Source: an uncultured Chloroflexia bacterium (lineage in GTDB: Bacteria > Chloroflexota > Dehalococcoidia > DSTF01 > WHTK01). Taken from it: a stretch of 64,000 nucleotides of DNA. The stretch covers positions 531,020 through 595,019 of the forward strand of contig CAVYAY010000001.1 of the NCBI GenBank assembly GCA_963766645.1, given 5' to 3'. The stretch's first letter is position 1. Each line of letters opens with the position of its first letter. The position numbers were made by a program, and so were the translations under genes. This document shows, piece by piece, positions 1 to 64,000 of the stretch. The notes below the pieces were generated by a model. That model did no database searches and was not told the origin of the DNA. It saw only the letters and a list, made by a program, of their open reading frames with translations.

Positions 1-409
1 GTCCCTCGTAATGCTCTTCGAGCAGTGGGTTATCAAAGGAAGCTGCTTCAACCTCGAATTCGAGACCTGGTCGACGAATCGGAGTTTGACCTTTGAACTC
101 ATCGAGTGTCACATAAACGCCGGCGTCAAAGAGATGAGATAACGCTGGTTCCAATCCCTCGCGGCGAACAAGTTCCTGGACGTCTTCAAAACTGAGGCCC
201 GCATGAAGTAGTAAGCGACGATACGGACTTCGAGGGTGACCGTAGACGCCGTGCGCCAGGACGGTTAAGAAGCTCCTTTCCCTGTTCTGGAGTTGGGCTA
301 GAAAAGCGACTTTGGCCTGCTCTAGATCAGTCGTGGCGGCGATGAAGCTTCTGAGGCCGGCTGCGTATCGCCAGCTTCCGTGGACGAGATCGACGGCGTG
401 TCTGAGCAT
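1..409 (-). CDS. N-terminal part of a PaaK / coenzyme-F390-synthetase-like adenylate-forming enzyme; the gene runs off the left window edge
   Basis: My own translation from ATG 409..407 gives MLRHAVDLVHGSWRYAAGLRSFIAATTDLEQAKVAFLAQLQNRERSFLTVLAHGVY... This aligns position-for-position with the N-terminus of ORF 5718..7325 (MLTLTHLTELVRGSWRFAAGLRGFLSRTIDLDEAKG...). It is absent from the ORF track because no stop lies inside the window. Confidence 0.6.
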   Translation of the reverse strand, partial: MLRHAVDLVHGSWRYAAGLRSFIAATTDLEQAKVAFLAQLQNRERSFLTVLAHGVYGHPRSPYRRLLLHAGLSFEDVQELVRREGLEPALSHLFDAGVYVTLDEFKGQTPIRRPGLEFEVEAASFDNPLLEEHYEG

Positions 410-529
410 ATCGGATTAGTAACGATACCCTGCCCATCACATTACCGTCGTCTTCCATGCTGAGGTCGCACCGTAATCCGATAGCACCGATGTCTTCAAC
501 ATGGGTCAAGTCTCACGAGAAACCAGAAG

Positions 530-1657
530 TTAGATCAGGTCACCAGCTGTCAGATGAAGAGCAGCACCAGGTTCCTTTAGCAGGGCCAGTTTATGTGGTT
601 CCAGCCTGAGCGGCAGGCAGACAAGGTTGTAGGACAGCCGGGCGTCGACGAAGCCGTGAGCAGCCAGCACAGCATTGTACGGATGCAAGCGGACCAGTTG
701 GCAGTGCAGCGCTGCTGCCCCTCGCTGCCGCGCGTAGTTCTCCGCCGACTCAACAAGGGACGAAACCACGTCGTCTCGGCCGGGCGCGACGAACAGATCA
801 TCGAGATACGCGCGACCTTTCGACATCTTCACTGCGACATAGCCCAAGATGTGGCTTCGCTCCTCGCTTACGAGCACGGCGTAGTCCCCGCTCCGGCGAT
901 CGCAGTACCGCCAATTGAGGAAGTCCTTGCGTCGCTCCAGGATGAAGTCGAACTGTCGGGACACCTCCGACCACAAATCGTCAACCCGCTGATCAAATTG
1001 CTCGATCCGATGCGGCTTCGTGGCGAGCGTGGGCCACCGGTTCCGCTGCTGCCTCAAAAAGCTGAAATGCTTCAGGCAACTGAATGCGAGGATTCGTAAC
1101 GGGCCATTGCCTCTCAGGCCGCTACTCGAATGCGGAGCCCGTGCCAACCGTTTTGCATCGATCACCTTGACCCGCAGTCTCACCGCATTTCCGAGGTCGA
1201 CCTCTTGTTCCTCCCTACCAAGCGCCCGGACGACAACAGGGTTCACGGGACTTGTGGCAAACAAATCGTGTTCAAGCCTCGCTTCTTCTAGCCACCGTTC
1301 TCGCAGGCTGGAGTACAGGCCCCGCCCCTGGAACGCGGGAGACGTCGCGCTATCCGTTCCATACCACAGCGAAACTTCCGCCCCGCTGAGCAAGGCCGTT
1401 CTTGCGTATCCGATGTGGATGGAGCCGATCCGGCCGCCGACCTCGGCAACCCAGTTCACGCTGGTTGCTGCAGCAGGTGACTCCAGCTGCCAACGCAGGT
1501 GATCTATTGGGTCGACGTCGATATCAAAGCGAGGCCAGAGGCCGTACGCATCTTCGAGTATCTCGAGAAGCCGCGGCAGATCGTTCGGCTGACAATGACG
1601 AAATTCGTACTCTTGATCGACCGATCGCGACATGGTCCGTAGTCTACTGCGCATCAA
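530..1657 (-). CDS. Tandem GNAT-fold N-acetyltransferase-like protein
   Basis: 375 aa ORF. GNAT motif-A-like FQGRGLYSSL in the first half. The second half has a second GNAT-like segment (ILGYVAVKMSKGRAYLDDLFVAPGRDD...ARQRGAAALHCQL). Confidence 0.55.
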   Translation of the reverse strand: MMRSRLRTMSRSVDQEYEFRHCQPNDLPRLLEILEDAYGLWPRFDIDVDPIDHLRWQLESPAAATSVNWVAEVGGRIGSIHIGYARTALLSGAEVSLWYGTDSATSPAFQGRGLYSSLRERWLEEARLEHDLFATSPVNPVVVRALGREEQEVDLGNAVRLRVKVIDAKRLARAPHSSSGLRGNGPLRILAFSCLKHFSFLRQQRNRWPTLATKPHRIEQFDQRVDDLWSEVSRQFDFILERRKDFLNWRYCDRRSGDYAVLVSEERSHILGYVAVKMSKGRAYLDDLFVAPGRDDVVSSLVESAENYARQRGAAALHCQLVRLHPYNAVLAAHGFVDARLSYNLVCLPLRLEPHKLALLKEPGAALHLTAGDLI

Positions 1658-1715
1658 ATTCGGGGCCGACGGAAATGAAATATGGTAAGAAAAGCGCAGT
1701 GTCTAGCTTGCCAAT

Positions 1716-2717
1716 CTAACGATACGAGGTGTCCCTGGCTGCCAGAGCCGTGTTCAGCTGCCAACCACGGTAGGTGGTTGGGGCGAGTCTCACGTAAGAC
1801 TCCAGCAGACGCGCGTATTCCTCCATTGGCTTGAGGTAGTCTCGAGTATCTGGCAATTCGATTGGCGTTTCAATGACGACATCGAATTGGCGAGGACCTC
1901 TCCGCAGTACGAAGACCGGCACGAGTTGAGCGTTCGCTGCCCGTGCCAGCGTAATCGGACCGGTCGGAAGGTCAATCTCTGAATCGAAGAATCTCACCGC
2001 CCGGGTCTGAGAAGCTCGATCCTGGACGAGTATCGAAACAAGGTTGCCCTGCGACAAGCGCTGCTTCAGCTCGCGGAGGCTCTTTGAAGTCTCCCCGGCC
2101 TGCATCATGATTCGGCCCGCGAGATAGCGATTCTCTGCGTTCTGACGAATGGGGTTAAGGAACCGAACCCCGAATGCGGAACGCGAATACCCGTGATCAG
2201 GCCGTGAGAGATGGAAGGATTCATATCCGTGGCGTGCGAGGCCTATCTTTGCTATGAGGCTAGCCGACTCGAAGTGACCTACCCAGAGGATCACGCCGCG
2301 GCCCCCGCTCAATGCGTCGACTAGGTGAGGTTCTCCATGCAGATCGATTTCTGGATTCCATCCTCCAGGTCGGTGGCATCTGAGCACCTCAACCGCTTCG
2401 CGGTGCCAACCAGCAATGACGTCCAGGCTGATTTGGTCCGCCGGCTTTCCGGATAGATCGATGATGTATTGCGGCACTCGCGCGACCGAGGTCTTTCGCC
2501 GGGCTGGCATCAGAAACCCGGTGAGCTGCGAAATGCGACGGCAGATAGGCAGCCAGAGGCTCTCGGGGGTTAGCCACGCAACGAGAGCAAGAATCGGCAA
2601 GGCGACCAACTTCTCGCAGTCAGTTGTCTCAATCCATCGACGGGACAGAAATACCTCCAAGTATCGGCCTCGGTTGGCGCAGGATTTTGGTCGACATGGC
2701 CGCTCGGCGAGACGCAA
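1716..2717 (-). CDS. Lysophospholipid / LpxL(HtrB)-like acyltransferase family protein (weak call)
   Basis: 333 aa ORF. The segment GRGVILWVGHFESASLIAKIGL resembles the H-F-x-x-W-E region of lauroyl/PIM acyltransferases. It sits in a lipid-related operon. The start codon is uncertain. Confidence 0.4.
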   Translation of the reverse strand: MRLAERPCRPKSCANRGRYLEVFLSRRWIETTDCEKLVALPILALVAWLTPESLWLPICRRISQLTGFLMPARRKTSVARVPQYIIDLSGKPADQISLDVIAGWHREAVEVLRCHRPGGWNPEIDLHGEPHLVDALSGGRGVILWVGHFESASLIAKIGLARHGYESFHLSRPDHGYSRSAFGVRFLNPIRQNAENRYLAGRIMMQAGETSKSLRELKQRLSQGNLVSILVQDRASQTRAVRFFDSEIDLPTGPITLARAANAQLVPVFVLRRGPRQFDVVIETPIELPDTRDYLKPMEEYARLLESYVRLAPTTYRGWQLNTALAARDTSYR

Positions 2718-2778
2718 TCAATGCTTAGCAATGGGCGGCGCGGACCTAGTCAGCATGCAAATCCAGACCCGACTCTAC

Positions 2779-4650
2779 TTAATCGATATGGTCGTTTGAC
2801 GACCAATCCAGTCGTTTTAGCGCCTCTACAAGCTTGCGGTTCTCGACCGGCGTTCTTGACGCCACTCGTATGTACTGGTCGCCGTCCTGCATGGACTTGC
2901 CGCCACAGTCCTTGACTAGTGTGTTGTGGTGCTCGAATAGCCATCTCACTAGACCGGGTCCGCTCATGCAAGAATGCTCAAGCTTGAAGAGAACGAAGTT
3001 TGCGTCCGGCCGGATAGGCTGGATGCCCGGAACCTCATGCAGCATCTCGTAGAGCTCGTCACGGTCTTGTTTCACCATCTCGCAGCTGTCCTCGAATTCC
3101 GTCCTGTAGCGTCCAGCAGCCCTCAGGAACTCCTCGGCGAAACCATTGATGTTCCAGATCGGCAATTCGGCCCGGAGTTGAGACACAAAGGCCTGATTGG
3201 AGCTGATGACGTAACCCAGTCGCAGACCAGCAACTCCGAACACCTTACTCATGCTCTTCAACAGAAGGGTGTTCGGATATTCGTCCAGCAAGGGCTGAAT
3301 GCTATTAGCGAGTCCGCTTCGGGAGAAGTCAATGAAGGACTCATCGACCACTAGGCTGATTCCGTGTTGGTGTAATCGACCGGCTAACCGGGCCAAATCA
3401 TCGACCGCCACAGAGGTAGACGTCGGGTTGTTGGGCGTGACAACTATGGCCGCCTGCGAGCCGGCCGCTATCGCGGACTCAGCGAACGAATCCACATCCA
3501 AGTCGAAAGTCGATTGGTCGAGGGGGAAGCGATTCAAGTTCGCGGCCTCGACCACATTCTCGTACTCGTTGAACGATGGCACTGGAATCGTGATCGAAGA
3601 TGCCAGCGATCTACCCAGAATCTTGATGAGCTCTGAAGCCCCATTGGCAACAACCACGTTGTCCGCAGGTGCCCCGGTCCATTCTCCCACCAGTCTTGCC
3701 AGTTCGTTCTGACCCACCGGGTAACTGGTGACGATGTCCCTCATGTTGGCCTCAAATTGAGCCAACATCTCTCTTGGCGGGAAATACAGGTTGTAAAGAT
3801 AAGAGAAGTCCAGGATGCCGTAGCGCCAGTAGCCGCCGTGCAGGCCCTGGATCCTGGCAAGGCGTTCAGCCGGAGGAGCGAATCGGAAGTTAGCCAATTC
3901 GAGGTCGTTATAGTCGTCCACCTCGTACCAATTCAGATCGCTGACATCGACGGCGGCGAACCACGTCCTGCCGTCGGCTATTGGGGTCTTGAACCGGGAT
4001 TCGTAGAAGCTCTGCACGTCACCGGTCTCCACAGCCTGACACAGTGCAGGAACCAGTTCCTCTTCTAAGGAGGCACGACTCAACTTGTAGATGTTTACTG
4101 TCTTGAACACATCACTGTAGTCGAACGCTTCGCCCTGTTCGGCGATGAGGACCATTTCCTCAACGTAGTGGTGTTCGCCGTCGAGGAGCACTACGGTCCC
4201 GGAATGCCATGCACTGAATTCGGAGACGGCCATGGCATCGCCCTCGGCAGACAACATCCTCTGCAGGACCTCCTTCTCGAAGACGATGTCTCCTTCCAGG
4301 AGCAAGATGTCTTGATCAAGGCTCTCACGCGCTTGCCAGAGTGAGACCAAGTTGTTCGTATTGGCGTAATCAGGCGCCCAGACGTACTGGACATCGAGAC
4401 CCTCGTAGGAATTGCCAACCATGTCGACAATTTTCTCGCCCAGGTGGCCGATCACCAGGGTCACGTTGTCGAGGCCGGCCTCGGCCAGGATGGAAAGCGT
4501 CCGGAGAAGAATCGGCCTCCCAGCAACCTCAGCCAGACACTTCGGTATTCCATCGGTAAGCGGTCTGAGACGGCCTCCCGATCCAGCGGCAAGGATTACA
4601 GCCCTGGAAGGTGGGCGAGTTGTGGCTGGACTGGCAACGCGTCTATTCAT
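2779..4650 (-). CDS. Bifunctional nucleotidyltransferase (LicC/MobA-like) fused to a class I/II PLP enzyme (HisC/CobD-like aminotransferase or phospho-amino-acid decarboxylase)
   Basis: N-terminus VILAAGSGGRLRPLTDGIPKCLAEVAGRPIL is the sugar-phosphate/alcohol-phosphate nucleotidyltransferase signature. The C-terminal half has VVTPNNPTSTSV and the PLP-lysine motif LLKSMSKVFGVAGLRLGY. Confidence 0.75.
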   Translation of the reverse strand: MNRRVASPATTRPPSRAVILAAGSGGRLRPLTDGIPKCLAEVAGRPILLRTLSILAEAGLDNVTLVIGHLGEKIVDMVGNSYEGLDVQYVWAPDYANTNNLVSLWQARESLDQDILLLEGDIVFEKEVLQRMLSAEGDAMAVSEFSAWHSGTVVLLDGEHHYVEEMVLIAEQGEAFDYSDVFKTVNIYKLSRASLEEELVPALCQAVETGDVQSFYESRFKTPIADGRTWFAAVDVSDLNWYEVDDYNDLELANFRFAPPAERLARIQGLHGGYWRYGILDFSYLYNLYFPPREMLAQFEANMRDIVTSYPVGQNELARLVGEWTGAPADNVVVANGASELIKILGRSLASSITIPVPSFNEYENVVEAANLNRFPLDQSTFDLDVDSFAESAIAAGSQAAIVVTPNNPTSTSVAVDDLARLAGRLHQHGISLVVDESFIDFSRSGLANSIQPLLDEYPNTLLLKSMSKVFGVAGLRLGYVISSNQAFVSQLRAELPIWNINGFAEEFLRAAGRYRTEFEDSCEMVKQDRDELYEMLHEVPGIQPIRPDANFVLFKLEHSCMSGPGLVRWLFEHHNTLVKDCGGKSMQDGDQYIRVASRTPVENRKLVEALKRLDWSSNDHID

Positions 4651-4906
4651 CGTCAGCTGACTTCGCGAGATTTGGCTGGGTCGCGGCCTCGCAGACCTCC
4701 GTGCCTGTTGGTGCTCTTTCTGCTATCAAATGAAACGCTCCCCGGCACCTAATGTCACAGTGATAGGTTTGGCGGCCAACAACCGGCCCGTGGCGGTCAG
4801 TATCCAACATGACCCGCTCAAACGAGCGATCCGTGTGCTGTTCGCGTCTATCCGAGTCTCCTTGGCCGACTATCCTTTCGTAGCGAATCGGGATTCTACC
4901 TTCAAG

Positions 4907-5725
4907 CTAACTTTCGGCGCTAGCGCCCGATCCCGGGTGTCCGGGCGAACGTGCCTCGGAAGCTTTGAGATCTTCGCGAACGCCCGAGAGGAGGAGGCCG
5001 AGAAACCTCGCGAGGAGAAAGCCGAGGCGCAGGGCCGACGCGACTAGCAAGACACCCAACAAGGCGTATCCATTCAGAGCCATGGCGATGGCAAGTGCAG
5101 TTATAGCGAGGCTCGTGTCCATCACATGGCGGCCCTGCGAGGCAAGCCTGAAGAAGGCTGTGTCTCCTATGTGCCGCTTTAGAATGCCGGTGCGAGTCCC
5201 GGACGGCGCATTGAGTGCCTGGTTGTGCAGCGCCGCAAACCAGCCGCCGGCACTCAATGCGAAAAGACCCGCCAAGGCCGGAGACAACCCATCTTCCGCT
5301 AGATCGGTAAGAGCAACGACCTTCAGCCAGATGATCGCGAGGACTACCGTATGGCTGAGATAGTCCGCCAAGAGATCGATTACGGCACCCTCACTCGATT
5401 CCCTGCCAGTGGCTCGGGCGACTTGGCCGTCACTGCAGTCAAGGGTGTAGGCGATGTGCCAGCCGACGAATACGACCAGTGCCGCAGCCAACATCGACTG
5501 CGCAGGCAGAACGAGGATTACAGCAGCTGTTACAACGTGGACAAGCAGGCCTAGAGTGGAAATAGTGTTCGGCCCGATTCCCAGCCGAATAAACTCTGCT
5601 GACATCTTGGCCGCGAGTCGCTCATTGAGTTGCTGAGAAAGCACCTCCGGAGAACGTGCTGTATTTTCATAAATGAATGCAGCCGTGAAGTTAGTCGGGT
5701 ATTTCGTGGCTTGTCGCCTATCCAT
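4907..5725 (-). CDS. CDP-alcohol phosphatidyltransferase family membrane protein
   Basis: Motif LDCSDGQVARATGRESSEGAVIDLLADYL fits D-G-x2-A-R-x8-G-x3-D-x3-D, and the rest is multi-helix hydrophobic. I trimmed the start to ATG 5725 (MDRRQATKYP...). That start overlaps the upstream TAG (5720..5718) in ATGGATAG. The 5881 start in the ORF track would overlap the upstream gene by 164 nt. Confidence 0.8.
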   Translation of the reverse strand: MDRRQATKYPTNFTAAFIYENTARSPEVLSQQLNERLAAKMSAEFIRLGIGPNTISTLGLLVHVVTAAVILVLPAQSMLAAALVVFVGWHIAYTLDCSDGQVARATGRESSEGAVIDLLADYLSHTVVLAIIWLKVVALTDLAEDGLSPALAGLFALSAGGWFAALHNQALNAPSGTRTGILKRHIGDTAFFRLASQGRHVMDTSLAITALAIAMALNGYALLGVLLVASALRLGFLLARFLGLLLSGVREDLKASEARSPGHPGSGASAES

Positions 5726-7325
5726 GCGGCTCGCTTCCGGCCTCAACTGACCGCGGCTGGAGCACATGGAGCGGCAGAATCTTGCCCGCTCCAGTGGCGA
5801 AGGGCTCTTTCCTCTGCACTCGAAGCGTTCCGCTCTGACGCCACAACTGAGCCTGACGCCGACTCCAGTCAGCGAAACCAAGGTGTTGGAGCACAGCTTC
5901 CACTACGGCCTCTTCATCCAGAGGCCCGTTTCTCGGAGAAACCACTATACTCACACGCGGTACGCCTTCCTCTTCTTCCTCGACCAACTGATAGTCGAGC
6001 GGGCTCCCGCCAAAGCGTTTTGGTAAAGTCTCTTCCAGGAGTTCATGCAGCATGCTGCCCATGAACATTACGCTTCCGCTGGTGAGCTTCTCGTAGCTGC
6101 GCACGGTGTGGATGTGAGTTGTGAAACCGACGTCCTGCCACGGACATCCACAATCTCGCTCCTCGACTACGCCGTAGTCGCCGCTCTCGACGTTGAGCAT
6201 CAGTTTTGGGGCGCTGGTAAGCAAGGTAGTATGGAAGAACGCCTGAACCGTTGAACCTGATTCCAGCTCTTTGGGATGCTGAAGTACGACCACCTTAGTC
6301 TTCAAGATGTGAAGGTCGTCCGGTCCGGAAGGCGTTCCACAGCTCAGTCCTATCGAACCAACTTCGTGCATTGCGTAAGCAGGCATGGCGTTCGCCCCGA
6401 CTCTCTCTAGGACTGCCGCCTTGCCTTCCGTGTAAGGCTCCCCGCCCCCTCGGAAGGTCGTGCCTGCAATATTGGCACCGGCCGCCTCAGCCGCCGTGCA
6501 TAGCTTCACCCAATCGCTCGGCCCACAAAGAACCAGCCCTGGCGTTCCCTTTTCGACGAGCTTCGCCAGGTCGCCAACGATCCCCCTCGCGTCGGGCATG
6601 AATTTCGGCCAGGGTATAGCCCGACCGCAAAGCCTCCCTACAAGGATCGTGGAGGCAATGACCGCGCGACTCTGGAATCCTTGCCGGTTCCTCCGAAGCC
6701 TGGAGGGGGAGAACCACATCATTGGGCTTTGGCCCATGTGCGCCTGCATGAAGACATTTCGAAGGCCGATGGACTCAGACTGCCAGAGGATACATGGTCG
6801 ATCCGCCACACCCTTAACGTGGTGAGACCAAAGGATGTTTGCAGCGTCCAGAGCAAGCAAATCGAAATCAATGTGAACGCGTGTAGGGTCTCCACGCGAG
6901 CCACCGGTACTGCCCTGGTAGTGTGCTGTTAGCAGTGGATTGTCGAAGTCGAAAGCGGTTACGGGAAACTCCAGGCCATGGCGACGAACGGAAGCACGAC
7001 CCTTAAACTCATCCAGCGTGACATAAACCCCGTCTTTGTATAGCTGAGACAGGGCCCGGTCGAGCCCCTGTTCCGTTACAAGCGACCGAACATCTTCGAA
7101 CGTGTAACCAGCATGCTCAAGCAGTCGACGATATGGGCTGTGTGGGTTGCCAAAAATGCCTCGCTCGAGGACCAACAGGAAGGTTGCTTCCCGGCTCTGA
7201 AGCTGGTCGCTAAGGATTCCTTTGGCTTCGTCTAGATCGATGGTTCGGCTTAGGAAGCCGCGCAGGCCCGCGGCAAATCGCCAGCTGCCCCTGACAAGTT
7301 CAGTGAGGTGAGTCAAGGTCAACAT
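5718..7325 (-). CDS. PaaK / coenzyme-F390-synthetase-like adenylate-forming enzyme
   Basis: 535 aa. Family-typical N-terminus (SPYRRLLEHAGYTFEDVRSLV...VYVTLDEFKG) and a P-loop-like STGGSRGDPTRV. Paralog of the truncated gene at 1..409. Confidence 0.55.
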   Translation of the reverse strand: MLTLTHLTELVRGSWRFAAGLRGFLSRTIDLDEAKGILSDQLQSREATFLLVLERGIFGNPHSPYRRLLEHAGYTFEDVRSLVTEQGLDRALSQLYKDGVYVTLDEFKGRASVRRHGLEFPVTAFDFDNPLLTAHYQGSTGGSRGDPTRVHIDFDLLALDAANILWSHHVKGVADRPCILWQSESIGLRNVFMQAHMGQSPMMWFSPSRLRRNRQGFQSRAVIASTILVGRLCGRAIPWPKFMPDARGIVGDLAKLVEKGTPGLVLCGPSDWVKLCTAAEAAGANIAGTTFRGGGEPYTEGKAAVLERVGANAMPAYAMHEVGSIGLSCGTPSGPDDLHILKTKVVVLQHPKELESGSTVQAFFHTTLLTSAPKLMLNVESGDYGVVEERDCGCPWQDVGFTTHIHTVRSYEKLTSGSVMFMGSMLHELLEETLPKRFGGSPLDYQLVEEEEEGVPRVSIVVSPRNGPLDEEAVVEAVLQHLGFADWSRRQAQLWRQSGTLRVQRKEPFATGAGKILPLHVLQPRSVEAGSEPHG

Positions 7326-7469
7326 CGCTGCATTCTAAACGAGCAAATAGGTTCGCCGTTACTCTTTAGCAAACGGTGCAAGTAACGCATGCGCACGACG
7401 TCCCTTGAGCCAAGCGCTGAAAATTGAGACCTTGGCCGGCCCTTGGACATCGCCATTTAGACTTGGAGT

Positions 7470-7496
7470 TGTTGGTAGCGGTACGGGGATTCGAAC
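7470..7496 (-). repeat. Orphan copy of the tRNA-Glu 3' end (T-loop to CCA plus 3 nt); att-like direct repeat
   Basis: tgttggtagcggtacggggattcgaac at 7470..7496 is identical to 38263..38289, in the same orientation. The latter lies inside and just 3' of the intact tRNA-Glu. No acceptor 5' strand, D arm or anticodon arm can be built upstream of the 7470 copy. Confidence 0.8.
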
Positions 7497-7664
7497 TCGG
7501 GAGTCGACCCCGCCCTTCGCCGCTGGTGACCGCAAACAGATTCGGATCACGCCTCCCACCCCCGCTGAAATCCGCTGGGAGCCGCTGGCTCGGGCCGTCA
7601 GGGCAGACTTAGCCACCCAGCAGCCAACGGCCCTCGAAGCGATCTGTCGCAGGAACGACTCGCG

Positions 7665-9659
7665 CTAGCGGCCGCCCCGCAGCCGTGGGTCGATTACGTC
7701 TCTCATCGCGTCGCCCCACAGGTTGAAAGAGAAGACCAGCAGGCCGATTGCGATGCCGGGGTAGAGCGCGAGGCCGGGCGAGACACGCATGTAATCACGG
7801 CCCTCCAGACTCAGCATCTGGCCCCAGCTCGGGAAGGGAGGCTGGATACCGTAGCCGAGGAAGCTGATGCTTGCCTCTAGAAGGATCACGAGGCCGAGCC
7901 GCAATGTGGCGGTGTAGATGATCAGCGGCATGAGGTTCGGTACAACATATCGAATCATCATTCGCGAATCTCTAATGCCCACGACCCGTGCCGCCTCGAT
8001 ATACGGTTCCGCCATGATTGAGAGGGACTGACCTCGAAGTGGCCGTCCACCGGCGAAGCCGGTCACGGTACCGATGACAAAGACCATCTCCCAAAGGCCT
8101 GTTCCAAACACCCCGAGAACCACGAGCAGAACAAGAAGCGTGGGCAGCGAATCGGCTGCATCGACAAGACGGTACATGATCTTGTCGTACCAGCCGCCAT
8201 AATAGGCGGCCGGTACGTTGATGAGAATCTGCAATATGGCTGAAACGAGCGTAGCCCCAAACGCGACGATGACAGCCGTTCGGGCGCCATACAGAAGTCT
8301 GCTGAGCACGTCCCGCCCCAGGTTATCCGTCCCGAGCAGATGACTCCCACTCGATCCTTCAAGGCGATGCGCGAGGTCGATTTCATCGTAGAGATAGACA
8401 AAACTCAGGCTCTCCGCCATCTGATCGGCCAGATAGGGAGCCGGGTCATCCCCGACTCCCGCCATGCCCGAGACCTTGTTTATCGTCGCCGGTACGAGGT
8501 CACCAACGATCACGAAAAAGAGGATGACGACTCCGCAGAAGGCTCCGAGTGGCTTTCGTCTACCGAATCTTGCAGAGGCTTTCGCGAGCCGAGGCAATAA
8601 CGGCACTCGAGCAGGCGATGCCCATTCACCCGTTTCATCAATTACGCCGAACTCTGAAATCGCCACTCGCGGCCCTCCTAGTTGAACCTGATCCTCAGGA
8701 TCGAGGAACGCATAGCTGAGATCTACCAGAAGAACGGCAATCATCAGCAGAACGGCGTAAACAAGAATCACTCCCTGGATAACCGGATAATCGAGGTTGG
8801 CGATCGCGCTTACGAGATATCGACCCATACCTGGGATCGCGAAGATTTGTTCGAAGAGAACGGTGCCCGAGATGATGCCCGGTATGCCAACACCTATCAC
8901 GGTCACGACCGGAATCAACGCATTGCGAAGGGCATGCTTGTAAAGCACTGTATTCTGGCTCAGACCTTTGGCGCGTGCCGTGCGGACGTAGTCCTGGCGC
9001 AGGACCTCTAGCATCTGGGTGCGAACCAGCCGTATCAGTCCACCGCTGGGGGTTAAGCCGATAATCAACGCCGGCATCAACATGATTTTGAAGTGCGCCA
9101 CCGGATCGTTTTGTATGTAGGCAAACCTCAAAGGTGGCGCCCAGTTGAACCACAATGAGCCGAACGTAATGATAACGATGGCGATCCAGAAGTTCGGCAA
9201 GGCAGCGAGAAGAATCCCGAAGCTTCGAAGCCCGTAGTCCGGCCACTGGTCTTGTCTAACAGCCGCGAAAACACCCATGGGAATCGATGCAATAACAGCA
9301 GTGATTTGACCCCAGAAGCCAAGCTCGAAGCTAACGGGGACCCTCCGCTTTAGTTCCGTGACTACTGGACGATGATCCCTGAGAGAGCTACCGAGGTTTC
9401 CTTGCAGGATGCCGCGATCTCCGCCCCAGAACCAGGACAAACCGATCCAATCAGCGTACTGTTCTGGAACACTGGCACTAAGTCCAAGTTCCTTTTCCAG
9501 TCTCCCTTTTAATTCAGGGTTATCGCGACCATATTCACCAAGTATTACATCGACGACATTGGCCGGTATGACTACACGTAAACCGACGAACGTAACCACC
9601 GTTATAATGAACAGCGTTGGAATCGTAAGAAGCAGACGCTGGAAGATGTATTTTTGCAT
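7665..9659 (-). CDS. Fused ABC peptide/nickel-type permease: DppB/OppB-like N-half plus DppC/OppC-like C-half in one frame
   Basis: N-half begins MQKYIFQRLLLTIPTLFIITVVTF... C-half has ...SHLLGTDNLGRDVLSRLLYGARTAV and ends ...DPRLRGGR. The junction reads LDP-EDQVQLGGPRVAISEF. The +1 frame at the junction reads RIRFN-TAG followed by GGAGG-N6-GTG (see the finding at 8664..8700). Confidence 0.85.
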   Translation of the reverse strand: MQKYIFQRLLLTIPTLFIITVVTFVGLRVVIPANVVDVILGEYGRDNPELKGRLEKELGLSASVPEQYADWIGLSWFWGGDRGILQGNLGSSLRDHRPVVTELKRRVPVSFELGFWGQITAVIASIPMGVFAAVRQDQWPDYGLRSFGILLAALPNFWIAIVIITFGSLWFNWAPPLRFAYIQNDPVAHFKIMLMPALIIGLTPSGGLIRLVRTQMLEVLRQDYVRTARAKGLSQNTVLYKHALRNALIPVVTVIGVGIPGIISGTVLFEQIFAIPGMGRYLVSAIANLDYPVIQGVILVYAVLLMIAVLLVDLSYAFLDPEDQVQLGGPRVAISEFGVIDETGEWASPARVPLLPRLAKASARFGRRKPLGAFCGVVILFFVIVGDLVPATINKVSGMAGVGDDPAPYLADQMAESLSFVYLYDEIDLAHRLEGSSGSHLLGTDNLGRDVLSRLLYGARTAVIVAFGATLVSAILQILINVPAAYYGGWYDKIMYRLVDAADSLPTLLVLLVVLGVFGTGLWEMVFVIGTVTGFAGGRPLRGQSLSIMAEPYIEAARVVGIRDSRMMIRYVVPNLMPLIIYTATLRLGLVILLEASISFLGYGIQPPFPSWGQMLSLEGRDYMRVSPGLALYPGIAIGLLVFSFNLWGDAMRDVIDPRLRGGR

Positions 9660-9810
9660 TCCTAGGACCGTCCGTTACTATCGACTACCAAAAATTCCTT
9701 GGCTCACGCCGTATCGAAACGCGGTATCAATCTGACAATTACCGTTCGGGGCCTCGATCATACTTTATTCAATCGAAAGACCGTCCACACTCGTGATTTA
9801 GCCAAGATAA

Positions 9811-9840
9811 ACTGTGGCGCCTGGCATCAGGCGCCACAGT
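9811..9840 (-). terminator. Perfect 13-bp stem / 4-nt loop hairpin between the binding-protein and permease genes (attenuator or terminator)
   Basis: actgtggcgcctg-gcat-caggcgccacagt lies 25 nt after the binding-protein stop. On the minus strand it is followed by TTTATCTT. Confidence 0.5.
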
Positions 9841-9864
9841 CTCTAAATCAGAGCGTCGACGAGG

Positions 9865-11811
9865 TTAAGCAAGAGGCGGCTTACTCTCGTCAATCCACCA
9901 GTGCAGTCGGTGTTCCACCCATGGCTTTCCGGGCGGCGAATCAACCTCACCGTAGTTCACGAAGTAGCCATAGTTTCCAATGACCGGCCAAGTTAGGGCC
10001 CAGCTGGCTGTGTAAATCTGCGTCTGAATCAGATTAGCCTTCTCGGCCAGCATGCGCTGATAGTTCTTCGCGATTTCCTCTTGCTTCTTCATATCGAACT
10101 CTAGGAAGTAGCTCTCGATAAGCGAGGTGACCTCCGGATCGCCTGCAGCGGCAGAACCGCCGTTAACCGGTGCCCCGGCAAACGCTCGCCCGGCTGGGTG
10201 CATCACGTCGAACATGTGCTGACCTGCGAAGGGCGCCGGAGCTATGCGCCTCGTCGCCATGCCGCTAAATCCCTTGGTGTTACCGCCGCTGTACCCACCG
10301 TATATGTTGGGCAGGAAGTCGTTCTTATAATCGACCTGCTGTGGTTCAGCGTTAATCCCACCCTTCTTCAGGTGTTGCTGAACGATCGCGGTGAGATCGG
10401 CATAGGGGTAGATTTCTGCGTGCGCAGCGCTCAACAACAGGGGCGTCGTGAATCCGTCGGGATAGTTGGCTGCTGAAAGCAGCTTCTGGGCCTCATCCGG
10501 ATTGAAATTCACATACTTCGCTGTGGGTCCGTACTCCTCCTCATTGGTGGGGTCCAGCCAATATCCCTCGAACCCCCCAGGTAGCGGTGAAGGCATGCGG
10601 AACCTGACGTCAATTCCTTCTGCTGCAAAGGCGTCCTGCTGGGTCATCAAGTCCACGTACTCGTTCCTGTCGATGAGCATAGAGACGGCTTGACGCACCC
10701 GCTGGTCCCTGAATGGCTTTCCCACATCCCCTTCGTAGCCGAACACTACGTGGGCATGGCTACTCAGGTCGAATGCAAGGTCCTGCGTCAGCAGGAGATC
10801 AGGCAGATCCTTCTTCGTCGGCAAGATATCTTCGACTCTCTCGATGACGTTCGAGTAGATGCTGCCGGCACGGAACTGAGCCAGGCGGCTCGAGTACTCA
10901 GGCAGAATGGTCTGCTCTACAGTCTCGATGTAGGGTAGGCCCTTCACGTGGTAGTCGGGATTCCTGCGCCAGATCCAGCGCACAGCTGGCTCGTAGGTGT
11001 CCAGGAAGTACGGCCCGTAGCCACGCACATCCTTAACCGGGTCGAATCCGCCGTTAGTAGCCTCTCGAGGCATAACTGGTAAAGAGTTACTAATGGCAAA
11101 GAGGGTCAATAGGGCGGCGTTCGGTTGATGCAGATTGAACACCACTGTATGGGAATCAGGCGTTGAGAGAGACTCGATCGGGCCGTTCTGTGTCTTCTCG
11201 CTGTAGGCAAAAGAACCGCCAAAGGCGCTCAGCTGAGAGAACTTCTCCCAGGTTGCGGTCACGTCCTGCGCATCGATTTCCCGACCGCTGGTAGGCTCGC
11301 GCGAGTCCCATTTCAGGCCGCTGCGGAGCTTCATCGTCAACTGCGTACCGTCGCCAGAGTATTCGAAGCTTTCGACGATATCGCCTTCGACCTCGCCCTG
11401 CGGCGCGTCAGGGTACTTCCCAACTGCGAACTTCAACAGGCCCGGGTACGCGATTCGTCCTGGAGCCGCCTCCGGCGCCGATCGCGCCGCGGCCAGGTCA
11501 AAGCCGCCTTCACCGGTGAGTTCCGTCCCGCTCTCACTCAGGTTGCCACCAACTTTGGCGCTGGACGTTGAGTCTTGCGGTATGTAAACTAGGCCGCTAT
11601 TCGCCGCTGCGCCGCCGCCGCTACTGCCGGAGCCACCCGGGGGGGTACTAGCGCCGCTGCTACTGGAACTACCCGAGCTGGAGCTACTGCTGGAATCGTC
11701 ATCGCCACCGCAAGCAGCCAGGAACAACGCGCTGGCAGTCAAACCAGAACCTGCAACCAGGACTCGCCGCCTGCCGACTCGCTGTTGTGTGTATCTCTTC
11801 CAGTAAGACAT
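9865..11811 (-). CDS. ABC transporter substrate-binding lipoprotein, family 5 (DppA/OppA-like)
   Basis: Twin-arginine/lipobox N-terminus MSYWKRYTQQRVGRRRVLVAGSGLTASALFLAAC followed by a Ser/Gly linker. Length and body are typical of SBP_bac_5. Start trimmed to ATG 11811, preceded by GGAGGAG. Confidence 0.8.
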   Translation of the reverse strand: MSYWKRYTQQRVGRRRVLVAGSGLTASALFLAACGGDDDSSSSSSSGSSSSSGASTPPGGSGSSGGGAAANSGLVYIPQDSTSSAKVGGNLSESGTELTGEGGFDLAAARSAPEAAPGRIAYPGLLKFAVGKYPDAPQGEVEGDIVESFEYSGDGTQLTMKLRSGLKWDSREPTSGREIDAQDVTATWEKFSQLSAFGGSFAYSEKTQNGPIESLSTPDSHTVVFNLHQPNAALLTLFAISNSLPVMPREATNGGFDPVKDVRGYGPYFLDTYEPAVRWIWRRNPDYHVKGLPYIETVEQTILPEYSSRLAQFRAGSIYSNVIERVEDILPTKKDLPDLLLTQDLAFDLSSHAHVVFGYEGDVGKPFRDQRVRQAVSMLIDRNEYVDLMTQQDAFAAEGIDVRFRMPSPLPGGFEGYWLDPTNEEEYGPTAKYVNFNPDEAQKLLSAANYPDGFTTPLLLSAAHAEIYPYADLTAIVQQHLKKGGINAEPQQVDYKNDFLPNIYGGYSGGNTKGFSGMATRRIAPAPFAGQHMFDVMHPAGRAFAGAPVNGGSAAAGDPEVTSLIESYFLEFDMKKQEEIAKNYQRMLAEKANLIQTQIYTASWALTWPVIGNYGYFVNYGEVDSPPGKPWVEHRLHWWIDESKPPLA

Positions 11812-12077
11812 TCCTTGCTCCTCCTGGCGAAGACTCGCCCTTGACCCGGACACTAGTGACCATCGCAGAACCAACCGCTGATGGCAGAATCTTGAGCTGC
11901 CCCCACTCCGTCTTCTCGCTGGGTGGTTGAAGCGAACCGAATCGACTCGAAGTGCCGGTTAGTCGAGAGTCTGACTCCGCTCGGGAGCCGCCAACAACGT
12001 CTATGTCAATTTGTTATGAAAGGTGAGTCTGAGTTCTATAGTCTGATGTCAACGAGTAATCGTGATAAACGATTACT

Positions 12078-13442
12078 TTAGGCTTGTTCGGTTTGACTGA
12101 GTCCGGCATTGGCAATCCGAAGCTTGAAATCAGAATCGATCTCAACGAGCCGCTCGTGGTCCAGGAGGGTGGAGAGGGAGACGGGGAATGGACGCGGTAA
12201 TTGAGCCGGAGACCCACCGAAGGCCGCGACTTCACCTAGTCGGGAGATGCGCTCAGGCGTGTAGCCAAGAAGGCTTCGCAAGACCAGCTCGTTATGCTCG
12301 CTAAAGCCAGGTGCGCGGAGCCTCACTCCGTGCGCGCTCTCGCTGAAATGCCAGGCGGCTCCCGGATGGGGCTTCGGCTCGATACCGGCACTCGCTGGAT
12401 GGCCGAACCATCGGAAGAAATCACGCGCCTTCAAGTGCTCATTCAGCACGAGATCACGCCCGTCAAGCACGGCCCCCGCCGGAATTCCCTGTGACTGCAG
12501 GCTCCACATCAGCGACATAGGCTCCTTCCCGCGTGTCCAGTCACCCAATTGCTGCTCGAGTTCGTCCAGGCTTTCTAGCCGTCCGGCGGCAGATTCGAAG
12601 CACTGGGCGGCGGCCCACTGCGGGTCGCCCATCGCGGCGCGTAGGCCACGAAATTGATCGTCCGTAGTGACCGCGATCGCGATCCAGCGGTCGTTGCCGC
12701 GGCATGGGAAGATCCCGTGCGGTGCAATGGCCGGGTGGCGGTTGGCTCGCCTCGTCGGCGATACCTCGTTAGCTGCCGCGTCCAGGAAGTGCTCGCCGAT
12801 CAAGGAAGCCTGCGCTTCAACCTGAGACAGGTCGATGGCCGAACCCTTGCCGGTACGTCGTCTTCGGAAGAGGGCCAGCAGCACAGCAAGCACGGCCTGT
12901 TCCGCGGCGACGTAGTCGGTATGCGGCACGTCCGGCAGCACAGGTGGACCGTCCGCGTATCCCGTAAGCGAGGCCAGTCCGGACGCCCCCTCCGTGGTCG
13001 GGTTCGCCGCGCGGTAATTTGCCCACGGGCCCGTGTGTCCGTATCCGGTTGACGAGAGCATGATCAGACGCGGGTTGATCTCTTGCAGCGATTCGTAATC
13101 GAAACCGAAGTTCGTCATGACTCGTGGCGTGTAGTTCTCCATCAGGACGTCGCTGACCCGGACCAGGTCGATGAACACTTCGCGGGCTTCGGGGACCCTC
13201 AGGTCTAGCGAGATGCCCAGCTTGCCGCGGTTTTCGTTGTAGAAAGTCCCGCCTCGGTCCCAATAATTTTCGCCGGGCTCGTTGTCCGGGAAAGAGGTGC
13301 GTCGGTATGAGTCGAGGCGGAGCGGCGACTCGACTTTGATGACCTCCGCCCCCAGATCGGCCAACATCCGCGCGGCGAAGGGCACGGCGAGCAGCTGACC
13401 AACCTCAATGATACGAATGCCGGCAAGTGGGGCCTTCTTCAT
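12078..13442 (-). CDS. Family III CoA-transferase (CaiB/BaiF/Frc family)
   Basis: N-terminus MKKAPLAGIRIIEVGQLLAVPFAARMLADLGAEVIKVESP. Start ATG 13442 overlaps the upstream TGA as ATGA. Confidence 0.85.
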   Translation of the reverse strand: MKKAPLAGIRIIEVGQLLAVPFAARMLADLGAEVIKVESPLRLDSYRRTSFPDNEPGENYWDRGGTFYNENRGKLGISLDLRVPEAREVFIDLVRVSDVLMENYTPRVMTNFGFDYESLQEINPRLIMLSSTGYGHTGPWANYRAANPTTEGASGLASLTGYADGPPVLPDVPHTDYVAAEQAVLAVLLALFRRRRTGKGSAIDLSQVEAQASLIGEHFLDAAANEVSPTRRANRHPAIAPHGIFPCRGNDRWIAIAVTTDDQFRGLRAAMGDPQWAAAQCFESAAGRLESLDELEQQLGDWTRGKEPMSLMWSLQSQGIPAGAVLDGRDLVLNEHLKARDFFRWFGHPASAGIEPKPHPGAAWHFSESAHGVRLRAPGFSEHNELVLRSLLGYTPERISRLGEVAAFGGSPAQLPRPFPVSLSTLLDHERLVEIDSDFKLRIANAGLSQTEQA

Positions 13443-14518
13443 AGCACGAACGGGCCTCTTGGTGCAGTGAGCAGACGGCCATCGCGGCTTTCGATCTCGC
13501 GGAAGAAACCGCGCGCTCCGTGCTGCTCGCACTCAAGGGCCTGGGCCGGTGTCATCACGATACCTCCGTTCATGCCCCAGAGTTGTGTGCCCTCGAAGAA
13601 ATCGGCCATTCGCCACGTCTTGAGACGCTCGGACAGCAGCCGCGAGAGCTCCTCCCGGTGCTCCTCGCGTCCTTCGCCTGTCGCGAACTTATCGTCCGCC
13701 AGTTCCGGTGCCTCCATGAAGCGCGCGAAATCTTGGAATTGAGTGCCTAGCCCGGAAGGGATCACGTAACCATCTGCGCAGGGCGTGACCTTCCCGGCGC
13801 CGCCCGCGGCCCGGTCGCTACGACGCCGCACTGCGCCCATATAGGTGTAGTCGGCTATCGTCTCGCGAAGCGCTGAGGCCACCATCTCCATCAGAGAGAT
13901 GTCGACGTGCTCCCCCTCGTCATCGCAGTTGAGAAGGGCGGCGACCGTCGCGCTTGCCGCCACTACGCCACCGCGGTACTCTGCCTGCGGATTGCCGTGG
14001 ATAAGCGGCTCGCGCAACGGATGACCATGGACCAGCGCTGCGCCACCGAGAGCCGTCACGACGATGTCCGTCGCCAAAAAGTCACGATAAGGACCTGTCT
14101 GACCGAAGCCGGTGATTGAGGTCAGGATGAGGCGAGGATTAGCATCATGCAGCCTCTCCCAACCAAGGCCCCATTCGTCCAGCGTGCCCGGCGTGAAGGA
14201 CTCAACAACCACGTCGGCGTCTCGGACGAGCTCAAGCAACTGCTCGCAGCCCTCGTCTGACATCAGGTCAAGCGCCAGGCTCGGCTTGGCGTGGTTGAGA
14301 TAGAGGAAGAAGAGGCTCTCGCGTGAGCCGTCGGCGGCTTCGAGGAAGGGCGGCGTGTCCCGTAATGGATCGCCGCCGGGCCCTTCAATCCGAGTCACAC
14401 TGGCGCCGTAGTCGGCAAGGAGCCGGGTGCAATACGGCCCAGACACACCCGTTGAGAGGTCAATAACCCTGACCCCCTCGAGGACTGGCGCGTCCTGGGC
14501 GTCATCTGAGGCAGCCAT
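13439..14518 (-). CDS. Family III CoA-transferase
   Basis: LEGVRVIDLSTGVSGPYCTRLLADYGASVTRIEGP. Start trimmed to M39 of the track ORF (ATG 14518). Confidence 0.8.
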   Translation of the reverse strand: MAASDDAQDAPVLEGVRVIDLSTGVSGPYCTRLLADYGASVTRIEGPGGDPLRDTPPFLEAADGSRESLFFLYLNHAKPSLALDLMSDEGCEQLLELVRDADVVVESFTPGTLDEWGLGWERLHDANPRLILTSITGFGQTGPYRDFLATDIVVTALGGAALVHGHPLREPLIHGNPQAEYRGGVVAASATVAALLNCDDEGEHVDISLMEMVASALRETIADYTYMGAVRRRSDRAAGGAGKVTPCADGYVIPSGLGTQFQDFARFMEAPELADDKFATGEGREEHREELSRLLSERLKTWRMADFFEGTQLWGMNGGIVMTPAQALECEQHGARGFFREIESRDGRLLTAPRGPFVL

Positions 14519-14570
14519 GTTCAGCGCCCTCTCGTCACGTGCCCGAGTGAGGTCACGCGAGCTCCCGGTT

Positions 14571-15340
14571 CTACCTGACCTTCCACTCTGCCGGCCGCTT
14601 CTCCGCAAACGATTTCGGTCCCTCGATCGCATCCTCAGCCTGCACCAGGCGCTCGTAGATTAGCTGCACCAGCGGGGCCACCGCGTCGGGTGGGTTACCA
14701 ATGGCGCGTGTGACCATCTCCTTCGCGGCCCGTACTGCTAAGGGTGAGTTCTCGCAGATCGACTGGCCCATCTCATCGCGGCGGCCATGAGTTGATCGGC
14801 CGGGACGACCTTGTTGACCAACCCCGCCTCGTAGGCGCGCGCCGCGCTAATCTGCTTCGCGGTAAATAGCATCTCCAGCAGAAGAGTTTTCGGGATTTCA
14901 CCCAGCAGACTCGGCGCAAAGCCTGCCATCAGACTCCAGCGCGCCTCCGGCAGACCAAACGTGGCGCTTTCCGAAGCGATGCGCAGATCGCAGCGAAGCA
15001 TTCGCGCGAAGCCACCGCCAAGGGCGTAGCCGTTCACGGCTGCAATGATCGGCTTCCAGCTTTCCTGCGCGGGACGAGCACGGCGGGCGGGCGGGCGGAC
15101 GGGCTTGCCTTCAGCGCTCTCTTCTGCTGTCCGCTTGAGGTCGCGGCCCACCGAGAATGCCCGGCCGGTCCCTGTGATAATCGCAACCCACATATCGTCG
15201 TCGCTGCGAAAGTCCTCTTCGAACTCAGCCATGAGGGAGCCGGCCTCCGAGCTCAGCGCGTTGAGCCGCTCGGGACGGTTCATTGTGATGATTGCGATGT
15301 GGTCGTCCCGTTTCTCGTACAGGACCTGCGGCTCGCTCAT
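14571..15340 (-). pseudogene. Enoyl-CoA hydratase/isomerase (crotonase) interrupted by a single frameshift near 14763
   Basis: [29 protein letters not shown]... in ORF 14738..15790 continues as ...[16 protein letters not shown]...AEKRPAEWKVR in ORF 14571..14771. It is collinear with the intact paralog 23880..24647. The span is 770 nt, not a multiple of 3. GAGGAG lies upstream of ATG 15340. Confidence 0.7.
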
Positions 15341-15521
15341 GGAATTTCTCCTCTGCTCTTCGTCAGGTAAGACGGCAGCTACATTCCGCCAGCCTGTCGG
15401 ACTCGTCAAGGTCGCAAACAAACTGGCATGGGGACTGGCCGTACCTGCCACTCGTTCGTATAACCCGTGCGACTGTTGCGCGCTATACTCGCCCAACTCC
15501 CGAAATGGAAGAGTTCGCACC

Positions 15522-16864
15522 GTGTTCGTAATCGGAACCGCCGGCCATGTCGACCACGGCAAGTCGCTGCTGATCGAAGCGTTGACCGGCATCGATCCCG
15601 ACCGCCTGCGCGAAGAAAAGAAGCGCGGCATGACCATCGACCTTGGATTCGCTTGGTTAAAGCTGCCGTCCGGGACTGAGGTCAGCATCGTCGATGTCCC
15701 GGGCCACGAGCGGTTCATCAAGAACATGCTGGCCGGTGTGGGCGGCGTCGACCTCGCGCTCCTGGTCGTGGCCGCTGACGAAGGCGTCATGCCTCAGACG
15801 CGAGAGCATCTTGCGATCCTGGACCTGCTGGGCGCTGAGCGGTGCGTCGTTCCGCTCACCAAGTCCGACCTCGTGGATGACGACTGGATCGAGCTAGTTT
15901 GCAGCGAAGTTCAGGCCGTTGTGTGCAAGTCGTCGCTTGTGCGCTCACCCATCGTGCCTTGCTCCGCCGTTACGGGCCCGGGGCCTCCCGGAGCTTATCG
16001 CCGCAATCGAGGAGAAGATCCATAGTCGAGACGCAGGCCCGCCGCGTGTCCCGGCGTCACGCTGACCTCGACCGGCACGCGTCGCAGGTCAACGGCTCCC
16101 CGGAAGACGCTCTCTACGCCACAATCGCGTCGCCGCAGCCCGTCGAGCCTCCGCGCGTCCATGCCCGGATCGACATCGATCCCGGCCGGGCCGAGGACCT
16201 GCTGCAGTCGCTGATCGCGGACGGCCGAGTCGTCCGGCTGGCGGCCGACGACGGCGGTTTCCTGCTCACACATGATCGTTGCGAGGCGCTGACGCGGCAG
16301 GCGGTTGAGATCGCCATGACTTCGTTGCGGGACCGTCCCTTGCGTTCCGGCTTCCCCAAGGAGGAGCTACGCAGTCGTCTTGACCTCTCGCCCGTCCTTC
16401 ACGGCCTCCTGCTCGCCCGCTGGCACTCCGAGGGCATCTTCATCGAGACAGGGCGGAACGTCGCCCCGCCGGACTGGCAGCCTAATCTCACCCAGGCGCA
16501 GCTCGACATCTGCCGGCGTTACATCGCCGGCGTCGCGCCGTTTTTGCCACCCCTCACGGAGCGCCCGGATGATGAACTGGTTTCGCATCTGGTCGATTCC
16601 GGGCGCGTGGTGGAAACCGACGATGACGTCGTCTTCGAGGCGGGCGCGTATCACCGGATGGTTGACTCCATTGCCGAGAGGCTCGCGGATGGACGCCTCT
16701 TCAGCGCGGCCGAGGTCCGAGACCTCTTCGGGACATCCCGGCGCTATGTCTTGTCGCTGCTCAGCTACCTCGACTCGCAACGCGTCAGGCTTCGACGCGG
16801 CGACGACCGGGCGGCTGGGCCAAACCTGACGAAAGCCAAATCGCTCGGATCCTCGCGCGAATAA
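15522..16864 (+). pseudogene. selB: selB-like remnant: GTPase domain and C-terminal winged-helix region of the selenocysteine-specific elongation factor, lacking domains II-III and spread over three frames
   Basis: From GTG 15522: [23 protein letters not shown]...[15 protein letters not shown]...PLTKSDL (G1-G4 motifs). After ~15985 the sequence [24 protein letters not shown] is in another frame and stops at 16063. The third frame (to 16864) carries the SelB C-terminal motif FSAAEVRDLFGTSRRYVLSLLSYLDSQRVRLRRGDDR. Total is ~447 codons, against the ~600+ expected from my recollection of bacterial SelB. Confidence 0.65.
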
Positions 16865-16865
16865 C

Positions 16866-18134
16866 TTATCGCAGCGGTGCGGTGCCGATAATCTGCTCCG
16901 CCTCCAGCTTGTCCAGTTCTTCGTCGGTCAGGCCCAGCAGGTTGTTCAGCACCGATCGGTTGTGCTCGCCAAGGCCCGGGGCGTGGCGTCTGACCCTCGC
17001 TGCCACACCGTCGATCTTCACGGGCACACCCACGGTCAGCTCGTCGCCGGTCCAGGGCCCGGGGACAGTTTCCAGGATCCCGCGACTTTGCACGTGTTCG
17101 TCGTGGACCAGGTCCTCGATCGTGAAAATGGCCTCCGCCGGCACGCCATGGGCCTGCAGCAGCGTCATCGCTGCCTTCCGCTCCCTCGTGGTCGTCCACT
17201 CCTCGATGAGCCTATCGAGGCTGTCCTGATTCTCGATCCGTCGACGCATCGTCGCGAAGCGCTCGTCGTCCGCAAGCTCCGGTCGCCCCATTGCCTCACA
17301 GAGCGCTTTCCACTCGTCTTCGTGGCTGATGGAGACGACCAGCCATTCGTCGACGCCCTGGCAGCGATAGCATCCGTGGGGTGACTTGAAGCGATGCCGG
17401 TTGGCCGTCGTCTCGAGCACGCGGTTGTTCATCTGGTACTCGAGCACGAGCTCTGGTAAGCAGGCGATCATGGCCTCCGACTGTGCCAGGTCGATGAAGA
17501 CGCCTTTGCCGGTGCGTCGGCGGTGGAATAGCGCCGCGAAGAGCCCTGCTGCCGCGAAAGACCCGTTGATCGGATCTGCGTAAAACTCACCCGTCTCCAG
17601 GTACTCGCCCGGTTTGTAACCTGTGAGACTGATCAGTCCAGAGACTGCCTCCTGCACCGGTCCGTAGGAGAGATAATGCGACTCCGGGCCCTTCGAGCCA
17701 AACCCCGGCATCGACATCATGATCAGGTCCGGCTTAATCTCACGCAGGGCTTCATAGTCGATCCCAAAACGCCTCATGACACCAACGCTGTAGTTCTCCA
17801 CAACCACGTCGGAAATCGCCACGAGACGCTTGAACAGGTCAACGCCGGTAGCGGTTGTCAGGTCGAGCGTAATGCCCAGCTTGTTGCAGTTGACCTGGTT
17901 GAATCGTGCCGCTCGGTTGAAATAGGCATCATCGGGGCCGGCTGCCGTCCGGTTGCGAAACGAGATGCGTTCCGAGTCCGGGTGTTGGATCGATTCGACC
18001 TTGATCACTTCGGCGCCCATGTCTGCCAGCCAGCGCGTCGCATAGGGGCCGGCCCACACCTGGGTCACGTCGAGCACGCGAATGCCTTCGAGAGGCAAGT
18101 TTGCCATCCCGTCCTCCCCTGTCGTCGCCATCAC
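16866..18134 (-). CDS. Family III CoA-transferase
   Basis: LEGIRVLDVTQVWAGPYATRWLADMGAEVIKVES. C-terminus GLGEHNRSVLNNLLGLTDEELDKL. GTGA overlap with the upstream gene. Confidence 0.85.
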   Translation of the reverse strand: MMATTGEDGMANLPLEGIRVLDVTQVWAGPYATRWLADMGAEVIKVESIQHPDSERISFRNRTAAGPDDAYFNRAARFNQVNCNKLGITLDLTTATGVDLFKRLVAISDVVVENYSVGVMRRFGIDYEALREIKPDLIMMSMPGFGSKGPESHYLSYGPVQEAVSGLISLTGYKPGEYLETGEFYADPINGSFAAAGLFAALFHRRRTGKGVFIDLAQSEAMIACLPELVLEYQMNNRVLETTANRHRFKSPHGCYRCQGVDEWLVVSISHEDEWKALCEAMGRPELADDERFATMRRRIENQDSLDRLIEEWTTTRERKAAMTLLQAHGVPAEAIFTIEDLVHDEHVQSRGILETVPGPWTGDELTVGVPVKIDGVAARVRRHAPGLGEHNRSVLNNLLGLTDEELDKLEAEQIIGTAPLR

Positions 18135-19349
18135 ATAGCGCCCTGCTGATTCAGCACCATGAGGTCGTGTCCTGTAAGGCCCAGCTCACCCAGCAAAGCG
18201 GCGTTGTGCTCGCCAAGTGTTGGCCCCCTGACCGACCGTGGTAGCTCCGCTCCCGTTACCACGTAGGGCGTCCCCGGCATCTTGATCGCGCCGCCTGGCA
18301 AGTCGGCCTGCCAGAAATAGCCCCGAGTTTCGAGCTGCTTGGATGCCAGGAGGTCCGGCCCCGTGGCGACCATCCCGGCCGGCAGCCGGTGTTCCTGGGC
18401 AATGCGGGTAACCTCGGCCTTTGAGTGCTCAACCAGCCAAGGCAGCGTGTACGCCTCGATTTCGTCCGCATGGGATCCGCGAGTTGCGCGAATCCCGGAA
18501 GCGCGCGTCGTCGAGCTCCTCAGCGCCGACCATGTCGATGAAGTCGTCCCACCAGTCGCGTGCCATGATGAGCGAGAAGACGACGCTACCGTCCGCCGCC
18601 GGAAGAATCCCGGCCGGGAAGGCCCGCCCTCGGTCGCCGACGCGCTGCGGCACGGCGCCAGTCGCCGAGTATCTGCGGACGGAGCTGCCGTGCAGCGTGC
18701 AGAAGCTCTCCAGCACCGAGACGTCCACGTGCGTGCCTTCGCCCGTCGCCTCGCGCTGGTACAGCGCCGCCAGCGTCCCGCTCAGCGCCGTCGTCGCGGC
18801 GATGTACTGGGCGAAGTTGCCTCCCTTCTTCAACGGCGGCTTGTCCGCTTCGCCGGCGATGAACATCTCGCCGCTGATTGCGTGGATTCCAATCTCGTCC
18901 GCTTTGTAGTCGCGGTAAGGGCCCGTCTGACCAAAGTTGGAGATCGAGGTGACCACCAACCGGCGATTCGCCTGCCGGAGTTGTTCGTAGCTCAGGCCCA
19001 GAATCGGCATCACGCGCGGCTCGAAGTTCTCGATCAGGACATCGGCTTTTGCGGCCAGCTTGAGCAGAAGGTCCCTTCCTTCCGACGTCTTGAGATTGAG
19101 CGTCACCCCCAGCTTGTTGCCGTTGAGGTAGTGAAACAGCCCACTCTGCTCGCGGTCCGGGATGTCGTCGCGAAACGGGCCCAGGTCTCGCGAAGCATCT
19201 CCCCACGGCGGCTCGACTTTGATGACCGTGGCGCCGAGACTTCCCGTCAGCCGGGCGCAGTAAGGGCCCGAAATGTAATGACCGAGGTCGATTACCGTGA
19301 GGCCTCCAAGAAGGCCGGAGCCCCTATCAAGCTCTCGCGTGTCTGCCAT
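18131..19349 (-). pseudogene. Family III CoA-transferase with one frameshift in a GGG/CCC run at 18472..18474
   Basis: N-part is ORF 18429..19349 (LGGLTVIDLGHYISGPYCARLTGSLGATVIKVEPP). The C-part continues in another frame (HADEIEAYTLPWLVEHSKAEVTRIAQEHRLPAGMVATG...TLGEHNAALLGELGLTGHDL) into ORF 18131..18373. The span is 1219 nt. Confidence 0.7.
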
Positions 19350-19534
19350 TAAACCCCCTCCGACTGCCCCGAGGCAGCGCGGATCATAGCAGCGGCCCGA
19401 TACCCGTTCGATGGGTATAACCGCTGCTTTGGGGAGATTCTTGCCTATTCAGCGCCCCGCCACGTCCAATCCGCCCGCTCCGAATCATACCGTTTGGTTA
19501 TCGACGACCGGCTTCCGAGCTTCGAGTCCATAGA

Positions 19535-20785
19535 ATGACGAGGCCCTGGCGGTACATCCGTCCAACGGTGAGTAGAACGCGAGGTGCATTCGATATTGTG
19601 ATACCGCTACAAGGACTTCGAGTCCTCGATCTTTCAGAGGGCATCGCGGGCCCCTTTTGCACCAAGCTCCTCGCCGACTACGGCGCCGAGGTCATTAAGG
19701 TCGAGCGGCCGGGCACCGGTGATTGGACCCGTCAACGGCCACCCTTCTACCGCGGTGAGCCGGGTACCGAGCACAGCCTGCTCTTCGCCTATCTGAACAC
19801 GAGTAAACGCAGTCTCACACTCGACCTCGAAAGCGCCGCTGGACGCGACATGGTCTATAGGCTCGCCGCCGAATCGGACATCCTCGTCTTGAGCCAGCCG
19901 CTGACCTTCCTCGACTCGCTGCCGGGTGGCCGTCAGGCGCTGCGCACGGCGAACCCGAAGCTCGTCGTCAGCTCTGTGCCCTACTACGAGGGGGAAGGGC
20001 CATATGCCAACTACAAGGCAACCGAACTGACCCTGTACGCGATGAGCGGGCTAATGTCCATGGCGACCGGCGATCAGCGCGGCCGTCTCAAGGCCGGCGG
20101 CTACCAGGCGCAGTACATGGCCGGCGCCCAGATCTGCTCCTATACGCTGTTCGCGGCGCTGAAGGCGCGTAGGCAAGGCACCGGGAGCTTCATCGAGGCT
20201 TCCGTGGCCGAATGCTGCGCGCGCGTTCTCGCCCACATGCAGAGCTACGTGCCGGGCCAGTCACGAGAGCGCTCAACGCCAATTCAGGAGGGCTCGACCT
20301 GGGAGTGTGGCGAAGGCTCCCTCATGATCATGATGTACTACTACCAGATGGAAACCCTGGGAGCGCTGATCGGCGACCCCACCCTCAAAAGCGACACCAG
20401 CACGGGTGCCGACATCGGGATGCGTGAGAACCGCCGCGTCTGGCAGGACCCGCTGCGTGCATGGCTGAAGACCAAGACCGCGGACGAGGCGGAAACCGAG
20501 GCCCAGCGCGAGCACCTCCTTTTCAGCAAGGTCAATAACACCAGGGACGTCGTCGAGTCTGAACACCTCAACGCCCGCAATTTCTTCGTCGACGTTTTCC
20601 ATCCGGTGATCGGACCGGCAAGGTTTCCCATCGGCTCATACCACCTGACCGGTAACGATCGAAACCCACCGCAGGCCGCCCCCGTCCTGGGTGAAGCGAA
20701 TGACTTCGTGCTGCGACAGCGTCTGGGTCTCACCGAAGCCGATCTCGCCCATGTTTCAAGCGCCAGATCAGGAGCCCAAGAGTGA
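19535..20785 (+). CDS. Family III CoA-transferase
   Basis: LQGLRVLDLSEGIAGPFCTKLLADYGAEVIKVERP. The exact start is uncertain. Confidence 0.8.
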   Translation: MTRPWRYIRPTVSRTRGAFDIVIPLQGLRVLDLSEGIAGPFCTKLLADYGAEVIKVERPGTGDWTRQRPPFYRGEPGTEHSLLFAYLNTSKRSLTLDLESAAGRDMVYRLAAESDILVLSQPLTFLDSLPGGRQALRTANPKLVVSSVPYYEGEGPYANYKATELTLYAMSGLMSMATGDQRGRLKAGGYQAQYMAGAQICSYTLFAALKARRQGTGSFIEASVAECCARVLAHMQSYVPGQSRERSTPIQEGSTWECGEGSLMIMMYYYQMETLGALIGDPTLKSDTSTGADIGMRENRRVWQDPLRAWLKTKTADEAETEAQREHLLFSKVNNTRDVVESEHLNARNFFVDVFHPVIGPARFPIGSYHLTGNDRNPPQAAPVLGEANDFVLRQRLGLTEADLAHVSSARSGAQE

Positions 20786-22020
20786 CTGTAAACTCCGCAA
20801 ACGGCCTCGACCTGCCACTCTCCGGAGTTCGCGTCCTTGACCTCACCCACCGCTTCGCCGGACCAACCCTGACTATGCTCCTCGGCGACTGGGGTGCGGA
20901 CGTCATCAAGATCGAATGGTGGGATCGCATGGACGCATGGCGCGGCATGATCAGCGTCAAACACGATAAGGACGGCGAACAGGCTTACAACAAGCGGCCT
21001 AACTGGCTGAAGCTGAACCGCAGCAAGCGCAGCCTGACCCTCAATCTGAAGGAGGAGAAGGGCCAGGGAGTCTTCCTCGACCTTGTCCGGCAGTCGGACG
21101 TCGTAGTCGACAACTTCAGTGCCAGCGTTCTCGACCGTCTTGGACTCGGCTATGACGTGCTGCGTGCCGCCAACTCGCGCATCATCTCGCTCTCGCTACC
21201 GGGATTCGGCAACTACGGCCCCCATTCTGATTACGTGAGCAACGGCGGGACCATACAGGGTTACGCCGGCGTCGCGTCGATCACCGGCTACGAGGATGAC
21301 CACAAGCCGCGTGTTTCTATCGGCATCTGGGCCGACCCGGTCTGCGGCGTCCACGGCGCCTCGGCCATCGGCATGGCGCTCCTGGCACGAGAGCTCACCG
21401 GCGAAGGGCAGCGTATCGAGCTCGCGCAGGCCGAGAACATGGCCTCGACTCTCGGCGAATCGATTCTCAACTACACCGTCAACGGAATCGTCGACCAGCC
21501 GCTTGGCAACGCCGACGCAGCGATGGCACCGCACGGATGCTACCCCGCTCTCGGTGAGGACGAGTGGATCACGATTGCCGTCGCCGACGATGCGCAGTGG
21601 TCCGCGCTTTGCTTGCTTGCTGGCCATCCGGAATGGCTCAAGGATGAACGGTTTAAGTCGCAGCGGCTGCGCTGGGAGAACAGGGCAGGCCTGGATGAGC
21701 TCATGCGCCAATGGACCGTCGGCGAGGATAAATGGGCGCTCACGGACCGTCTCCAGGAGGTGGATATCGCCGCTGCGCCGGTCGTGACCATCGCCGATTT
21801 CCACGAACGAGAATCGCTCCCCGCGAGCAACTTCTACCAGGAACTCGACTACCCCTACATGAAATCCTACCCCGGCCCGGGCGTGAGGCTCGACGGGGCG
21901 CCGATCGCGCTGCGCCTGCCGCCGCCTATGCTCGGCGAGCACAATGAGGCGATCCTGAGAGAGCTGCTCGGCTATGGTGACGACGACATCGAGGCGCTGC
22001 GTCGGGCCGGCGTGATCTAG
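20782..22020 (+). CDS. Family III CoA-transferase
   Basis: LSGVRVLDLTHRFAGPTLTMLLGDWGADVIKIE. C-terminus MLGEHNEAILRELLGYGDDDIEALRRAGVI. GTGA overlap with the upstream gene. Confidence 0.85.
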   Translation: MTVNSANGLDLPLSGVRVLDLTHRFAGPTLTMLLGDWGADVIKIEWWDRMDAWRGMISVKHDKDGEQAYNKRPNWLKLNRSKRSLTLNLKEEKGQGVFLDLVRQSDVVVDNFSASVLDRLGLGYDVLRAANSRIISLSLPGFGNYGPHSDYVSNGGTIQGYAGVASITGYEDDHKPRVSIGIWADPVCGVHGASAIGMALLARELTGEGQRIELAQAENMASTLGESILNYTVNGIVDQPLGNADAAMAPHGCYPALGEDEWITIAVADDAQWSALCLLAGHPEWLKDERFKSQRLRWENRAGLDELMRQWTVGEDKWALTDRLQEVDIAAAPVVTIADFHERESLPASNFYQELDYPYMKSYPGPGVRLDGAPIALRLPPPMLGEHNEAILRELLGYGDDDIEALRRAGVI

Positions 22021-22042
22021 CCGGGACGAGCCTCCCGGGCCG

Positions 22043-22984
22043 TTACCCGCCTTCGCACAGAAACGGCAACAGCAGGTCGAGGAACTCCTGCGTCTTCTGG
22101 GTGTGCACGTTGTGACCTGCGCCCGCGACCGTTTCCAGCCGAGCGTTTGGCAGGCACGCGATGAATCGCTCCGCCGCGTCCGATTTGATCAGAGGGCTCT
22201 CTTCGCCGCGGATCAACAGCACAGGACAGGAAACTCCGGCAAGCTCCTCCGGGCTAATTGGTGGACGCGCCGGCAAAGGTGCCCCCGAATTCCCGAGGCG
22301 TGGATATTGCTTGCTGACCAGCTTGCCGTCGGATCGCTGCATCAGATTGAAGCGCATTGTTCGCAGAATGCGTTCCTCGCTTCGGTCTGGCTCCCGTTCC
22401 TGCACCCGCGCAACGTAATCTTCAACCGAGTCGAATTCGCGCGTCGAGCGGACAAACTCCACGATTTGCTGGCGTCCTTCGAGCGCTGACTCCGGACCCG
22501 TATCGACGAGAACGAGCCGCTTCGCGACATCATGTCTGGTGACGAGACTGAGCGCGGTGCGGCCGCCCATCGAGTGCCCTACGATGTTCGGTCGCTCCAG
22601 TCCCAATGCCCGGATCACGCCCAGCACGTCGTTGGCCATCAGCTCCGTAGACATCTCGCCGTCGCGCGGCCATTCGCTGTCGCCGTGGCCGCGCTGGTCA
22701 ACGGCAAAGATCTGAAAATCGTGACACAGCGTCGCGGCCACCATGTCCCAGACGTGGGCCGTCTGGTTACCCCCGTGCAGCATGAGCATCGCAGGCTTTG
22801 ATGCGTCTCCCCATTCAAGGAGATGGAAGCGTAATCCGCCGCTCACGACGTTTCGCGAGTAGCACGAAATCGGCAGGACGGGCTCAAGGCCGCGCTCCCG
22901 CATCGCAATCAAGACGTTCGCAAAATCCTCGCTATCGGTCATGTCCAACCGATCGGCGCTCTCTGAGAAGGTGTTCAGGTACAC
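22043..22984 (-). CDS. Alpha/beta-fold hydrolase
   Basis: HGGNQTAHVWD oxyanion region, nucleophile elbow IVGHSMGGRTAL, and C-terminal GAGHNVH. Confidence 0.75.
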   Translation of the reverse strand: MYLNTFSESADRLDMTDSEDFANVLIAMRERGLEPVLPISCYSRNVVSGGLRFHLLEWGDASKPAMLMLHGGNQTAHVWDMVAATLCHDFQIFAVDQRGHGDSEWPRDGEMSTELMANDVLGVIRALGLERPNIVGHSMGGRTALSLVTRHDVAKRLVLVDTGPESALEGRQQIVEFVRSTREFDSVEDYVARVQEREPDRSEERILRTMRFNLMQRSDGKLVSKQYPRLGNSGAPLPARPPISPEELAGVSCPVLLIRGEESPLIKSDAAERFIACLPNARLETVAGAGHNVHTQKTQEFLDLLLPFLCEGG

Positions 22985-22999
22985 GCGCTGTGCCTCTAA

Positions 23000-23878
23000 C
23001 TAGGCGGTCGAGATGGCATCAGCATAGGCGATCAGGTCTCGGGCGCGCCGGACAATCGCAGTGTCCACCATGCGGCCGTCAACCTGGATCGAGGCTTCGC
23101 CCCGCGCCTCGGCCTCAACGAACGCCGCAACGATGCGGCGCGACTCTTCGACGGCTTCAGCCTTGGGCTCGAAGACCCTGTTCACGGGTTCTACCTGAGC
23201 CGGATGGATCAGGTGCTTGCCTTTAAAGCCAATCGATTTCACGTAAGTCGTTTCGGCTACCAGTCCGGCTTCGTCCTTGAAGTCTCCGAATGGCGTGTCC
23301 AGCGGCTGAAGCCCGTATGCGACCGCGCAGTGAGCGATGATACGCCGTACGTACTCCAGCTCGCCGCCGGCGGGAGTGCGGTCCACACCCATGTCGGCGA
23401 CGTAGTCAAAGCCGCTCAGCGCTAGACCGATCGACCGCGGCGCCGCCGAGGCGATATCGCGGCAATTCAGCACTCCCATCGCCGACTCCACATGGGGCAC
23501 CAGGCCGATGCTACCGGCCGCGATCGAGGCGTTGGCTTCCAGACGACCGATCATCTCGTCCAGCCGTCCGATTTCCTCACCGGTTTTCGCCTTCGGAAAC
23601 GCGATGCCGTCTAGCCCCGGGACGATAACTGCTGTCAGGTCCCCCTCCGTAAGCCCGGTTTCAAAGTGGTTGACCCGGACGTGCACCGTTTTACCGGCTG
23701 CCTTCAGTGAAGCCACCGACGCTGCGATACCCGCGCGCGTCGCTTCCTTCTCGGCCGGCGGCACGGAATCCTCCAGGTCGAGGATGATGACGTCGGCCGG
23801 CGTTTGGTGAGCGCGAGCCACCATGTTTTCTCGATTGGCAGGGACGTAAAGCATCGAACGTAGTATCAGCATGGTCAC
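23000..23878 (-). CDS. HpcH/HpaI aldolase / citrate-lyase beta (CitE)-like CoA-ester lyase
   Basis: SMLYVPANRENMVARAHQTPADVIILDLEDSVPPAEKEATR is the CitE / malyl-CoA / citramalyl-CoA lyase N-terminal signature. Confidence 0.8.
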   Translation of the reverse strand: MTMLILRSMLYVPANRENMVARAHQTPADVIILDLEDSVPPAEKEATRAGIAASVASLKAAGKTVHVRVNHFETGLTEGDLTAVIVPGLDGIAFPKAKTGEEIGRLDEMIGRLEANASIAAGSIGLVPHVESAMGVLNCRDIASAAPRSIGLALSGFDYVADMGVDRTPAGGELEYVRRIIAHCAVAYGLQPLDTPFGDFKDEAGLVAETTYVKSIGFKGKHLIHPAQVEPVNRVFEPKAEAVEESRRIVAAFVEAEARGEASIQVDGRMVDTAIVRRARDLIAYADAISTA

Positions 23879-23879
23879 C

Positions 23880-24647
23880 CTAGCGGCCGCTCCACTGCGG
23901 CTGGCGCTTCTCGCGGAAAGCCTTGGGGCCTTCCAGCGCGTCCTCGGCTTCGAGAAGCTCGTCGTACACCTTTCGGACCATCGGCCTTACCTCTTCGGCA
24001 GGCAGCGTCAATGCTCGCTGGATGATCTCTTTGTGGGCCCTGACCGAAAGCGGAGAATTGCGGCAGATCTTCCGTGCATAATCAATCGCCGTGGGCATCA
24101 GCTCCTCCGGCGACACGACCTTGTTGGCGAAGCCGATCTCGTACGCGCGCTGAGCGCCGATCGGCTCGCCCGTCAGGCACAGCTCCATTAGCGCGCTCAG
24201 CGGTATCTGGTTCAGCAACGTGGGCGCAAAACCGGCGAGCAGGTGCCATTTCGTCTCCGTGATGCCGATCTGCGCCGTCTCCGACATGATGCGTATGTCG
24301 CAGCGCTGTGCATGTCCCCACCCGCCGCCATACGCAAACCCGTTGATCGCCGCGATCATCGGCTTGAAGCTCTCGGTCGGCACAACCCCGTTCTCCGGAG
24401 GCCTCGGGGCCTGCCCAGCGTCATCCGCCGCTGCGCGTTCCTTCAAGTCCCGCCCCACGCAGAACCCCCGGCCGGTCCCGGTAACGATGGCCACCCAGGC
24501 GCTGTCATCCGCCTTGAAACGCTCATAGCTCTCTGCCAGCGTCCGTGAAAGCTCTCGGTTCAGGGCGTTCAGCGCCTCCGGCCGGTTCAGTGTGATTACG
24601 ACAATGTGATCGTCGACTCGGTCGTAGAGAACAACAGGTTCTGCCAT
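23880..24647 (-). CDS. Enoyl-CoA hydratase/isomerase (crotonase)
   Basis: ITLNRPEALNAL...VTGTGRGFCVGRDL...AAINGFAYGGG. 255 aa. Confidence 0.85.
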   Translation of the reverse strand: MAEPVVLYDRVDDHIVVITLNRPEALNALNRELSRTLAESYERFKADDSAWVAIVTGTGRGFCVGRDLKERAAADDAGQAPRPPENGVVPTESFKPMIAAINGFAYGGGWGHAQRCDIRIMSETAQIGITETKWHLLAGFAPTLLNQIPLSALMELCLTGEPIGAQRAYEIGFANKVVSPEELMPTAIDYARKICRNSPLSVRAHKEIIQRALTLPAEEVRPMVRKVYDELLEAEDALEGPKAFREKRQPQWSGR

Positions 24648-24874
24648 GTCGGGACCCCTTTCGGGGGTTCACTCTAGCACCCGCACGCACCTGCTTCCGA
24701 AGTATTCCCGTTTGTACTGGAGCGCCTTTCAGCGGCCCACCCCAAAGGAATCTTGTAGACGCTTTCGATCGCCGGGATCGCGGACCTTCATAACCGGTGT
24801 GCACTGTCTTTGACACCCGGAATTACCGATGCTAGCTTCGCAAAGCTGTACAAGCGCTGAGCAAGGAGAATCGC

Positions 24875-25933
24875 ATGGTAACTCAGACTGCCGGAATCGA
24901 AGTTCTCAACCCGGTGGCTCAAACGGCCGCCGACGGCCAGGCGGTCCCGGCCGGCGATCTGCTGATGGCAGACCACGAGACGTTCGCGGGAGCGGACAGC
25001 TTCGACTCCTGGGAGAACTTCAACACCGAGTTCCTTGACCGCGGCTGGGGCGATGGCTTTCCCCTCGTGGCCCCGACCCGCGAGCGCGTAAATGCGTTCC
25101 TCGATTCTGTCAGGCACCTGGAGCTGGGGCCGTTGGACGTCATCGGCAAGCCCGTCGCTCCTGGCAACGGGATCGCGACGGTCGAGAAGCTCGCCATCAA
25201 CTGTGCAATGGCTGGTTGCCGTCCTGAGCACCTGACTGTCCTGATCAGCACGATTGAGGCAATCACCGAGACAGAGGATGTTGCCTTTCAGGCCGACCTC
25301 CAGTCGCCCGCCGGGCACTTCCCGATGATGCTGGTCAGTGGCCCGATAATACAGCAGATGGACATCAACTCCGGCATGTGCAGCCTGGGGCCGGGCAAAC
25401 CCTCGTTGGTCAACACCGTCCTCGGGCGCGCCCTGCGGCTCATCCTGATGAACGTTGGCCACGCATACCCGACTGCCAAGGACCTTGATACGATCGGCGT
25501 ACCGCAGAAGTTCAGTTACTGCCTCGCTGAGAACGAAGCCCAGAACCCCTGGGACGAACCCTTCCACGTTGAAATCGGTTTCCAACCCTCGGACAGCGTC
25601 ATTACCGTCTTCAGCGTCAGCGAAGTGGGCCACTTCGGCGGTTACACGGCAGAGCCGGAGCGTCTTCTCATCAGCCTTGCCAGGGGCATGCGGCACGCCG
25701 GCGGCGGTGAGCACGACGACAGCGGGCATCAGTACCTCATCATGTACTGCCCGGACCACGCGCGCAGCATGCACGTCGGCGGTGAGACCAAGGAGTCGAT
25801 CCGAAAGTTTGTTGTCGAAAACGTGCCCCTGAAGAACGGTGATAACGTGCACTTCACCGTCGTCGGCGGTCCGTCTTCCGGCAGCCACGTCTACAGGGCA
25901 TTGCCCTCCATCAGCAAGACGATTCGGCTCTAA
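24875..25933 (+). CDS. Uncharacterised 'GDGFP...AMAGC' family protein, copy P1 (no adjacent UxxC partner)
   Basis: 352 aa with AAGGAGAA upstream. Shares GWGDGFPLV, ATVEKLAINCAMAGCRPEHL, LGPGKPSLVNTVLGRALRLILMNVG and NPWDEPFHV with three paralogs in the window. I recognise no family name for it. Confidence 0.7.
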   Translation: MVTQTAGIEVLNPVAQTAADGQAVPAGDLLMADHETFAGADSFDSWENFNTEFLDRGWGDGFPLVAPTRERVNAFLDSVRHLELGPLDVIGKPVAPGNGIATVEKLAINCAMAGCRPEHLTVLISTIEAITETEDVAFQADLQSPAGHFPMMLVSGPIIQQMDINSGMCSLGPGKPSLVNTVLGRALRLILMNVGHAYPTAKDLDTIGVPQKFSYCLAENEAQNPWDEPFHVEIGFQPSDSVITVFSVSEVGHFGGYTAEPERLLISLARGMRHAGGGEHDDSGHQYLIMYCPDHARSMHVGGETKESIRKFVVENVPLKNGDNVHFTVVGGPSSGSHVYRALPSISKTIRL

Positions 25934-25990
25934 TACCGGAGGATCGCCTCCCGGCAGCAGGGCGGCGGCATCGAGATCGGGGGGTGCTGC

Positions 25991-28270
25991 GTGGCGGGTG
26001 CACTCGAAGGCATACGCGTCATCGATTTCGGCCAGTACATCGCCGGCCCGCTGGTCGCCATGCTCCTCTCCGACCAGGGCGCCGACGTCATTCGCGTCGA
26101 CCCGCCGGGTGGCCCGCGCTGGAGTCACCCAGCCAACGCCACGCTGAACCGCGGCAAGCGCCGATTAGAACTGGACCTTAGAGACCCGGCCGGCAAGACA
26201 GCCGCACTGAGTCTGATCGGCAGCGCCGACGTTGTTATCGAGAACTTCCGGCCCGGCGTCATGGAGAGTCTCGGGCTCGCCTGGGAGCAGGTGAGCCCTG
26301 ACCACGAGAGGCTCATCTACTGCTCGATTCCAGCCTTCGCCGCTGACGACCCTCGTGCCCGCTTGCCTGGCTGGGAAGGCGTCGTCGCCGCGGCGACTGG
26401 CGCTTTCCCCACTCGCCCCGGCCGCCGTCACCCGGCGAGCGCGGTCGAGCCAGAGGCAGTCGACGCGCCCCGGTTCACGGCGCTGCCGCTCGCGTCGGAG
26501 TACGGCGCGGTGGCGGCCGCGATCGGCATAGCGATGGCGTTGATCGCTCGCGAGCGCGACGGACTCGGGCAATGTCTGGAGATACCCCTCTTCAATGCGA
26601 TGTTTCTCGCCATCGGTTCCAGTGGCCTGCTGGTCAACGGCGGACCCTCGGGTGGACGCCCGATGGATCCCTGGGGCGGCATCTTCCCCGCCAAGGGCGA
26701 AGGCCGTGTGCTCATGAGCCTGCCCACGCCGCGATTCCTCGACACTTTCCTCAAGGCCACTGGCAAAGACCGCGAATGGGAAGACAAAGGCTACCTCGCG
26801 GCGGACGCCGTCAACGACAAGGATCTGATGGCGCGCCTTCAGCAAGACCTCGTCGACGTGTTCATGTCTCGCACTGCCGACGAGTGGGACGAACTGGCGA
26901 CCGAGGTAGGCGTCCCCGTAACGCCGGTGCGTCAGGCCCGCGGCTGGATGGAGGCGAAGCATACGCATGAGGCGGGGATATTCGTCTTGGTCGACGATCC
27001 GGAATTCGGGCCGATGGTCCAGCCCGGTCCGTCGATTAAACTCAACGGCACGCCGGGCGGCGTGCAGGCGCCGCGCGCGGCAACCGCCTCTCCGGGCATC
27101 GATGGCATCGACGTTACAGCCGCTATCGCCGGGCCCACAAAGGAACAACCCCTATCGGCGCCTCTCGAAGGCTTCCGGGTCATTGACACCACGTCGATCC
27201 TCGCCGGGCCCACGGCTGGCCGGACGCTCGCTGAGTTCGGCGCCGAGGTTATCAAGGTCAACAACCCTTGGGAGCAGGGGTCCGGTTATCGCTGGCAGGT
27301 CCACCGCTACCACAGCGACGTCAACCGCGGCAAGAAGTCGATCCTCATCGACCTGAAGCAGCCAGCGGGCCTCGACCTCCTCTGGCGGCTGGTCGAGAAG
27401 TCAGACGTCTACCTGCAGAACATGCGCCTCGGCGTTGCGCAGCGCCTCGGTGTTGCCTACGCGGACGTCAAAAAGCACAAGCCCGACATCGTCTACCTTT
27501 CGATCTCGGCCTTCGGCTACGGCGGGGAGTGGGAGTATCGTCCCGGCTATGAGCCCGTCGCGCAGAGCTTTTCGGGTATGCAGGCCCGCGGGCCCCAACC
27601 CTACGCCGTGAACGATTACTGCACAGGGTTGCTCGGCGCTTTCGGCGTTGGATTGGCTCTCTTTCATAGGCTACGCAGCGGTGAGGGGCAGAGCGTTGAG
27701 ACCTCGTTGGCCCACGCGTCAACCTATCTTCAGCTCCCTTACATGCAGCTCTACGCGGGCAAAAAGTGGGACGAACCCTCCGGCCCCCACGCCCGCGGCT
27801 GGAGCCCGCTACAGCGCATGTATCGCGCCAGCGACGGATGGTTCTTCTTGGGCGCGGCGTCCTCCCAGATAGACGCGCTGGCTTCGATCGCGGGGTTGGA
27901 AGCTGCGAAGCAGCCGACAGGAGACGCCCTGGCCGGCGCCCTCGAGGCCGCGTTCGCGGGGAAGACCGCGGCTGCCTGGGTCAAGTCGCTTACTGCTGCC
28001 GGGCTCGGCGCGTACCCCATCGGTATCACGGAGCCGGAGCTAATGGCCGATCCTTGGGTCGTTGACCACGGCCTCAGCGTCACCCAGACCTACAAGGACG
28101 GCTCGCGTATCACGACCATCGGCCCTCCTTGGCGCCTGTCCCGTACGCCCCCTTCCGTGCGACACCTCGTTTCGCCTCCTGGTGGCGATGCATACGAGGT
28201 TATCGCGAAAGCCGGCCTCAAGGACCGATTCGAAGAGCTTGTGCGCGAGAAAGCGGTTCTCCTCGAATAG
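25991..28270 (+). CDS. Tandem (two-domain) family III CoA-transferase
   Basis: 759 aa. Domain 1 starts LEGIRVIDFGQYIAGPLVAMLLSDQGADVIRVDPP. Domain 2 starts near residue 390 with LEGFRVIDTTSILAGPTAGRTLAEFGAEVIKVNNP. Confidence 0.8.
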   Translation: MAGALEGIRVIDFGQYIAGPLVAMLLSDQGADVIRVDPPGGPRWSHPANATLNRGKRRLELDLRDPAGKTAALSLIGSADVVIENFRPGVMESLGLAWEQVSPDHERLIYCSIPAFAADDPRARLPGWEGVVAAATGAFPTRPGRRHPASAVEPEAVDAPRFTALPLASEYGAVAAAIGIAMALIARERDGLGQCLEIPLFNAMFLAIGSSGLLVNGGPSGGRPMDPWGGIFPAKGEGRVLMSLPTPRFLDTFLKATGKDREWEDKGYLAADAVNDKDLMARLQQDLVDVFMSRTADEWDELATEVGVPVTPVRQARGWMEAKHTHEAGIFVLVDDPEFGPMVQPGPSIKLNGTPGGVQAPRAATASPGIDGIDVTAAIAGPTKEQPLSAPLEGFRVIDTTSILAGPTAGRTLAEFGAEVIKVNNPWEQGSGYRWQVHRYHSDVNRGKKSILIDLKQPAGLDLLWRLVEKSDVYLQNMRLGVAQRLGVAYADVKKHKPDIVYLSISAFGYGGEWEYRPGYEPVAQSFSGMQARGPQPYAVNDYCTGLLGAFGVGLALFHRLRSGEGQSVETSLAHASTYLQLPYMQLYAGKKWDEPSGPHARGWSPLQRMYRASDGWFFLGAASSQIDALASIAGLEAAKQPTGDALAGALEAAFAGKTAAAWVKSLTAAGLGAYPIGITEPELMADPWVVDHGLSVTQTYKDGSRITTIGPPWRLSRTPPSVRHLVSPPGGDAYEVIAKAGLKDRFEELVREKAVLLE

Positions 28271-28292
28271 CCGGGGGCTGAAGTGCGCCGGG

Positions 28293-29489
28293 TCAGATCG
28301 GCCGCGCGGCGTGGATGATCTCTCGCGTCACCGTCGGGTTCCCCATGCACGGCACCAGGTCGCTCTGCCCGTTCGGCCCGCCAACCACGACGATCTGCAC
28401 CTGCTCCGGGTTCTGAAACTCCGGCACGAGCTCTTCCGGGTCCATGGCCTCGAGGCGTTGCTGAAGGTCAGCTGGTAGCGCTTCCCAGCCGACTGACATC
28501 GTCGCCAGTGCCTGCTTCAGGGGCCTCCGCGCGTTTTGCAGCAGGTACTCCCTGATCGAGGTCTTGGTGTGACCCGATTCGCTGAGGACACGAGCGTGGT
28601 CGGGCGCCAGCAGCATCACCTGGCAAGACCCTCCTTCGCCCTCCGTCCGGCTCGGTATCAAGCCCGAAGGACCGCCCGATGCGGACGCCTTGCCGGCCCA
28701 GCCCAGCAATATCTTCTCCGCGTCGGCCTGGTAGTTGTTGTAATGCACCATGCTGTTCGCCCCGTACACGGTGACCGTGCTAGCGCTCCGCTCGAAACCC
28801 TTTTCGACGTGCAGCGGCTCCCAGGGGTTCTGCGCCTCGTTCTCAGCCACGCACATGCTGTACTTGGTCGGGCTGCCGATGGTGTCCATGTCGCCACTGC
28901 CGGGGTAGCAGTGGCCTACGTTCATCAGGACCAGCCGGAGCGCCCGGCCCAGGACTGTATTCACCAGCGACGGTTTGCCGGGGCCGAGGGTGCAGCGCCC
29001 GTTGTTGATACCCAGCTCCTGGACAATTGGCCCGTTGATCACCAGCATCGTCGTCGTCGGGTTCGTCGACATCGTGATGCCGCGGACGGGAAACACCTCC
29101 TGCGGTGTTTCGAGGATCGCCTCCACCGCTGCGATCAGTACCGCGAGATGCTCCGGCCGGCAGCCGGCCATGACTGCATTGACCGCGACCTTCTCCACTG
29201 TCGCGGCACCGTAAAACGGCGCCAGCTTGCCGAGGACGAGGCCGGGCGGCAAGCGCACCGCGCGCAGCGCCGCTTCAACGCGCGCGCGTGTCGGCGGGAC
29301 GAGCGGGAACCCGTCGCCAATGCCGCGCTCGTTGAAATCGCCGTTGAATCGGTCCCACGCCTCGATCAAGTCTTCGCCGTGGTAGCGCTCCCGCCGTGCG
29401 GGCAGCGGTTCCCGCCCGCGCAGGTCTGCCTCCAGCTGAGCCACCGGGTTCAGAACATCTAGCGTGGCGGTATCACTGCGGGAGCTCAT
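28293..29489 (-). CDS. 'GDGFP...AMAGC' family protein, copy P2
   Basis: GIGDGFPLVPPT, ATVEKVAVNAVMAGCRPEHLAVLIAAVEAI, LGPGKPSLVNTVLGRALRLVLMNVGHCYP, NPWEPLHV. The N-terminus has LDVLNPVAQLEAD. Confidence 0.7.
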   Translation of the reverse strand: MSSRSDTATLDVLNPVAQLEADLRGREPLPARRERYHGEDLIEAWDRFNGDFNERGIGDGFPLVPPTRARVEAALRAVRLPPGLVLGKLAPFYGAATVEKVAVNAVMAGCRPEHLAVLIAAVEAILETPQEVFPVRGITMSTNPTTTMLVINGPIVQELGINNGRCTLGPGKPSLVNTVLGRALRLVLMNVGHCYPGSGDMDTIGSPTKYSMCVAENEAQNPWEPLHVEKGFERSASTVTVYGANSMVHYNNYQADAEKILLGWAGKASASGGPSGLIPSRTEGEGGSCQVMLLAPDHARVLSESGHTKTSIREYLLQNARRPLKQALATMSVGWEALPADLQQRLEAMDPEELVPEFQNPEQVQIVVVGGPNGQSDLVPCMGNPTVTREIIHAARPI

Positions 29490-29523
29490 GGCACAGTCCC
29501 AGCACCACAGGGGGAGGCCTGGT

Positions 29524-30027
29524 TCAGGACTCCCGGATCAGGCAAGCGATAATCGAATCGAGAGCCGCCTCGGCTGCCTCTTCCACTTGGCTGTCCGACA
29601 GGGTTGCCAGCAACCTTCGCAACTCCACGAACTCGTAGTTCTGCAGGCCCATCACCCGCGCCATAGAGCGTACGATGTTCGCATAGGCCCGGTTGCATAT
29701 TGTCACGCCCGGCTTGCCGTCCCGTTCGGCGGCATACATGTCGTGCAAACTGCACGACGCGCACGGCGCTCAATCGCCAATCGCAGTGATGAAGACGTCC
29801 GCACGGGGGATGAAGCCCTCAAGCAGCTTGCTGTCGGCCGGCCAGGTTGGCTCGAGCTTGCTTGCCCAGACTACATCCCGCAGGTTGAACCGCGCCCGGA
29901 GGAGCTCAACGACCTTCTCCAGAAAGACCTTGCTCCCATGCTTGTTATTGTCGAGTACGCCTAGCACGAGCCCGTCCAGGCTGACGGGACGTTCCGCGGC
30001 CAGTGTCTCGCCAGAGTCCCTCGACAA
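29524..30027 (-). CDS. Putative small selenoprotein, UxxCxxC variant (U-A-P-C-A-S-C) of the UGSC-type family (U3)
   Basis: ORF 29770..30027 ends ...FITAIGD-TGA (29772..29770). The same frame stays open for 81 more codons: APCASCSLHDMYAAERDGKPGVTICN...ACLIRES (ORF 29524..29748 is its tail). It is collinear with the other two UxxC genes. Confidence 0.65.
29740..29758 (-). promoter_or_regulatory. SECIS-like hairpin, 11 nt after the TGA
   Basis: mRNA GUCGUGC-AGUUU-GCACGAC: perfect 7-bp stem with a 5-nt loop. Confidence 0.55.
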
Positions 30028-30037
30028 AGCTATTTCC

Positions 30038-30283
30038 CTACCTGGCCGGGACGATCTCGACTTCCCTCACGTACGGCGCCTGCGCCTTGCACATCGCCTC
30101 GGCCATCTCCTTGAACGCGTCTGGCTCCATGATGCACTCGGGGCATTCCGCGTTCGTGCCCTCGTAATAACGGACGCGTAGCACGCCGGCTTCAACGTTC
30201 ATGGGCTCGACGATTACGCCCTCGTTGTCCTCCAGGGATGACCTCAGCGTGTTCAGAATGAGCTCGATTTTCTCGTCGATCAT
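30038..30283 (-). CDS. NifU/Nfu C-terminal-domain-like small protein with a CPEC motif
   Basis: 81 aa. IELILNTLRSSLEDNEGVIVEPMNVEAGVLRVRYYEGTNAECPECIM matches the Nfu pattern (dGG..elv....g.v.v...G.C..C). Confidence 0.6.
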   Translation of the reverse strand: MIDEKIELILNTLRSSLEDNEGVIVEPMNVEAGVLRVRYYEGTNAECPECIMEPDAFKEMAEAMCKAQAPYVREVEIVPAR

Positions 30284-30320
30284 GACGTCTCCAGACCAGC
30301 CGCAATTGCGGCCTTCTCTA

Positions 30321-32033
30321 TCAGGTTTCGATAACCTTGCTGATCGAGGCTGGCCCTGTAATGAACTCGCTCACACCGTGGTCGCCGCCAATTACGGCGA
30401 TGTGGATATGACTCGGGTTCGGGTCGCCCCGGATTGGTGTCTCCGGGTCCATGGCTGCGATACGGTCCTTGACCTCCTGCGGCACAGCTTCCCAACCGAT
30501 GAAAGCATACGTTGCGAGGAATTCACGAAGCGGTGTCGCGGGCGCGTTTTGCACCATGTACGCCTGCAGATCGGCTTTGCTGTAGCCGGCCGCGACCAGG
30601 CTGCGAGCGTGTTCCGGCCCCAGGATCAGGAGCTGCCCGCCACGGTCGGCATCACCCTCTGTGCGGCTAGGTATGCCCAACGCTCCGCCACCACCCGCGC
30701 CAGAGCCACCGCCACCCGCCGCACCACGGGCGGCCAGTACCTTGAGCAACGGGCCGACGTCGCCGGGGTCGCTGGCAAACGACGAGACGTCGCCTGCGGC
30801 AAACATCGTTACCACGCTTTGGTCCGCGTCAAAGCCCCGGCTGACGTGGAAAGGCTCACCCCAGGGGTTGGCGTCCTCATTCTCGGCGAGAACGGCGCTG
30901 TACTTGCCGGAAGTCCCAATCGTATCGAGGTCCAGAATCTCCGGATACGCCTGCGCCACGTTCATGATGATCAAACGCATCGCCCGGCCGATTACCGTGT
31001 TGACGCGGCCCGGCTTGCCAGGGCCCCACGCGTTCATTCCTGTGTGCAGTCCAAGCTGCTTCACAATCGGTCCGTTCAGCAGCATCAGCGGATAGCCCGC
31101 GCCGTGAGAAGACAGCAGGATCCGCAACGGAAACTGGCCGATCGGTGACTCCAGCATCGCCTGTATCGCGGCGATCAAGACCGGCATGTGAGCTGGCTCG
31201 CAGCCGGCCATCGCAGCGTTGATCGCGATCTTTTCGATGGTCGCCATGCCGTCGCCGGGCGGGAAGGGGCGTCCCACCACGTCCAGCGGCTGCCAGCGGT
31301 TGCTCACGTAGTCGAGGAACGGTTTTACACGTTCGGGAGTCGGTGGGAACAGCGGGAAACCATCGCCCCAACCTCGCTCCATAAACGCCTCGTTGAACGC
31401 CTCCCATGCGTTGAGCCGGCTGGAGGACCCAAAGGATTCCGTGGCCGCCCGCTGCAGTTCACGCACGACAGCTCCCGAAACGTCCGCCGGTGGCGTCACG
31501 AGCGCCTCCAGCACCTCGGGCAGCGATGCGTCCGCATCCCCGCTGGCCTGGGGCTCTGTCCGGCTTGTCAGGGTGTACGGGATCACGACTTGCACCAGGG
31601 AGGGGAAACCGAACACCTTTGACGATGCGGCAAAATCTGCTTCATAGCCGACCGACGTGATGGAGACCGTGGGGATCCCGAGCTTCTCAAGCTCTGTCAT
31701 GTCATACGCAAGGTACGACGTGCAGGACCCTCAATCGGCTGTCGCGCCGACCACGATGTCGCAGTGATCAGCCTCGATTGCCTCCAGCACCGATTTCTGG
31801 ATCGGACGCCTGCTGTCGTAGTGGAAGGTTTCCATACTTGGAAACTGCTGCTTCAGCCGAGTCTCAACCTGGTTCAGGTAGTGGATGCCACCGGGTTTGC
31901 GGTTCCAGTAGAAGCCGACCCGCTTACCTTCCAATGACCTGGGTCGAGTCGGCATCACAAGCGCCTCACCCAGGTCTGCAGCCAGCTGCGAAACCGGGTT
32001 CAGTACCTCAAATGCATCAGTCTCGGTAACCAT
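30321..32033 (-). CDS. Putative selenoprotein: UGSC-type domain fused to a 'GDGFP...AMAGC' domain (U2-P3), 570 aa if TGA is read as Sec
   Basis: ORF 31731..32033 ends ...DIVVGATAD-TGA (31733..31731). The same frame continues GSCTSYLAYDMTELEKLGIPTVSITSVGYE... into ORF 30321..31700, which carries GWGDGFPLFPPT, NAAMAGCEPAHMPVLIAAIQAM, WGPGKPGRVNTVIGRAMRLIIMNVAQAYP and NPWGEPFHV. Confidence 0.7.
31701..31719 (-). promoter_or_regulatory. SECIS-like hairpin, 11 nt after the TGA
   Basis: mRNA GUCGUAC-CUUGC-GUAUGAC: 7-bp stem (one G.U pair) with a 5-nt loop. Same spacing and geometry as the hairpin at 29740..29758. Confidence 0.55.
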
Positions 32034-32097
32034 CGTCTCCTCCTGCGCAGTAATCGGAACCGTCGCATTAGAATCTAGCCGCGCTCACGCGAAGCGG

Positions 32098-33081
32098 TCA
32101 AAAAGCATAACCATTTGGCTTGACCATTTCCCGGGACGAACGCGTCAGCTCATCTGTCTGCTGATGCCGCTCGAGGAGCCACGCCATGAACACGCGGGCT
32201 ACCGGCGACAAAGGCCTTCGCGGGTGGACAAGGTAAAGCTTCCTGTCAAAGCGAATGCCGCGGATCCGGACCGGAGCTGCGCCGACAACCTCGCCTCGAC
32301 TGAAGGGAAGGTATGAAATCCACGACATGCCGAAGCCGTGTGAAACCGCGTTGAGACAGGCCTGGGCCGAATTCAGCGCCATCACAACACGCCGCTGAGG
32401 ATGCTCGATACCCAACTGACGAAGTTTTGACGCCACCGTGGACACAACCGTCCCCACGTCCGCTGAAGACCTGTCACGGATGATGAACGGCTGTCCCGCA
32501 AGATCTTCCAGGTCGATCTCGCCGCAGGCCGCGAAGCGATGCGTCGACGGCACCGCCAGGACAACTTCGTCATCCGCCACCGGATAGCATCGAAGCGATT
32601 CGGAGGCGGGGCTGCGACCGATGAAGCCGAGTTCGGAGCCGCCCTCCAGAAGGTCTTCCTCGACGCCGTCGCTGTCTGAAATAAAGACGTGGGGCGCAAC
32701 GTCCGGGTTCTCGGCGCTAAACTCTCGCACCCAGCCCAGCACCAGGAAGTCGCAGAGCGTGGTGCTGGCGCCGATTCGCAAATCGCCCCTCGCTTCGCTG
32801 GATTCCCGTCGTATCTCCTCCATGACGTTGTCGAACCGGCCGAGCGTGTCGCGCGCGTCGGCCAGGAACTTCTCGCCCATGGTGGTCAGCTCCAGGTGCC
32901 TCGCATCGCGCTCGAACAGCGTCACGCCCAGGCGCCCCTCCAACTTCATAAGCTGCCGGCTGACTGCCGGCTGCGTAACGCCGAGACGCTTGGCCGCCGC
33001 CGTAAAGGTGCCCGTCTCCTCGGCTGCAATCAACGTCCGCATCTCGTTCAGCGAAACTTCGGCTTCCTTCCGGGTTCTCAT
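32098..33081 (-). CDS. LysR-family transcriptional regulator
   Basis: HTH LNEMRTLIAAEETGTFTAAAKRLGVTQPAVSRQLMKLEGRLGVTLFERDARHLELT. Start trimmed to ATG 33081, preceded by GGAGGC. Confidence 0.85.
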   Translation of the reverse strand: MRTRKEAEVSLNEMRTLIAAEETGTFTAAAKRLGVTQPAVSRQLMKLEGRLGVTLFERDARHLELTTMGEKFLADARDTLGRFDNVMEEIRRESSEARGDLRIGASTTLCDFLVLGWVREFSAENPDVAPHVFISDSDGVEEDLLEGGSELGFIGRSPASESLRCYPVADDEVVLAVPSTHRFAACGEIDLEDLAGQPFIIRDRSSADVGTVVSTVASKLRQLGIEHPQRRVVMALNSAQACLNAVSHGFGMSWISYLPFSRGEVVGAAPVRIRGIRFDRKLYLVHPRRPLSPVARVFMAWLLERHQQTDELTRSSREMVKPNGYAF

Positions 33082-33183
33082 GATAGCCTCCTGACGACGA
33101 CAGCCTATGCATTTCTGGCATATTGTAGCCAAGTTCCATACCTGATTGGTATGATGGCCGCTCGTCAGAGACCTCTCGGGTAC

Positions 33184-34128
33184 TTAGGAGTTCCTCTCGC
33201 CGCGATTCTTGAGATAACGGTAAGCGGCGACCGCCGCCGTTGCCCCGTCGCCGGCGACGGCAGCTAGCTGAGCCACCGAATTCTGGCGGATGTCGCCCGC
33301 TGCGAAGACCCCAGGCGCCGACGTCTGCATCATGATGTCGGTCACTATGTGGCCACTCGGGTCGAGATCGACAGCTCCCTGGAGGAACGTCGTATTCGGG
33401 TCAAGGCCCACGAAGATAAATACGCCGGCAAACTCCTGGGTCTCGCTCTTCCCGGTAGCGAGATCCACTAACCGGACGCCCGTCACAGCGTCGCTGCCGA
33501 TGATTTCTTCGACCTGGCGCCCATAGGCCACCTTCAGGTTTGGTTTTGCCTCGGCCTTCTCGACAATGGCCCGCTGCAATCGCAGCTCCGCGCCGCGGTG
33601 AAACAGCGTCACGTCAGACGCGAATTCGGTCAGCACGACGGCTTCGTCCACCGCCGCGTCGCCGCCGCCGACTACGCAGACCGACTGCCCGGAAAAGAAG
33701 GGACCATCGCAGGACGCGCAATGCGAGACGCCTTTCCCCACCAACTCCTCTTCGCCCGGCACGCCGAGGCTACGCAGCGTCGAACCCGAAGCGATGACCA
33801 GCGTCCGCCCGGTCACCTCGCTCTCATCGCACCTTACGAGCTTCTCATCGCCGCCAGTGTCGATCGAGAGGGCCGAATCAAAAACAAACTCGGCGCCCGC
33901 CATCTGGGCCTGCTCTTGCAGCATCGGCCCGAGTTCATACCCCGGGACGCCTTCTGGGAACCCCGGGAAGTTCTCAACTTTGTCGACGTTGATGATCTGA
34001 CCGCCCGAAGTGCCCCTGTCGATCACGGCGACACTTAGCCCGAAGCGGCTGGCCGTCAAAGCGGCCGTCAGTCCGGCGACGCCTGCGCCAATAACCAGCA
34101 AATCGTAGTCACTCATGTCCGTTCCCAC
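33184..34128 (-). CDS. trxB: Thioredoxin-disulfide reductase
   Basis: YDLLVIGAGVAGLTAALTASRFG (FAD GxGxxG), redox-active VSHCASCDGPFF, second dinucleotide site VVGGGDAAVDEA, C-terminal FAAGDI. Confidence 0.85.
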   Translation of the reverse strand: MGTDMSDYDLLVIGAGVAGLTAALTASRFGLSVAVIDRGTSGGQIINVDKVENFPGFPEGVPGYELGPMLQEQAQMAGAEFVFDSALSIDTGGDEKLVRCDESEVTGRTLVIASGSTLRSLGVPGEEELVGKGVSHCASCDGPFFSGQSVCVVGGGDAAVDEAVVLTEFASDVTLFHRGAELRLQRAIVEKAEAKPNLKVAYGRQVEEIIGSDAVTGVRLVDLATGKSETQEFAGVFIFVGLDPNTTFLQGAVDLDPSGHIVTDIMMQTSAPGVFAAGDIRQNSVAQLAAVAGDGATAAVAAYRYLKNRGERNS

Positions 34129-34164
34129 CGCTCACTTCCCAGTACATCAGATAGCCCGCCCTGA

Positions 34165-35881
34165 TTAGCCGCCCGAGCGCACCAGTTCGGGCCCAAGCTC
34201 TCGCACGTCCTGAATTGGGCCGGAGCTGTAGTCGCCAAGCCGAAGCTGCACCGACGCTTGCTGATCTCCGAAAGCCTCATGGCGAAGAACGACATTGCTC
34301 AGACCGCATTGCGATACCGCCGCCCGCGCTAACGAAAGCATCTGTGCATCGCCCGGGGCTCCCTTTAGCGTGGCGATGCAAGGTGGCGACAAGAAGCGCG
34401 CCAGCGCGCCACCGAAGCCTGCCGCCATGGCGCCGTACTCGCGGTGAAACTCGTCGAACGGCCAGAGAGCCCCAGTAGGCCCCTTCTCGGTAGACGGACT
34501 CGCCGGTGAGGTCCGCCAACCGTGTTAGGAACGCAGCCGCTTGAGCGTTCTGAGCCGGGAGCGTCAACGGACGACCCAACCCTCCCGGGCCTGTTGCGCT
34601 GATATCGGAGTAGCCTCCGGCCGGATTGCGGTGCTCCGAGACAACGTAGACCGCCAGGTCCAGGGCCCGCTGCAGTTGCGTCACATCGCCCAGCAGGGCA
34701 TACGCGTCCAGCATCGCCGACCCGGCTGCGACAGCATCTAGCAACAAACCGTAAATCAAAGGTTCGCCATCCCAGTAGTGAGACAGGCCGCCATCCTGCT
34801 GGTGAAGCGTGACCCAGAGCCACTCAAGGACTGTTACCGCGCGGTCTCGGCAGTCCTCTCGGCCCAGGATTAGCCATGCCTGCATGTATGCAGATGCGGC
34901 GCGGGCGTTCTGGTCGGCGTAGACGCAATCGTCGAGGTACGAGTCCAGCGGGCCGTCCACACCTTCCGGACCCGCAACGCGTCGGATGTAGTCCTGGCAG
35001 CCGAGGAACACGCCCTTGTCAGCGTCCAGTAGCGTCCCGTCCATGTCGTCGATCAGCTCCTCCGCGCAACCGCGGTAGAAGTCATCACCGGTCAATAAAA
35101 AGGTATGTAGGAAGTTGCGGAGCATCCCGGCCTGGTCGTCGAGCAGCTTCTCCGGGTGCGGCTCCTCCCAGTCCAGGCGAGACGAGTAGCGATAGTAGCC
35201 TCCTCCGCCTTCAGAGTGATACATGCTGCTGGAACGCATTTTCTCTAGCGTCAGCTGTACATGGGTTAGAAATAATCCCTCTCCGGTCACCTCGTACAGG
35301 TATAGGAAAAGGTCGTTCGCTTCGCTATGCGGGAACTTCGATTCGAGGCCGTATCCACCGTGTACTGGGTCGGCGAGGCCCTGCACCATGCCTGCGATCT
35401 CGCCCACGAGCGAGACGTTGAGACCCGCCCGGTTAGGGGTAGCCACGGGCCGGTCTGTCTGGGTTGCCCGTACCCGTTCGATTAGCTCTTCCTTCTTCTC
35501 GTGGTACGTGTTGGCGGCCTGCGCCAGGATGTCAACCATCGGCTTGGGACCGAGCGAGTTGAGCGTGAACATGTGGTCACCACCGGGTGTAAGAATCGCC
35601 AGGGTCGGCCAGCCGTTTTGCGTGTAGCGCGCGTCTATGTCCGGCCGGCGCGCTTCCTCCACGCGGATTGGCAGGAAGTTCGCGTTCAGCGATGCAATGA
35701 CCTCGTCGTCGGAGAACGTAACCTCGTCCATGCGCTGGCAGGCGCCACACCAGAAGGCCACAATCTCAAGGAAGACGGGCTTGTCCAGCTGTTTCGCTTC
35801 TGCGAAAGCGGCGTCGCCCCACGGCCGCCATTCGATCAGGTGAGCCTTGTTCGGCCGCGCCGAGAAGCGGAACTCCCTCAT
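34165..35881 (-). pseudogene. Thioredoxin-domain (DUF255 / YyaL-like) protein with a CGAC motif; one frameshift near 34459-34461
   Basis: N-terminus FLEIVAFWCGACQRMDEVTFSDDEVIASLNANFLPIRVEEARRPDIDARY. The body is like the six-hairpin-glycosidase-type domain of YyaL. The C-terminus continues in ORF 34165..34428 (FDEFHREYGAMAAGFGGALARFLSPP...). The span is 1717 nt. Confidence 0.65.
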
Positions 35882-35945
35882 GCCGCGGCCACGGAAGCGC
35901 GAGTAACCGATCGACCGTGATTAGGGCTGGCGAAGGGTCTCGCCG

Positions 35946-37064
35946 CTAGTCCCATTCCCAGTTGATCTTCTTGGTGACCATGCCGCCGCCGTCGCGCTTG
36001 GAGTGGTTGCCGCCCGTGAACAGGTAGCTCACATGGCCGCCGCCCCATCCACCACTCACCATGACCTGCATGTGTGACGGGTCGGTGATGTGATAGACCT
36101 TGGCCTCGCCGTCATTGAGGTCGACGCGATTAGCCCAGTGGTTCGCCGCTGTGTGGGTTTCCTGCGGCACCCCCGGAGACTGCAAATCGTGCTGCGCCTG
36201 CTTGTCTTTGACCAAGTGATACGTGTTCTCCCACACCGTGTCGCGGAAGCGTTCCTTGCTCCAGCCGGCGTCGGCAAGCATCTTCGCCGCATCCGGATTA
36301 AGTGCTATGACCGTGCAGGCGCCGCTGCGTAACTGTGCGATCCGGCGGCCCATATCGGCCACATTGCGCTCCAGGTCGGCGCCCGTCCTGACGAAGCCCG
36401 TACCCAGATACGTGCCGTGAGCGTCGAGCACCGTGACCGCACTGTCTTCAGCCTTCAGTCCAGCCGCGCTGACGTGGAAGGGCTCCCACGGGTTTCCGTC
36501 GTCGGTAGGCCGCTCGCAGATCAGATGGCCCCAACGGTCGGCCTGAGCGAAGACACACTTCGCCAGTTCCCCTGGCTTCGTCAGCCCGACATTCCACTGG
36601 ATCAGCCGTATCGCCCTCGCGATCGTGCCATTCGCACGGTTGCCGGAACCCGCCAGCGCGCCTTCGGCATAGTGGAAGCCGAGCTTCTTCACCACGGGTC
36701 CGCTGATGATTGCGAGCGGCGGACCCCCCACCGTACTGACTGAATTCAGGATGTGGTAGTCGTCATCCAGGATCGCCTCCATGGCGGTAATCACCACTGG
36801 CACGTACTCCGGCCGGCAGCCTGCCATCGCGCAGTTGATAGCGATCGCCTCCATCGTGACCTCGCCCTCACCAGGCATGAGGACACCGAGACTCTCGTCC
36901 GCCGGGCGACCGATGTAGTCGAGAATCTGCCGCACCCGCCGCTCGGTGGGCACGAAGACCGGGAAGCCATCCGTCCAGCCCTGTTCGAAGACGAAGTCGG
37001 TGAAATCGTCGATGTCTTCGATGCTGAACTTCTTCGCCGCCAGCTTGAAATCTTCCGCAACCAT
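35946..37064 (-). CDS. 'GDGFP...AMAGC' family protein, copy P4 (most divergent)
   Basis: GWTDGFPVFVPT, EAIAINCAMAGCRPEYVPVVITAMEAI, GNRANGTIARAIRLIQWNVG, NPWEPFHV. Start trimmed to ATG 37064, 2 nt after the TAA of the upstream UGSC gene. Confidence 0.7.
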   Translation of the reverse strand: MVAEDFKLAAKKFSIEDIDDFTDFVFEQGWTDGFPVFVPTERRVRQILDYIGRPADESLGVLMPGEGEVTMEAIAINCAMAGCRPEYVPVVITAMEAILDDDYHILNSVSTVGGPPLAIISGPVVKKLGFHYAEGALAGSGNRANGTIARAIRLIQWNVGLTKPGELAKCVFAQADRWGHLICERPTDDGNPWEPFHVSAAGLKAEDSAVTVLDAHGTYLGTGFVRTGADLERNVADMGRRIAQLRSGACTVIALNPDAAKMLADAGWSKERFRDTVWENTYHLVKDKQAQHDLQSPGVPQETHTAANHWANRVDLNDGEAKVYHITDPSHMQVMVSGGWGGGHVSYLFTGGNHSKRDGGGMVTKKINWEWD

Positions 37065-37066
37065 CG

Positions 37067-37708
37067 TTATTCCCCTGTTTCCTGCGAGGACGATTCCCGG
37101 CCGCGGCGCGGTTGCGAGCCCCGCTGACTCTCCTGCGGCTGCCACTTCTGAGCCGTCAGCATGTCTTTCAGCTTCATCGCCTGCTCGTGTGCCTTGAGCA
37201 CGACTTCCTCGTGTGACTCCGCGGACGGCTTGTCCGCCGGGTACGCGATCACGACATTGCTAGAGTCTTCGATGCCCAGCAACTTCAACTCCGTCCGAGC
37301 AAGCCTTTCGAAGTGCTCGTGGACCATAACCACGGAGGGGATACCTTCTTTTAGCATGTTTGCCGCGTCACGCACGGCTGCAGTACTGCAGGATCCTCAA
37401 GCCCCGACGCCGGTGATCGCATAGTCGATCTTCGGCGCCATCTCCTGGATATCTGAGATGGGGGATGGTATCCACGTGTTGCCGTGGAACTTACCGTCGC
37501 CCATGTCGTGTTTGTAGTGACGTTGGATGTCGCGGGGCTCGTAGAGCTCGGTCACCGCGTTTTCCATCTCCGGCCAGAACTTCGTCGAGATATCGTGCAT
37601 GCCCCAGAGGAACCCGACACGCTGGCCCTCAACTGTCTCAATCGTCTTCAACGGCTTCCGCTGCGTCGCTGCCGTTGAGCCTTCGGGAGAAAGGAACTCA
37701 ATGCTCAT
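37067..37708 (-). CDS. Putative UGSC-type selenoprotein (U1), 213 aa if TGA is read as Sec
   Basis: ORF 37397..37708 ends ...DYAITGVGA-TGA (37399..37397). The same frame continues GSCSTAAVRDAANMLKEGIPSVVMVHEHF... into ORF 37067..37375. Confidence 0.7.
37362..37378 (-). promoter_or_regulatory. SECIS-like hairpin, 18 nt after the TGA
   Basis: mRNA GCCGUG-CGUGA-CGCGGC: 6-bp stem (one G.U pair) with a 5-nt loop. An alternative smaller hairpin, CUGCA-GUAC-UGCAG, lies 5 nt after the TGA. Confidence 0.4.
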
Positions 37709-37987
37709 CTAAACCGCACCTTTCTTGATCGAGCGCCCGAGCGTTCCATGCACAACTGTAGGGTGGGCCGCGAAAGGCTCCAAAATTCATGCAAGCTGGT
37801 TATACGTTTCGTTGCGTCTTCGGCCGCTCGCTGCAGCCCACAGCCTACCGCGGCCGCGTGGTCGGGAGCGGCAGAGGCAGCGCCAGCCCGACCTTCTGCT
37901 GACGCGGCGTCCTGATTGCCTCGGAAGCGATCGCCACTTCCGCAGCCCCGGTGCCAATGCTGTCGAAGACAATGATCGCTCTGGGGT

Positions 37988-38095
37988 CTAGTGAATCGTC
38001 ACCGCGGAGAGTTCGTAACCCTCCCTGGCGGCCACGGCAGCCACGGTTTTTGAGTCCAGGCCACCCGAAAGCAAGACCATTCCAAGCTTCTTCAT
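37988..38095 (-). pseudogene. queC: 5' fragment (35 codons) of queC (7-cyano-7-deazaguanine synthase)
   Basis: MKKLGMVLLSGGLDSKTVAAVAAREGYELSAVTIH-stop. This is the SGGxDS PP-loop N-terminus typical of QueC, and no continuation exists in any frame. Confidence 0.6.
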
Positions 38096-38265
38096 CTGCT
38101 TCCCTCTACCAACGATGGCTGCGGTTGAATTTCCTGGCAGTCCAGTGTCTTCCCGCCGAAAGTCCCATCTCGGACTGAAGAAACATAGCCAGTCTCTTGA
38201 TACTGGTGGACGTCTTGTTGACGCGACCGCCATAGACCGCGAGGCCTAATTTAGATTCGAAATGT

Positions 38266-38341
38266 TGGTAGCGGTACGGGGATTCGAACCCCGGTTTTAG
38301 CCTTGAGAGGGCTACGTCCTGGTCCCCTAGACGATACCGCC
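38266..38341 (-). tRNA. tRNA-Glu (anticodon CUC), CCA encoded
   Basis: Hand-folded 76 nt: acceptor GGCGGUA/UACCGCU (G1.U72), D stem GUCU/GGAC, anticodon stem UAGCC/GGCUA with loop CU-CUC-AA, T arm CGGGG-UUCGAAU-CCCCG, discriminator A, CCA. Confidence 0.9.
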
Positions 38342-38356
38342 CTGCGAAAGTCGTAG

Positions 38357-38430
38357 TGGCTGGGGAGGGAGGATTCGAACCCCCGCATACGGATCCAGAG
38401 TCCGCTGTCCTACCACTAGACGACTCCCCA
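38357..38430 (-). tRNA. tRNA-Gln (anticodon CUG), CCA encoded
   Basis: Hand-folded 74 nt: acceptor UGGGGAG/CUCCCCA, anticodon stem GCGGA/UCCGU with loop CU-CUG-GA, T arm GGGGG-UUCGAAU-CCUCC, discriminator G, CCA. Confidence 0.9.
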
Positions 38431-38482
38431 TCGGGGCTTCATCCTAGCATAGCGATTTCCGGCGATCCAAACCGCATAAACC

Positions 38483-39973
38483 CTACTGCAGCATCTGCAC
38501 AGCCTCGCGCAACCGCAGCACGCAAAGCTCCCGCCCCAGCACCTCCATCGACTCCGTCAGCGGCGGCGACACCGGCCGCCCTGTGATCGCGACCCGCAGC
38601 ATCCCCGCCAGGTCGCGGAACTTGACCTCGATGCGGTCCGCCAGCGCGCGATACGCCTCCAGCAGCGCTTCGTGCTCCCACGCCGCCGTCTGCTCCGAGG
38701 CCACCAGCACCTCCGACAGCACCGCCGCCGCCTCGGCCCGCTTGCCGGCGTACGGCTTGCCCAGCAGGTCGTCGACCGCCGGCTCGACGCCGCCCGGCAG
38801 GTAGAAGAACCCCATCATCTCGTGTGCCTTCGAGGCCAGCTTTACACGCTCCTGCACCAGCGGCACGATGCGCTTCGAGTACTCGCGGTCCAGCGGCCGC
38901 GGCACGATCGACGGCAGGCCGCCCTCCGCGTCCGGCTTCTCCAGCCACGGCGTCACCACGTCGACGAACTCGTCCGGGCTCAGCGCCCGCATGTACTCGC
39001 CGTTGATCCAGTCCAGCTTCTCAATATTGAACACGGCCGGGCTTTTCAGCAGCCGCTCCAGGCTGAAGTGCTGCACGAACTCGTCGCGCGAGATGATCTC
39101 CGTCTTGTCGTCCAGCGACCACCCCAGCAACCCGAGGAAGTTGAACACCGCCTGCGGCAGGTACCCCTGATCGCGGTACTCCAAAACCGACTGCGCGCCG
39201 TGTCGCTTCGACAGCTTCGACCGGTCCGTCCCCAGGATCAGCGGCGTGTGCACCCACACGGGTGGCTCGTAGCCCAGCGCCTCGTACACTCGGAGGTGCA
39301 GCGGCGCCGACGGCAGCCACTCCTCGCCGCGCAGTACGTGCGTGATTTCCATCTCGTGGTCGTCCACCACCACCGCCAGGTGGTACGTCGGGAAGCCGTC
39401 CGACTTCAGCAACACCGCGTCGTCGATGCGGTTGTTCTCGAAGCGCACCTCGCCGCGCAGGAAGTCGTACACCACCGTCTCGCCCTCGCCCGGCGCGCGG
39501 AAGCGCACCACGGGCGGCCGGTCGCCGGCGTCCGCTTTCGCCTTGGCCCGACCCTCGTCCGTGCTGCACAGTCCGTCGTAGCCCGGCGGCAGCTTCTGTT
39601 CGCGCTGCCGGTTCCGCATCGCGTCCAGCCGCTCCGGCGTGCAGTAGCACTCGTAAGCCTGTCCCGACGCGAGCAGACGCTTCGCCGCGTCCTGGTACAG
39701 CGGCAGACGCTCCGACTGGAAGTACGGTGCGTGCCGCCCACCCACCTCCGGTCCCTCGTCCCACTGCAGCCCCAGCCAGCGCAACGACTCGTAAATCTCG
39801 TCCAGCGACTCCGGCACGTACCGGTTCTGGTCCGTATCCTCGATGCGCAGGATGAACTGCCCGCCGCTATTGCGCGCCGCCAGCCAGTCAAAGATCGCGG
39901 TGCGCGCCGTCCCCAGATGTGGCGTCCCGGTGGGACTAGGCGCAAGGCGAACACGGACGGGGCCTGTACTCAT
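38483..39973 (-). CDS. gltX: Glutamate--tRNA ligase
   Basis: RVRLAPSPTGTPHLGTARTAIFDW (HIGH-type motif), FILRIEDTD, KLSKRHG (KMSKS). Confidence 0.95.
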   Translation of the reverse strand: MSTGPVRVRLAPSPTGTPHLGTARTAIFDWLAARNSGGQFILRIEDTDQNRYVPESLDEIYESLRWLGLQWDEGPEVGGRHAPYFQSERLPLYQDAAKRLLASGQAYECYCTPERLDAMRNRQREQKLPPGYDGLCSTDEGRAKAKADAGDRPPVVRFRAPGEGETVVYDFLRGEVRFENNRIDDAVLLKSDGFPTYHLAVVVDDHEMEITHVLRGEEWLPSAPLHLRVYEALGYEPPVWVHTPLILGTDRSKLSKRHGAQSVLEYRDQGYLPQAVFNFLGLLGWSLDDKTEIISRDEFVQHFSLERLLKSPAVFNIEKLDWINGEYMRALSPDEFVDVVTPWLEKPDAEGGLPSIVPRPLDREYSKRIVPLVQERVKLASKAHEMMGFFYLPGGVEPAVDDLLGKPYAGKRAEAAAVLSEVLVASEQTAAWEHEALLEAYRALADRIEVKFRDLAGMLRVAITGRPVSPPLTESMEVLGRELCVLRLREAVQMLQ

Positions 39974-40026
39974 GCCCGCATCTTATCAGCGGGCCGACTC
40001 CAACCCCATTCGCGTACAATTGCGAT

Positions 40027-40215
40027 ATGCAAAACGTCCGCCTGCCGGTAATTCTCAGCGAAGGCGAGGACGGCTTCGTCGTCGCCCAGATACCTCTCAT
40101 CCCGGGATGCATCTCGCAGGGGAGCACCGCGGAGGAGGCCCTGGCGAATATCAAAGAGGCTGCCGAGCTCTGCCTTGAAAATCGCGTGGCCGAGGGATGG
40201 GATCTGCCTGCCTAA
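40027..40215 (+). CDS. HicB-like / UPF0150 family small protein (putative orphan antitoxin)
   Basis: 62 aa. EDGFVVAQIPLIPGCISQGSTAEEALANIKEAAELCLE matches the HicB N-domain pattern. No HicA partner was seen. Confidence 0.6.
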   Translation: MQNVRLPVILSEGEDGFVVAQIPLIPGCISQGSTAEEALANIKEAAELCLENRVAEGWDLPA

Positions 40216-40221
40216 AGCGCG

Positions 40222-41107
40222 CTAGCCTTCTAGCTGCCTCAACGCCCTTTCTAAATCCACCGCCAGCGGCGTCTCGAAGCTAAGCTCCCGTCCGTCGATC
40301 GGATGGCTCAGCGTCAACCGCCATGCGTGCAGGAACTGCCGCGATACCAGCTTCGTCGGCCGCCCGTACACCGCGTCCCCCACCACCGGGTGCCCCAACG
40401 ACGCGAAGTGCACCCGTATCTGGTGCGTCCGTCCCGTCACCGGCGAAGCCTCGGCGTACGTGTAGCCCGGCAAGCGCTCCCGCACCCGGTACGACGTCTG
40501 CGCCTCCCGCGACGCCGCGCCGTTGACCATCATCCGCTTGCGGTTATTTGGGTCGCGACCGATCGGCGCGTCAATCAGCGCCTCGTCCGGCTGCAGCGCC
40601 CCCTCGACCAGCGTCAGGTACGTCTTGTGCATGCGGCGCTCCGCCAGCTGCCGCGTCAGCCCGTGGTGCGCCCGCTCGTCCTTCGCCGCCACGATCAGCC
40701 CCGACGTGTCCTTGTCCAGCCGGTGCACGATACCCGGCCGCTGTACACCGCCGATCCCCGGCAGGTCAGGGCAGTGCGCCAGCAGCGCGTTGACCAGCGT
40801 GTGGCCGCTGTGCCCCGGCCCCGGGTGCACCGGCATCCCCGCCGGCTTGTCGACCACGATCATGTGCTCGTCCTCGTAGACGATAGTCAGCGGGATCGAC
40901 TCCGGAAGCGGCTCCGCCGGCACCGCCGCCGGCACGCGCACCGTCAGACGCTCGCTGCCCGTCCATACGGTCGCCCGGCTTGTGCCGCACGCGACCCTCG
41001 TGGCTGACCAGCCCTTCGGCGATCAGACGGTGCGCCTGCGCCCGCGATACGTCGCAGAGTCGCGCCACCGCCACGTCCAGCCTCTCGCCGGCCTGGTTGG
41101 CGACCAC
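40222..41107 (-). pseudogene. rluD: RluD-type 23S rRNA pseudouridine synthase with one frameshift near 40954
   Basis: The S4 domain ([32 protein letters not shown]) is in ORF 40766..41107. The catalytic part ([22 protein letters not shown]...GIVHRLDKDTSGL) is in ORF 40222..40941. The span is 886 nt. Confidence 0.75.
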
Positions 41108-41120
41108 CTCCAGCAGCGTG

Positions 41121-41660
41121 TCAGCCGCCGTCAGGGCTGGCCTCGCGTTGTGCCTTTTCGAAAAACAGGAAGAACCCGGCGATCACGAACAGCCCGATCA
41201 CGATCGACGAATCCGCCACGTTGAACTCTGGATACCGCGGAAAGTCGATGAAGTCGGTCACGTGCCCGAAGCGCAGGCGATCGGCCAGGTTGCCCGCGGC
41301 GCCGCCAAGTAGCAGCCCCATCGCGACCCGCAGCAGCCCGTGCTCCATCGGTGGATATAAGTAGTAGAAGACGATGGCGCCTATCGCGATCACCGCCGTG
41401 ATCGTCAGGAACACGCCCGCGTCCTGCAGCATGCCGAACGCCGCGCCCGTGTTCGTGACGTGCGTAATCTTGATCAGCCACCCGTCCGAAGGCCACGACT
41501 CGCCTACGGCCAGCCAGTCGCGGATTAAAGCCTTCGTCACCTGGTCCAGCGCGAATACCAGCCCCGCCACTAGGAAGAACGGTGCGCCGCGGCGGGCCTG
41601 CCGCGCGACGGCTCCCGCCCAGTCGCTGTCGCTTCGAGTCGTGGCGTCGGTAGTAGACAT
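41121..41660 (-). CDS. lspA: Lipoprotein signal peptidase II
   Basis: [49 protein letters not shown]. Confidence 0.9.
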
Positions 41661-41714
41661 CGCCTTGATCTTAGCAAGTCGCGCCGGGATGGCCCGATTC
41701 TCAGCGGTGTACTT

Positions 41715-42353
41715 CTACGCGCCGGGCGTTTCGACTCTTCGCTTCAGGCCCTTGCACATGCTCCGAGCCATCAAGAAGTCGGCTGGCCCGATGAAAAAGT
41801 GAGCGAACGCAAGGAGCCACAACGGCCGCGCCCTGAGACGGACGCGGAAGTGGTATCGAGTGCTTCCCGGTCCATCCGGCGTCAGCGAGAACGTCCACGT
41901 CCAGCTCAACTTAACTCGCGGATCGTGGAGCAGCTTCGCCGGCAGGTGGGTAGTGGAATGAAGCACGAGCAGCCGGTTCTCCTCAATCTGCTCCACCTTG
42001 AAAAAGCACCCCGATTCCGGCGGGCCGTCCGGGATGATGTCACCCACCAGCAACGTCTGGTACTCGGGGAGGATCGTTACCGCGCTCGGCCCGTTATTCG
42101 GGAAAAGCAGCCTATCTATCCAGCGATACGTGTACCATCCGGCGCGGCCCCAGCCGACCTGGAGCAACCAGGGCCAGACCTGCTCTGGTGCCGCCTCTAT
42201 GCTTATCGCGTGGTCTGTAATGAACTCTGCATGCGGGACGATTTCGTCACCCGGCAACTCGCGTCGGCGCTCAGCCGCTGTCGAACCCCACGTCCGCCCC
42301 AGATAGTACACAATCGCGTACAACACGCCGAGGGCCGCGGCCAACCTCACCAT
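41715..42353 (-). CDS. SRPBCC-superfamily protein
   Basis: ELPGDEIVPHAEFITDHAISIEAAPEQVWPWLLQVGWGRAGWYTYRWID is the common SRPBCC/DUF-type pattern. Confidence 0.5.
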   Translation of the reverse strand: MVRLAAALGVLYAIVYYLGRTWGSTAAERRRELPGDEIVPHAEFITDHAISIEAAPEQVWPWLLQVGWGRAGWYTYRWIDRLLFPNNGPSAVTILPEYQTLLVGDIIPDGPPESGCFFKVEQIEENRLLVLHSTTHLPAKLLHDPRVKLSWTWTFSLTPDGPGSTRYHFRVRLRARPLWLLAFAHFFIGPADFLMARSMCKGLKRRVETPGA

Positions 42354-42424
42354 TTCCAGCGAATCCTAACTTACGCTTCGCAATCACTCCGCTATCATGG
42401 ATTCGATCTGGAACGGGAGACGCG

Positions 42425-43021
42425 ATGAACATCTTTAGCCGACGCAACGCCGACAAAGAGAAGTGGGGCGAGCGCCTGCCGCCCGGCCAGTCGGCCACCG
42501 ACGGCTGGCCCATCTTGCACTACGGCTCGATCCCCCTGATCGAAACCAAAGACTGGACCTTCGAGCTCGGCGGCGCCATCGAAGCGCCGGTCAAGCTGAG
42601 CTGGGACGAGTTCATGGCCCTGCCCCATGTCACGCTCGAAAACGACATCCACTGCGTCACCTCCTGGAGCAAGTTCGACAACTCCTGGACCGGCGTGCCG
42701 GTGCGCGAGGTGCTCAAGCTCGCCCAGATCAAGCCCGAAGCAACCCACGTCATGGTCCATTCCTACGGCGGCTACACCACCAACCTCGCGCTCGTAGACC
42801 TCGACCGCGACGACAACCTCTTCGCCCACACCCACAACGGCGAGGCGTTGACCCGCGAACACGGCTGGCCCCTGCGCCTCGTCGTCCCCCACCTCTACTT
42901 CTGGAAGTCGGCGAAATGGGTGCGCGGCCTCAACTTCATGGTTCAGGATCAGCCCGGCTTCTGGGAGATGTACGGCTACCACAACCGCGGCGATCCGTTC
43001 AAAGAGGAGCGCTACTCCTGA
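42425..43021 (+). CDS. Sulfite-oxidase-like molybdopterin-dependent oxidoreductase (short form)
   Basis: DWTFELGGAIEAPVKLSWDEFMALPHVTLENDIHCVTSWSKFDNSWTGVPV...HGWPLRLVVPHLYFWKSAKWV. Confidence 0.7.
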   Translation: MNIFSRRNADKEKWGERLPPGQSATDGWPILHYGSIPLIETKDWTFELGGAIEAPVKLSWDEFMALPHVTLENDIHCVTSWSKFDNSWTGVPVREVLKLAQIKPEATHVMVHSYGGYTTNLALVDLDRDDNLFAHTHNGEALTREHGWPLRLVVPHLYFWKSAKWVRGLNFMVQDQPGFWEMYGYHNRGDPFKEERYS

Positions 43022-43186
43022 GGCCTCTTGCTTAGGCCGGACGCCGTGTGCTGGCGCTACCGAATTCACATGCGCGTATGCTCCATGTTGGTTACGCGCG
43101 ATGCCCCGCACTATGGTCTATGATCGCCCCGAAATGACCCGCCGGCACGTAACCGCGGCTACCGCTGTCCCGATTCACCTCGACGC

Positions 43187-44443
43187 ATGAACCAAACCGC
43201 AGTTGGTGTCCTTGCTGTCGCGCTGTTGATCTTCGGAACTGCCGTTATCAACAGCGTCGAAATCGCTGTAATCAGCGCCAACCGTATTCGCGTCCACCAC
43301 ATGGCCGAAGAAGGCAGCCGCCGGGCGCAGGCCCTGGAGCGATTGCACCTCAACCAGGAGCACTTCTTCGCCGCCGTCGTCGTCCTCCAAACGTTCCTCG
43401 TCGTGGTCGCCGGCGTCGTCGGCGGTCAGACCGCCGAGCGCATCTCGAATAGCTTCTGGGTCGTGGCCGGCGCCACCGTCCTCACAGCCTGGGTCACAGC
43501 GCAATTCGGTGACTTGATTCCTAAAGTCCTCGCCGCGCGGGCCAGCGTTTCCTTCGCGCTCGCTGTTGCGCAGCCTGCTGAGGCCCTCCTGCGGGTCCTC
43601 AGTCCTATCGTCCAGGCGCTCGCCTTCCTGCCCAGCCTCATGTCGCGCTGGCTCTTCGGCGTCGACCTCGAGCGCGGGCCCAGCGTCACAGAGGCCGAAC
43701 TGCGGATGCTTATCGACCTCAACGCCGAGTCCGGCACCATGGAGGAGCACGAGGCCGAACTGCTCGACCGCGTCTTCCACTTCGGCGACCGACACGTCCA
43801 CGAGGTCATGACCCCGCGTACTGAGGCCGTCGGCATTGATCGAGCGGCTTCGCTAGGCGACTTCTACGCCGTCTACCGCGAGGCGCACCACTCCCGCTTC
43901 CCCGTCTACGACGAGAGCCTCGATAGCGTCGTCGGCATCCTCGTCATCAAAGACGTGCTCTCCAAGCTCGCAGCCGGCGAGGTCGACATGGACAGTCCCG
44001 TCGAGCCCATTGCGCGCCAGGCGCTCTTCGTTCCCGAAACCAAGCTGATCGGCGAGCTGTTTCGCGAGATGCAGGCCCGCGGCGACCAGATGGCGATCGC
44101 CATCGACGAGTTCGGTGGCACCGCCGGCATCGTCACCCTGGAGCAGCTCCTCGAGGAGATGGTCGGCCGCGTCCGCGACGAGCTTTGGCCTGAAGAAACC
44201 GAGATAACCACGATCGACGAGAACACGAAGCAGGTCGACGGCGGACTCGGCATCGAAGAGGCGCGCGACGAGCTGTCGCTCAACATCCCCGACGGCGACT
44301 ACGACACCGTGGCCGGGTACGTCCTCAGTATGCTCGGCCACATCCCCAAGGTCGGTGAAACCGTAACCCTGGACGGCTGCAGCATCGTCGTAGCTGAAAT
44401 GCGCGGCCTGAAGATCGAGCAGCTGCGGGTAACCCGGGCGTGA
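43187..44443 (+). CDS. CNNM(DUF21)-CBS-CorC/HlyC family membrane protein
   Basis: N-terminal hydrophobic DUF21 region, a CBS pair (HVHEVMTPRTE...RFPVYDESLDSVVGIL) and a C-terminal CorC_HlyC region (DGDYDTVAGYVLSMLGHIPKVGE). Confidence 0.8.
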   Translation: MNQTAVGVLAVALLIFGTAVINSVEIAVISANRIRVHHMAEEGSRRAQALERLHLNQEHFFAAVVVLQTFLVVVAGVVGGQTAERISNSFWVVAGATVLTAWVTAQFGDLIPKVLAARASVSFALAVAQPAEALLRVLSPIVQALAFLPSLMSRWLFGVDLERGPSVTEAELRMLIDLNAESGTMEEHEAELLDRVFHFGDRHVHEVMTPRTEAVGIDRAASLGDFYAVYREAHHSRFPVYDESLDSVVGILVIKDVLSKLAAGEVDMDSPVEPIARQALFVPETKLIGELFREMQARGDQMAIAIDEFGGTAGIVTLEQLLEEMVGRVRDELWPEETEITTIDENTKQVDGGLGIEEARDELSLNIPDGDYDTVAGYVLSMLGHIPKVGETVTLDGCSIVVAEMRGLKIEQLRVTRA

Positions 44444-44946
44444 GGTTCGTACTCGTCCTGCACGGCGAGAGCACGGGCAGCGGGGACGGCCCGTCGCTGA
44501 CCGAAACGGGACGCCTCCAGGCTCGCGCCGTCGGCGCCGAGCTGCATCAGCCCGCCACCGTCATCACCAGCCCGTCGCCTGCCGCCACCCAGACCGCGAC
44601 CATCATCGCCGCGACACTCGGCGCCCCCGCCGCTGAGCCGCGTCCCGAGCTCGACGCCCCCGGCAAAGACAGCTCGCCTGAGGCCGTCCAGGAGGACGCC
44701 TGGGCCATCATCGAGGCCGCCAAAAAGGAACTCGACGCCGACGCGACTCTGGTCATCGTCACGCACGAGGTCACCATCCGGCTCCTCGTCTGCCGCGCCC
44801 TCGCCATGCCCCTCACCGAGATGGGCCGCTTCGCCCTCGCCCCCGGCTCAATGTCGACCATCGAATGGCGCACCCAGCCTCGCGAGCGCCTCCTCATAGC
44901 CTCCCTCAACGAGGTCTGCCACCTCGACAGCCCTGCCGAAAACTAA
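44440..44946 (+). CDS. Histidine phosphatase (phosphoglycerate-mutase-like) family protein
   Basis: RFVLVLHGES...LTETGRLQA...IVTHEVTIRLL. GTGA overlap with the upstream gene. Confidence 0.55.
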   Translation: MRFVLVLHGESTGSGDGPSLTETGRLQARAVGAELHQPATVITSPSPAATQTATIIAATLGAPAAEPRPELDAPGKDSSPEAVQEDAWAIIEAAKKELDADATLVIVTHEVTIRLLVCRALAMPLTEMGRFALAPGSMSTIEWRTQPRERLLIASLNEVCHLDSPAEN

Positions 44947-45536
44947 GGGGTCAGACGGAACGGCGGGTACACGTCCGTGACCAGCAGGAACGCGTATGCC
45001 TCCACACGGTTGCTCCATCGCAGCACCCCCTCAACGAAGTTGAAGAAGCCTCTCGGGTATCGACCCGTGAAGAGGACGGCGAACCACGCCATGATCAGAA
45101 CGATGACCACCGCTACGTAAAGGAAGGCGAGCACCACATAGTGCGGTATCGCCAGCAGCCACTTCACCAGAGGAAGCCATCTATTGAGTTCGTTGGCGGC
45201 GTCCGGATAGGCGATGGAGAGATGGACCGCCTGCTCCTCTTCCGTCGAGGGATAGCGGTCGTCCATCATCGCTAGATAGACGCAGAGGCGGTTGCCAAAA
45301 CGCCAGAGCTGTAGGTTCCAGTCGAACCACCATCTCGGGTACTTTCGCCTGAAAAGGATCATGAGCAGCGGGCCCAGGAATAGCATGCCGCCCGCGCCGC
45401 TCTCGCTGCCGGCTACGGCGAGGTAAACGATGAGGATCGGTATCACCACGATGATCCGAAAGGCCGTGCTGAGCCGATTCAGCGGCCGGTCGGGGTAATC
45501 CACGGAGAACTGCACCGGATGCGGTGTTTCTTGCAA
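44943..45536 (-). CDS. DUF4389-like membrane protein
   Basis: HPVQFSVDYPDRPLNRLSTAFRIIVVIPILIV ... KWLLAIPHYVVLAFL ... FTGRYPRGFFNF. Confidence 0.6.
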   Translation of the reverse strand: MQETPHPVQFSVDYPDRPLNRLSTAFRIIVVIPILIVYLAVAGSESGAGGMLFLGPLLMILFRRKYPRWWFDWNLQLWRFGNRLCVYLAMMDDRYPSTEEEQAVHLSIAYPDAANELNRWLPLVKWLLAIPHYVVLAFLYVAVVIVLIMAWFAVLFTGRYPRGFFNFVEGVLRWSNRVEAYAFLLVTDVYPPFRLTP

Positions 45537-45760
45537 TGTCTCGATGCCTTCCTGTCTGTTGCAAGCTCTCGCCTGACCAGCGAAGCGACAGTCCCAGAAT
45601 CATAGCAAAGCGGCAACGAAGAACAGGGCCATCCGGCCTCGGTTCCTGCCCATCGGCCCAATACGTGCGGCTTGTCTGGAACGGCCACGCGTGAACTCTA
45701 GGCCCGCGATTTCGGATTCAGTGCACCACCAGCCGCCCCACCAACCCCTTTGGCGCCTCG

Positions 45761-45867
45761 CAGGGGTAGCGGGCAGCAGATGCGAGGGGGCGGGGTGTCC
45801 CTTGGAGACCCTCTTCTCGTTGGGGTCGGGGAGCCGCGGCGCGCAAGCGACGCGCAGCAAGCGCGCC
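45761..45867. repeat. Copy A of a GC-rich intergenic repeat of ~110 nt
   Basis: caggggtagcggg..gcgagggg..ggggtgtccct.ggag.ccctc.tctc.t.ggggtcggg.agc...cgcgcagcaa.cgcg aligns by eye with 52085..52200 at about four positions in five, in the same orientation. Confidence 0.7.
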
Positions 45868-45960
45868 GAGTTATCGACCAGCACCCGGGCCACCTCGGCC
45901 CCTCGTCGCCACGCCCGGCCGGCATCGTCGACGATTACACCACCAGCGCCCGGTAGTCAG

Positions 45961-48015
45961 CTAGAACAACCACGGCGTCGTCGTGTTCACGATTTCCTCA
46001 AACGTCATGATGCAATCGACGCCCGAGATCGTCGTGATGATCTGCGTCGTCCCGGTCGCGCTCGTGAAGTCCTCCGACCAGACGAGCTCCTTGTGATAGT
46101 GGATCCCGCCCTGGAACCGATCTCCGACCAGTGTCCGGGACTGGATGTCCAGCGTCCCGTTGAAGCCCCCGGCGGTCATGATCGTGGCTTGCGTCGCCGA
46201 AATCCTCGTCATCGTCCAGGAACCAACGTTGTTGAACACAGTCCCAATTGGCGGGTTGTTGTCGATGAAGACCTGTAGACACGCGAAGTAGGATTTCAAC
46301 GTGTTCGTCGAAGTCGTCTCAATCGTCTGTATCGTAGGTGGAACTGTAGTGGGCGGCACTGGCGCCTCCGTCGGTGGCAGGGTCACGGTCGTCGGCTCCT
46401 CCGTCGGCGGCACGATGGCAGGCGGTTCGGTCGGTGGTTGTGCCACCGCCGGCGTCGCGGTCGGTGGCAGCGCAACCGCGGGCAGCGTTGGGCCCGGCGT
46501 CGCGACCACCGCGGTAGGCTGATCGCTGATGCTGCTGCCTCCACCCCCGCCAAATACGATGAGGGTCGTAATGACCGTCACGATCAACCCCGTGAGGATG
46601 CCGATGGGAATCCACGACGGTGGCTTCCAGCCGAACGGTAACCACGGTCTGCCACCACCCCCACCGTCTTCCGGCGTCCACGGCACGAACACCTTGCCCG
46701 GCCTCCCTCGCACGATTTGCCCGCCGCCGACGCCGTAGCGGTCCGCCGGCAGCAGCGCATTCGAGACCTCGATGTCGTCGAAGAAACCCGGCTCGCCGGC
46801 CTGGAAGTGATCTCGCAGGATTCGCCCCGAAGGTGTCTCCAGGTAGGACTGCAGCAGGTCATCGAGCTCCCCCAGCCTGACCAGGTTCGCGAACGTCTCC
46901 AAATACACTTCCGGGACGCTGACGACCGCCGATCGATCGCCGCCGGTGATGCGATAGGCAACGTAAGCCCAGGTCGCCGAGACCGGCTCCAGCGAGAACC
47001 CGCCGCGCGAAATCGACCCCACGCCCGCGAAGCCGCTGCCAGTCGGCAGGTGCCCATTCCTGCTCACCGCGTGCAGGTCGCGCAGCTCAGACGGCAGGGG
47101 CAGCCGCCCTGCAACGAGGTCGTCGGCAACAGCGAGATCGGCCTTGGCCCCGGCGCCCTTCAGCGCCTCGCGCGCAATCTGCCAGGACGACTCGAGCTGC
47201 TCCTGCGCCGTAATCGTGTCGTGGCGCGACCGCAGCAGCGCATCCCGCCCCGCCGCGTAAAGGTCCGGCCCGAAGGCGTTGCGGTCGACGTACCAGCCGT
47301 ATCGCTGGCGCCCCGGCTCAACCGCGACGTCCAGGATCGGTGGGAGGGTTGACGTCTCGCCCCGCAGCCGCTGCTCCAGCGCAAGCACACTGCCCGCCGC
47401 GTACGCCGCCGCCGCCCGCAGGCGAAGGCCGTCGACGAACTCGCCGCAGAGTTCCGCTCGCCCCGGCCGCGGCCGGAACAGCATTCCCGGCGAGTCCGTA
47501 TTGTCCATCAGCAGCATCAGGCCCGGCGCGAACGTCCGTGTGTAGAGATTGCAGAGCGCATCATTAAGAGAGGGGTCCGTCTCCACCGAGATATGCGTCG
47601 ACCCTGCCTCCAGCGTCATCGACGCCGGCGTGATCTCATCCAGCTCCGCCCGTCCGCCGGCCGCCCAACCCTCGAGCGCACCCGTGAAGCCCCGCACCAG
47701 CCGCTCCGGCGGCGACGCCACCTCGGCGACGATGCCGTCCGCCATCAACCCGAGACCGCTGCGCGTCAGGTAGAAATCGGGGTTGGTCGGATGCAGCCGA
47801 AGGCCGTCGACACCAACCTTGTGGATGACCTCACGAAAATCGATCTGCTGGTCACCTTCGAAAACCGCGTACTCATGCTCCAGGCCGATACGCCGCCCCT
47901 GCGGCACGTGATTCGCCGCCGTCAGGCGCTGCGCCAGCAGCTCGTCCAGCTGCTCAATCGCGCTGTTCAGACGACGATCCTGCGGCCACGATAGCGCTGG
48001 AATCCCGATCTGCAC
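45961..48015 (-). CDS. Hypothetical membrane protein: N-terminal carboxylate-amine-ligase-like region (weak), one TM helix, Pro/Thr linker, C-terminal extracytoplasmic domain
   Basis: 684 aa with a GTG start. RIGLEHEYAVF and ADGIVAEVASPPE resemble GCS2/GS-type ligase motifs (weak). TM helix WIPIGILTGLIVTVITTLIVFGG, followed by PT-rich TLPPTEAPVPPTTVPPT. Confidence 0.5.
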   Translation of the reverse strand: MQIGIPALSWPQDRRLNSAIEQLDELLAQRLTAANHVPQGRRIGLEHEYAVFEGDQQIDFREVIHKVGVDGLRLHPTNPDFYLTRSGLGLMADGIVAEVASPPERLVRGFTGALEGWAAGGRAELDEITPASMTLEAGSTHISVETDPSLNDALCNLYTRTFAPGLMLLMDNTDSPGMLFRPRPGRAELCGEFVDGLRLRAAAAYAAGSVLALEQRLRGETSTLPPILDVAVEPGRQRYGWYVDRNAFGPDLYAAGRDALLRSRHDTITAQEQLESSWQIAREALKGAGAKADLAVADDLVAGRLPLPSELRDLHAVSRNGHLPTGSGFAGVGSISRGGFSLEPVSATWAYVAYRITGGDRSAVVSVPEVYLETFANLVRLGELDDLLQSYLETPSGRILRDHFQAGEPGFFDDIEVSNALLPADRYGVGGGQIVRGRPGKVFVPWTPEDGGGGGRPWLPFGWKPPSWIPIGILTGLIVTVITTLIVFGGGGGSSISDQPTAVVATPGPTLPAVALPPTATPAVAQPPTEPPAIVPPTEEPTTVTLPPTEAPVPPTTVPPTIQTIETTSTNTLKSYFACLQVFIDNNPPIGTVFNNVGSWTMTRISATQATIMTAGGFNGTLDIQSRTLVGDRFQGGIHYHKELVWSEDFTSATGTTQIITTISGVDCIMTFEEIVNTTTPWLF

Positions 48016-48028
48016 TGCTGTTGGGTTG

Positions 48029-48715
48029 CTACTGGTTCACGGGTGTTTGGTCCCCGTTTCCTTTTTCCAGGCCGTAAATCAGCGGCCGCACCGCTCCCGT
48101 CTGCCCGGCCGGGTTGTAGCCCGCCAGGACGATCGAGCCGGCGGAAACCGGGCGCTGCCCGCTGCCGCCCGCACCGCCACTGGGCTCTTCTGGCACAAAG
48201 TTCGGGTCGGGGTCCATGAAACTCAGAGCGGAAACATGCTGCCCGGAGCTGTCGACGATCGCTGGTTCCAGTACTCCCGAGCTATCGGACGGCGCTTCGG
48301 AACCAGTTTCCGCGCTGGTCTCAGGCCCGACCTCGAGTTTCGGGCTCGCGTCAAAATTGACCGCCGGTGGAATCGATAAGGGGCCTGGGCCAGCCCCCGT
48401 CTGTCCTTCCAACGGCGAAGCCGTTCCGGTCTCAGGACCGACCTCGAGTCTTGGACTGTCGGCAAACATGACGTCCGGCGGAATCGTCAGGGAGGTCGGT
48501 TCCGCGCCGTCTGGCCAGTCCGTGCCTGTTTGCGGGTCGACATCAAGTTTCGGACTCGCGGTGAAGCTGACGTCCGGCGGAATCGACAAGGGTTCCGAAC
48601 CGTGCTGCTCCTCTTCAGCCGCCAACTCCTCGAGCACGCGCTGCTCTTCCGCCGCCTGACGCGCCCGCTCCGCTGCCCGCTCAGCCGCTCCCGGGTCTTC
48701 CGGTTCGCTCGTCAC
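48029..48715 (-). CDS. Hypothetical acidic/disordered protein with 3 x ~35-aa tandem repeats and a C-terminal PLIYGLEKGN motif (B3)
   Basis: Repeats L(S/T)IPP(D/A)V.F.(A/D)SP(K/R)L(D/E)V(D/G)P(Q/E)T. The ~105-nt DNA periodicity is visible across 48330-48600. The protein ends RPLIYGLEKGNGDQTPVNQ. GTGA overlap with B2. Confidence 0.55.
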   Translation of the reverse strand: MTSEPEDPGAAERAAERARQAAEEQRVLEELAAEEEQHGSEPLSIPPDVSFTASPKLDVDPQTGTDWPDGAEPTSLTIPPDVMFADSPRLEVGPETGTASPLEGQTGAGPGPLSIPPAVNFDASPKLEVGPETSAETGSEAPSDSSGVLEPAIVDSSGQHVSALSFMDPDPNFVPEEPSGGAGGSGQRPVSAGSIVLAGYNPAGQTGAVRPLIYGLEKGNGDQTPVNQ

Positions 48716-49194
48716 GCGAAACCACCACCCATCGCGCCACCCGCACCGGTGCCCGTGCCGGGGGGTTGGCCCGTGTCCTGGTTGCCTTTCTCGATGCCGA
48801 AGATCAGCGGTTGCGGCGCCGCACCACTGCTCGGTGGTGTCAGGCCGCTGCTCGGTGGGGAATCGCCGGTACCTGGGCGCTCCTGCGCAGGTGGCGAGCC
48901 GGTTTGCGGGCGTGGCGGCTGCGATGACTCCGGAGCCGTCGGCGCCGATCCGGTTTGCGGACGTGGTTGAGATGGCTCCGCGGCTGCCGGTGCCGCAGGA
49001 GGTGCGCCTCCGCCGGTACGTGGGCGAGAAACTGCCTCGCGCCAGCGCACCCGGTCTGGGTTCCTCTCGTCCATTTGTTTCTCGCGGGCGGCTCGTCGCG
49101 CGTCGCCGCCGGGGAAAAGGTCAGTGAACCGATTCCAGACGCGGACGAGAAGAGACCGGTCATCATAAAAACTCGGATACTCGCTAGCCATCAC
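48712..49194 (-). CDS. Hypothetical Pro-rich protein with a PLIFGIEKGN motif (B2)
   Basis: 160 aa, ending ...APQPLIFGIEKGNQDTGQPPGTGTGAGGAMGGGFA. Confidence 0.5.
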   Translation of the reverse strand: MMASEYPSFYDDRSLLVRVWNRFTDLFPGGDARRAAREKQMDERNPDRVRWREAVSRPRTGGGAPPAAPAAAEPSQPRPQTGSAPTAPESSQPPRPQTGSPPAQERPGTGDSPPSSGLTPPSSGAAPQPLIFGIEKGNQDTGQPPGTGTGAGGAMGGGFA

Positions 49195-49239
49195 TCGCCC
49201 CGATTCGCTGCATATGCTCGCGGAGGCAACGAAGCCACC

Positions 49240-50382
49240 TCACGCATTGATGATGCCTGTATTGCCTTTTTCCAGTCCCAGGATTGCCGGGGGCCTGGGC
49301 GGCTCGTCCCCTGTCCTCGGTTGTGGCGACGTACCCTGACCCTGCTGGCCTTCAGACCCGGACCCGCTTGGCTGGCCGCCCTGCCCCGCTCCCGGACCGC
49401 CACCTCCAGCCGAGCTGCCTCCGCCGGCGCCACCCTGGCCACCGGGAGGAGCCGGCGGGCCGCCCGAGCCTTGCGGCACGGGGACCACAGGCGACGCCGT
49501 CAGAGGAGCTTCACCACTTCCACCACCGCTAAGCCCGCTGCCGCCGCCACCAGACGAAGCCGACTTCAGGTTGAATTCGTCATACAACCGATCCAAATAA
49601 TCGTCGTCGTCGGCGCGGACCCCTCCTGCCGCCATGCGATGCCGAAACGCTTCAAGGGCGTTCATGAACTCCAGGTAGCCCGGATCGCCGGGAGTAAGCC
49701 CTTGCTCGGCCGCAATAGATCGATGGAGAGTCTCGGCGTACTCTTGCTGGCCTTCGGGTGTTGCAAGGCGCTCCGCCTGTTCGCGGGTAACCCGGTCCGC
49801 GAATGTCTCGCCGCCCCCTTCCTCCTGCCCCGCTTGCTCGTCCGCTTCGACTCCACCACCGCTGCCTACGGCCCCCGCCGCTTCGGCTGCCTTTGCGTCG
49901 CGGTATGTCTTGGTGGCACGGCCGTCTGCTCGAGGCCCAAGAGTTGGCGGCGTCAGGCTGCCGGATTGTTTAAGTTGACCCTCAACCCACTCATCTCGCC
50001 CGCCGCTTTCGAGCCACTCCTGGTTTCGCTGTTCCGACTGAGCCCTCTCAGCTTCATTGGCCTGAACTGTGAAGCCAAATCCTGAGCCCCCGCCTATGGT
50101 TGAACCCCAATCGAGAGTGTGCGGACCATCACTGAGTTCTGGGACCACGGCCTCCCACACGCGGCCATCGCCGTGGTAGCGGACCGGGACTTCTATCGCG
50201 TTCGGGGTATCAGAATCAATGGTTACCGTCACGATTCCACCCGGTGGTGCTATCCCGCCGATACGTGGAGTCGCTTCGTTCGTAACTTCCTCCGTGCCTT
50301 GCTGCCTGAGAACTAGGTCGGAGAAGGATTCGGTAAAGATCGGGACATCATCTGCGCTCGGTACTTCGTCAGGCATTTCCAC
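49240..50382 (-). CDS. Hypothetical protein with a Gly/Pro-rich tail and an AILGLEKGN motif (B1)
   Basis: 380 aa, ending ...DEPPRPPAILGLEKGNTGIINA. Confidence 0.5.
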   Translation of the reverse strand: MEMPDEVPSADDVPIFTESFSDLVLRQQGTEEVTNEATPRIGGIAPPGGIVTVTIDSDTPNAIEVPVRYHGDGRVWEAVVPELSDGPHTLDWGSTIGGGSGFGFTVQANEAERAQSEQRNQEWLESGGRDEWVEGQLKQSGSLTPPTLGPRADGRATKTYRDAKAAEAAGAVGSGGGVEADEQAGQEEGGGETFADRVTREQAERLATPEGQQEYAETLHRSIAAEQGLTPGDPGYLEFMNALEAFRHRMAAGGVRADDDDYLDRLYDEFNLKSASSGGGGSGLSGGGSGEAPLTASPVVPVPQGSGGPPAPPGGQGGAGGGSSAGGGGPGAGQGGQPSGSGSEGQQGQGTSPQPRTGDEPPRPPAILGLEKGNTGIINA

Positions 50383-50733
50383 CTCTTGGCGCGATTCACT
50401 GCCAGGCAGCGGGAAGCCTGCTCATGACCGGGGTTTCGAGAATATAATGCCGCCGGATATATTATTCCAGCCTCCCGCGCCCGAGTACCCCGAGGTGAGT
50501 CGACGAACCGCCCCCGCGCAGCGAAAGAGCGACCATGACTAGCGACGACGCCTCGGTAAACGGGATCCTTCACCAGCTGTCTGCCTTTGGCGGCTCCGGC
50601 GACCTCGCAGGTCTGTGGCGCGACTACATGCAAGCCCGCACCTCGCTCTGGCCCTCCCTGTCCGAGGCCCAGCAGAACCAGAATCACCGCCCGTTTCCGA
50701 GAAGTCGCGTTTGGCATCACCGGCGTCTCTTCG

Positions 50734-52026
50734 ATGGAAGAGCTGCGGCCCCTGCTCACGGCGGCGTCCGCGGCCCCGGGCACGCCCGAAGCCTTACAGC
50801 CCCCGGAACCCGGATCGCAGCCAGCTGAAGACACGCCTGCTCCCGCTGCCCAACCCGAGTCGGTCGTACCGCCCCCGGCGAGTCCACCCGCGGCCTCCGC
50901 TCCCCGCTCGTCTCGCGGCCTGCCGAAAGGCCTGATCATCGCCGGCGCCGGCATCCTTGGCCTGGTCGTCCTCGGCGTCATCGCCGTCGTCGCGTTCGGT
51001 GGCGATAGCAAGGACGACCCTCAGGACGCCAGCCAGGCCGCCGCCGCGACGTCCACCCGCCCGGCAGCGACCCGCCCGGCCCCAACGCCGACATCTCAGC
51101 CGTCCCCGACCCCAGAGCCCGAACTCCTGCTGGTAGCCGCCGGCGACGTCGAAGGCTCTTTTCAGCACGTCGTCGCCGTGATCACCGGCGACTGCTCGCC
51201 GCTTCAGCTCGCCAGCGGGCCTGTACAGATCGGCAGCGTCATCCCCGGCGCGGGGACATGGGGCCTCGGCGCGCTCGACCCCGCAACCGGCCTCGTCGAG
51301 CTCCATACCGCGGACGGCCTCGCCGGCCGGCTCAACCCGGACGACCTCAGCTTCGAAGTAGCAACCGCCGACAACGCGCGTTCCGGCAACGGCACGTTCA
51401 GCCAGGACGGCGCCTCCTTCACTGGCAAGTCGTTCCTCAGTCCCGCCCCCGGCTGCTCGCTGGAGCTCGACTCCACCGCCACCTTCGCCTCGCCGCTGTT
51501 CCGCTTCGAAGCCCAGCAGGCTTCCGCCGTCCCGGCAGCCACACTCGCTGGCCCGGCTCCGGCAGCAACTGCAGTGGCGACAACGGCCCCCGCGGCGCCC
51601 ACCCAGCCTCCAGTGCCGACCGCCCCACCCACGCCAACCCAGCCTCCGCTACCGGACATCCCTGCTCTGATCCAGGCCGCCGTCACCGGCGAATACACCC
51701 AGGCCATCCGCAGCGGCAACAGCGCCTACCTGCTTTCCCACCTCGACCCGATCGCAACGTCCTTCTACGGTCAGCAGGCCTGCACTTCTTACCTGCCGAC
51801 CATCAGCGCTGACCCCACCTTCACAATTCAAATCAACGGGATCACCGGACCCGCGTCGTGGACCTGGATGATCTACGGCGAGACAGTAGGGACGATCCCG
51901 GACGCCTACACCTTGCAGGTCACGCTCACGCAACGCGGGAACACCGTGAACGCGTCAGTCCACTTCGCCTGGAACAGCGCTTCCCAGCAGCTACGGGTTT
52001 ACTCGCCCTGCCACCCGGCGCCCTGA
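50734..52026 (+). CDS. Hypothetical single-pass membrane protein with Pro/Ala/Thr-rich linkers and two extracytoplasmic domains
   Basis: Start trimmed to MEELRPLL (ATG 50734). TM helix GLIIAGAGILGLVVLGVIAVVAFGG. Transcribed divergently from B1. Confidence 0.5.
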   Translation: MEELRPLLTAASAAPGTPEALQPPEPGSQPAEDTPAPAAQPESVVPPPASPPAASAPRSSRGLPKGLIIAGAGILGLVVLGVIAVVAFGGDSKDDPQDASQAAAATSTRPAATRPAPTPTSQPSPTPEPELLLVAAGDVEGSFQHVVAVITGDCSPLQLASGPVQIGSVIPGAGTWGLGALDPATGLVELHTADGLAGRLNPDDLSFEVATADNARSGNGTFSQDGASFTGKSFLSPAPGCSLELDSTATFASPLFRFEAQQASAVPAATLAGPAPAATAVATTAPAAPTQPPVPTAPPTPTQPPLPDIPALIQAAVTGEYTQAIRSGNSAYLLSHLDPIATSFYGQQACTSYLPTISADPTFTIQINGITGPASWTWMIYGETVGTIPDAYTLQVTLTQRGNTVNASVHFAWNSASQQLRVYSPCHPAP

Positions 52027-52060
52027 GGCAATCGATTCGTGGCCCGCGACAATTAGACGC

Positions 52061-52098
52061 CCCCGCTACCCCTTCTTCGCAAAGCTGGGGTAGCGGGG
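52061..52098 (+). terminator. 12-bp perfect hairpin 35 nt after the stop at 52026; also forms the left end of repeat copy B
   Basis: ccccgctacccc-(14 nt)-ggggtagcgggg. There is no T-tract, so a terminator function is uncertain. Confidence 0.35.
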
Positions 52099-52200
52099 GC
52101 GCAGCCCATGCGAGGGGAGCCCGAGGGGTGTCCCTCGGAGGCCCTCCTCTCCTGGGGGTCGGGTAGCAGCAACGCGCTAGCGGCGCGCAGCAAACGCGGC
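52085..52200. repeat. Copy B of the GC-rich intergenic repeat
   Basis: Aligns with 45761..45867 in the same orientation. A partial third unit (ggggtgcaacccctgcggggggaggctgaggggtctcccgcagggc) follows at about 52265..52310. Confidence 0.7.
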
Positions 52201-52418
52201 TTGTCCAGGATTGCGCCCGAGCCCGCGCCACCACCCCCTTCGGCCCCAAGCAGCGGGGTCAATAGGGGTGCAACCCCTGCGGGGGGAGGCTGAGGGGTCT
52301 CCCGCAGGGCTCGAACTAGAAAGAAGGCGGAGCGAACAAGCCCGACCGTAAGGAAGGGCAGGACGCGGAGCTTTCGGCGACCCGCGCGCGCTGCCGCTGG
52401 GGGCTCCACACCGGCAGC

Positions 52419-52778
52419 CTACTGGTCCAGCCGCGCAACCAGCCCCTTCGGCGCCACGCACCGATACGCATCGTCCACTATCAACCCAACCGCGTCCCAG
52501 TCCACCGCAACGTCGAGATACACCCCCAGCCAGCCACGACGCCCCACGTACGGCGGCACGAAATAGCGCTCCGGCTCTGCGCCCACCAGCACGTCCTGGC
52601 CGCCCTCCGGCGCCGCGCACCAGAACGCCAGCCGGTCCGTGTGGTGATACGCCGCGTAGCTGACGAACGTCTTCTTCCCCCGCACGAACCAGGACGGCTC
52701 GCCGTGAGAAATACGTTCCGTCACCTCCGGATACGAAAGGCAAAGCACCCGCAGTCGATCAAGCGGACTGTCAGTCAT
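52419..52778 (-). CDS. MmcQ/YjbR family protein
   Basis: LRVLCLSYPEVTERISHGEPSWFVRGKKTFV...PPYVGRRGWLGVYLD. Start trimmed to MTDSPLD (ATG 52778). Confidence 0.65.
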   Translation of the reverse strand: MTDSPLDRLRVLCLSYPEVTERISHGEPSWFVRGKKTFVSYAAYHHTDRLAFWCAAPEGGQDVLVGAEPERYFVPPYVGRRGWLGVYLDVAVDWDAVGLIVDDAYRCVAPKGLVARLDQ

Positions 52779-52860
52779 CGCCCCACGCCTCAAGCCCTCA
52801 TCACCCGATCGCAGGCCATCTTTAGCTGCCACTGTCGGGCCTCGTCAGGTTCTTGGCAGG

Positions 52861-53220
52861 CTACTTGCTCAATTCAGCGGCGCTCTCAAGGAAGGTGTCC
52901 ATTTGCCTTTCAACCTCTTGACCGAGGGAGACGTTAACAACCCTCATGCTGTCCACCACGATCTGGGCTCTCATCGTGATTCGCAAGAATTCGTCCGACG
53001 CCACCATTGCATCCAGCTTGCTTCGCTCTCCCCGTACAACAACGAATCCGCCGAGGTCGCCGCTGTGCGGTTGCAGGAAGCCTGCCTCGAAATTTTCCAG
53101 GTGGCCTTGCTGAGCCTGACCACCCAGGAACGCCAGCAGTTCCCGAAAGACCCCAGCGGCCTACTGCTCCCTTCGACGAGCAGGAAACCCGAACGCAATA
53201 AAGCCTCCAAAATCGGCCAT
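52861..53220 (-). pseudogene. Hypothetical ~119-codon gene interrupted by an in-frame TAG at 53163..53161
   Basis: GGAGG-N8-ATG at 53220. MADFGGFIAFGFPARRREQ-TAG-AAGVFRELLAFLGGQAQQGHLENFEAGFLQPHSGDLGGFVVVRGERSKLDAMVASDEFLRITMRAQIVVDSMRVVNVSLGQEVERQMDTFLESAAELSK-TAG is all one frame (my own translation). Confidence 0.4.
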
Positions 53221-53319
53221 TTCTATCACCTCCGTTACGCCGTTGGCGCATAGTCCAGTCCATGGCTTCCTGAATGGCGTGATGAGGGACAAAGCGAAAA
53301 CGGAATGCCTGTTGGAGTC

Positions 53320-53466
53320 CTACGCCTTTAGTAGCCCCCGGCGCCCCAGGGCACGCTCGAGAGCAGGCCGCATCTTCATCTCCCGGAACTCGGCGCTGGC
53401 GAAGTCGAAGCGCTCGATGGCGGCGTCGACCAGATCGCTCACAAAGCTTGCGAACTGATCGTGACT
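53320..53466 (-). pseudogene. Remnant of the conserved C-terminal tail of a TPR-regulator paralog
   Basis: My own translation: ...FVSDLVDAAIERFDFASAEFREMKMRPALERALGRRGLLKA-TAG. Compare ...AAIEHLDFAIAEFREMKMQPALERALGRRGLLKA at 54305 and 63620. It is preceded by TGA TGA in frame. Confidence 0.6.
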
Positions 53467-54308
53467 TCATCACCGACCTCAAGTGTCATCAGGTCGTGCC
53501 CCATCTCCAGCGGGCCCTTGTAGGTCGTTCGAGTTCCCTCGATCACCTCACCCTCACACCCCGGTGGCCCGACGATGTGCGAGAACACGGCCAGCCTCGG
53601 ATGAAGCTGGCTGAACAGCTCGCCGGCCTGCTGCGGCGTCGTGTGGTGGTTGATGATTTGCTCCGTCGTTTCAGGAGCCCGATTCGACGTGCGCCGCATC
53701 AGCTCCGGCGCGCACACTTCATGCACGATCAAGTCGGCTTCGGCGGCGTGCTTGATCAGGTTGGGCGAATACCTTGTATCGCCGGACAGGACGACACTTC
53801 GACCCTCGCTGTCGATACGGAACCCCACGGCAGGCGCCACCGGCCCGTGATCTACCACGAAGGCGGTAACCCTCACGCCGTCCTCCTCGTAGACAAGCCC
53901 CTCCTCGAATTCGCTGACGATCGCTTCGATGCCTTCCTGCGGAAAGCGCTCGTCGAGGTCGCGGCGAATGTGAATGTCCGCCTCGTACGCCAGCTCCAGG
54001 TGTCGCATCAAGTTCTCGGTGCCGGCGGGACCCCAAACGCGGAACGGGGTCGTGCGGCCGAAGATCCATCCCGTCAGCCAGAGATCCGGGATTCCGACTA
54101 CGTGATCGGAATGAAGGTGGGTCAGGAACAACCGATCCGCTCGGCTAAACGGGATGTTGAGCTGCATCAAGCGCTGCGCGGCGCCACGCCCGCAGTCGAA
54201 GAGCAGGCACCGCTCGCCGGCTTCCACCAGAATGCTGGGGCCGAAACGGTCCATCCGTGGCGGCGGAGAGCCTGTGCCCAGCAGAGTCACGCGCATCCTC
54301 GCTGTCAT
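53439..54308 (-). CDS. MBL-fold metallo-hydrolase (RNase Z/BN-like)
   Basis: RVTLLGTGSPPP...LLFDCGRGAAQRL...LFLTHLHSDHVVGIPDL. The ATG 54308 start overlaps the upstream TGA as ATGA. The longer N-terminus in the ORF track is an out-of-frame reading of the upstream gene's tail. Confidence 0.8.
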   Translation of the reverse strand: MTARMRVTLLGTGSPPPRMDRFGPSILVEAGERCLLFDCGRGAAQRLMQLNIPFSRADRLFLTHLHSDHVVGIPDLWLTGWIFGRTTPFRVWGPAGTENLMRHLELAYEADIHIRRDLDERFPQEGIEAIVSEFEEGLVYEEDGVRVTAFVVDHGPVAPAVGFRIDSEGRSVVLSGDTRYSPNLIKHAAEADLIVHEVCAPELMRRTSNRAPETTEQIINHHTTPQQAGELFSQLHPRLAVFSHIVGPPGCEGEVIEGTRTTYKGPLEMGHDLMTLEVGDEVTISSQAL

Positions 54309-57300
54309 GCCTTCAGCAGCCCCCGACGCCCCAGCGCCCGCTCCAGCGCCGGCTGCATCTTCATCTCCCGGAACTCTGCAATGGCGAAGTCGAGGTGCTC
54401 GATCGCGGCGTCGTGCTCGTTGGGGTATTGGTCGAGGAGGAGCTCCGCGAGGCCAAGCCGGATCAACGCCGCTTCCGGCCGGAAACGAATCTTGAGGCAT
54501 GCTTCGAGCCCGGCCTGATAGTACTCAATGGCTTTCTCTGATTCGCCCAGGAAGGCTGCGCCGGCACCGAGGCGGCGCCCAACCGACGATGAGTCAAGCC
54601 ACCAGCCGGCAAATAAGAACGGCGTCAGCCTCTGCATTAACCCGGCGACCATTTCCCGGTCGCCAACGAGAGTCGCGACCTCAAGCAGACTGCTTAGCAC
54701 GGCACCGGCGGATTCATCGTCTGGGTCTAATGGTGTTTCAAAGCGCGCCAGAATCTCGCGGGCCTCGTCAAACCGGCCCATCTCTGCCAGAAGGACAGCT
54801 CGGGCGGACTGCATTGGCCGGCTGGAGTCCTCACGGTAGGTCAGGCACTCCTCCTTATAGCCGAGGAGATCCAGGATTCGGATGACCGCCCAGGAACCAC
54901 CCGAGGGCGCGGCTGCCTGCTCGGAGTCGGCGATGCCCATAGCTCTCGCGGCGGACCCTGCCGTCTCGAGTTTCCCATCCAAAAGGTCCAGCACAAACAT
55001 CGACCAGGTGGTCCTGTAACCGAGCGAAACGTCTCGCGTGCGTTCTGCAAGTGCCTTCATCTCCGCCAACGACTGCTCCGCTCTTGCTCGGTCTCCGAGT
55101 TCGAGCAAGAGGCTGGTTGCCAGGCTCTGCAGCGCGTCCGCAGTGACCTTCGCGCTGACGCCTTCACGAGGTCGCTGCCAGTATTCCTCAACCAGGTCGT
55201 AGAGTGCTTCACGGTCTTGGAGCGCGCGTAGGTTGCGAAACGCCCAGCCGGCCGCGACAGCAAACGCTTTGTTGTCCCTGCTGGCTCGGGCAGATTCGAT
55301 GGCGCGCCTCAAGAAGACGTGACCCTCCTTGGGGCGGACTGTGAAGAGGAGGCGCAGTCCCTCGTAGACGTCGGCGTAAACCCGTTCCACCGTCCCCGCC
55401 CTAGAGTGCGTATTCGCGCGTTTGCACCACAGGTCGAACTCTGCCGAACGGTACATGACGGGGCCGGCAAACGTACGCTCCAATGCCTCGAGCGTCAGGA
55501 TCGAAATGCGGGCCAACTGCGCCTGGTCTCCGGTCGCCTCGGCGAGCTTGAACGCCTCGGGCATCACGACATCCACCACCCGCCGCGGCTCACCCAGCGG
55601 CATCAATGCCTCCGAAAGCGCCACCAGTAGGTCACAACGCTTCAGCTTGTCCTCCGGGTCCAGCACCTCCTGCACCTTGAGGGCCTGTTGCAGGTGGCGC
55701 TCGGCCTCGCCGTAATCGAAAACGTTTGTGGCGCGCGCCGCCGCCAGCTCGCCATACTCCACCGCCTTCTTGAGGTCTTCGGGCGTCGAAGAGTACGAGT
55801 AGTGCTCCGCCAGCTCGGCCGCGTGCTCTTCGAGCCGGCCGCCCGTAGACCGCCTCGAGCGCTCGCGCCACCTGCTGGTGTAGCCGGATGCGCCGCGGCG
55901 CGATCGTCTCCTCGTAGAGCGTCTGGCGGAAGAAGGCGTGCGCGAACCGATATGCCACCGCCGCGCCGACGCCGCTGCGCTCCTCGACGACCGCGCGCTC
56001 GACGGCCTCTTCCAAGCGCGCCGTAGATCTCCTCTTCCGGCAGCCCGGCGACCTGCTGCAGCACATCAAGCCTGAACTCGCGTCCCATCACAGCCGCGAT
56101 AGCGAGGACCTGGTTTGTCTTCTCGCTGAGGCGCGAAAGCCGTCTGCCGACCACATCGCGTAGGCCCTCCGGTATGCCGACACCTTCGCCACCCTGGGCA
56201 ACGTAGCGGTTGCCTTCCCGTACGACGATGCCTTCCTCGACCAGATAGCGCAGGACCTCCTGCACGAACAGCGGGTTGCCCTCGGTCTGGCGGTGCACGG
56301 CTTCGGCCTGACCCCAGGGCGTCGCCTGGCCGCGAATCGCTTCGTACATGCGATGCACCTCGTCGACGGTCAGGCCGCGCAGGGGGATGCGCGCGAAAGT
56401 GCCGACGCGGCGCAGCTCGCCCAACGTGGCGGAGAGCGGGTGGCTGCGGTCGACCTCGACGTCGCGGTATGTGCCGACGATGAGCAGCCGGGCGCCCTCC
56501 AGGTTGCGCGCGACGTGCAGCAGCAGATCCAGCGTGCCGCGGTCGGCCCAGTGCAGGTCCTCCAGCACGATGACCAGCGGCTGCACCGACGCCGCGTTGT
56601 GCAAGAACGTCGTGATGGCATTGAGCAGCCTCCAGCGGTCGTCCTCCGGGTCTGAAGCCCCGCGCAGTCCGACCTGGACGCGGTCTCTAACCTCGGACAC
56701 AATGCGCGCCACGTCGGCCGCACCGCTTCCCAGTTCGGAGCGCAGCGCCTCCGGGTCGCGGTCGAGGACGTAGCTGCGCATCGCCTCGACGAAGGCCAGG
56801 TAGGGCAGGCTCAGCGAGCCTTCCTCGTAGCAGTGACCGACGAGCAGGCGGCCGCCGCGCATTGAAGCGTACGTCGCGAGTTGCTCGCAAACCGTCGTCT
56901 TGCCGATGCCGGGCTCACCGACGACCATCACAAGCCCGCCTTGCCCGGAGACCGCGGCATCGTAGGCCTGTTGCATCTGCCGCAGCTCCGCCTCCCGCCC
57001 CACGAAAACCCGGCGGTACAGGGGATCTGCCCCGCGCGGTTCCGCAGGTTGTTCCACTGACCCCCCGGTTCCGCCTGCCAGATTGCTCGATTGGCCGATT
57101 GCTGCCAGCGCCTCGCGTACCTCAGTGGCAGATCCAGGGCGCTTAGTAGCGTCCTTCTCCAACAGGCGCAGGATTAGCGCCTCCAGCCCCGGCGGGCAGT
57201 CGGGCCGATGCCAGGTCGGCGCCACCGGCGGCGTGTTGAGGTGCTGCCCGATGATCGCCACGCTCTCGTCACCGACGAAGGGCGGCCTGCCACAGACCAT

Positions 57301-58206
57301 CTCATACAGCATCGCGCCGAGGCTGTAGAGGTCGGATTGAGGCGTCACCTCACCACCCATCGCCTGCTCCGGCGGCATGTAGGAAACGGTCCCCACCATC
57401 ATCCCCGCCTGCGTCAGCCTGCTGCGGTCCACCGCGACCGCGAGGCCGAAGTCGCCGATCATCGCCCGCCCGTCCTCCGCCAGCCAGACGTTCCCCGGCT
57501 TGAGGTCCCTATGGATGATGCCCTTCGAGTGTGAGAACTCGAGCCCCAGGCAGGTCTCCGTGGCGATCTTCACGGCCTGCTCGATCGAGAGCTTGTGCTC
57601 CGGGGCGTCCTCGATCACGCCCTCCACGTCGCCGCCGGGCAGCACCGGCAGGACGAGGTAGGGCTGGCCGTTCTCTTCACCGATGTCGTAGACGGTGACA
57701 ATGTGGGGGTGGGAACCGAGGCGTCCCATAGCCTGCGCCTCTCGGGTGACGCGGACTCGCGCTGCCTCGTCCAGGCCCTCGGTCTTGATCAGCGCGAAGG
57801 CGACGTCGCGGTCGAGCTGGGCGTCGTGGGCCAGGTAGACCTTCTTCTTGCCGCCCTCGCCGAGGAACTTGCTTACGGTGTAGCGGCCGTTGGCGAAGGA
57901 GGCGGGCTCGGACCGAGCCTCTGGTTCTGTACCCATCTGGGAAGCAGGCTTCCCGGCGTTTGCGCCGAGGCCACGCTCCGCTGCTGCGACAAGGGCACGC
58001 GCGTCGCCATTGTCTGGATCGAGCGTCAGGGCGTCGCTTGCCGACTGATGTACCTTTCGCCAATCACGGCCAACGACAGCTGCCTCCGCTTCGTCCAGGA
58101 GGCGGTCAATCTGTCGTTGGACTCGCTCGCTCGTCACTCTATCGCCCGTCACAGCATGTACTTTGTTGCCGGCTGCCATGGTCTTACGGGAGCGTGAGGG
58201 TGTCAA
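54305..58206 (-). pseudogene. Ser/Thr protein kinase - AAA/STAND ATPase - TPR regulator, spread over three frames (frameshifts near 56030 and 55860)
   Basis: Kinase motifs: FLGEGGKKKVYLAHD, HRDLKPGNVWL, DFGLA, SYMPPE. P-loop VVGEPGIGKTTV. Frame 2 has LEEAVERAVVEERSGVGAAVAYRFAHAFFRQTLYEE...EAVYG. Frame 3 has RLEEHAAELAEHYSYSS...VEYGELAAARATNVFDYGEAERHLQQAL plus TPRs running to LLKA. The span is 3902 nt. Confidence 0.75.
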
Positions 58207-58522
58207 CGCGACTTCGAAGGACAGAATGTTTGCTGACTGCGTCCAGGGTGTGGGTGCCAGTGTCCCGCCTCAAGTGCAACTTGCCGATGCTGCTTTGCGA
58301 GACTTCGAGGAATCCGGGGCGTCTTTTTGTCACGCGGCTCGCTGCGGCCGGCCTTCTGGCGGGCGTTGGGCTGGAGTGGGCGCTGCTGGTGGTGGGCGGC
58401 GGCGGCGGTGCGATGGGCGTTGGGGCCAGGCCGGCCGCCTGTGGGAGATGATCGGCGGTCCGCTGGTGGCGCATACTGACCGGCACAGGCTCAGGGGGAT
58501 CACAGCAAACAGGAGGGCGAAA

Positions 58523-58825
58523 ATGCTACATATTGCAGTATTGACTCACGGCCCGGACACGTGCGCTGCCGGCCATGCCGAGATTGGCGAACTTGCCCGC
58601 AACGGCTTTGGCAAGATGGAAGAGAGCGCCGGCAAGCTCGGGATCAAGACGCAGGGCTTCTGGGTCGACGCGCCCGGCCACACCTTCTTCATGCTGCTCG
58701 ATGCGCCGCACGCCCACGCTGTTAACCAGCTCATGATCGAAACCCAGGCTTTCCTCTGGAACACGATCGAAATTCACCCGGTGATCACTTCGGAAGAGGC
58801 GATGCCGCTCACGGCCCGGGGTTAG
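58523..58825 (+). CDS. Small hypothetical protein (100 aa)
   Basis: AGGAGGG lies 5 nt upstream of ATG 58523. MLHIAVLTHGPDTCAAGHAEIGELARNGFGKMEE... No family was recognised with confidence. Confidence 0.5.
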   Translation: MLHIAVLTHGPDTCAAGHAEIGELARNGFGKMEESAGKLGIKTQGFWVDAPGHTFFMLLDAPHAHAVNQLMIETQAFLWNTIEIHPVITSEEAMPLTARG

Positions 58826-58953
58826 CGAAAGGGGCAACGCATCGCCGGGGGCCGGTTAAGGCAGCTTCAGGCGCGAGGGCCCACGGCGTAGCCGTGTTCG
58901 AGAACGTCTCGTTTCGAACATGCCCTAGGCCGGGCCCGGCGGCGGTTGAGCCC

Positions 58954-59451
58954 TCAGCTCACTGCTTGCTTCAGGAGCGCGGCGATCCTTGCCTCGGCGG
59001 CGGCGGTCAACTTGGTCAGCGCGAAGGCGGTGGGCCACAAGGCGCCATCGTCGAGGTTCGCCTTGTCACTGAAACCGAACGTTGCGTACCGCGTCTTGAA
59101 CTTGTGGGCGCTCTGGAAGAAGCAGACGACATCGCCGTCTCGGGCATAGGCGGGCATTCCGTACCAGGTCCTCGGCGAGAGGGCCGGCGCGCTGGCTTTG
59201 ACGATGGCATGGAGCCGCTCGGCCATGCCGCGATCGGGTTGCGGCATCTCGGCGATCTTCGCGAGCAGATCGCTTTCGCCGTCCGCCTTGCTCGCTCGCG
59301 GGCCGCGGCGCGCAGCAGCTCTGAGCTCCCGGGCGCGCTGCTGCATCGCGTCTCGTTCGTCGGCGGTGAAGCCCGCGGCCGTCCTCTCGACGGCTGTGGC
59401 GCTCTGGGCGGGCTGCCCCGTTGCCTTCTTTGCGGGTTTCCTGTCAGCCAT
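58954..59451 (-). CDS. DUF1801/YdhG-like protein
   Basis: FTADERDAMQQRARELRAAARRG...MPQPDRGMAERLHAIV...WYGMPAYARDGDVVCFFQSAHKFKTRYATFGF is a pattern common in actinobacterial hypothetical proteins. Confidence 0.5.
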   Translation of the reverse strand: MADRKPAKKATGQPAQSATAVERTAAGFTADERDAMQQRARELRAAARRGPRASKADGESDLLAKIAEMPQPDRGMAERLHAIVKASAPALSPRTWYGMPAYARDGDVVCFFQSAHKFKTRYATFGFSDKANLDDGALWPTAFALTKLTAAAEARIAALLKQAVS

Positions 59452-59528
59452 AGCTTTCTGTCCTCGTTGCCGCTCGTCATGTCCCGATCTGTCAGGCGGA
59501 ACCGCAGATCGATTGTCGTAGTGATCGA

Positions 59529-59765
59529 TCAGTCCTCGGGAAGGGCAGCAAAATCACGCCTGGTTCTGCGATACCACCCCATTCCTGCGATGGGATTTCT
59601 CCAGCGACCTTTCATTGCCTTCAAGGCGCTTTCGTGGGTTGTATCACCGGTTGCGACCACTTCCTTGAGATGGCGGTCTTGCGCCTTTATGACCTCATCG
59701 GCGGTATTGCCCTGGAGCGCAAAGTCGCACGGTCCACCCAATTGTTTACATGTCATCGTCTTCAA
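59529..59765 (-). CDS. DUF1059-like small protein
   Basis: MKTMTCKQLGGPCDFALQGNTADEVIKAQDRHLKE... Confidence 0.55.
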   Translation of the reverse strand: MKTMTCKQLGGPCDFALQGNTADEVIKAQDRHLKEVVATGDTTHESALKAMKGRWRNPIAGMGWYRRTRRDFAALPED

Positions 59766-59861
59766 CGGTTCGCCTCCCTCCTCCTGATTCGGCCGTCAAC
59801 CGGGAGCCGTCTTCGCGGTCCCCGCCGGAGTCGCCTGTCGCGCACAACGGCAGTGTGTTCG

Positions 59862-60224
59862 CTACCAGTATGACTCGGCGGGCCGGACCTCGACCGCGCC
59901 ACCGAGACGCGATGCTGGAACCCGTCCGGCCAATTCGATTGCGGCGTCCAGCGAGTCTGCTTCGAAGATCAGGTAGCCCCCGACCGCTCGCGTGGCGTCA
60001 ACGAAGGGACCAGCGCTCGCAACGACATGCCCGTCCTCCACTCGCACGGTGGTTGCCTTCTGCGGCAGCCCCAGAGGCAGCCCGGGAGTGACGCCCGGGG
60101 TGTGGTTTATCGCGTTGTAGTCAGCGTATACCGCCTGCTGTTCGTCCTCCGAGAGAGTCGTCCAGGCTTCGGGTGAGCTGGGAAGAGGCGTAGTTCCCAG
60201 ATAGATCAGCATGACAAATTTCAT
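59862..60224 (-). CDS. YciI (DGPF-domain) family protein
   Basis: MKFVMLIY...SEDEQQAVYADY...GPFVDATRAVGGYLIFEADSLDAAIELAGRVP. Confidence 0.7.
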   Translation of the reverse strand: MKFVMLIYLGTTPLPSSPEAWTTLSEDEQQAVYADYNAINHTPGVTPGLPLGLPQKATTVRVEDGHVVASAGPFVDATRAVGGYLIFEADSLDAAIELAGRVPASRLGGAVEVRPAESYW

Positions 60225-60424
60225 CGTCGTTCTCCTCTGCACTCAAACTTTGCTAGCAGCGATAAGGGGCCGGTTTGGCCGGGAGTCAGCCCTGCCAAGA
60301 CACCTGCGTTAACACGACCGGTTGCAGGTCAGCTGCTCTTCGTGCTTCTAGTCTCCTTTCTGTCACGTTAGCCTTGTGTGGTTCGTCAACCTCTATGACG
60401 AAACCAAACGGGAGAATGTGACCG

Positions 60425-61302
60425 ATGGACGGCGAATTGCTGGCGGAGCGCTTCGAGGCCGACCGCACGCGATTGCAGGCGGTGGCCTATCGGCTGCTCG
60501 GCTCGGCCAGCGAGGCCGACGACGCGGTGCAGGAGGCCTGGCTGCGGCTGAGCCGTTCCGACACCAGTGAAGTGGAGAACCTGAGCGGCTGGCTGACGAC
60601 GGTCGTGGCGCGGGTGTGTCTGGACATGCTGCGCTCGCGCCGGTCGCGGCGGGAGGAGCCGCTGGCGCCGGACGGCGAATCGATTCCGGACGCTGCCGAT
60701 CCGGAGCGCGAGGCGATGCTGGCGGAGTCGGTCGGGCTGGCCATGCTGGCGGTGCTCCAGCGCCTGGCGCCGGCCGAGCGCGTGGCGTTCGTGCTGCACG
60801 ACGTCTTCGGCGTGTCCTTCGAGGAGATTGCCGGCATCGTCGGCCGCTCGCCTGTGGCCGCCCGTCAGCTCGCCAGCCGAGGCCGCCGGCGGGTGCAGGG
60901 CGCGTCGGAGGATGGCCGCGCGGCGGACGTGGCGCGACAGCGGGACATCGTGGAGGCGTTCTTCAGGGCCTCGCGCGGCGGCGACTTTCAGGCGCTGCTG
61001 GCGGTGCTCGATCCGGACGTCGCGCTGCGACGTTGACGAGGCGGCGCTGCGGATGGGCGTGCGGAGCGGTTGGCTTACGTCGGAGCTGCATGGAGCAGAG
61101 GCGGTGGCGCGAGCAGTTCACCGGCCAGGCACAGGCCGCGCAGCTGGCGCTGATCGATGGTGTGCCGGGCGCGGTGTGGGCCACCGGCGGCATACCGCGA
61201 GTGGTGTTTGGGTTCACGATCCGGAACGGCAAGGTGGTCGAGATCGAGCTGGCGGCTGATACCGAGCGGCTCAGCCGGCTGAAGATCGAGATTCTGTCGT
61301 AG
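60425..61302 (+). pseudogene. ECF-type sigma-70 factor with a SnoaL-like C-terminal extension (SigJ/ECF41-like); two frameshifts near 61031 and 61116
   Basis: Region 2: LQAVAYRLLGSASEADDAVQEAWLRL. Region 4: ERVAFVLHDVFGVSFEEIAGIVGRSPVAARQLASRGRRRV. The tail continues in two other frames (VDEAALRMGVRSGWLTSELHGAEAVARA, then FTGQAQAAQLALIDGVPGAVWATGG...VEIELAADTERL). The span is 878 nt. Confidence 0.7.
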
Positions 61303-61747
61303 CGCCCGACCCAGATTGGTGGGCCTGTGGATCCGCATGTTCATGCCTCCACCACTGCTCGTGCCTCGCGGACCAACGATCCGCTCAACAATCACCTACC
61401 GCGTCTTTGTATACCTCAAATTGCCTCAACACATGATCGCACACGGGCCGCCACAACCTGCCTCTGTAGGTCACTCAAAGTCACATGATTCACCTCGTGG
61501 AGCCTTCCTGACCCCAGCGTCTGGTAACACCATCGGACGATAGTGTCAGGCCTAGTTTCGTTCGAACTGGGAGATGACCAGACGGCGCTCTCGCCTGAGC
61601 CGTTGGCCAGACATCTCCGATTCTGAGCGAGTCGAAGCATTGCTCGGAAACCTATGTCACAGGCTCCCCTAACTCGATTCCCACCCGTCCCATAGCTAGT
61701 TCTCCATTGCTGATGTATCTTTCGTCTGTTCATTTTCACGGCTTGAT

Positions 61748-63094
61748 ATGCGCACGTTAGCTGGAGGTATTTCCCTCATGAGTCAACGACTGTTCGATTC
61801 AGGGCGGCAGGGTTCTTCGCGCCTGAGATGGCTCCTTATCGGAGTTGCCGCAACGATGGCCGTCCTTGGGGCGGCACAATTGGCCGGGGCGACCAGTTCC
61901 GTCGCCACCATTAGAGGATGCTATGGTCCCCTTGCGGGCAATCTCCGCATACTCGATTCGCCGTCGAAGCACTGCACCGTTTTGGAACAGGAAATCTCTT
62001 GGGCGAAGGAGGGTCAGCCTGGCCCCGCAGGCCCACAGGGAGAAAACGGCACCAATGGCGCGCCCGGTGTTCCGGGACAGCCAGGTCCCAAGGGCGATAA
62101 GGGAGACACAGGGGCCACAGGGCCCCAAGGTGACCCTGGCCCGCAGGGCATTCCCGGTCCCAAAGGCGACGAAGGAGATTCAGCCGGCGGAGGCCTGGCC
62201 GCGCTCGATGACCTTGATGGATTGCCGTGTGACGGCCCCGGCCACGTCGCGCTCAACTACGGACCCAATGGCGAAGTAATGCTGCTCTGTGTCGGCGGCG
62301 GCGCCGGGAACATCGATGGCGACGGCGACGGCTACACTCCCAACGGCGGCGACTGTGACGATGCCGACCCTACGCGAAACCCTAGCGCGTCGGATGATCC
62401 CAGCACCCCCGACGGTATCGACAACGACTGCGACGGCCTCGTCGACGGGATCATCCCAAATTGTGACGACGGCAACCCTGGAACCATTGATTCGTACGAC
62501 GTCGTTACGGGGAGTTGCATATACTCGTTCGTGCCCGATGGCACTCCTTGCAACGACGGCGACCCGTTAACAATCAACGATTCCTACCTCTACGGTATCT
62601 GCCAGGGCGGCACGCCGGTACTCGATTTCGACGTCGACGGTTATACCGTAGCGGCAGGCGACTGCGACGATGCAGACGCCACCGTCTACCCTGGTGCGCC
62701 GGAACTGCCGGACGGCAAGGACAACGACTGTGACCAGCAGATCGATGAAGGAACGGGTCTCGCTACTGCGATCGACATGGGAGCGCTGCCATGTGACGAC
62801 GCTGAGATCTACCAAATCAGCGGGCAGATACAAGCACCGGGGCAGGTCATTGTCTACAGGTTCTATGTGACTGAGCAGTTCGGTTGCCAATTTGACGCCG
62901 TCGCGCACCTGAACGGCGACCCCGGAATCGTCTTCGATTTGCAAATGGACTTCGACGGCATCCTTTACCAGGACCAGATCACGTTGAACGAATCAAAGGG
63001 GAACACCTTCTTGGATGACTCCGGCTACGCCTACATCTGGGTACACGGAGTCGGGGCAGCTACCGGCGGGTTCACCTTGATGGGCCATTGGTAA
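61748..63094 (+). CDS. Secreted collagen-like (Gly-X-Y) repeat protein with two Asp/Cys-rich 'DCDD...DNDCDG' putative metal-binding motifs
   Basis: Signal-like [100 protein letters not shown]...[13 protein letters not shown] and [38 protein letters not shown]. Confidence 0.7.
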
Positions 63095-63619
63095 TGCGTC
63101 GCCCACAGTCGTAATTTCTTCGGGCCCGGGCTTGAACCGGGCCCTTTGATTCGAGTCTCAAAAAGCCTCCGCTGAACGCCGCAGTCTGGACACGCACCAG
63201 CGTCGCTACCAACGCGACGGCTCAAGACCATCCCGATCCTGCTCGAGGCGGATCGCCGAGCAGTCCGAAATAGGCTAGCGCCGCGATCTCCAGCGCCCTG
63301 ACTCGAAGCGCGGAAAGCACTCCTGCTTGACCGACGCCCATCTCCCGGCTGCGAAGCCCTCGCCCTTGATAGGCGCCCACCGACGTGGCTGCGGACGCCT
63401 CGATGGCGGCCGCTTCGCTCCTGACTCGAACCCGTGTTGCCATGATCTGCTCTCCTTTCAAACCCACGGCTTTGCTGCAATCGTTTACCGATCTCACGGT
63501 AGGTTCGAGGCGGATTGGTTCACATGACCACGGCTGGCTGTTTTGCGACGCTAGGATTGGCCATCTTGGGCTGAAGGGCATGCCATGACGCCGGCTGACG
63601 CTATGGCTGGATAGTGTGC

Positions 63620-64000
63620 CTATGCCTTCAGAAGCCCCCTGCGCCCAAGGGCTCGCTCCAGCGCCGGCTGCATCTTCATCTCCTGGAACTCGGCGATGGC
63701 AAAGTCGAGGTGCTCGATGGCGGCGCCGTGCTCGTCGGGGTAGTGGTCGAGGAGCACCTCAGCGAGGCCGAGGTGGCTCAGCGCAAGCTCGGCGCGCATC
63801 CGAAACGTGTCACAATCCTCCAAGGCCTGCTCATAATAGTCCCGCGCTTTGGAGGGCTCTGCCAGCAATGCAGTTATGTCGCCAAACTGGCGTGCGCTGG
63901 AGATATGCCAGATGGGCCCGCCGAGGAATCGCTCGTCCGAAACGTCAGGCATTCTGGCACGGGCCAGGCGCACAGAATCGACATCACCCACTCGCATAGA
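63620..64000 (-). CDS. C-terminal part of a second TPR regulator paralog; the gene runs off the right window edge
   Basis: ...ALSHLGLAEVLLDHYPDEHGAAIEHLDFAIAEFQEMKMQPALERALGRRGLLKA-stop. Near-identical to the tail of the gene ending at 54305. Confidence 0.7.
   Translation of the reverse strand, partial: SMRVGDVDSVRLARARMPDVSDERFLGGPIWHISSARQFGDITALLAEPSKARDYYEQALEDCDTFRMRAELALSHLGLAEVLLDHYPDEHGAAIEHLDFAIAEFQEMKMQPALERALGRRGLLKA

What the first reader, a model, noticed from the sequence alone, without database searches (positions are those of the whole stretch)
30321..32033. In-frame TGA joins two track ORFs into a 570-aa UGSC::P3 fusion selenoprotein
- ...DIVVGATAD-TGA-GSCTSYLAYDMTELEKLGIPTV... 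is one continuous frame.
- The 31731..32033 ORF would otherwise be a 100-aa stub.
- The 30321..31700 ORF has no RBS-like start of its own. Its M lies 11 codons after the TGA.
- A hairpin with a 7-bp stem and 5-nt loop (GUCGUAC-CUUGC-GUAUGAC) starts 11 nt after the UGA. That is the position expected for a bacterial SECIS.
Basis: seen in the sequence. Interest (0 to 1): 0.8.

Follow-up and report, generated by a model that had tools for sequence, protein, structure and literature searches.

The report
Mis-split UGSC selenoprotein fusion gene
Two neighbouring reading frames in an uncultured Dehalococcoidia genome are really one 570-residue gene whose internal TGA most likely encodes selenocysteine; this is a real but ordinary member of a selenoprotein family and domain pairing that were already described, and public gene calls cut it in two.

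Summary
On the minus strand, 32033 to 30321 is one frame with a single TGA (31733-31731). A strong Shine-Dalgarno sequence precedes the first ATG only. A 7-bp/5-nt hairpin starts 11 nt after the TGA.

- The Pfam UGSC domain spans the TGA.
- In 80 related genome loci the aligned codon is TGA 81 times, TGC/TGT 7 times and CAG once. In most top-ranked loci a single tblastn match runs through both domains.
- The hairpin is conserved in the same register, with compensatory changes including paired synonymous ones.
- An 82%-identical ortholog keeps the TGA and the next 33 nt exactly, but has Leu where the window's downstream ORF would start.

It is not new in kind. UGSC selenoproteins and a "UGSC/Unknown_1" fusion were reported in 2008, and Pfam and NCBIfam models exist.

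Points beyond the finding:
- The window holds three UGSC genes with TGA, each paired with the same roughly 370-residue domain. That domain has no Pfam, NCBIfam or clear PDB relative.
- Three sampled stand-alone copies of the domain elsewhere each have a split UGSC gene just upstream.

Selenocysteine machinery and selenium incorporation could not be tested. Biochemical function remains unknown.

The parts
30321..32033 (-). Complete gene for the 570-residue UGSC::CT selenoprotein (ATG 32033-32031; terminal TGA 30323-30321, followed by TAG)
   Evidence: Single frame with one internal TGA. Public gene calls split it into a 100-aa protein (P0121) and a 459-aa protein (P0001).
32037..32044 (-). Shine-Dalgarno sequence AGGAGGAG, 3 nt upstream of the ATG
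   Evidence: Upstream sequence read directly. The ATG at 31700 has no equivalent.
31731..31733 (-). In-frame TGA, codon 101, proposed selenocysteine (the U of UGSC)
   Evidence: Aligns with Cys in protein homologs. Aligns with TGA 81 times, TGC/TGT 7 times and CAG once in 80 loci. TGA is an ordinary stop elsewhere in the window.
31701..31719 (-). SECIS-like hairpin: stem 31719-31713 / 31707-31701 (GUCGUAC / GUAUGAC), loop 31712-31708 (CUUGC), 11-nt spacer after UGA
   Evidence: Present in the fold. Same register in 83 TGA sites with covariation. Synonymous-site covariation. The 33 nt after the TGA are identical in ortholog L081 while the flanks differ.
31497..32006 (-). UGSC domain (residues 10-179), spanning the TGA
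   Evidence: Pfam PF24696, E = 5.7e-28, profile positions 2-171 of 172. In the AlphaFold model of Cys homolog P0010, DSSP shows an alternating strand/helix domain. The Cys equivalent to U follows a strand and lies just before the next helix; its position was placed by reading P0010's sequence against the DSSP string.
30324..31445 (-). C-terminal 'CT' domain (residues about 197-570) of unknown function. Motifs GWGDGFP, ATIEKIAINAAMAGC, NGPI, GPG..RVN..GRA, DxDTxG..KYS, AENE..PW
   Evidence: No Pfam, NCBIfam or PDB sequence match. Confident AlphaFold model, pLDDT 90.8, with only weak fold matches. The family has 3820 clusters at 50% identity.
31200..31202 (-). Codon for Cys278 (in AMAGC), the only nearly invariant Cys of the CT domain
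   Evidence: Conserved in at least 90% of 94 aligned sequences, including stand-alone CT proteins.
29524..30027 (-). Second UGSC gene of the same gene string, with in-frame TGA at 29772-29770 (...AIGD-U-APCASC...) and hairpin GUCGUGCA-GUU-UGCACGAC in the same register
   Evidence: (Pfam E = 4e-33).
28293..29489 (-). Stand-alone CT paralog (CT2), 34 nt downstream of the second UGSC gene
   Evidence: tblastn 44% identity to the fusion's CT domain, E = 1e-91.
37067..37708 (-). Third UGSC gene, with in-frame TGA at 37399-37397 (...TGVGA-U-GSC...). Its hairpin GCCGUG-CGUGA-CGCGGC lies in a shifted register
   Evidence: Pfam E = 8.8e-27. A similar downstream hairpin (CCGCG-CGUGA-CGCGG, same loop) occurs in L056 and L059.
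35946..37064 (-). Stand-alone CT paralog (CT3). Its ATG lies 2 nt after the stop of the third UGSC gene

Best explanation
The 100-aa and 459-aa ORFs are one gene. Translation starts at ATG 32033, behind a strong Shine-Dalgarno sequence. At codon 101 the UGA is decoded as selenocysteine by the standard bacterial route: SelB with Sec-tRNA(Sec) is recruited by a SECIS hairpin inside the coding sequence, 11 nt downstream of the UGA. The product is a 570-residue protein with two domains.

The N-terminal UGSC domain carries the U-G-S-C (UxxC) motif. In the model of a Cys homolog this motif sits between a beta strand and the following helix. The UGSC domain is joined to a conserved domain of about 370 residues and unknown function, here called CT. 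CT has one nearly invariant cysteine (Cys278).

Shown here:
- gene continuity and Sec/Cys homology;
- the conserved hairpin with covariation;
- the recurrent pairing of UGSC with CT, either fused or as adjacent genes.

Inferred only:
- actual Sec insertion;
- a selenol/thiol redox role for UxxC (the literature's view of the family);
- cooperation of Sec101/Cys104 with Cys278 of the CT domain.
For: Gene continuity:
- The sequence is one frame with a single TGA; only the first ATG has a Shine-Dalgarno sequence.
- Pfam UGSC covers residues 10-179 across the TGA.
- Full-length Cys homologs of 550-600 aa exist, one of them named 'UGSC family (seleno)protein' by NCBI.
- In 80 loci from Chloroflexota, Proteobacteria, Binatia, Actinomycetes and Bacillaceae the aligned codon is TGA in 81 sites, TGC/TGT in 7 and CAG in 1.
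- The closest homolog's contig shows the same layout: a 100-aa ORF, 30 nt, then a 459-aa ORF, in frame.
- Ortholog L081 keeps the TGA and the identical 33 nt after it, and has CTC (Leu) where the window has ATG 31700.

Hairpin:
- 57 of 83 Sec sites have 7 of 7 pairs, against none of the 7 Cys forms.
- 89.2% of cells are paired and 6 of 7 pairs carry double changes.
- Third-position synonymous changes co-occur: Ser UCA only with His CAU (Fisher p = 8e-4, uncorrected for relatedness), and Thr ACA mostly with Asp GAU (p = 3e-4, likewise uncorrected).

Genetic code:
- TGA terminates LysR, CT2 and this gene itself, so the code is standard.

Local context:
- Two more UGSC genes in the window carry TGA at the same motif position, each followed by a hairpin.

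UGSC-CT linkage:
- There are three pairs in the window, the L081 and L082 loci, and 3 of 3 sampled stand-alone CT genes with a split UGSC gene directly upstream.
Against: - No selA, selB, selD or tRNA-Sec was seen in the 64-kb window. ARAGORN and the Rfam gathering scan found only tRNA-Glu and tRNA-Gln, and the protein genes were not searched for systematically. The rest of the genome could not be retrieved.
- No Rfam family matches the hairpin, and no dedicated bacterial SECIS predictor was available.
- The window's own hairpin is only modestly more stable than shuffles (z = -2.0).
- Part of the stem conservation comes from conserved amino acids (T-S-W..H-D). The Cys forms still keep 4-6 of the 7 pairs.
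- The NCBIfam equivalog model scores below its cut-off (86.7 against 125 bits).
- The redox function and any contact between the domains' cysteines were not tested.
Confidence: 0.9

Rival explanations
1. These are two separate genes, or a pseudogene. The TGA is a true stop or a nonsense mutation or sequencing error, and the 459-aa ORF is translated from its own ATG at 31700, if at all.
For: Public gene calls annotate it this way (P0121 plus P0001). An ATG lies 11 codons after the TGA.
Against: - ATG 31700 has no ribosome-binding site.
- That ATG is Leu (CTC) in the 82%-identical ortholog.
- The UGSC domain would be cut in half, since the Pfam match spans the TGA.
- The 10 codons between the TGA and the ATG encode the family's conserved GSCTS motif.
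- The same TGA recurs at 81 homologous sites in distant phyla. That excludes a private mutation or a sequencing error.
Confidence: 0.03
2. UGA is read by something other than the Sec machinery. Options are a genome-wide reassignment (code 4 or 25, to Trp or Gly) or near-cognate read-through. The residue at position 101 would then not be selenocysteine.
For: The Sec machinery could not be checked in this genome.
Against: - TGA ends LysR, CT2 and the fusion gene itself, so there is no reassignment.
- The aligned residue in non-TGA homologs is Cys in 7 of 8 cases, never Trp or Gly.
- A conserved, covarying hairpin directly after the UGA is the signature of SelB-dependent recoding.
Confidence: 0.03
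3. The conserved hairpin is only a by-product of the conserved amino acids (T-S-W-x-x-H-D) and has no RNA function.
For: The stem lies on conserved codons, and the Cys forms retain 4-6 of 7 pairs.
Against: - Synonymous third positions covary. Ser UCA occurs only with His CAU. Thr ACA occurs mostly with Asp GAU (6 of 9 against 5 of 57).
- Amino-acid replacements stay complementary. W/H to Y/Y in the window gives UGG/CCA to UAC/GUA. W to C gives UGC/GCA in gene 2.
- 57 of 83 Sec forms have perfect 7/7 stems, against none of 7 Cys forms.
- Slid registers pair in at most 50% of cells, against 89% in register.
Confidence: 0.04

Closest known systems
UGSC-containing selenoprotein family (Zhang & Gladyshev 2008, PMC2398784; Pfam PF24696; NCBIfam NF041046 'UGSC family (seleno)protein')
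   Same: - The U-G-S-C (UxxC) motif with Sec at the conserved position.
- The Pfam domain match (98.6 bits against a 25-bit cut-off).
- Sec forms far outnumber Cys forms: 81 against 7 here, and 255 against 21 in the GOS data.
- Function still uncharacterized, according to the 2026 review PMC13188914.
   Different: - This protein is below the NCBIfam equivalog cut-off (86.7 against 125 bits).
- The motif context is diverged: Y..Y where most members have W..H.
- It carries an extra C-terminal domain of about 370 residues.
- The best PDB fold matches of the modelled homolog are flavodoxin-like and SIS-type alpha/beta domains. The 2008 paper suggested a thioredoxin-like fold.
'UGSC/Unknown_1' fusion reported from GOS metagenomes (Fig. 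S1A of PMC2398784)
   Same: A UGSC selenoprotein fused to a conserved domain of unknown function. At least one conserved Cys is reported as the rule for these fused domains.
   Different: The identity of Unknown_1 with the CT domain here could not be verified, because the figure is held only as an image. The present data add three points. The pairing is general, either fused or as adjacent genes. The fused forms with TGA occur across many phyla. CT still has no Pfam or NCBIfam model.
Bacterial SECIS elements (SelB-binding hairpins immediately 3' of UGA, e.g. E. coli fdhF; general description in PMC9312934)
   Same: A stem-loop inside the coding region immediately 3' of the UGA, which is the placement the review describes. 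From my recollection of the consensus model, not re-read here: the apical loop begins 18 nt after the UGA, which falls in the expected 16-37 nt range, and the small apical loop containing G/U is also as expected.
   Different: - There is no match to any Rfam model.
- This is a family-specific version whose stem is written in the codons for T-S-(W/Y/C)...(H/Y)-D.
- The third UGSC gene in the window uses a hairpin in another register.
Selenoprotein B components of glycine and D-proline reductase (GrdB/PrdB, UxxC; partner proproteins GrdE/PrdA). Analogy only.
   Same: A UxxC selenoprotein module that works with a separate, larger partner protein encoded next to it. PrdB's UxxC motif is listed in Table 2 of PMC2398784. 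The partner-protein part rests on my own knowledge of these systems.
   Different: No sequence relationship was detected. Pfam GRDB and Gly_reductase models do not hit even at E <= 10. No pyruvoyl-forming motif was tested. This is a resemblance in logic, not membership.

Membership tests
UGSC family (Pfam PF24696) | Domain match above Pfam's gathering score, covering the whole domain | tested here: met
   98.6 bits against a 25-bit cut-off; residues 10-179 match profile positions 2-171 of 172, across the TGA.
UGSC family (Pfam PF24696) | U/C-G-S-C motif at the conserved position | tested here: met
   ATAD-U-GSC aligns with TADCGSC / TADCGAC of Cys homologs and with D-TGA-GSC in 80 loci.
UGSC_fam equivalog (NCBIfam NF041046) | Score above the curated equivalog cut-off (125 bits) | tested here: not met
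   86.7 bits for the fusion and 101.2 bits for the window's second UGSC gene. Both are family members by Pfam but diverged from the equivalog model.
Bacterial selenoprotein gene (SelB/SECIS-dependent UGA recoding) | In-frame UGA aligned with Cys (or UGA) in homologs, with coding conservation on both sides | tested here: met
   TGA 81 times, TGC/TGT 7 times, CAG once. In most top-ranked loci a single match spans both sides. See also the protein alignment.
Bacterial selenoprotein gene (SelB/SECIS-dependent UGA recoding) | Stem-loop immediately 3' of the UGA, supported by conservation and covariation | tested here: met
   Helix at alignment columns 24-30 / 36-42: 89.2% of cells paired, 6 of 7 pairs with double changes, no shuffle out of 500 reaching the observed covariation score. 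Synonymous-site covariation.
Bacterial selenoprotein gene (SelB/SECIS-dependent UGA recoding) | Hairpin passes a dedicated bacterial SECIS model (bSECISearch or a covariance model) | not testable with these tools
   Rfam gave no hit at the gathering threshold or at E <= 10. bSECISearch was not available.
Bacterial selenoprotein gene (SelB/SECIS-dependent UGA recoding) | The genome encodes selA, selB, selC (tRNA-Sec) and selD | not testable with these tools
   Only tRNA-Glu and tRNA-Gln were found in the window. The 916,649-bp source contig could not be fetched.
Bacterial selenoprotein gene (SelB/SECIS-dependent UGA recoding) | Selenium is actually incorporated at the UGA | not testable with these tools
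   Needs 75Se labelling or mass spectrometry.
UGSC/Unknown_1 fusion (Zhang & Gladyshev 2008) | The fused domain is the same as 'Unknown_1' | not testable with these tools
   Figure S1A is held as an image only. No CT motif string was found in the stored supplements.
Class I fumarate hydratase / CyuA-type [4Fe-4S] hydro-lyases (considered for the CT domain) | Clear fold match and a three-Cys cluster site | tested here: not met
   Foldseek E about 4e-4 but TM about 0.2 and rmsd about 18 A. The CT domain has only one nearly invariant Cys.

The most novel reading that the evidence does not exclude
UGSC may not be a free-standing thioredoxin-like oxidoreductase. It may instead be the dedicated selenium-bearing part of a two-part enzyme. 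The catalytic body would be the roughly 370-residue CT domain, which has no Pfam, NCBIfam or clear PDB relative yet forms about 3,800 clusters at 50% identity. Sec101/Cys104 would work with the invariant Cys278 in a composite active site. This resembles the logic of GrdB/GrdE or PrdB/PrdA reductases. The substrates would be organic acids or acyl-CoA compounds, in the catabolic gene islands of Dehalococcoidia and other bacteria. The fusion in this window, the adjacent-gene versions, and the shared N-terminal strand motif would then be three states of one module.
Probability: 0.3. Interest if true: 0.55.

Novelty: new member of a known kind. Interest (0 to 1): 0.3.

Why it matters
For this genome the result is an annotation repair. 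Public gene calls list a 100-aa stub and a 459-aa fragment where there is one 570-residue selenoprotein. Two neighbouring UGSC genes are split in the same way.

More broadly, UGSC is one of the most abundant aquatic selenoprotein families and still has no known function. The data here show it is systematically tied, fused or adjacent, to one uncatalogued domain family. That gives a concrete partner and a confidently modelled two-domain protein to take to the bench.

The family-specific SECIS, written into the T-S-W..H-D codons, is a clean example of an RNA structure constraining protein sequence. It could also be used to find and correctly annotate these genes.

Tried and rejected
- Rfam at the gathering threshold on the whole window, and at E <= 10 on 29400-32100, gave no SECIS-type hit, only a chance snoRNA match. 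This is uninformative rather than negative.
- Look-ups of the window's own proteins, to fetch the source contig and its Sec machinery, found nothing on record. The organism was instead inferred from GltX homologs, all from 'Dehalococcoidia bacterium' MAGs at 57-89% identity.
The Cys homolog P0010 (40% identical) was modelled instead.
- A PDB sequence profile search for the family found nothing. Fold searches gave only generic alpha/beta hits for the UGSC domain. For CT they gave weak, low-TM hits to class I fumarate hydratase, CyuA and Toblerone-fold hydrolases. These are not accepted as homology.
- The neighbourhood census in 80 loci found no fixed partner apart from UGSC/CT paralogs. CoA-transferase III occurred in 6-8 loci and enoyl-CoA hydratase in 7-9. 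By tblastn with the window's proteins, thioredoxin reductase occurred in 2 and the NifU-like ORF in 2. The other recurrent clusters were labelled by eye, not by a family search: a Bug/TctC-like cluster in 16 loci, an SDR-like cluster in 10, and an MmgE/PrpD-like cluster in 8.
- A scan for further TGA-joined ORF pairs in the window found only the three UGSC genes. The other candidates are off-frame artefacts. The one at 45602 was checked and rejected: junk upstream, and a membrane-protein-like ORF downstream that does not need the upstream part.
- Supplement Figure S1A of the 2008 paper could not be read as text.
- The contigs carrying P0002 and P0005 returned gene layouts but no DNA.
Full report
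**1. The observation**

Reading the minus strand from 32033 to 30321 gives a single frame of 570 sense codons. The only interruption is one TGA at codon 101 (+ coordinates 31733-31731)...DIVVGATAD-TGA-GSCTSYLAYDMTELEKLGIPTV....

The first ATG is preceded by AGGAGGAG. The ATG of the 3' ORF, 11 codons after the TGA, is preceded by CTGCACGTCGTACCTTGCGTATGAC, with nothing like a Shine-Dalgarno sequence.

The hairpin GUCGUAC-CUUGC-GUAUGAC (31719-31701) begins 11 nt after the UGA and is part of the minimum-energy fold. Taken alone its stability is unremarkable: z = -2.0, and 10 of 200 shuffles fold as well. Whether it means anything has to come from comparison.

**2. One gene, not two**

Several independent results point the same way.

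- The Pfam UGSC model (PF24696) matches residues 10-179 with profile positions 2-171 of 172. The match runs straight across the TGA (E = 5.7e-28, 98.6 bits against a 25-bit cut-off). Either ORF alone holds half a domain.
- A protein search with U replaced by C found two length classes. About 22 proteins of 550-600 aa cover 85-100% of the query. Many proteins of about 450 aa begin just after the TGA position.
- In the alignment the long forms carry Cys at the TGA column (TADCGSCTSWL / TADCGACSSWL). One of them, P0024 from Phytohabitans suffuscus (570 aa), is already named 'UGSC family (seleno)protein' by NCBI.
- At DNA level a scan of one genome per species returned 80 loci. They come from Chloroflexota/Dehalococcoidia, Alpha-, Beta-, Gamma- and Deltaproteobacteria, Binatia, Methylomirabilota, Actinomycetes and Bacillaceae.
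- In most top-ranked loci a single tblastn match runs from about residue 8 to about residue 500-569. The codon aligned with the window's TGA is TGA in 81 sites, TGC in 6, TGT in 1 and CAG in 1.
- The Cys forms sit in Nonomuraea, Mycobacteriaceae, Sphingomonadales and other Alphaproteobacteria.
- The contig of the closest homolog (83% identical) shows the same layout: a 100-aa ORF, a 30-nt gap, then a 459-aa ORF, in frame.
- An 82%-identical syntenic ortholog (L081) has the TGA, the identical 33 nt after it, and then CTC (Leu) where the window has ATG 31700. The 3' ORF therefore has no conserved start of its own.

TGA is an ordinary stop in this window. It ends the LysR gene, the CT2 gene and this gene itself. 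A reassigned genetic code is excluded.

**3. The hairpin as a SECIS element**

I cut out TGA-centred 57-nt stretches (9 nt upstream, the TGA, 45 nt downstream) from all homologous TGA sites. This gave 83 distinct sequences, which align without gaps. The window's seven stem pairs correspond to columns 24-30 / 36-42.

- Across the set, 89.2% of cells form standard pairs.
- Six of the seven pairs show changes on both sides.
- 39 cells carry double changes, against 9.1 +/- 2.6 in shuffles.
- No shuffle out of 500 reaches the observed covariation score.
- Sliding the 3' partner by 1-3 columns drops pairing to 22-50%.

The commonest form is ACG UCG UGG AGU GUC CAC GAC, with stem GUCGUGG(A)/(U)CCACGAC. 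The second commonest has the window's loop, CUUGC.

Because the stem is written in conserved codons (T-S-W..H-D), I looked at synonymous sites.

- The third base of the Ser codon is A only when the third base of the His codon is U (4/0 against 6/42, Fisher p = 8e-4).
- The third base of the Thr codon is A mostly when the third base of the Asp codon is U (6/3 against 5/52, p = 3e-4).
- These tests are not corrected for relatedness.

Amino-acid replacements also stay complementary. In the window's gene, W to Y (UGG to UAC) is matched by H to Y (CAC to UAU) and by GCC to GCG. In the second UGSC gene, W to C (UGC) pairs with GCA.

57 of 83 Sec forms have 7 of 7 pairs. None of the 7 Cys forms does; they have 4-6.

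From the bacterial SECIS consensus as I recall it (not re-read here), the apical loop starts 18 nt after the UGA, inside the expected 16-37 nt range. No Rfam model matches, and no dedicated predictor was available.

**4. Context in the window**

The gene is not alone.

- A second UGSC gene (30027 to 29524) has an in-frame TGA at 29772-29770 (...AIGD-U-APCASC...). A stronger hairpin sits in the same register: GUCGUGCA-GUU-UGCACGAC, part of a -33.7 kcal/mol fold of the 71-nt region.
- A third UGSC gene (37708 to 37067) has TGA at 37399-37397 (...TGVGA-U-GSC...). Its hairpin is in a shifted register (GCCGUG-CGUGA-CGCGGC), and a similar hairpin with the same loop follows the TGA in L056 and L059.
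- Each is followed by a paralog of the fusion's C-terminal domain: CT2 34 nt downstream (29489 to 28293) and CT3 2 nt downstream (37064 to 35946). A fourth copy lies at 24875-25933 on the + strand.
- CT2 and CT4 begin with the same N-terminal motif as the fusion (xxVLNPVAQxxAD). The UGSC core therefore looks like an insertion after a shared N-terminal strand.
- The run from 37708 to 28293 is all on the minus strand. In order it holds UGSC3, CT3, a DUF255 thioredoxin-domain protein, a thioredoxin-reductase-like flavoprotein, LysR, the fusion, an 81-aa weakly NifU-like ORF, UGSC2 and CT2. It is flanked by family III CoA-transferases, an enoyl-CoA hydratase and an HpcH-type lyase.
- The neighbouring GltX is 57-89% identical to proteins from 'Dehalococcoidia bacterium' MAGs. 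The window therefore comes from an uncultured Dehalococcoidia.

**5. The protein**

An AlphaFold model of the 40%-identical Cys homolog P0010 is confident: pLDDT 93.2, pTM 0.93. The UGSC part is an alternating strand/helix domain. The Cys equivalent to U follows strand E102-108 and lies just before helix H111-126. I placed it by reading P0010's sequence against the DSSP string. That is a classical position for a redox-active Cys or Sec. PDB fold matches are only generic flavodoxin-like or SIS-type domains.

The window's own CT domain also models well (pLDDT 90.8) but has no relatives in the standard libraries.

- It has no Pfam or NCBIfam match.
- It has no PDB sequence match.
- It has only weak, low-TM fold matches to class I fumarate hydratase, CyuA and Toblerone-fold hydrolases (E about 4e-4, TM about 0.2). 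I do not accept these as homology.
- It has one nearly invariant Cys (Cys278, in AMAGC) and a set of invariant Gly, Pro, Asp, Arg and Glu positions.
- The family is sizeable: 3820 clusters at 50% identity at E <= 1e-3, and 2314 at 1e-10. It includes stand-alone forms of about 350 aa, fusions, and proteins of about 710-740 aa with two CT copies.

Three stand-alone CT genes picked from the hit list each have, directly upstream, a UGSC gene split in two by the gene caller, which implies a Sec form. Locus L082 carries two tandem fusions plus a separate pair. UGSC and CT therefore form a recurrent two-part module. No other neighbour is constant.

**6. How it most likely works**

Shown here: one gene, Sec/Cys homology at the TGA, a conserved covarying hairpin in SECIS position, and a conserved UGSC-CT pairing.

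Inferred from established knowledge of bacterial Sec decoding (summarized in PMC9312934): SelB with Sec-tRNA(Sec) binds the hairpin and inserts Sec at codon 101, giving the 570-residue protein.

Inferred more weakly: the UxxC motif performs selenol/thiol chemistry. This is the literature's view of the family (PMC2398784). It may serve, or act together with, the CT domain and its invariant Cys. The adjacent thioredoxin-reductase-like and thioredoxin-domain genes fit a redox role, but they are not conserved neighbours elsewhere (2 of 80 loci).

**7. Comparison with what is known, and novelty**

UGSC-containing proteins were described as a major aquatic selenoprotein family in 2008, with 255 Sec and 21 Cys forms in GOS. 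The same paper reports a 'UGSC/Unknown_1' fusion. I could not verify that Unknown_1 is the CT domain, because the figure is an image, but it is the obvious candidate. The family has Pfam and NCBIfam models and is still listed as functionally uncharacterized in 2026.

The finding is therefore a correct identification of a new, mis-annotated member of a known kind, not a new kind of thing. Modest additions from this work:
- the clustering of three Sec-UGSC genes, with one fused and two adjacent CT partners in one locus;
- the generality of the UGSC-CT pairing;
- the absence of any catalogue entry for CT;
- the family-specific SECIS with amino-acid-level compensation.

**8. Verdict**

- Observation: confirmed.
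- Interpretation: supported.
- Confidence that this is a single Sec-recoded gene: about 0.9.
- Interest: about 0.3.

The main untested points are the presence of Sec machinery in the genome, actual selenium incorporation, and the biochemical function.

Noticed in passing
window 29524-30027 (-), TGA at 29770-29772; CT2 at 28293-29489 (-): A second UGSC gene has an in-frame TGA (...AIGD-U-APCASC...) and a strong hairpin (GUCGUGCA-GUU-UGCACGAC) in the same register as the finding. It is followed 34 nt later by a stand-alone paralog of the fusion's C-terminal domain. Gene callers also split it in the ortholog L081 (83 + 71 aa).
   Followed up: yes
window 37067-37708 (-), TGA at 37397-37399; CT3 at 35946-37064 (-): A third UGSC gene has an in-frame TGA (...TGVGA-U-GSC...). 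Its downstream hairpin (GCCGUG-CGUGA-CGCGGC) lies in a different register, and a similar hairpin with the same loop follows the TGA in loci L056 and L059. A third CT paralog starts 2 nt after its stop.
   Followed up: partly
window 24875-25933 (+), and the N-termini of 28293-29489 (-) and 30321-32033 (-): A fourth CT paralog has no adjacent UGSC gene. CT2 and CT4 begin with the same N-terminal motif (xxVLNPVAQxxAD) as the fusion. The UGSC core therefore looks like an insertion after a shared first strand, or the stand-alone forms have lost it.
   Followed up: partly
window 30324-31445 (-) and homologs P0127-P0271: The roughly 370-residue CT domain has no Pfam, NCBIfam or PDB sequence relative. 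It nonetheless forms about 3,800 clusters at 50% identity. Some proteins of about 710-740 aa carry two copies (P0131, P0134, P0140, P0142).
   Followed up: partly
L086 3379-5077; L087 3463-5044; L089 3474-5059; L082 3638-9458: Stand-alone CT genes in unrelated contigs each have a UGSC gene directly upstream, split in two by the gene caller. L082 holds two tandem TGA-containing fusions plus a separate CT/UGSC pair.
   Followed up: partly
window 30038-30283 (-): An 81-aa ORF lies between the fusion and the second UGSC gene. It has a weak NifU-like match (E = 0.002, below the cut-off) and a CPEC motif. An 80-aa ORF sits at the same place in ortholog L081, and similar ORFs occur in L005 and L013.
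   Followed up: partly
window 33184-34128 (-) and 34277-35881 (-): A thioredoxin-reductase-like flavoprotein and a DUF255 thioredoxin-domain protein sit between the third UGSC/CT pair and the LysR gene, on the same strand. This fits a redox theme. However, a thioredoxin reductase is near UGSC-CT genes in only 2 of 80 other loci.
   Followed up: partly
window 19535-28270: A dense set of family III CoA-transferase genes (19535-20785, 20782-22020, and a double-domain 759-aa protein at 25991-28270). With them are an enoyl-CoA hydratase, an HpcH-type lyase and an alpha/beta hydrolase. A similar double CoA-transferase lies next to homolog P0005.
   Followed up: partly
window 38266-39973 (-): tRNA-Glu(CUC), tRNA-Gln(CUG) and a glutamyl-tRNA synthetase gene lie together. 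The GltX protein places the window in uncultured Dehalococcoidia.
   Followed up: yes

What the first reader, a model, noticed from the sequence alone, without database searches (positions are those of the whole stretch)
37067..37708. Second UGSC gene: ...AITGVGA-TGA-GSCSTAAVRDAANMLKEGIPSV...
- The motif and downstream context match the 31733 site (U-G-S-C, then D at +10, then GIP(S/T)V).
- The frame stays open for 109 more codons.
- It ends with a TAA 2 nt before the ATG of P4, which implies translational coupling of U1 and P4.
- The hairpin GCCGUG-CGUGA-CGCGGC starts 18 nt after the UGA. This geometry fits less well than at the other two sites.
Basis: seen in the sequence. Interest (0 to 1): 0.7.

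Follow-up and report, generated by a model that had tools for sequence, protein, structure and literature searches.

The report
Selenocysteine gene of the UGSC family
This is a real but unannotated selenoprotein gene of the already-described "UGSC" family: its in-frame TGA is read as selenocysteine with the help of a small conserved RNA hairpin, and it sits next to its usual partner gene of unknown function.

Summary
On the minus strand, an ORF (37708..37067) has an in-frame TGA (37399..37397) in the motif GVGA-U-GSC, 109 further sense codons, and a TAA 2 nt before the ATG of the next gene (P4).

The readthrough product matches Pfam PF24696 "UGSC family" (94.8 bits, cut-off 25) and, below its cut-off, NCBIfam NF041046 "UGSC family (seleno)protein". 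This family has been known from marine and freshwater metagenomes since 2005-2008.

- **Stop codon:** in related loci from many phyla, the equivalent codon is TGA in 90 of 90 genuine sites, against about 49% TGA among ordinary stops. Protein conservation runs across it.
- **Cys forms:** rare full-length Cys forms exist.
- **Hairpin:** It is fully paired in 10 of 10 closer orthologues (G-C/G-U/A-U at the closing pair). It coincides with the only block of frozen synonymous sites in the gene (P about 0.002).
- **Sec machinery:** in seven relatives, tRNA-Sec lies beside the module, with SelB next to it in four.

Verdict: supported; a new member of a known kind. Biochemical function remains unknown. 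The partner protein P4 has no Pfam family and no PDB fold match.

The parts
37067..37708 (-). U1: the complete UGSC-family selenoprotein gene. ATG at 37708, Sec-UGA at 37399..37397, TAA at 37069..37067. It encodes 213 residues including U104.
   Evidence: Translation. Pfam PF24696 scores 94.8 bits across residues 5-179 in one stretch. Full-length conservation in 17 orthologues.
37397..37399 (-). In-frame TGA read as selenocysteine.
   Evidence: The equivalent codon is TGA at 90 of 90 genuine UGSC-type sites in the fetched loci, against about 49% TGA among ordinary stops. Cys occupies this position in the rare full-length homologues P0130, P0137 and P0128.
37388..37399 (-). U-G-S-C (UxxC) redox motif, TGA GGA TCC TGC.
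   Evidence: G, S and C are invariant in alignment A4. In the structural model the motif sits between strand beta3 and the N-terminus of helix alpha3.
37362..37378 (-). Putative bacterial SECIS core hairpin: 5' arm 37378..37373, loop CGUGA 37372..37368, 3' arm 37367..37362.
   Evidence: -8.4 kcal/mol, 6 bp, 5-nt loop with G at position 2, 24 nt between the UGA and the loop. Paired in 10 of 10 close orthologues, closing pair GC4/GU3/AU3. RNAalifold recovers it. Codons +8 to +10 are frozen at synonymous sites.
37716..37724 (-). Shine-Dalgarno-like GAAAGGTGC, 8-16 nt upstream of the U1 ATG.
   Evidence: Read directly from the sequence. Not otherwise tested.
35946..37064 (-). P4: a 372-aa partner protein of an unnamed family. 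Its ATG lies 2 nt after the U1 stop. It has an invariant Cys83 in the motif AINxxMAGC.
   Evidence: 2559 homologues, none with a Pfam domain, some fused to PF24696. No Pfam or NCBIfam hit. AF2 pLDDT 83 with no PDB fold match. 84 of 94 loci chosen through P4 carry a UGSC-type site, and 87 of 91 sites are on the same strand.
34277..35881 (-). Context: a DUF255/Thioredox_DsbH thioredoxin-domain protein immediately downstream of P4.
   Evidence: Pfam. Same position in the closest orthologous loci.
33184..34128 (-). Context: a thioredoxin-reductase-like pyridine-nucleotide disulphide oxidoreductase.
   Evidence: Pfam Pyr_redox_2. Homologues flank the module in L093, L003 and L056, and 6 of 129 flanking ORFs are of this kind.
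30321..32033 (-). Paralogous module 2: a UGSC domain (Sec-UGA at 31733..31731) fused in frame to a P4-like domain.
28293..30027 (-). Paralogous module 3: U3 (30027..29524, UGA at 29772..29770, motif U-A-P-C) followed by a P4-like gene (29489..28293).

Best explanation
The gene at 37708..37067 (minus strand) encodes a 213-residue selenoprotein of the UGSC family.

How the UGA is decoded. The ribosome reaches the UGA at 37399..37397. The mRNA hairpin 18 nt downstream (GCCGUG-CGUGA-CGCGGC), acting as a bacterial SECIS, recruits SelB-GTP-Sec-tRNA(Sec). Selenocysteine is inserted and translation continues for 109 more codons.

What the protein probably does. The product is a flavodoxin-like alpha/beta protein. 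Its U-G-S-C (UxxC) motif lies at the N-terminus of a helix, where it most likely cycles between selenol/thiol and selenenylsulfide. It most likely works with the co-oriented partner P4, which has one invariant Cys and is fused to UGSC in a paralogue 4 kb away. In this cluster, electrons plausibly come from the adjacent thioredoxin-type proteins.

Shown: family membership, conservation of the TGA, the Sec/Cys pairing, conservation of the hairpin, RNA-level constraint on the hairpin codons, and the UGSC-P4 linkage.

Inferred: actual Sec insertion in this organism, the SelB-hairpin contact, the redox chemistry, the partnership with P4, and the electron source.
For: Family membership
- Pfam PF24696 scores 94.8 bits against a gathering score of 25. 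NF041046 is the best NCBIfam hit.
- The family is described in the literature as Sec-containing with a UxxC motif: 255 Sec forms against 21 Cys forms in GOS (PMC2398784; PMC13188914).

The TGA
- TGA occurs at 90 of 90 genuine sites. The single TAG is a chance regex match.
- Protein conservation runs the full length on both sides of the TGA in 17 orthologues.
- Gene callers split the gene everywhere into a stub of about 104 aa plus a C-terminal fragment.
- Cys-form full-length homologues exist.

The hairpin
- It meets the four published bSECIS criteria (criteria; values).
- All 6 bp are paired in 10 of 10 orthologues, down to 36% protein identity. Three pair types occur at pair 28-44 and two at pair 32-40. 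Slid controls give 19-49% paired against 93% for the 7-pair helix tested.
- RNAalifold predicts it.
- Both wobble-wobble pairs, C30-G42 and G33-C39, are invariant. GTG-CGT-GAC shows zero synonymous variation, while other conserved codons carry 1.3-1.9 bits (permutation P=0.002).

Sec machinery
- tRNA-Sec lies next to the P4-UGSC module in 7 loci, with SelB beside it in 4.

Fold
- AF2 model pLDDT 90.6. The U/C position sits between beta3 and alpha3. Foldseek hits are flavodoxin-like domains.

Partner
- 84 of 94 loci chosen through P4 carry a UGSC site. Fusions occur in the window and in P0080 and P0093.
Against: - No tRNA-Sec, selA, selB or selD lies in the 64-kb window. The rest of the source genome could not be searched, so Sec competence of this organism is inferred.
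- The hairpin by itself is not statistically unusual in this 62% GC sequence: the base rate is 7.4% and the fold z-score is about 0.
- The exact stem is broken in the 7 more distant U1-type genes. On all 18 sequences RNAalifold prefers a different stem.
- The covarying closing pair also changes the encoded amino acids (Ala/Thr, Ala/Val). The A-U sequences may share ancestry, so independent compensatory events are few.
- The NCBIfam equivalog cut-off (125 bits) is not reached, at 66 bits.
- No biochemical function has been shown for any family member.
Confidence: 0.88

Rival explanations
1. The TGA is an ordinary stop. Two separate small genes, of 103 aa and about 100 aa starting at GTG 37375, encode two polypeptides that may associate.
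For: Automatic gene callers annotate it this way in every locus. An in-frame GTG exists 8 codons after the TGA.
Against: - The seven codons between the TGA and that GTG encode the most conserved residues of the family, the invariant G-S-C.
- The two halves are always in the same frame.
- The stop is TGA in 90 of 90 sites, although TGA is only about 49% of ordinary stops.
- Full-length Cys forms exist.
- One Pfam domain spans the junction.
Confidence: 0.03
2. Sec is inserted, but the functional SECIS is not the reader's hairpin. Alternatives are the stem UC.UGCA/UGCG.GA (columns 13-19/32-38 of A2), or the CUGCA-GUAC-UGCAG hairpin 6 nt after the UGA together with a larger composite structure.
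For: - RNAalifold on all 18 U1-type sequences picks the 13-19/32-38 stem, which is paired in almost all of them.
- The small upstream UGCA/UGCA hairpin is also predicted in the close group.
- The literature says bacterial SECIS elements are heterogeneous.
Against: - The alternative stem is built almost wholly from positions fixed by invariant amino acids (S, C, V, R, D). It scores only -1.4 to -2.0 kcal/mol and has a 12-nt loop, outside the 3-9 nt criterion.
- The PstI-palindrome hairpin exists only in the three closest sequences and scores -4.6 kcal/mol.
Confidence: 0.12
3. The gene is a pseudogene or an assembly error, or this organism reassigns UGA to another amino acid (code 4 or 25).
For: One database fragment (P0136) shows Gly at the U position, as a code-25 translation would.
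Against: - An independent assembly has the identical sequence (L001).
- The TGA is conserved across phyla.
- TGA is the most common terminator of long ORFs in the window, 36 of 79, so it is not reassigned.
- There are no frameshifts and the length is conserved.
Confidence: 0.01

Closest known systems
UGSC-containing selenoprotein family (Pfam PF24696; NCBIfam NF041046; Zhang & Gladyshev, Sargasso Sea/GOS selenoproteomes, PMC2398784)
   Same: Same U-G-S-C motif and the same domain (94.8 bits). The family is overwhelmingly in Sec form with rare Cys forms. The habitat type is environmental MAGs. The association or fusion with a second conserved Cys-containing domain is also shared.
   Different: It scores below the NCBIfam equivalog cut-off (66 against 125 bits). 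It belongs to a distinct 'GVGA-U-GSC..AVRD' subgroup with an insert of about 9 residues (DxGDGKFxG) and a SECIS loop at 24 nt rather than the family's usual 19 nt.
Consensus bacterial SECIS model (bSECISearch; criteria quoted in PMC13188914, Fig. 2A) and the E. coli fdhF paradigm
   Same: A stem-loop inside the coding region just 3' of the UGA: 6-bp stem, 5-nt loop, G followed by U at loop positions 2-3, 24-nt spacing, -8.4 kcal/mol. All four criteria are met.
   Different: There is no sequence similarity to fdhF. No curated Rfam family matches. SelB binding was not tested.
'UGSC/Unknown_1' fusion proteins noted in the GOS study (PMC2398784, Fig. S1A)
   Same: The window contains such a fusion (32033..30321), and the U1-P4 pair is its split version. 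P4 has one invariant Cys, which fits the paper's remark that the fused domains carry a conserved Cys.
   Different: Identity of P4 with 'Unknown_1' could not be verified, because the figure panel is held only as an image.
Thioredoxin-fold UxxC/CxxU selenoproteins (Trx-like, Prx-like, SelW-like)
   Same: A two-residue-spaced Sec/Cys pair sits at the N-terminus of a helix after a beta-strand. A redox role is presumed.
   Different: The predicted fold is a five-fold beta-alpha flavodoxin-like sandwich, not a thioredoxin fold. No Trx, Grx or Prx structure appears among the 50 Foldseek hits listed.

Membership tests
UGSC family (Pfam PF24696) | Whole-protein score at or above Pfam's gathering score (25 bits) | tested here: met
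   94.8 bits, E 8.8e-27. Residues 5-179 match profile positions 2-168 of 172 in a single stretch that spans the U position.
UGSC family (seleno)protein, NCBIfam NF041046 (equivalog) | Score at or above the curated equivalog cut-off (125 bits) | tested here: not met
   66.1 bits, E 3.3e-18. It is the best NCBIfam hit but falls below the cut-off, so this is a divergent subgroup and not an equivalog by NCBI's rule.
UGSC family | U-G-S-C motif with U encoded by an in-frame TGA | tested here: met
   TGA GGA TCC TGC at 37399..37388.
Selenoprotein (standard comparative criteria) | TGA aligned with TGA or Cys in homologues, with conservation on both sides | tested here: met
   90 of 90 sites are TGA. 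The Cys forms are P0130, P0137 and P0128. Both flanks are conserved in 17 orthologues.
Bacterial SECIS consensus model | Apical loop of 3-9 nt and upper stem of 4-16 bp | tested here: met
   Loop CGUGA is 5 nt and the stem is 6 bp. Criteria taken.
Bacterial SECIS consensus model | G within the first two loop positions (usually followed by G or U) | tested here: met
   The loop C-G-U-G-A has G at position 2 followed by U. 83 of 87 family sites share this feature.
Bacterial SECIS consensus model | 16-37 nt between the UGA and the apical loop | tested here: met
   24 nt. The family mode is 19 nt (47 of 87 sites), and 24 nt occurs at 13 sites, which include the U1-type orthologues printed (window, L085, L003, L090).
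Bacterial SECIS consensus model | Minimum free energy at or below -7.5 kcal/mol | tested here: met
   -8.4 kcal/mol for the 17-nt hairpin.
Bacterial SECIS (functional definition) | Binds SelB and is required for UGA decoding | not testable with these tools
   Needs a reporter or binding assay. Only conservation and covariation are available.
Sec-decoding organism | selA, selB, selC (tRNA-Sec) and selD present in the genome | not testable with these tools
   None was found in the window. The remainder of the 917-kb contig and genome could not be fetched. In relatives, selC (7 loci) and selB (4 loci) adjoin the module.
Thioredoxin-fold oxidoreductases | Thioredoxin fold (beta-alpha-beta ... beta-beta-alpha core) | tested here: not met
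   The AF2 model of Cys-form homologue P0130 (pLDDT 90.6) has beta-alpha repeated five times. The Foldseek hits listed are flavodoxin-like domains with TM 0.45-0.5. The test used a homologue 37% identical to U1, not U1 itself.

The most novel reading that the evidence does not exclude
UGSC and P4 together form an obligate two-component (sometimes fused) selenoenzyme whose catalytic partner has a fold with no counterpart in the PDB and no Pfam family. In some lineages (six alphaproteobacterial MAGs and one Acidimicrobiaceae MAG) it is clustered with selB and selC, which suggests it is a principal reason those bacteria keep the selenocysteine trait. In this genome, three diverged modules plus a thioredoxin-reductase-like flavoprotein and a DUF255 thioredoxin protein would form a dedicated selenium-dependent redox island under a LysR regulator.
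Probability: 0.35. Interest if true: 0.55.

Novelty: new member of a known kind. Interest (0 to 1): 0.3.

Why it matters
For annotation, the gene is split into two meaningless hypothetical ORFs in every public assembly examined. Recognising the Sec codon restores a 213-residue protein, and the same correction applies at the two other sites in this window.

For biology, the UGSC family is one of the most abundant selenoprotein families in aquatic metagenomes, yet it has no known function. This work adds four leads:

- It is almost always paired with one specific uncharacterised protein family of more than 2500 members.
- Its fold is predicted to be flavodoxin-like and not thioredoxin-like.
- The pair sometimes sits next to selB and tRNA-Sec.
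- One genome can hold three diverged modules beside thioredoxin-system genes.

These give concrete handles for biochemical characterisation. They do not change what is known about Sec decoding.

Tried and rejected
- **Word-indexed search with the U-to-C readthrough product:** no hits, because database entries are truncated at the UGA.
- **Exhaustive HMMER with the edited sequence:** It was re-run with the post-UGA fragment.
- **Metagenome scan with P4:** only 3 loci. Close orthologues were obtained by exact look-ups instead. Two of those gave no DNA.
- **Rfam, at gathering and permissive thresholds:** no SECIS family. The only hit was a spurious Xist match at E 1.7.
- **Single-sequence folding significance:** uninformative, z about 0.
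not better than shuffles. It holds only in the closer subgroup.
- **Foldseek of P4 against the PDB:** no meaningful match. Class I fumarate hydratase scores TM about 0.2 and was rejected.
- **Checking whether 'Unknown_1' of the GOS paper is P4:** the figure panel is held only as an image.
- **Organism name through cluster look-ups:** no names returned.
- **Promoter and terminator scan around the gene:** nothing above the shuffled expectation.
- **Flanking-gene profile across 129 neighbours:** no consistent metabolic partner.

Full report
**1. The observation**

The feature lies on the minus strand. An ORF starts at ATG 37708 and reaches an in-frame TGA at 37399..37397. It then continues in the same frame for 109 sense codons to a TAA at 37069..37067. 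Two nucleotides (CG) later comes the ATG (37064) of the next gene, P4.

The peptide around the TGA is ...IDYAITGVGA-U-GSCSTAAVRDAANMLKEGIPSVVMV. The site at 31733 reads ...VVGATAD-U-GSCTSYLAYDMTELEKLGIPTV, with the same D at +10 and GIP(S/T)V at +18. A third site at 29772 has U-A-P-C.

The hairpin GCCGUG-CGUGA-CGCGGC occupies 37378..37362 and begins 18 nt after the UGA.

Neither the 12-nt DNA motif nor the hairpin is significant alone:

- The motif gives 2 matches against 1.03 expected.
- The 76-nt fold has a z-score of about 0.
- 7.4% of the window's 1759 TGA triplets are followed by a hairpin that meets the published SECIS criteria.

**2. What the gene is**

With U replaced by C, the product matches Pfam PF24696 'UGSC family' at 94.8 bits (gathering score 25). 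The match is a single stretch that spans the U position. Its best NCBIfam hit is NF041046 'UGSC family (seleno)protein', at 66 bits against a cut-off of 125.

The family is well documented:

- 'UGSC-containing protein' was one of the most abundant selenoprotein families in the Global Ocean Sampling data, with 255 Sec forms and 21 Cys forms and a UxxC motif. It was more frequent in non-marine samples (PMC2398784).
- It is listed in a 2026 review with function still uncharacterised (PMC13188914).
- It was found in 26 of about 5200 genomes (PMC5029168).
- It occurs with UAG-encoded Sec in Geodermatophilaceae (PMC5330540).

**3. Comparative test of the TGA**

The partner protein P4 has more than 2500 homologues. 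I used it to fetch 94 loci from genomes, metagenomes and read assemblies.

- **Linkage:** 84 of the 94 loci carry a UGSC-type site, and 87 of 91 sites are on the same strand as the P4 homologue.
- **Stop codon:** the codon at the U position is TGA in 90 of 91 regex matches. The one TAG has an unrelated context and is a chance match. Ordinary long ORFs in the same sequences end in TGA only about 49% of the time.
- **Protein conservation:** seventeen U1-type orthologues, at 77% down to about 30% identity, are conserved along their whole length on both sides of the TGA. G-S-C immediately after it is invariant.
- **Gene calls:** gene callers split all of them into a stub of about 104 aa and a C-terminal fragment. 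The 120 database hits listed (of 163) are almost all N-terminal stubs of about 94 aa. Only three are full-length proteins, and these carry Cys at the U position (P0130, P0137, P0128).

This is the classical Sec/Cys signature. It excludes a true terminator with a separate downstream start. The first in-frame start after the TGA is a GTG 8 codons later, which would discard the invariant GSC.

**4. The SECIS hairpin**

The published consensus model requires four things (PMC13188914):

- a 3-9 nt loop on a 4-16 bp stem;
- a G in the first two loop positions;
- 16-37 nt between the UGA and the loop;
- a minimum free energy of -7.5 kcal/mol or lower.

The U1 hairpin has a 5-nt loop (CGUGA), a 6-bp stem, 24-nt spacing and -8.4 kcal/mol. 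It meets all four.

In ten non-identical closer orthologues (77-36% protein identity), all six pairs form in all ten sequences:

- The closing pair is G-C in 4, G-U in 3 and A-U in 3, and never a mismatch.
- The fifth pair is U-A in 6 and U-G in 4.
- For the 7-pair helix tested (the six pairs plus a 27-45 extension), sliding the 3' arm by 1-3 nt drops pairing from 93% to 19-49%.
- Only 3 of 500 column shuffles reach the observed pairing or covariation score.
- RNAalifold predicts the same stem without being given it, at -11.5 kcal/mol.

The constraint is at the RNA level:

- Across the 24 fully conserved degenerate codon columns of the gene, only four show no synonymous variation. Three of them are the consecutive codons +8, +9 and +10 (GTG CGT GAC) inside the hairpin.
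- Neighbouring Gly, Val, Ala and Pro codons carry 1.3-1.9 bits (permutation P = 0.002).
- Two of the six pairs (C30-G42 and G33-C39 in alignment A3) join two wobble positions, and both are invariant.

Caveats:

- The covarying closing pair also changes amino acids.
- The A-U sequences may be a clade.
- In seven more distant U1-type genes (Betaproteobacteria and some Dehalococcoidia) this exact stem is broken and other GC-rich hairpins replace it.
- On all 18 sequences, RNAalifold picks a weak alternative stem (-1.4 kcal/mol) made of positions already fixed by invariant amino acids, so it carries no independent evidence.

Family-wide, across 87 distinct sites, the loop lies 19 nt from the UGA in 47 sites and 24 nt in 13 sites. 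The 24-nt class includes the U1-type orthologues printed in that output (window, L085, L003, L090). A G occupies the first two loop positions in 83 of 87 sites. By the same strict test, the simple hairpin at the 31733 site fails.

**5. Sec machinery**

The window has only tRNA-Glu and tRNA-Gln. It has no Rfam-detectable Sec element and no sel gene among the ORFs scanned. I could not search the rest of the source genome, which is a contig of 916,649 bp.

In relatives, ARAGORN finds tRNA-Sec (anticodon TCA) 550-700 nt upstream of the P4 homologue in six alphaproteobacterial MAGs (L024, L044, L047, L053, L058, L062). It also finds one just downstream of the UGSC gene in an Acidimicrobiaceae MAG (L032). 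The ORF preceding the tRNA in L024, L044, L058 and L062 is SelB, with the domains GTP_EFTU, Beta-barrel_SelB and SelB-wing_3. This supports Sec decoding of the family and shows physical linkage of the module to the decoding machinery. It is not proof for this organism.

**6. Fold and likely mechanism**

An AlphaFold2 model of the full-length Cys form P0130 (37% identical to U1) is confident, with pLDDT 90.6 and pTM 0.85. It shows five beta-alpha units. The U/C residue lies in the loop between strand 3 and the N-terminus of helix 3.

Foldseek against the PDB returns flavodoxin-like alpha/beta/alpha domains at TM 0.45-0.5: the flavodoxin domain of flavodiiron proteins, NQO1, RpiB and lumazine synthase. 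No thioredoxin-fold protein is among the 50 matches listed. The 2008 suggestion of a 'Trx-like fold' is thus not supported by the model. The helix-N-terminal UxxC placement is still the usual one for a redox-active pair.

P4 has no Pfam or NCBIfam family. It has an invariant Cys83 in AINxxMAGC and a conserved GW(T/S)DGxPVxPPT motif. Its model is confident (pLDDT 83, pTM 0.86), but nothing in the PDB exceeds TM of about 0.2.

Three observations argue that UGSC and P4 act together:

- Near-obligate adjacency.
- The in-frame fusion at 32033..30321.
- Fused database members P0080 and P0093.

The GOS paper noted a 'UGSC/Unknown_1' fusion. P4 is probably Unknown_1, but I could not verify this.

In the window, U1-P4 is followed by a DUF255/Thioredox_DsbH protein, a thioredoxin-reductase-like flavoprotein and a LysR regulator. 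The DUF255 gene keeps this position in the closest orthologous loci. TrxB-like genes flank a minority of other loci. Otherwise the neighbourhoods are heterogeneous.

My best mechanistic reading is a selenol/thiol redox centre on UGSC that serves or is served by P4, and that is reduced here by a thioredoxin-type system. This is an inference.

**7. Translational coupling**

The 2-nt gap and an AGGGGA 8-13 nt before the P4 ATG make coupling plausible in this genome. In orthologues, however, the spacing ranges from a 4-nt overlap (L087) to about 145 nt (L089). Only co-directional adjacency is conserved.

**8. Verdict**

This is a previously unannotated member of a known selenoprotein family, with a conventional bacterial SECIS of a subgroup-specific geometry. 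It is not a new kind of element.

The modest interest lies in four by-products: the tight UGSC-P4 module, P4's unmatched fold, the selB-selC linkage in some lineages, and the three-module redox cluster in this window.

Noticed in passing
window 28293-37708 (minus strand): A 9.4-kb co-directional run of genes: U1, P4, a DUF255 thioredoxin-domain protein, a TrxB-like flavoprotein, a LysR regulator, a UGSC~P4 fusion, an 81-aa ORF with Cys motifs, U3, and a P4-like gene. That makes three diverged Sec modules in one cluster.
   Followed up: partly
window 35946-37064 (minus); alignment A1: The P4 family has more than 2500 members across many phyla, no Pfam or NCBIfam model, and one invariant Cys (AINxxMAGC). 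Its AF2 model is confident (pLDDT 83), but the best PDB fold match has TM of only about 0.2. It is an uncharacterised fold that is almost always next to a UGSC gene.
   Followed up: partly
L024 3324-3418, L044 3327-3422, L047 3380-3474, L053 3229-3323, L058 3361-3456, L062 3335-3430, L032 5937-6032: tRNA-Sec (anticodon TCA) lies directly beside the P4-UGSC module in six alphaproteobacterial MAGs and one Acidimicrobiaceae MAG. SelB is the preceding ORF in L024, L044, L058 and L062, giving a selB-selC-P4-UGSC cluster.
   Followed up: partly
window 31664-31733 (minus): The simple hairpin after the UGA of the fusion gene (GUCGUAC-CUUGC-GUAUGAC, -6.3 kcal/mol, no G in the first two loop positions) fails the published bSECIS criteria in a strict perfect-stem test.
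   Followed up: partly
window 29770-29772 (minus): The third site has U-A-P-C instead of U-G-S-C. It is followed 11 nt later by a strong 8-bp hairpin with a GUU loop (-10.9 kcal/mol).
   Followed up: partly
window 30038-30283 (minus): An 81-aa ORF with a CPEC motif and a further Cys sits between the fusion gene and U3. It has no Pfam hit at E<=0.001, and its role is unknown.
   Followed up: no
window 37988-38233 (minus): There is a queC-like N-terminal remnant (MKKLGMVLLSGGLDSKT...), called as a 35-aa product with a weak PF06508 hit in L001. It stops after about 35 residues, and the space before U1 is too short for a full QueC. It is probably a truncated pseudogene.
   Followed up: no
protein P0136: A 100-aa database fragment shows Gly at the U position (GLGA-G-GSC). 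This is more likely a gene call made under genetic code 25 (UGA = Gly) than a real Gly variant.
   Followed up: no
window 37070-37150 (minus): The U1 C-terminal tail QKWQPQESQRGSQPRRGRESSSQETGE is low-complexity and is not conserved in orthologues, which end 10-25 residues earlier.
   Followed up: partly
model m061dcb5b52ae (P0130): The predicted UGSC fold is flavodoxin-like (beta-alpha repeated five times). This contradicts the tentative 'Trx-like fold' in the 2008 GOS paper.
   Followed up: yes

What the first reader, a model, noticed from the sequence alone, without database searches (positions are those of the whole stretch)
45961..52026. Operon of three disordered proteins sharing a C-proximal P-x-I-x-G-(L/I)-E-K-G-N motif, with a ligase-like membrane protein
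B1 (...PPAILGLEKGNTGIINA), B2 (...PQPLIFGIEKGNQDTGQPPG...) and B3 (...RPLIYGLEKGNGDQTPVNQ) are consecutive and co-directional, and B2 and B3 are coupled by a GTGA overlap. All three lack signal peptides and are otherwise dissimilar Pro/Gly/acidic low-complexity proteins. Each places the same ~10-residue motif after a Pro/Gly-rich stretch near the C-terminus. The fourth gene encodes a 430-aa cytoplasmic domain with weak carboxylate-amine-ligase-like motifs (GLEHEYAVF), then a TM helix, a PT linker and an outside domain. A divergently transcribed gene encodes a second TM + PT-linker + outside-domain protein. A shared short linear motif across an operon suggests recognition by a common partner for processing, ligation or export. 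I cannot match it to any sorting or tagging signal I know.
Basis: seen in the sequence. Interest (0 to 1): 0.7.

Follow-up and report, generated by a model that had tools for sequence, protein, structure and literature searches.

The report
Pup-ligase-like enzyme with EKGN-motif partners
Three disordered proteins that share a short EKGN motif sit in an operon with a membrane-anchored enzyme whose predicted fold matches the ligase and deligase of the bacterial ubiquitin-like Pup system. This unannotated two-part module recurs in Chloroflexota and Actinomycetota and may be a new protein-tagging or protein-modifying system.

Summary
B1, B2 and B3 are tightly packed, co-directional, disordered proteins without a TM helix. 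EKGN occurs only three times in the 64-kb window, once near each C-terminus.

The fourth gene (L) has no Pfam, NCBIfam or PDB sequence hit. Its AlphaFold model (pLDDT 90) matches Dop, YbdK/GCS2, PafA and glutamine synthetase. Invariant acidic, His and Arg residues lie on strands that fit the ligase β-sheet cradle.

The L family has about 976 clusters at 50% identity, in Chloroflexota and Actinomycetota.

- In 53 of 80 genome loci, an adjacent ORF carries E[KR]G[NQDT]. Most are 60-130-aa proteins starting M(G)EKGN; some have the motif near the C-terminus, as here.
- Seven L homologs carry it on their own C-terminal tail after a second TM helix.
- 31 of 32 B1 homologs keep GΦEKGN while their linkers vary.
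- No other neighbouring gene is conserved, and no proteasome gene is linked.

[quoted passage not shown] A non-covalent regulatory role is the main rival. I found no published description. No chemistry was shown.

The parts
49240..50382 (-). B1: 380-aa protein with an N-terminal Ig-like (Big_13-like) domain, a long Gly/Pro/acidic disordered region and a C-proximal motif. It belongs to a conserved partner family.
   Evidence: ORF. Weak Big_13 hit. Alignment with orthologs next to L homologs. 31 of 32 homologs keep the motif.
49261..49293 (-). B1 motif PPAILGLEKGN, 6 residues from the C-terminus.
48712..49194 (-). B2: 160-aa Pro/Gly-rich disordered protein with the motif 22 residues from the C-terminus.
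48781..48813 (-). B2 motif QPLIFGIEKGN.
48029..48715 (-). B3: 228-aa acidic disordered protein with three internal repeats of about 35 aa. Its start overlaps the B2 stop (GTGA). The motif is 8 residues from the C-terminus.
48056..48088 (-). B3 motif RPLIYGLEKGN.
46720..48015 (-). L cytoplasmic domain (about residues 1-432). The predicted fold is the glutamine-synthetase-type carboxylate-amine ligase fold, closest to Dop and PafA. Invariant G44, E46, E48, D93, E98, H141, R181, R183, R186 and E188 lie on β-strands.
   Evidence: AF2 model with pLDDT 90.1. Foldseek results. Conservation. Family of 976 clusters.
47860..47886 (-). GLEHEYAVF, the strand-1 GhExE signature of carboxylate-amine ligases.
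   Evidence: The motif definition is from PMC2588565.
46555..46611 (-). L transmembrane helix IPIGILTGLIVTVITTLIV (residues 469-487).
   Evidence: 127 of 136 long family members have a TM helix after residue 380.
45961..46554 (-). L Pro/Thr-rich linker and a C-terminal outside domain of about 120 aa. This region varies between homologs.
   Evidence: Homologs carry TIG, He_PIG or Cep192_D4 Ig-like ectodomains instead.
50587..52026 (+). Divergently transcribed membrane protein with a TM helix, PT linkers and outside domains. It may be associated with the system. A divergent gene of similar size is present in the nearest relative only.
   Evidence: Layout of the P0001 contig. It is not conserved in other loci.
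45728..45872 (+). Left copy of a hairpin-rich direct repeat of about 145 nt, just beyond the 3' end of L.
52054..52202 (+). Right copy of the same repeat, just beyond the 3' end of the divergent gene. The two copies bracket the whole 6.3-kb block.

Best explanation
L is a membrane-anchored, ATP-dependent enzyme of the glutamine-synthetase-fold carboxylate-amine ligase superfamily. Its nearest structural relatives are the Pup ligase PafA and the depupylase Dop. Its cytoplasmic domain recognises the short linear motif Φ/G-E-[K/R]-G-[N/Q/D/T] in disordered chain ends of the co-encoded proteins B1, B2 and B3. In some relatives the same motif sits on L's own cytoplasmic tail.

By analogy with PafA, the invariant Glu side chain would be phosphorylated to an acyl phosphate and then joined to an amine. 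The most likely amine is a Lys ε-amino group on another protein or another motif, giving Pup-like tagging or cross-linking. Alternatives are ammonia or a small amine, giving a side-chain modification.

What is shown: the fold, the conserved strand residues that fit an active site, protein-level conservation of the motif, and two-way genomic linkage. What is inferred: physical recognition, catalysis, which residue reacts, and the acceptor.
For: **Fold.**
- The AF2 model of residues 1-460 has pLDDT 90.1 and pTM 0.88.
- Foldseek against the PDB gives Dop first (7oy3, E = 3e-7, probability 1.0). YbdK/GCS2 (5e-6), PafA (3e-3) and glutamine synthetases follow.

**Residues that fit an active site.**
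- G44, E46, E48, D93, E98, H141, R181, R183, R186 and E188 are invariant across 42 diverse homologs.
- They sit on strands 42-53, 89-93, 96-100, 133-145, 177-183 and 186-192 of the model.
- That pattern fits the strand-1 GhExE, strand 2/3 acidic residues, strand-4 His and Arg fingers that define the superfamily (PMC2588565).
- A local hhalign segment pairs GLEHEY with PafA GIETEY, and D93/E98 with PafA D57/E63.

**Motif.**
- EKGN occurs 53 times against 0.84 expected in L loci. Five permuted controls give 0-1.
- 53 of 80 loci have an adjacent motif ORF.
- All third codon positions vary synonymously, so the constraint is on the protein.
- 31 of 32 B1 homologs keep GΦEKGN in otherwise variable Gly-rich tails.
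- Partner proteins from different subfamilies share nothing but the motif.

**Reverse linkage.** 7 of 14 motif-initiated small ORFs lie next to L, against 0 of 106 other matches (p = 6e-8).

**Fusions in cis.** Seven L homologs end in ΦEKGN after a second TM helix. That topology puts the motif in the cytoplasm with the ligase-like domain.

**Which residue reacts.** Glu is the only invariant side chain with a carboxylate. Lys is replaced by Arg in three loci, and position 4 varies among N, Q, D and T. PafA likewise uses a Glu γ-carboxylate (PMC8599861).
Against: - There is no biochemical or structural evidence of binding or catalysis.
- AF2 on a natural cis-fusion (P0017) left the motif tail at pLDDT 31-46, so it was not docked.
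- Profile-profile comparison with PafA/Dop is not significant overall (probability below 1%).
- There is no Pup_ligase or GCS2 Pfam hit.
- Strand 4 reads H-x-S rather than the superfamily's [HD]x[NH].
- 27 of 80 L loci have no detectable motif ORF nearby.
- In the zinc-ribbon partners the motif is followed by a small domain that is probably folded, so it is not always a free end.
- No acceptor, unfoldase or protease is linked in the genome.
- EKGN also occurs inside unrelated folded proteins such as HsdM and sugar-binding proteins.
Confidence: 0.5

Rival explanations
1. The motif is a non-covalent docking or regulatory peptide. It binds the L domain as a pseudo-substrate, inhibitor, activator or tether without being modified. 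This would resemble the small disordered inactivating factors IF7 and IF17 that bind cyanobacterial glutamine synthetase (recalled from my own knowledge). L's real substrates would be small molecules.
For: - The genomic linkage and motif conservation fit this equally well.
- A cis tail after the second TM helix would make a natural autoinhibitory pseudo-substrate.
- No acceptor or downstream machinery is encoded nearby.
- YbdK/GCS2, a small-molecule ligase, is among the best fold matches.
Against: - A four- to five-residue motif is short for a stable regulatory interface.
- Several unrelated partner families, and up to three partners per operon, are hard to explain as regulators of one enzyme.
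- The invariant residue is a Glu, which is the substrate type of this superfamily.
- No metabolic genes are linked.
Confidence: 0.22
2. L works like Dop, as a hydrolase or deamidase rather than a ligase. It would deamidate the motif Asn or Gln, or cleave at the motif, to mature or release the partner proteins.
For: - Dop structures are the top fold hits, ahead of PafA.
- Position 4 is N or Q in most cases and D in a few. This echoes the Gln/Glu dimorphism at the Pup C-terminus, where Gln must be deamidated by Dop.
- In the window the motif is followed by short tails of 6-22 residues that could be removed.
Against: - Thr occurs at position 4 in three loci and cannot be deamidated.
- In most partners the motif is at the extreme N-terminus, so cleavage would release only a pentapeptide.
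- The ranking of Dop over PafA in Foldseek is not a functional discriminator. Dop and PafA themselves are close homologs (PMC8599861).
Confidence: 0.1
3. B1-B3 and the small M(G)EKGN proteins are precursors of ribosomally made natural products, and L is their maturase.
For: A small ORF next to an ATP-dependent amide-forming enzyme is a common RiPP layout (established knowledge). The partner ORFs are unannotated.
Against: - The partners are 50-380 aa.
- Only 4-5 residues are conserved, and these sit at the extreme N-terminus or near the C-terminus. There is no leader/core organisation.
- No protease, transporter or other tailoring gene is conserved nearby.
- Some motif copies are fused to L itself.
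Confidence: 0.04
4. The motif is an export or sorting signal, and L is part of the sorting machinery.
For: L is membrane-anchored and carries an ectodomain. The motif is near the C-terminus in the window.
Against: - The partners have no signal peptide or TM helix.
- Known C-terminal sorting signals are a motif followed by a TM helix and then basic residues. Here the order is reversed in the cis cases (TM helix, then motif), and most partners carry the motif at the N-terminus.
- The motif is on the same side of the membrane as a ligase-fold domain that fits a cytoplasmic location.
- No sortase, exosortase or secretion genes are linked.
Confidence: 0.03
5. The motif is a chance feature of low-complexity sequence, or reflects a conserved RNA or leader-peptide element rather than a protein signal.
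For: The proteins are low-complexity, and most motif ORFs lie just upstream of L.
Against: - The enrichment over expectation is about 60-fold, and permuted controls give 0-1.
- Synonymous variation occurs at every third codon position.
- The motif occurs at N-termini, at C-termini and fused to L.
- It is invariant in 31 of 32 B1 homologs with variable linkers.
- There is no Rfam hit.
Confidence: 0.01

Closest known systems
Pupylation enzymes PafA (Pup ligase) and Dop (depupylase/deamidase) with the disordered tag Pup
   Same: - The glutamine-synthetase-type β-sheet cradle fold, with Dop as the top Foldseek hit.
- A GhExE strand-1 motif and an Asp/Glu pair that aligns with PafA D57/E63.
- The enzyme gene lies next to genes for small or disordered proteins that share a short Gly-containing motif with an essential Glu.
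- Some PafA homologs are also membrane-anchored (PMC2588565).
   Different: - There is no detectable sequence membership: no Pfam Pup_ligase hit, and hhalign probability below 1%.
- The partner motif is ΦE[KR]G[NQDT], at the extreme N-terminus or 2-24 residues from the C-terminus. It is never a C-terminal G-[EQ].
- The Glu is internal.
- Several unrelated partner families occur, with up to three partners per operon.
- The motif is sometimes fused to the enzyme itself.
- No proteasome, Mpa/ARC or PAC2 genes are linked.
- The distribution is centred on Chloroflexota and Acidimicrobiia.
YbdK/GCS2 γ-glutamyl-cysteine-ligase-type carboxylate-amine ligases
   Same: The same superfamily fold (1r8g, E = 5e-6) and a similar catalytic-domain size.
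   Different: - There is no GCS2 Pfam hit.
- L has an extra C-terminal subdomain, a TM anchor and an ectodomain.
- L is linked to motif-bearing proteins rather than to metabolic genes.
- Iyer et al. reported that other new ligase families of this superfamily lack Pup-like small ORFs nearby.
Glutamine synthetase type I with small disordered inactivating factors IF7/IF17 (cyanobacteria)
   Same: A GS-fold enzyme controlled by small, intrinsically disordered proteins (recalled knowledge, not tested here).
   Different: - IF7 and IF17 are not encoded next to GS as an operon partner.
- They share no EKGN motif.
- They act on a metabolic GS dodecamer.
- L is not a GS by sequence.
C-terminal protein-sorting signals (LPXTG/sortase, PEP-CTERM/exosortase and relatives)
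   Same: A short conserved motif near the C-terminus of otherwise dissimilar proteins, encoded next to a dedicated membrane protein.
   Different: - The partners have no signal peptide.
- No TM helix or basic tail follows the motif.
- The motif is on the same side of the membrane as the ligase-like domain, which fits a cytoplasmic location.
- Most family members carry it at the N-terminus.
- The partner enzyme is a ligase fold, not a transpeptidase.

Membership tests
PafA/Dop (Pfam Pup_ligase, PF03136) | Sequence membership in the family profile | tested here: not met
   No Pfam hit at E <= 1. No PDB sequence or profile hit. hhalign of the L profile against a PafA/Dop alignment gave probability 0.8%.
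PafA/Dop (Pfam Pup_ligase, PF03136) | GS-like curved antiparallel β-sheet cradle plus a small C-terminal domain | tested here: met
   AF2 model with pLDDT 90. Foldseek top six hits are Dop, at E = 3e-7 to 2e-6 with 349-519 aligned columns, and PafA scores 3e-3. TM-scores are modest (0.43-0.45).
PafA/Dop (Pfam Pup_ligase, PF03136) | GhExE on strand 1 and a catalytic Asp (PafA D57) on the next core strand | tested here: met
   G44-L-E46-H-E48 and D93 are invariant. A local hhalign segment pairs them with PafA GIETEY and D57 at high per-column confidence. The role of D57 is inferred from the D-to-N variant in the 4bjr chain and from recalled knowledge.
PafA/Dop (Pfam Pup_ligase, PF03136) | Partner is Pup: 50-90 aa, with a C-terminal G-[EQ] | tested here: not met
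   Partners carry ΦE[KR]G[NQDT] at the N-terminus or 2-24 residues before the C-terminus. None ends in G-[EQ].
PafA/Dop (Pfam Pup_ligase, PF03136) | Genomic linkage to the proteasome and Mpa/ARC | tested here: not met
   Clustering of 1085 ORFs from 83 loci found no conserved neighbour other than L and the motif ORFs. The window neighbours are unrelated.
Carboxylate-amine ligase superfamily (GS fold) | Strand-4 [HD]x[NH] motif, Arg fingers on and before strand 5, and an acidic residue on strand 6 | tested here: inconclusive
   H141-x-S143 deviates at the third position of the strand-4 motif. R181, R183, R186, E188 and E192 are conserved on strands 177-183 and 186-192. The assignment to superfamily positions was made by strand order only, because no model coordinates were available.
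YbdK/GCS2 (PF04107) | Sequence membership in the family profile | tested here: not met
   No Pfam or NCBIfam hit. The match is at fold level only (1r8g, E = 5e-6).
C-terminal sorting signals (sortase/exosortase type) | N-terminal signal peptide, then a motif followed by a TM helix and a basic tail, with a dedicated transpeptidase nearby | tested here: not met
   B1-B3 have no hydrophobic segment (maximum 19-residue hydropathy below 0.9). In the cis cases the TM helix precedes the motif. No sortase-like neighbour is present.
RiPP precursor plus maturase | Short precursor with leader and core regions, and conserved tailoring, protease or export genes | tested here: not met
   Partners are 50-380 aa and share only 4-5 conserved residues. 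No conserved accessory genes are present.
GS inactivating factors (IF7/IF17 type) | Non-covalent inhibition of a GS-fold enzyme by a small disordered protein | not testable with these tools
   This needs binding and activity assays or complex prediction. The single-chain AF2 model of a natural fusion was uninformative.

The most novel reading that the evidence does not exclude
This is a second, independently evolved protein-conjugation system built on the glutamine-synthetase fold. An internal Glu side chain within a terminal ΦEKGN motif, rather than a C-terminal Gly-Glu as in Pup, is activated by ATP. It is then joined by an isopeptide bond to lysines of target proteins or of other motif copies. 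Because each motif holds both a Glu and a Lys, the enzyme could covalently chain motif-bearing disordered proteins to one another and to its own tail. That would build a cross-linked protein layer at the cytoplasmic face of the membrane in Chloroflexota and Actinomycetota.
Probability: 0.25. Interest if true: 0.9.

Novelty: new variant of a known kind. Interest (0 to 1): 0.8.

Why it matters
Pupylation is so far the only protein-tagging system built on a glutamine-synthetase-fold ligase. The 2008 comparative analysis of the superfamily stated that other new ligase families lack Pup-like small ORFs nearby, and it called pupylation distinctive (PMC2588565).

This finding is a large family of about 976 clusters at 50% identity with no entry in any family database searched. 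It combines such a fold with dedicated disordered partners defined only by a 4-5-residue motif. It occurs in phyla that are abundant in soil, groundwater and wastewater, where most genes of this kind are labelled hypothetical.

If the enzyme ligates or modifies the motif, several things follow:
- It would reveal a new post-translational chemistry in bacteria.
- It would give a minimal peptide tag and ligase pair of possible biotechnological use.
- It would assign a function to hundreds of hypothetical disordered proteins.

The hypothesis can be tested directly with two purified components. Cultured hosts exist: Blastococcus sp. URHD0036 (locus L081) and Geodermatophilus sp. SYSU D00691 (P0104).

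Tried and rejected
1. Sequence family searches on L, B1-B3, the divergent protein and eight representative small partners found nothing significant. The libraries were Pfam, NCBIfam, PADLOC and PHROGs.
2. PDB sequence and profile searches with L found nothing.
3. hhalign of the L profile against PafA/Dop was not significant overall. The PafA sequence was recalled from memory and validated against 4b0t at E = 8e-155. Only the N-terminal GhExE and D..E segments aligned with confidence.
4. AF2 on a natural cis-fusion (P0017) tested whether the motif tail docks on the ligase domain. The tail came out at pLDDT 31-46, which is uninformative.
5. A search for a third conserved component found none, including no proteasome, AAA unfoldase, protease or transporter.
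6. The 18-mer reverse search was heavily contaminated by GEKGN inside HsdM methylases and sugar-binding proteins. It needed filtering for ORFs that start with the motif.
7. A word-indexed search with the window's own B1 N-terminal region found nothing. A profile of six B1-like proteins was needed.
8. Literature searches for EKGN, PafA-like or Dop-like families and amidoligases found no description of this system. Iyer et al. 2009 on amidoligases is not held.
9. The promoter and terminator scan gave nothing useful for the minus-strand operon. Rfam found only two tRNAs.
10. Similarity between the L ectodomain and the divergent protein is marginal (E = 0.04).

Full report
**1. The observation**

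All four minus-strand ORFs exist as described:
- B1, 49240-50382, 380 aa.
- B2, 48712-49194, 160 aa.
- B3, 48029-48715, 228 aa.
- L, 45961-48015, 684 aa.

The spacing is operon-like. B1 and B2 are 45 nt apart, B2 and B3 share a GTGA overlap, and B3 and L are 13 nt apart. The motif peptides PPAILGLEKGN, QPLIFGIEKGN and RPLIYGLEKGN were re-translated at 49261-49293, 48781-48813 and 48056-48088.

B1-B3 are 71-72% disorder-promoting residues, and no 19-residue window has mean hydropathy above 0.9. L has a single TM helix at residues 469-487.

EKGN occurs exactly three times in the six-frame translation of the 64-kb window, once per B protein. The measured background is about 4e-7 per residue, so about 3e-4 occurrences are expected in these 768 residues.

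**2. What the large protein is**

The N-terminal 460 residues have no Pfam or NCBIfam hit at E <= 1. They have no PDB sequence or profile hit and no PADLOC or PHROGs hit.

They do have many homologs:
- A word-indexed search found 105, all labelled hypothetical.
- A full HMM scan of 1.84 billion representatives found 976 clusters at E <= 1e-3 and 583 at E <= 1e-30.

An AlphaFold2 model built on a 39-sequence alignment is confident for residues 6-430 (pLDDT 90.1, pTM 0.88). Foldseek against the PDB gave, in order:
- the depupylase Dop (7oy3, E = 3e-7; six Dop entries lead the list);
- YbdK/GCS2 (1r8g, 5e-6);
- glutamine synthetases (from 1e-3);
- PafA (4b0t, 3e-3).

The invariant residues G44, E46, E48, D93, E98, H141, R181, R183, R186 and E188 all lie on β-strands of the model. 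This matches the pattern that Iyer, Burroughs and Aravind describe for this superfamily (PMC2588565):
- strand-1 GhExE;
- acidic residues on strands 2 and 3;
- a strand-4 His;
- Arg fingers.

A profile-profile comparison with PafA/Dop is not significant overall (probability 0.8%). Its confident N-terminal segments pair GLEHEY with PafA GIETEY, and D93/E98 with PafA D57/E63.

L is therefore a new, very divergent family of the carboxylate-amine ligase fold. It has what looks like a complete active site. It is not a sequence member of the Pup_ligase or GCS2 families.

Most longer family members (127 of 136) have a TM helix after the domain, and 86 members are short and soluble. The extra C-terminal parts are Ig-like ectodomains such as TIG, He_PIG, Cep192_D4 and HYR. 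No second enzymatic domain was found.

**3. The motif travels with the enzyme**

I fetched 80 loci from GTDB species representatives. By their record titles they come mainly from two phyla:
- Chloroflexota: Dehalococcoidia, Chloroflexia, Anaerolineae, Limnocylindria.
- Actinomycetota: Acidimicrobiia, Microthrix, Blastococcus and others.

One locus is from Dormibacterota, and a few bins carry other labels.

In six-frame ORFs of these loci plus two fetched earlier, EKGN occurs 53 times against 0.84 expected from composition. Five permutations of the same four residues occur 0-1 times.

With strict criteria, 53 of 80 loci have an adjacent motif ORF:
- In 45 loci it is an ORF, typically 60-130 aa, that begins M-G-E-K-G-N. 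Variants begin MEKGN, MSEKGQ, MGEKGT, MGEKGD or MERGN. The motif usually lies a few hundred nt upstream of the L match on the same strand (median about 390 nt to the start of the L match).
- In 8 loci the motif is C-proximal, as in the window.

The rest of each partner sequence differs between subfamilies. Examples are amphipathic-helix types, Gly/Ala-rich types with acidic tails, and Acidimicrobiia proteins in which EKGN precedes a CxxCGEPRGDxxPCPxCGM zinc ribbon.

Third codon positions of the motif vary synonymously, so the constraint is on the peptide and not on an RNA element.

No other gene family is conserved in the neighbourhoods. The window's own neighbours are unrelated: CNNM, histidine phosphatase, DUF4389, YjbR, an MBL hydrolase and a kinase-AAA-TPR regulator.

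**4. The window's arrangement is a conserved sub-type**

In relatives of the window's L clade, the gene immediately upstream of L ends in the motif. This was seen in loci L001/L004, L007, L077, L084 and L205. Examples are ...SSPQGFEKGNALQVG...PEAGVEKGNRPGARVMG and ...AAIGLEKGNTAVSRN.

Several of these upstream proteins are B1 orthologs. They have an Ig-like Big_13 domain, a conserved WQRARN helix, an LTPPRPVTGG segment, a variable Gly-rich linker and then the motif.

A profile search with six such proteins returned 32 homologs. Of these, 31 carry G[LFV]EKGN 4-24 residues from the C-terminus, although their linkers are highly variable. The one exception is a 73-aa fragment.

The nearest relative of L (P0001, 69% identity) sits on a contig with the same layout as the window: a divergent gene, three co-directional genes and then L. 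Its DNA was not held.

**5. Cis fusions and topology**

Seven L homologs end with ΦEKGN on a short tail after a second TM helix. They are P0014, P0015, P0017, P0027, P0154 and the L proteins of loci L003 and L009. EKGN occurs nowhere else in 224 family members.

The order is N-terminal domain, TM1, ectodomain, TM2, tail. This puts the motif on the same side of the membrane as the ligase-like domain. That side fits the cytoplasm, because the partners lack signal peptides. At least four of these loci (L003, L009, L083 and L084) also have a separate motif gene upstream.

**6. Reverse test**

I scanned metagenome contigs for the commonest 18-mer that encodes MGEKGN.
- 99 matches are internal to longer ORFs: 46 in HsdM-type methylases (GEKGNDGGQFFTPR), 26 in sugar-binding proteins and 27 in other long ORFs. 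The tetrapeptide alone is therefore not diagnostic.
- 14 matches start a 50-145-aa ORF. Seven of these have an L homolog 0-774 nt away. Several of the others lie on contigs of about 1 kb.
- None of the other 106 matches has an L homolog nearby. Fisher's exact test gives p = 6e-8.

**7. Mechanism**

These points are shown:
- a ligase-type fold with conserved strand residues that fit an active site;
- a short motif under protein-level selection, placed in disordered chain ends;
- two-way genomic linkage, and occasional fusion of the motif to the enzyme.

The rest is inferred. L probably binds the motif and acts on its Glu. Glu is the only invariant carboxylate, whereas Lys can be Arg and position 4 can be N, Q, D or T. 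Enzymes of this fold phosphorylate a Glu γ-carboxylate and pass it to an amine. PafA does this with the C-terminal Glu side chain of Pup (PMC8599861).

Two kinds of product would fit:
- an isopeptide bond to a lysine, giving tagging or motif-to-motif cross-linking;
- a side-chain amide.

I put about 0.5 on covalent action at the motif, and about 0.25 on protein-protein conjugation specifically.

The main rival (about 0.22) is a non-covalent pseudo-substrate or regulatory peptide. A Dop-like deamidase or processing role (about 0.1) is weakened by the Thr variants and by the N-terminal position of most motifs. RiPP, sorting-signal and chance explanations are poorly supported.

The one structural test I could run was AF2 on a natural fusion, and it did not dock the tail. 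It neither supports nor refutes binding.

**8. Comparison with known systems and novelty**

The closest known system is Pup with PafA and Dop. It shares the fold class, a disordered partner and a Gly-flanked essential Glu.

Membership fails on several counts:
- sequence membership in the family profile;
- the form of the partner motif;
- linkage to the proteasome.

I found no description of this module in the searchable literature. The 2008 superfamily survey noted that other new ligase families lack Pup-like neighbouring ORFs.

I class the finding as a new variant of a known kind: a GS-fold ligase with a disordered partner. There is a real chance that the chemistry is new.

Noticed in passing
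window 45728-45872 and 52054-52202: A hairpin-rich direct repeat of about 145 nt (about 79% identical) brackets the whole 6.3-kb block of the L operon plus the divergent gene. One copy lies just past each 3' end. It occurs only twice in the window and has no Rfam match. The right copy folds far better than shuffled controls (z = -4.6) and the left copy does not. It could be a REP-like intergenic element, terminators or cassette boundaries.
   Followed up: partly
window 48303-48591 (B3 residues about 43-150): B3 contains three tandem repeats of about 35 aa (LSIPPDVSFTASPKLDVDPQTG...). They are also visible as 70-72% identical copies of a 79-nt unit, spaced 99-111 nt apart.
   Followed up: partly
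window 53324-53428 and 54309-54413: A second direct repeat of 105 nt (86% identical). Its copies lie beyond the 3' and 5' ends of the metallo-β-lactamase-fold ORF (53439-54500, minus strand); the second copy also falls inside that long ORF and at the 3' end of the TPR ORF.
   Followed up: no
window 54305-58206, minus strand: A Ser/Thr kinase + AAA_16 ORF (55642-58206) and a TPR ORF (54305-55762) overlap. The last ~130 residues of the kinase ORF look like Arg-rich out-of-frame sequence, and a third ORF (55632-56069) holds a plausible continuation. This may be one large STAND-type regulator broken by frameshifts or sequencing errors.
   Followed up: no
window 1-12000 versus the rest: G+C content is 0.54-0.59 in the first ~12 kb and 0.62-0.68 afterwards, so this may be a compositional boundary.
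   Followed up: no
loci L003, L006, L008, L009, L024, L052, L067, L083: In Acidimicrobiia-type loci the motif partner ends in a conserved zinc ribbon, EKGN-x(3-5)-CxxCGEPRGDxxPCPxCGM[DE]. Two of these proteins (L003, L083) carry a second, degenerate GFEKG copy upstream.
   Followed up: partly
loci L008/L056, L012/L017, L007/L064, L050/L074, L029/L031, L057/L078: Several MAGs carry two separate L-family loci, and in most of these pairs at least one locus has its own motif ORF(s). L017 has three MEKGN ORFs in a row, which parallels the three B genes of the window. I did not examine whether the paralogs divide ligase and hydrolase roles as PafA and Dop do.
   Followed up: no
metagenome loci L085-L204: The peptide GEKGN, in the same codons, is also a conserved internal segment of HsdM-type N6-DNA methylases (GEKGNDGGQFFTPR) and of a family of sugar-binding proteins (GEKGNYVELVGKESD). 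The tetrapeptide alone does not identify this system.
   Followed up: yes
B1-like proteins (window 49240-50382; L001, L007, L077, L084): B1 orthologs share a second conserved short segment, LTPPRP[VI]TGG, between the Ig-like domain and the Gly-rich linker. The window's B1 has a degenerate form, LTPPTLGP. An Ig-like domain in a protein with no signal peptide is itself unusual.
   Followed up: no
window 38269-38430, minus strand: Two adjacent tRNA genes. These were the only Rfam matches in the window.
   Followed up: no
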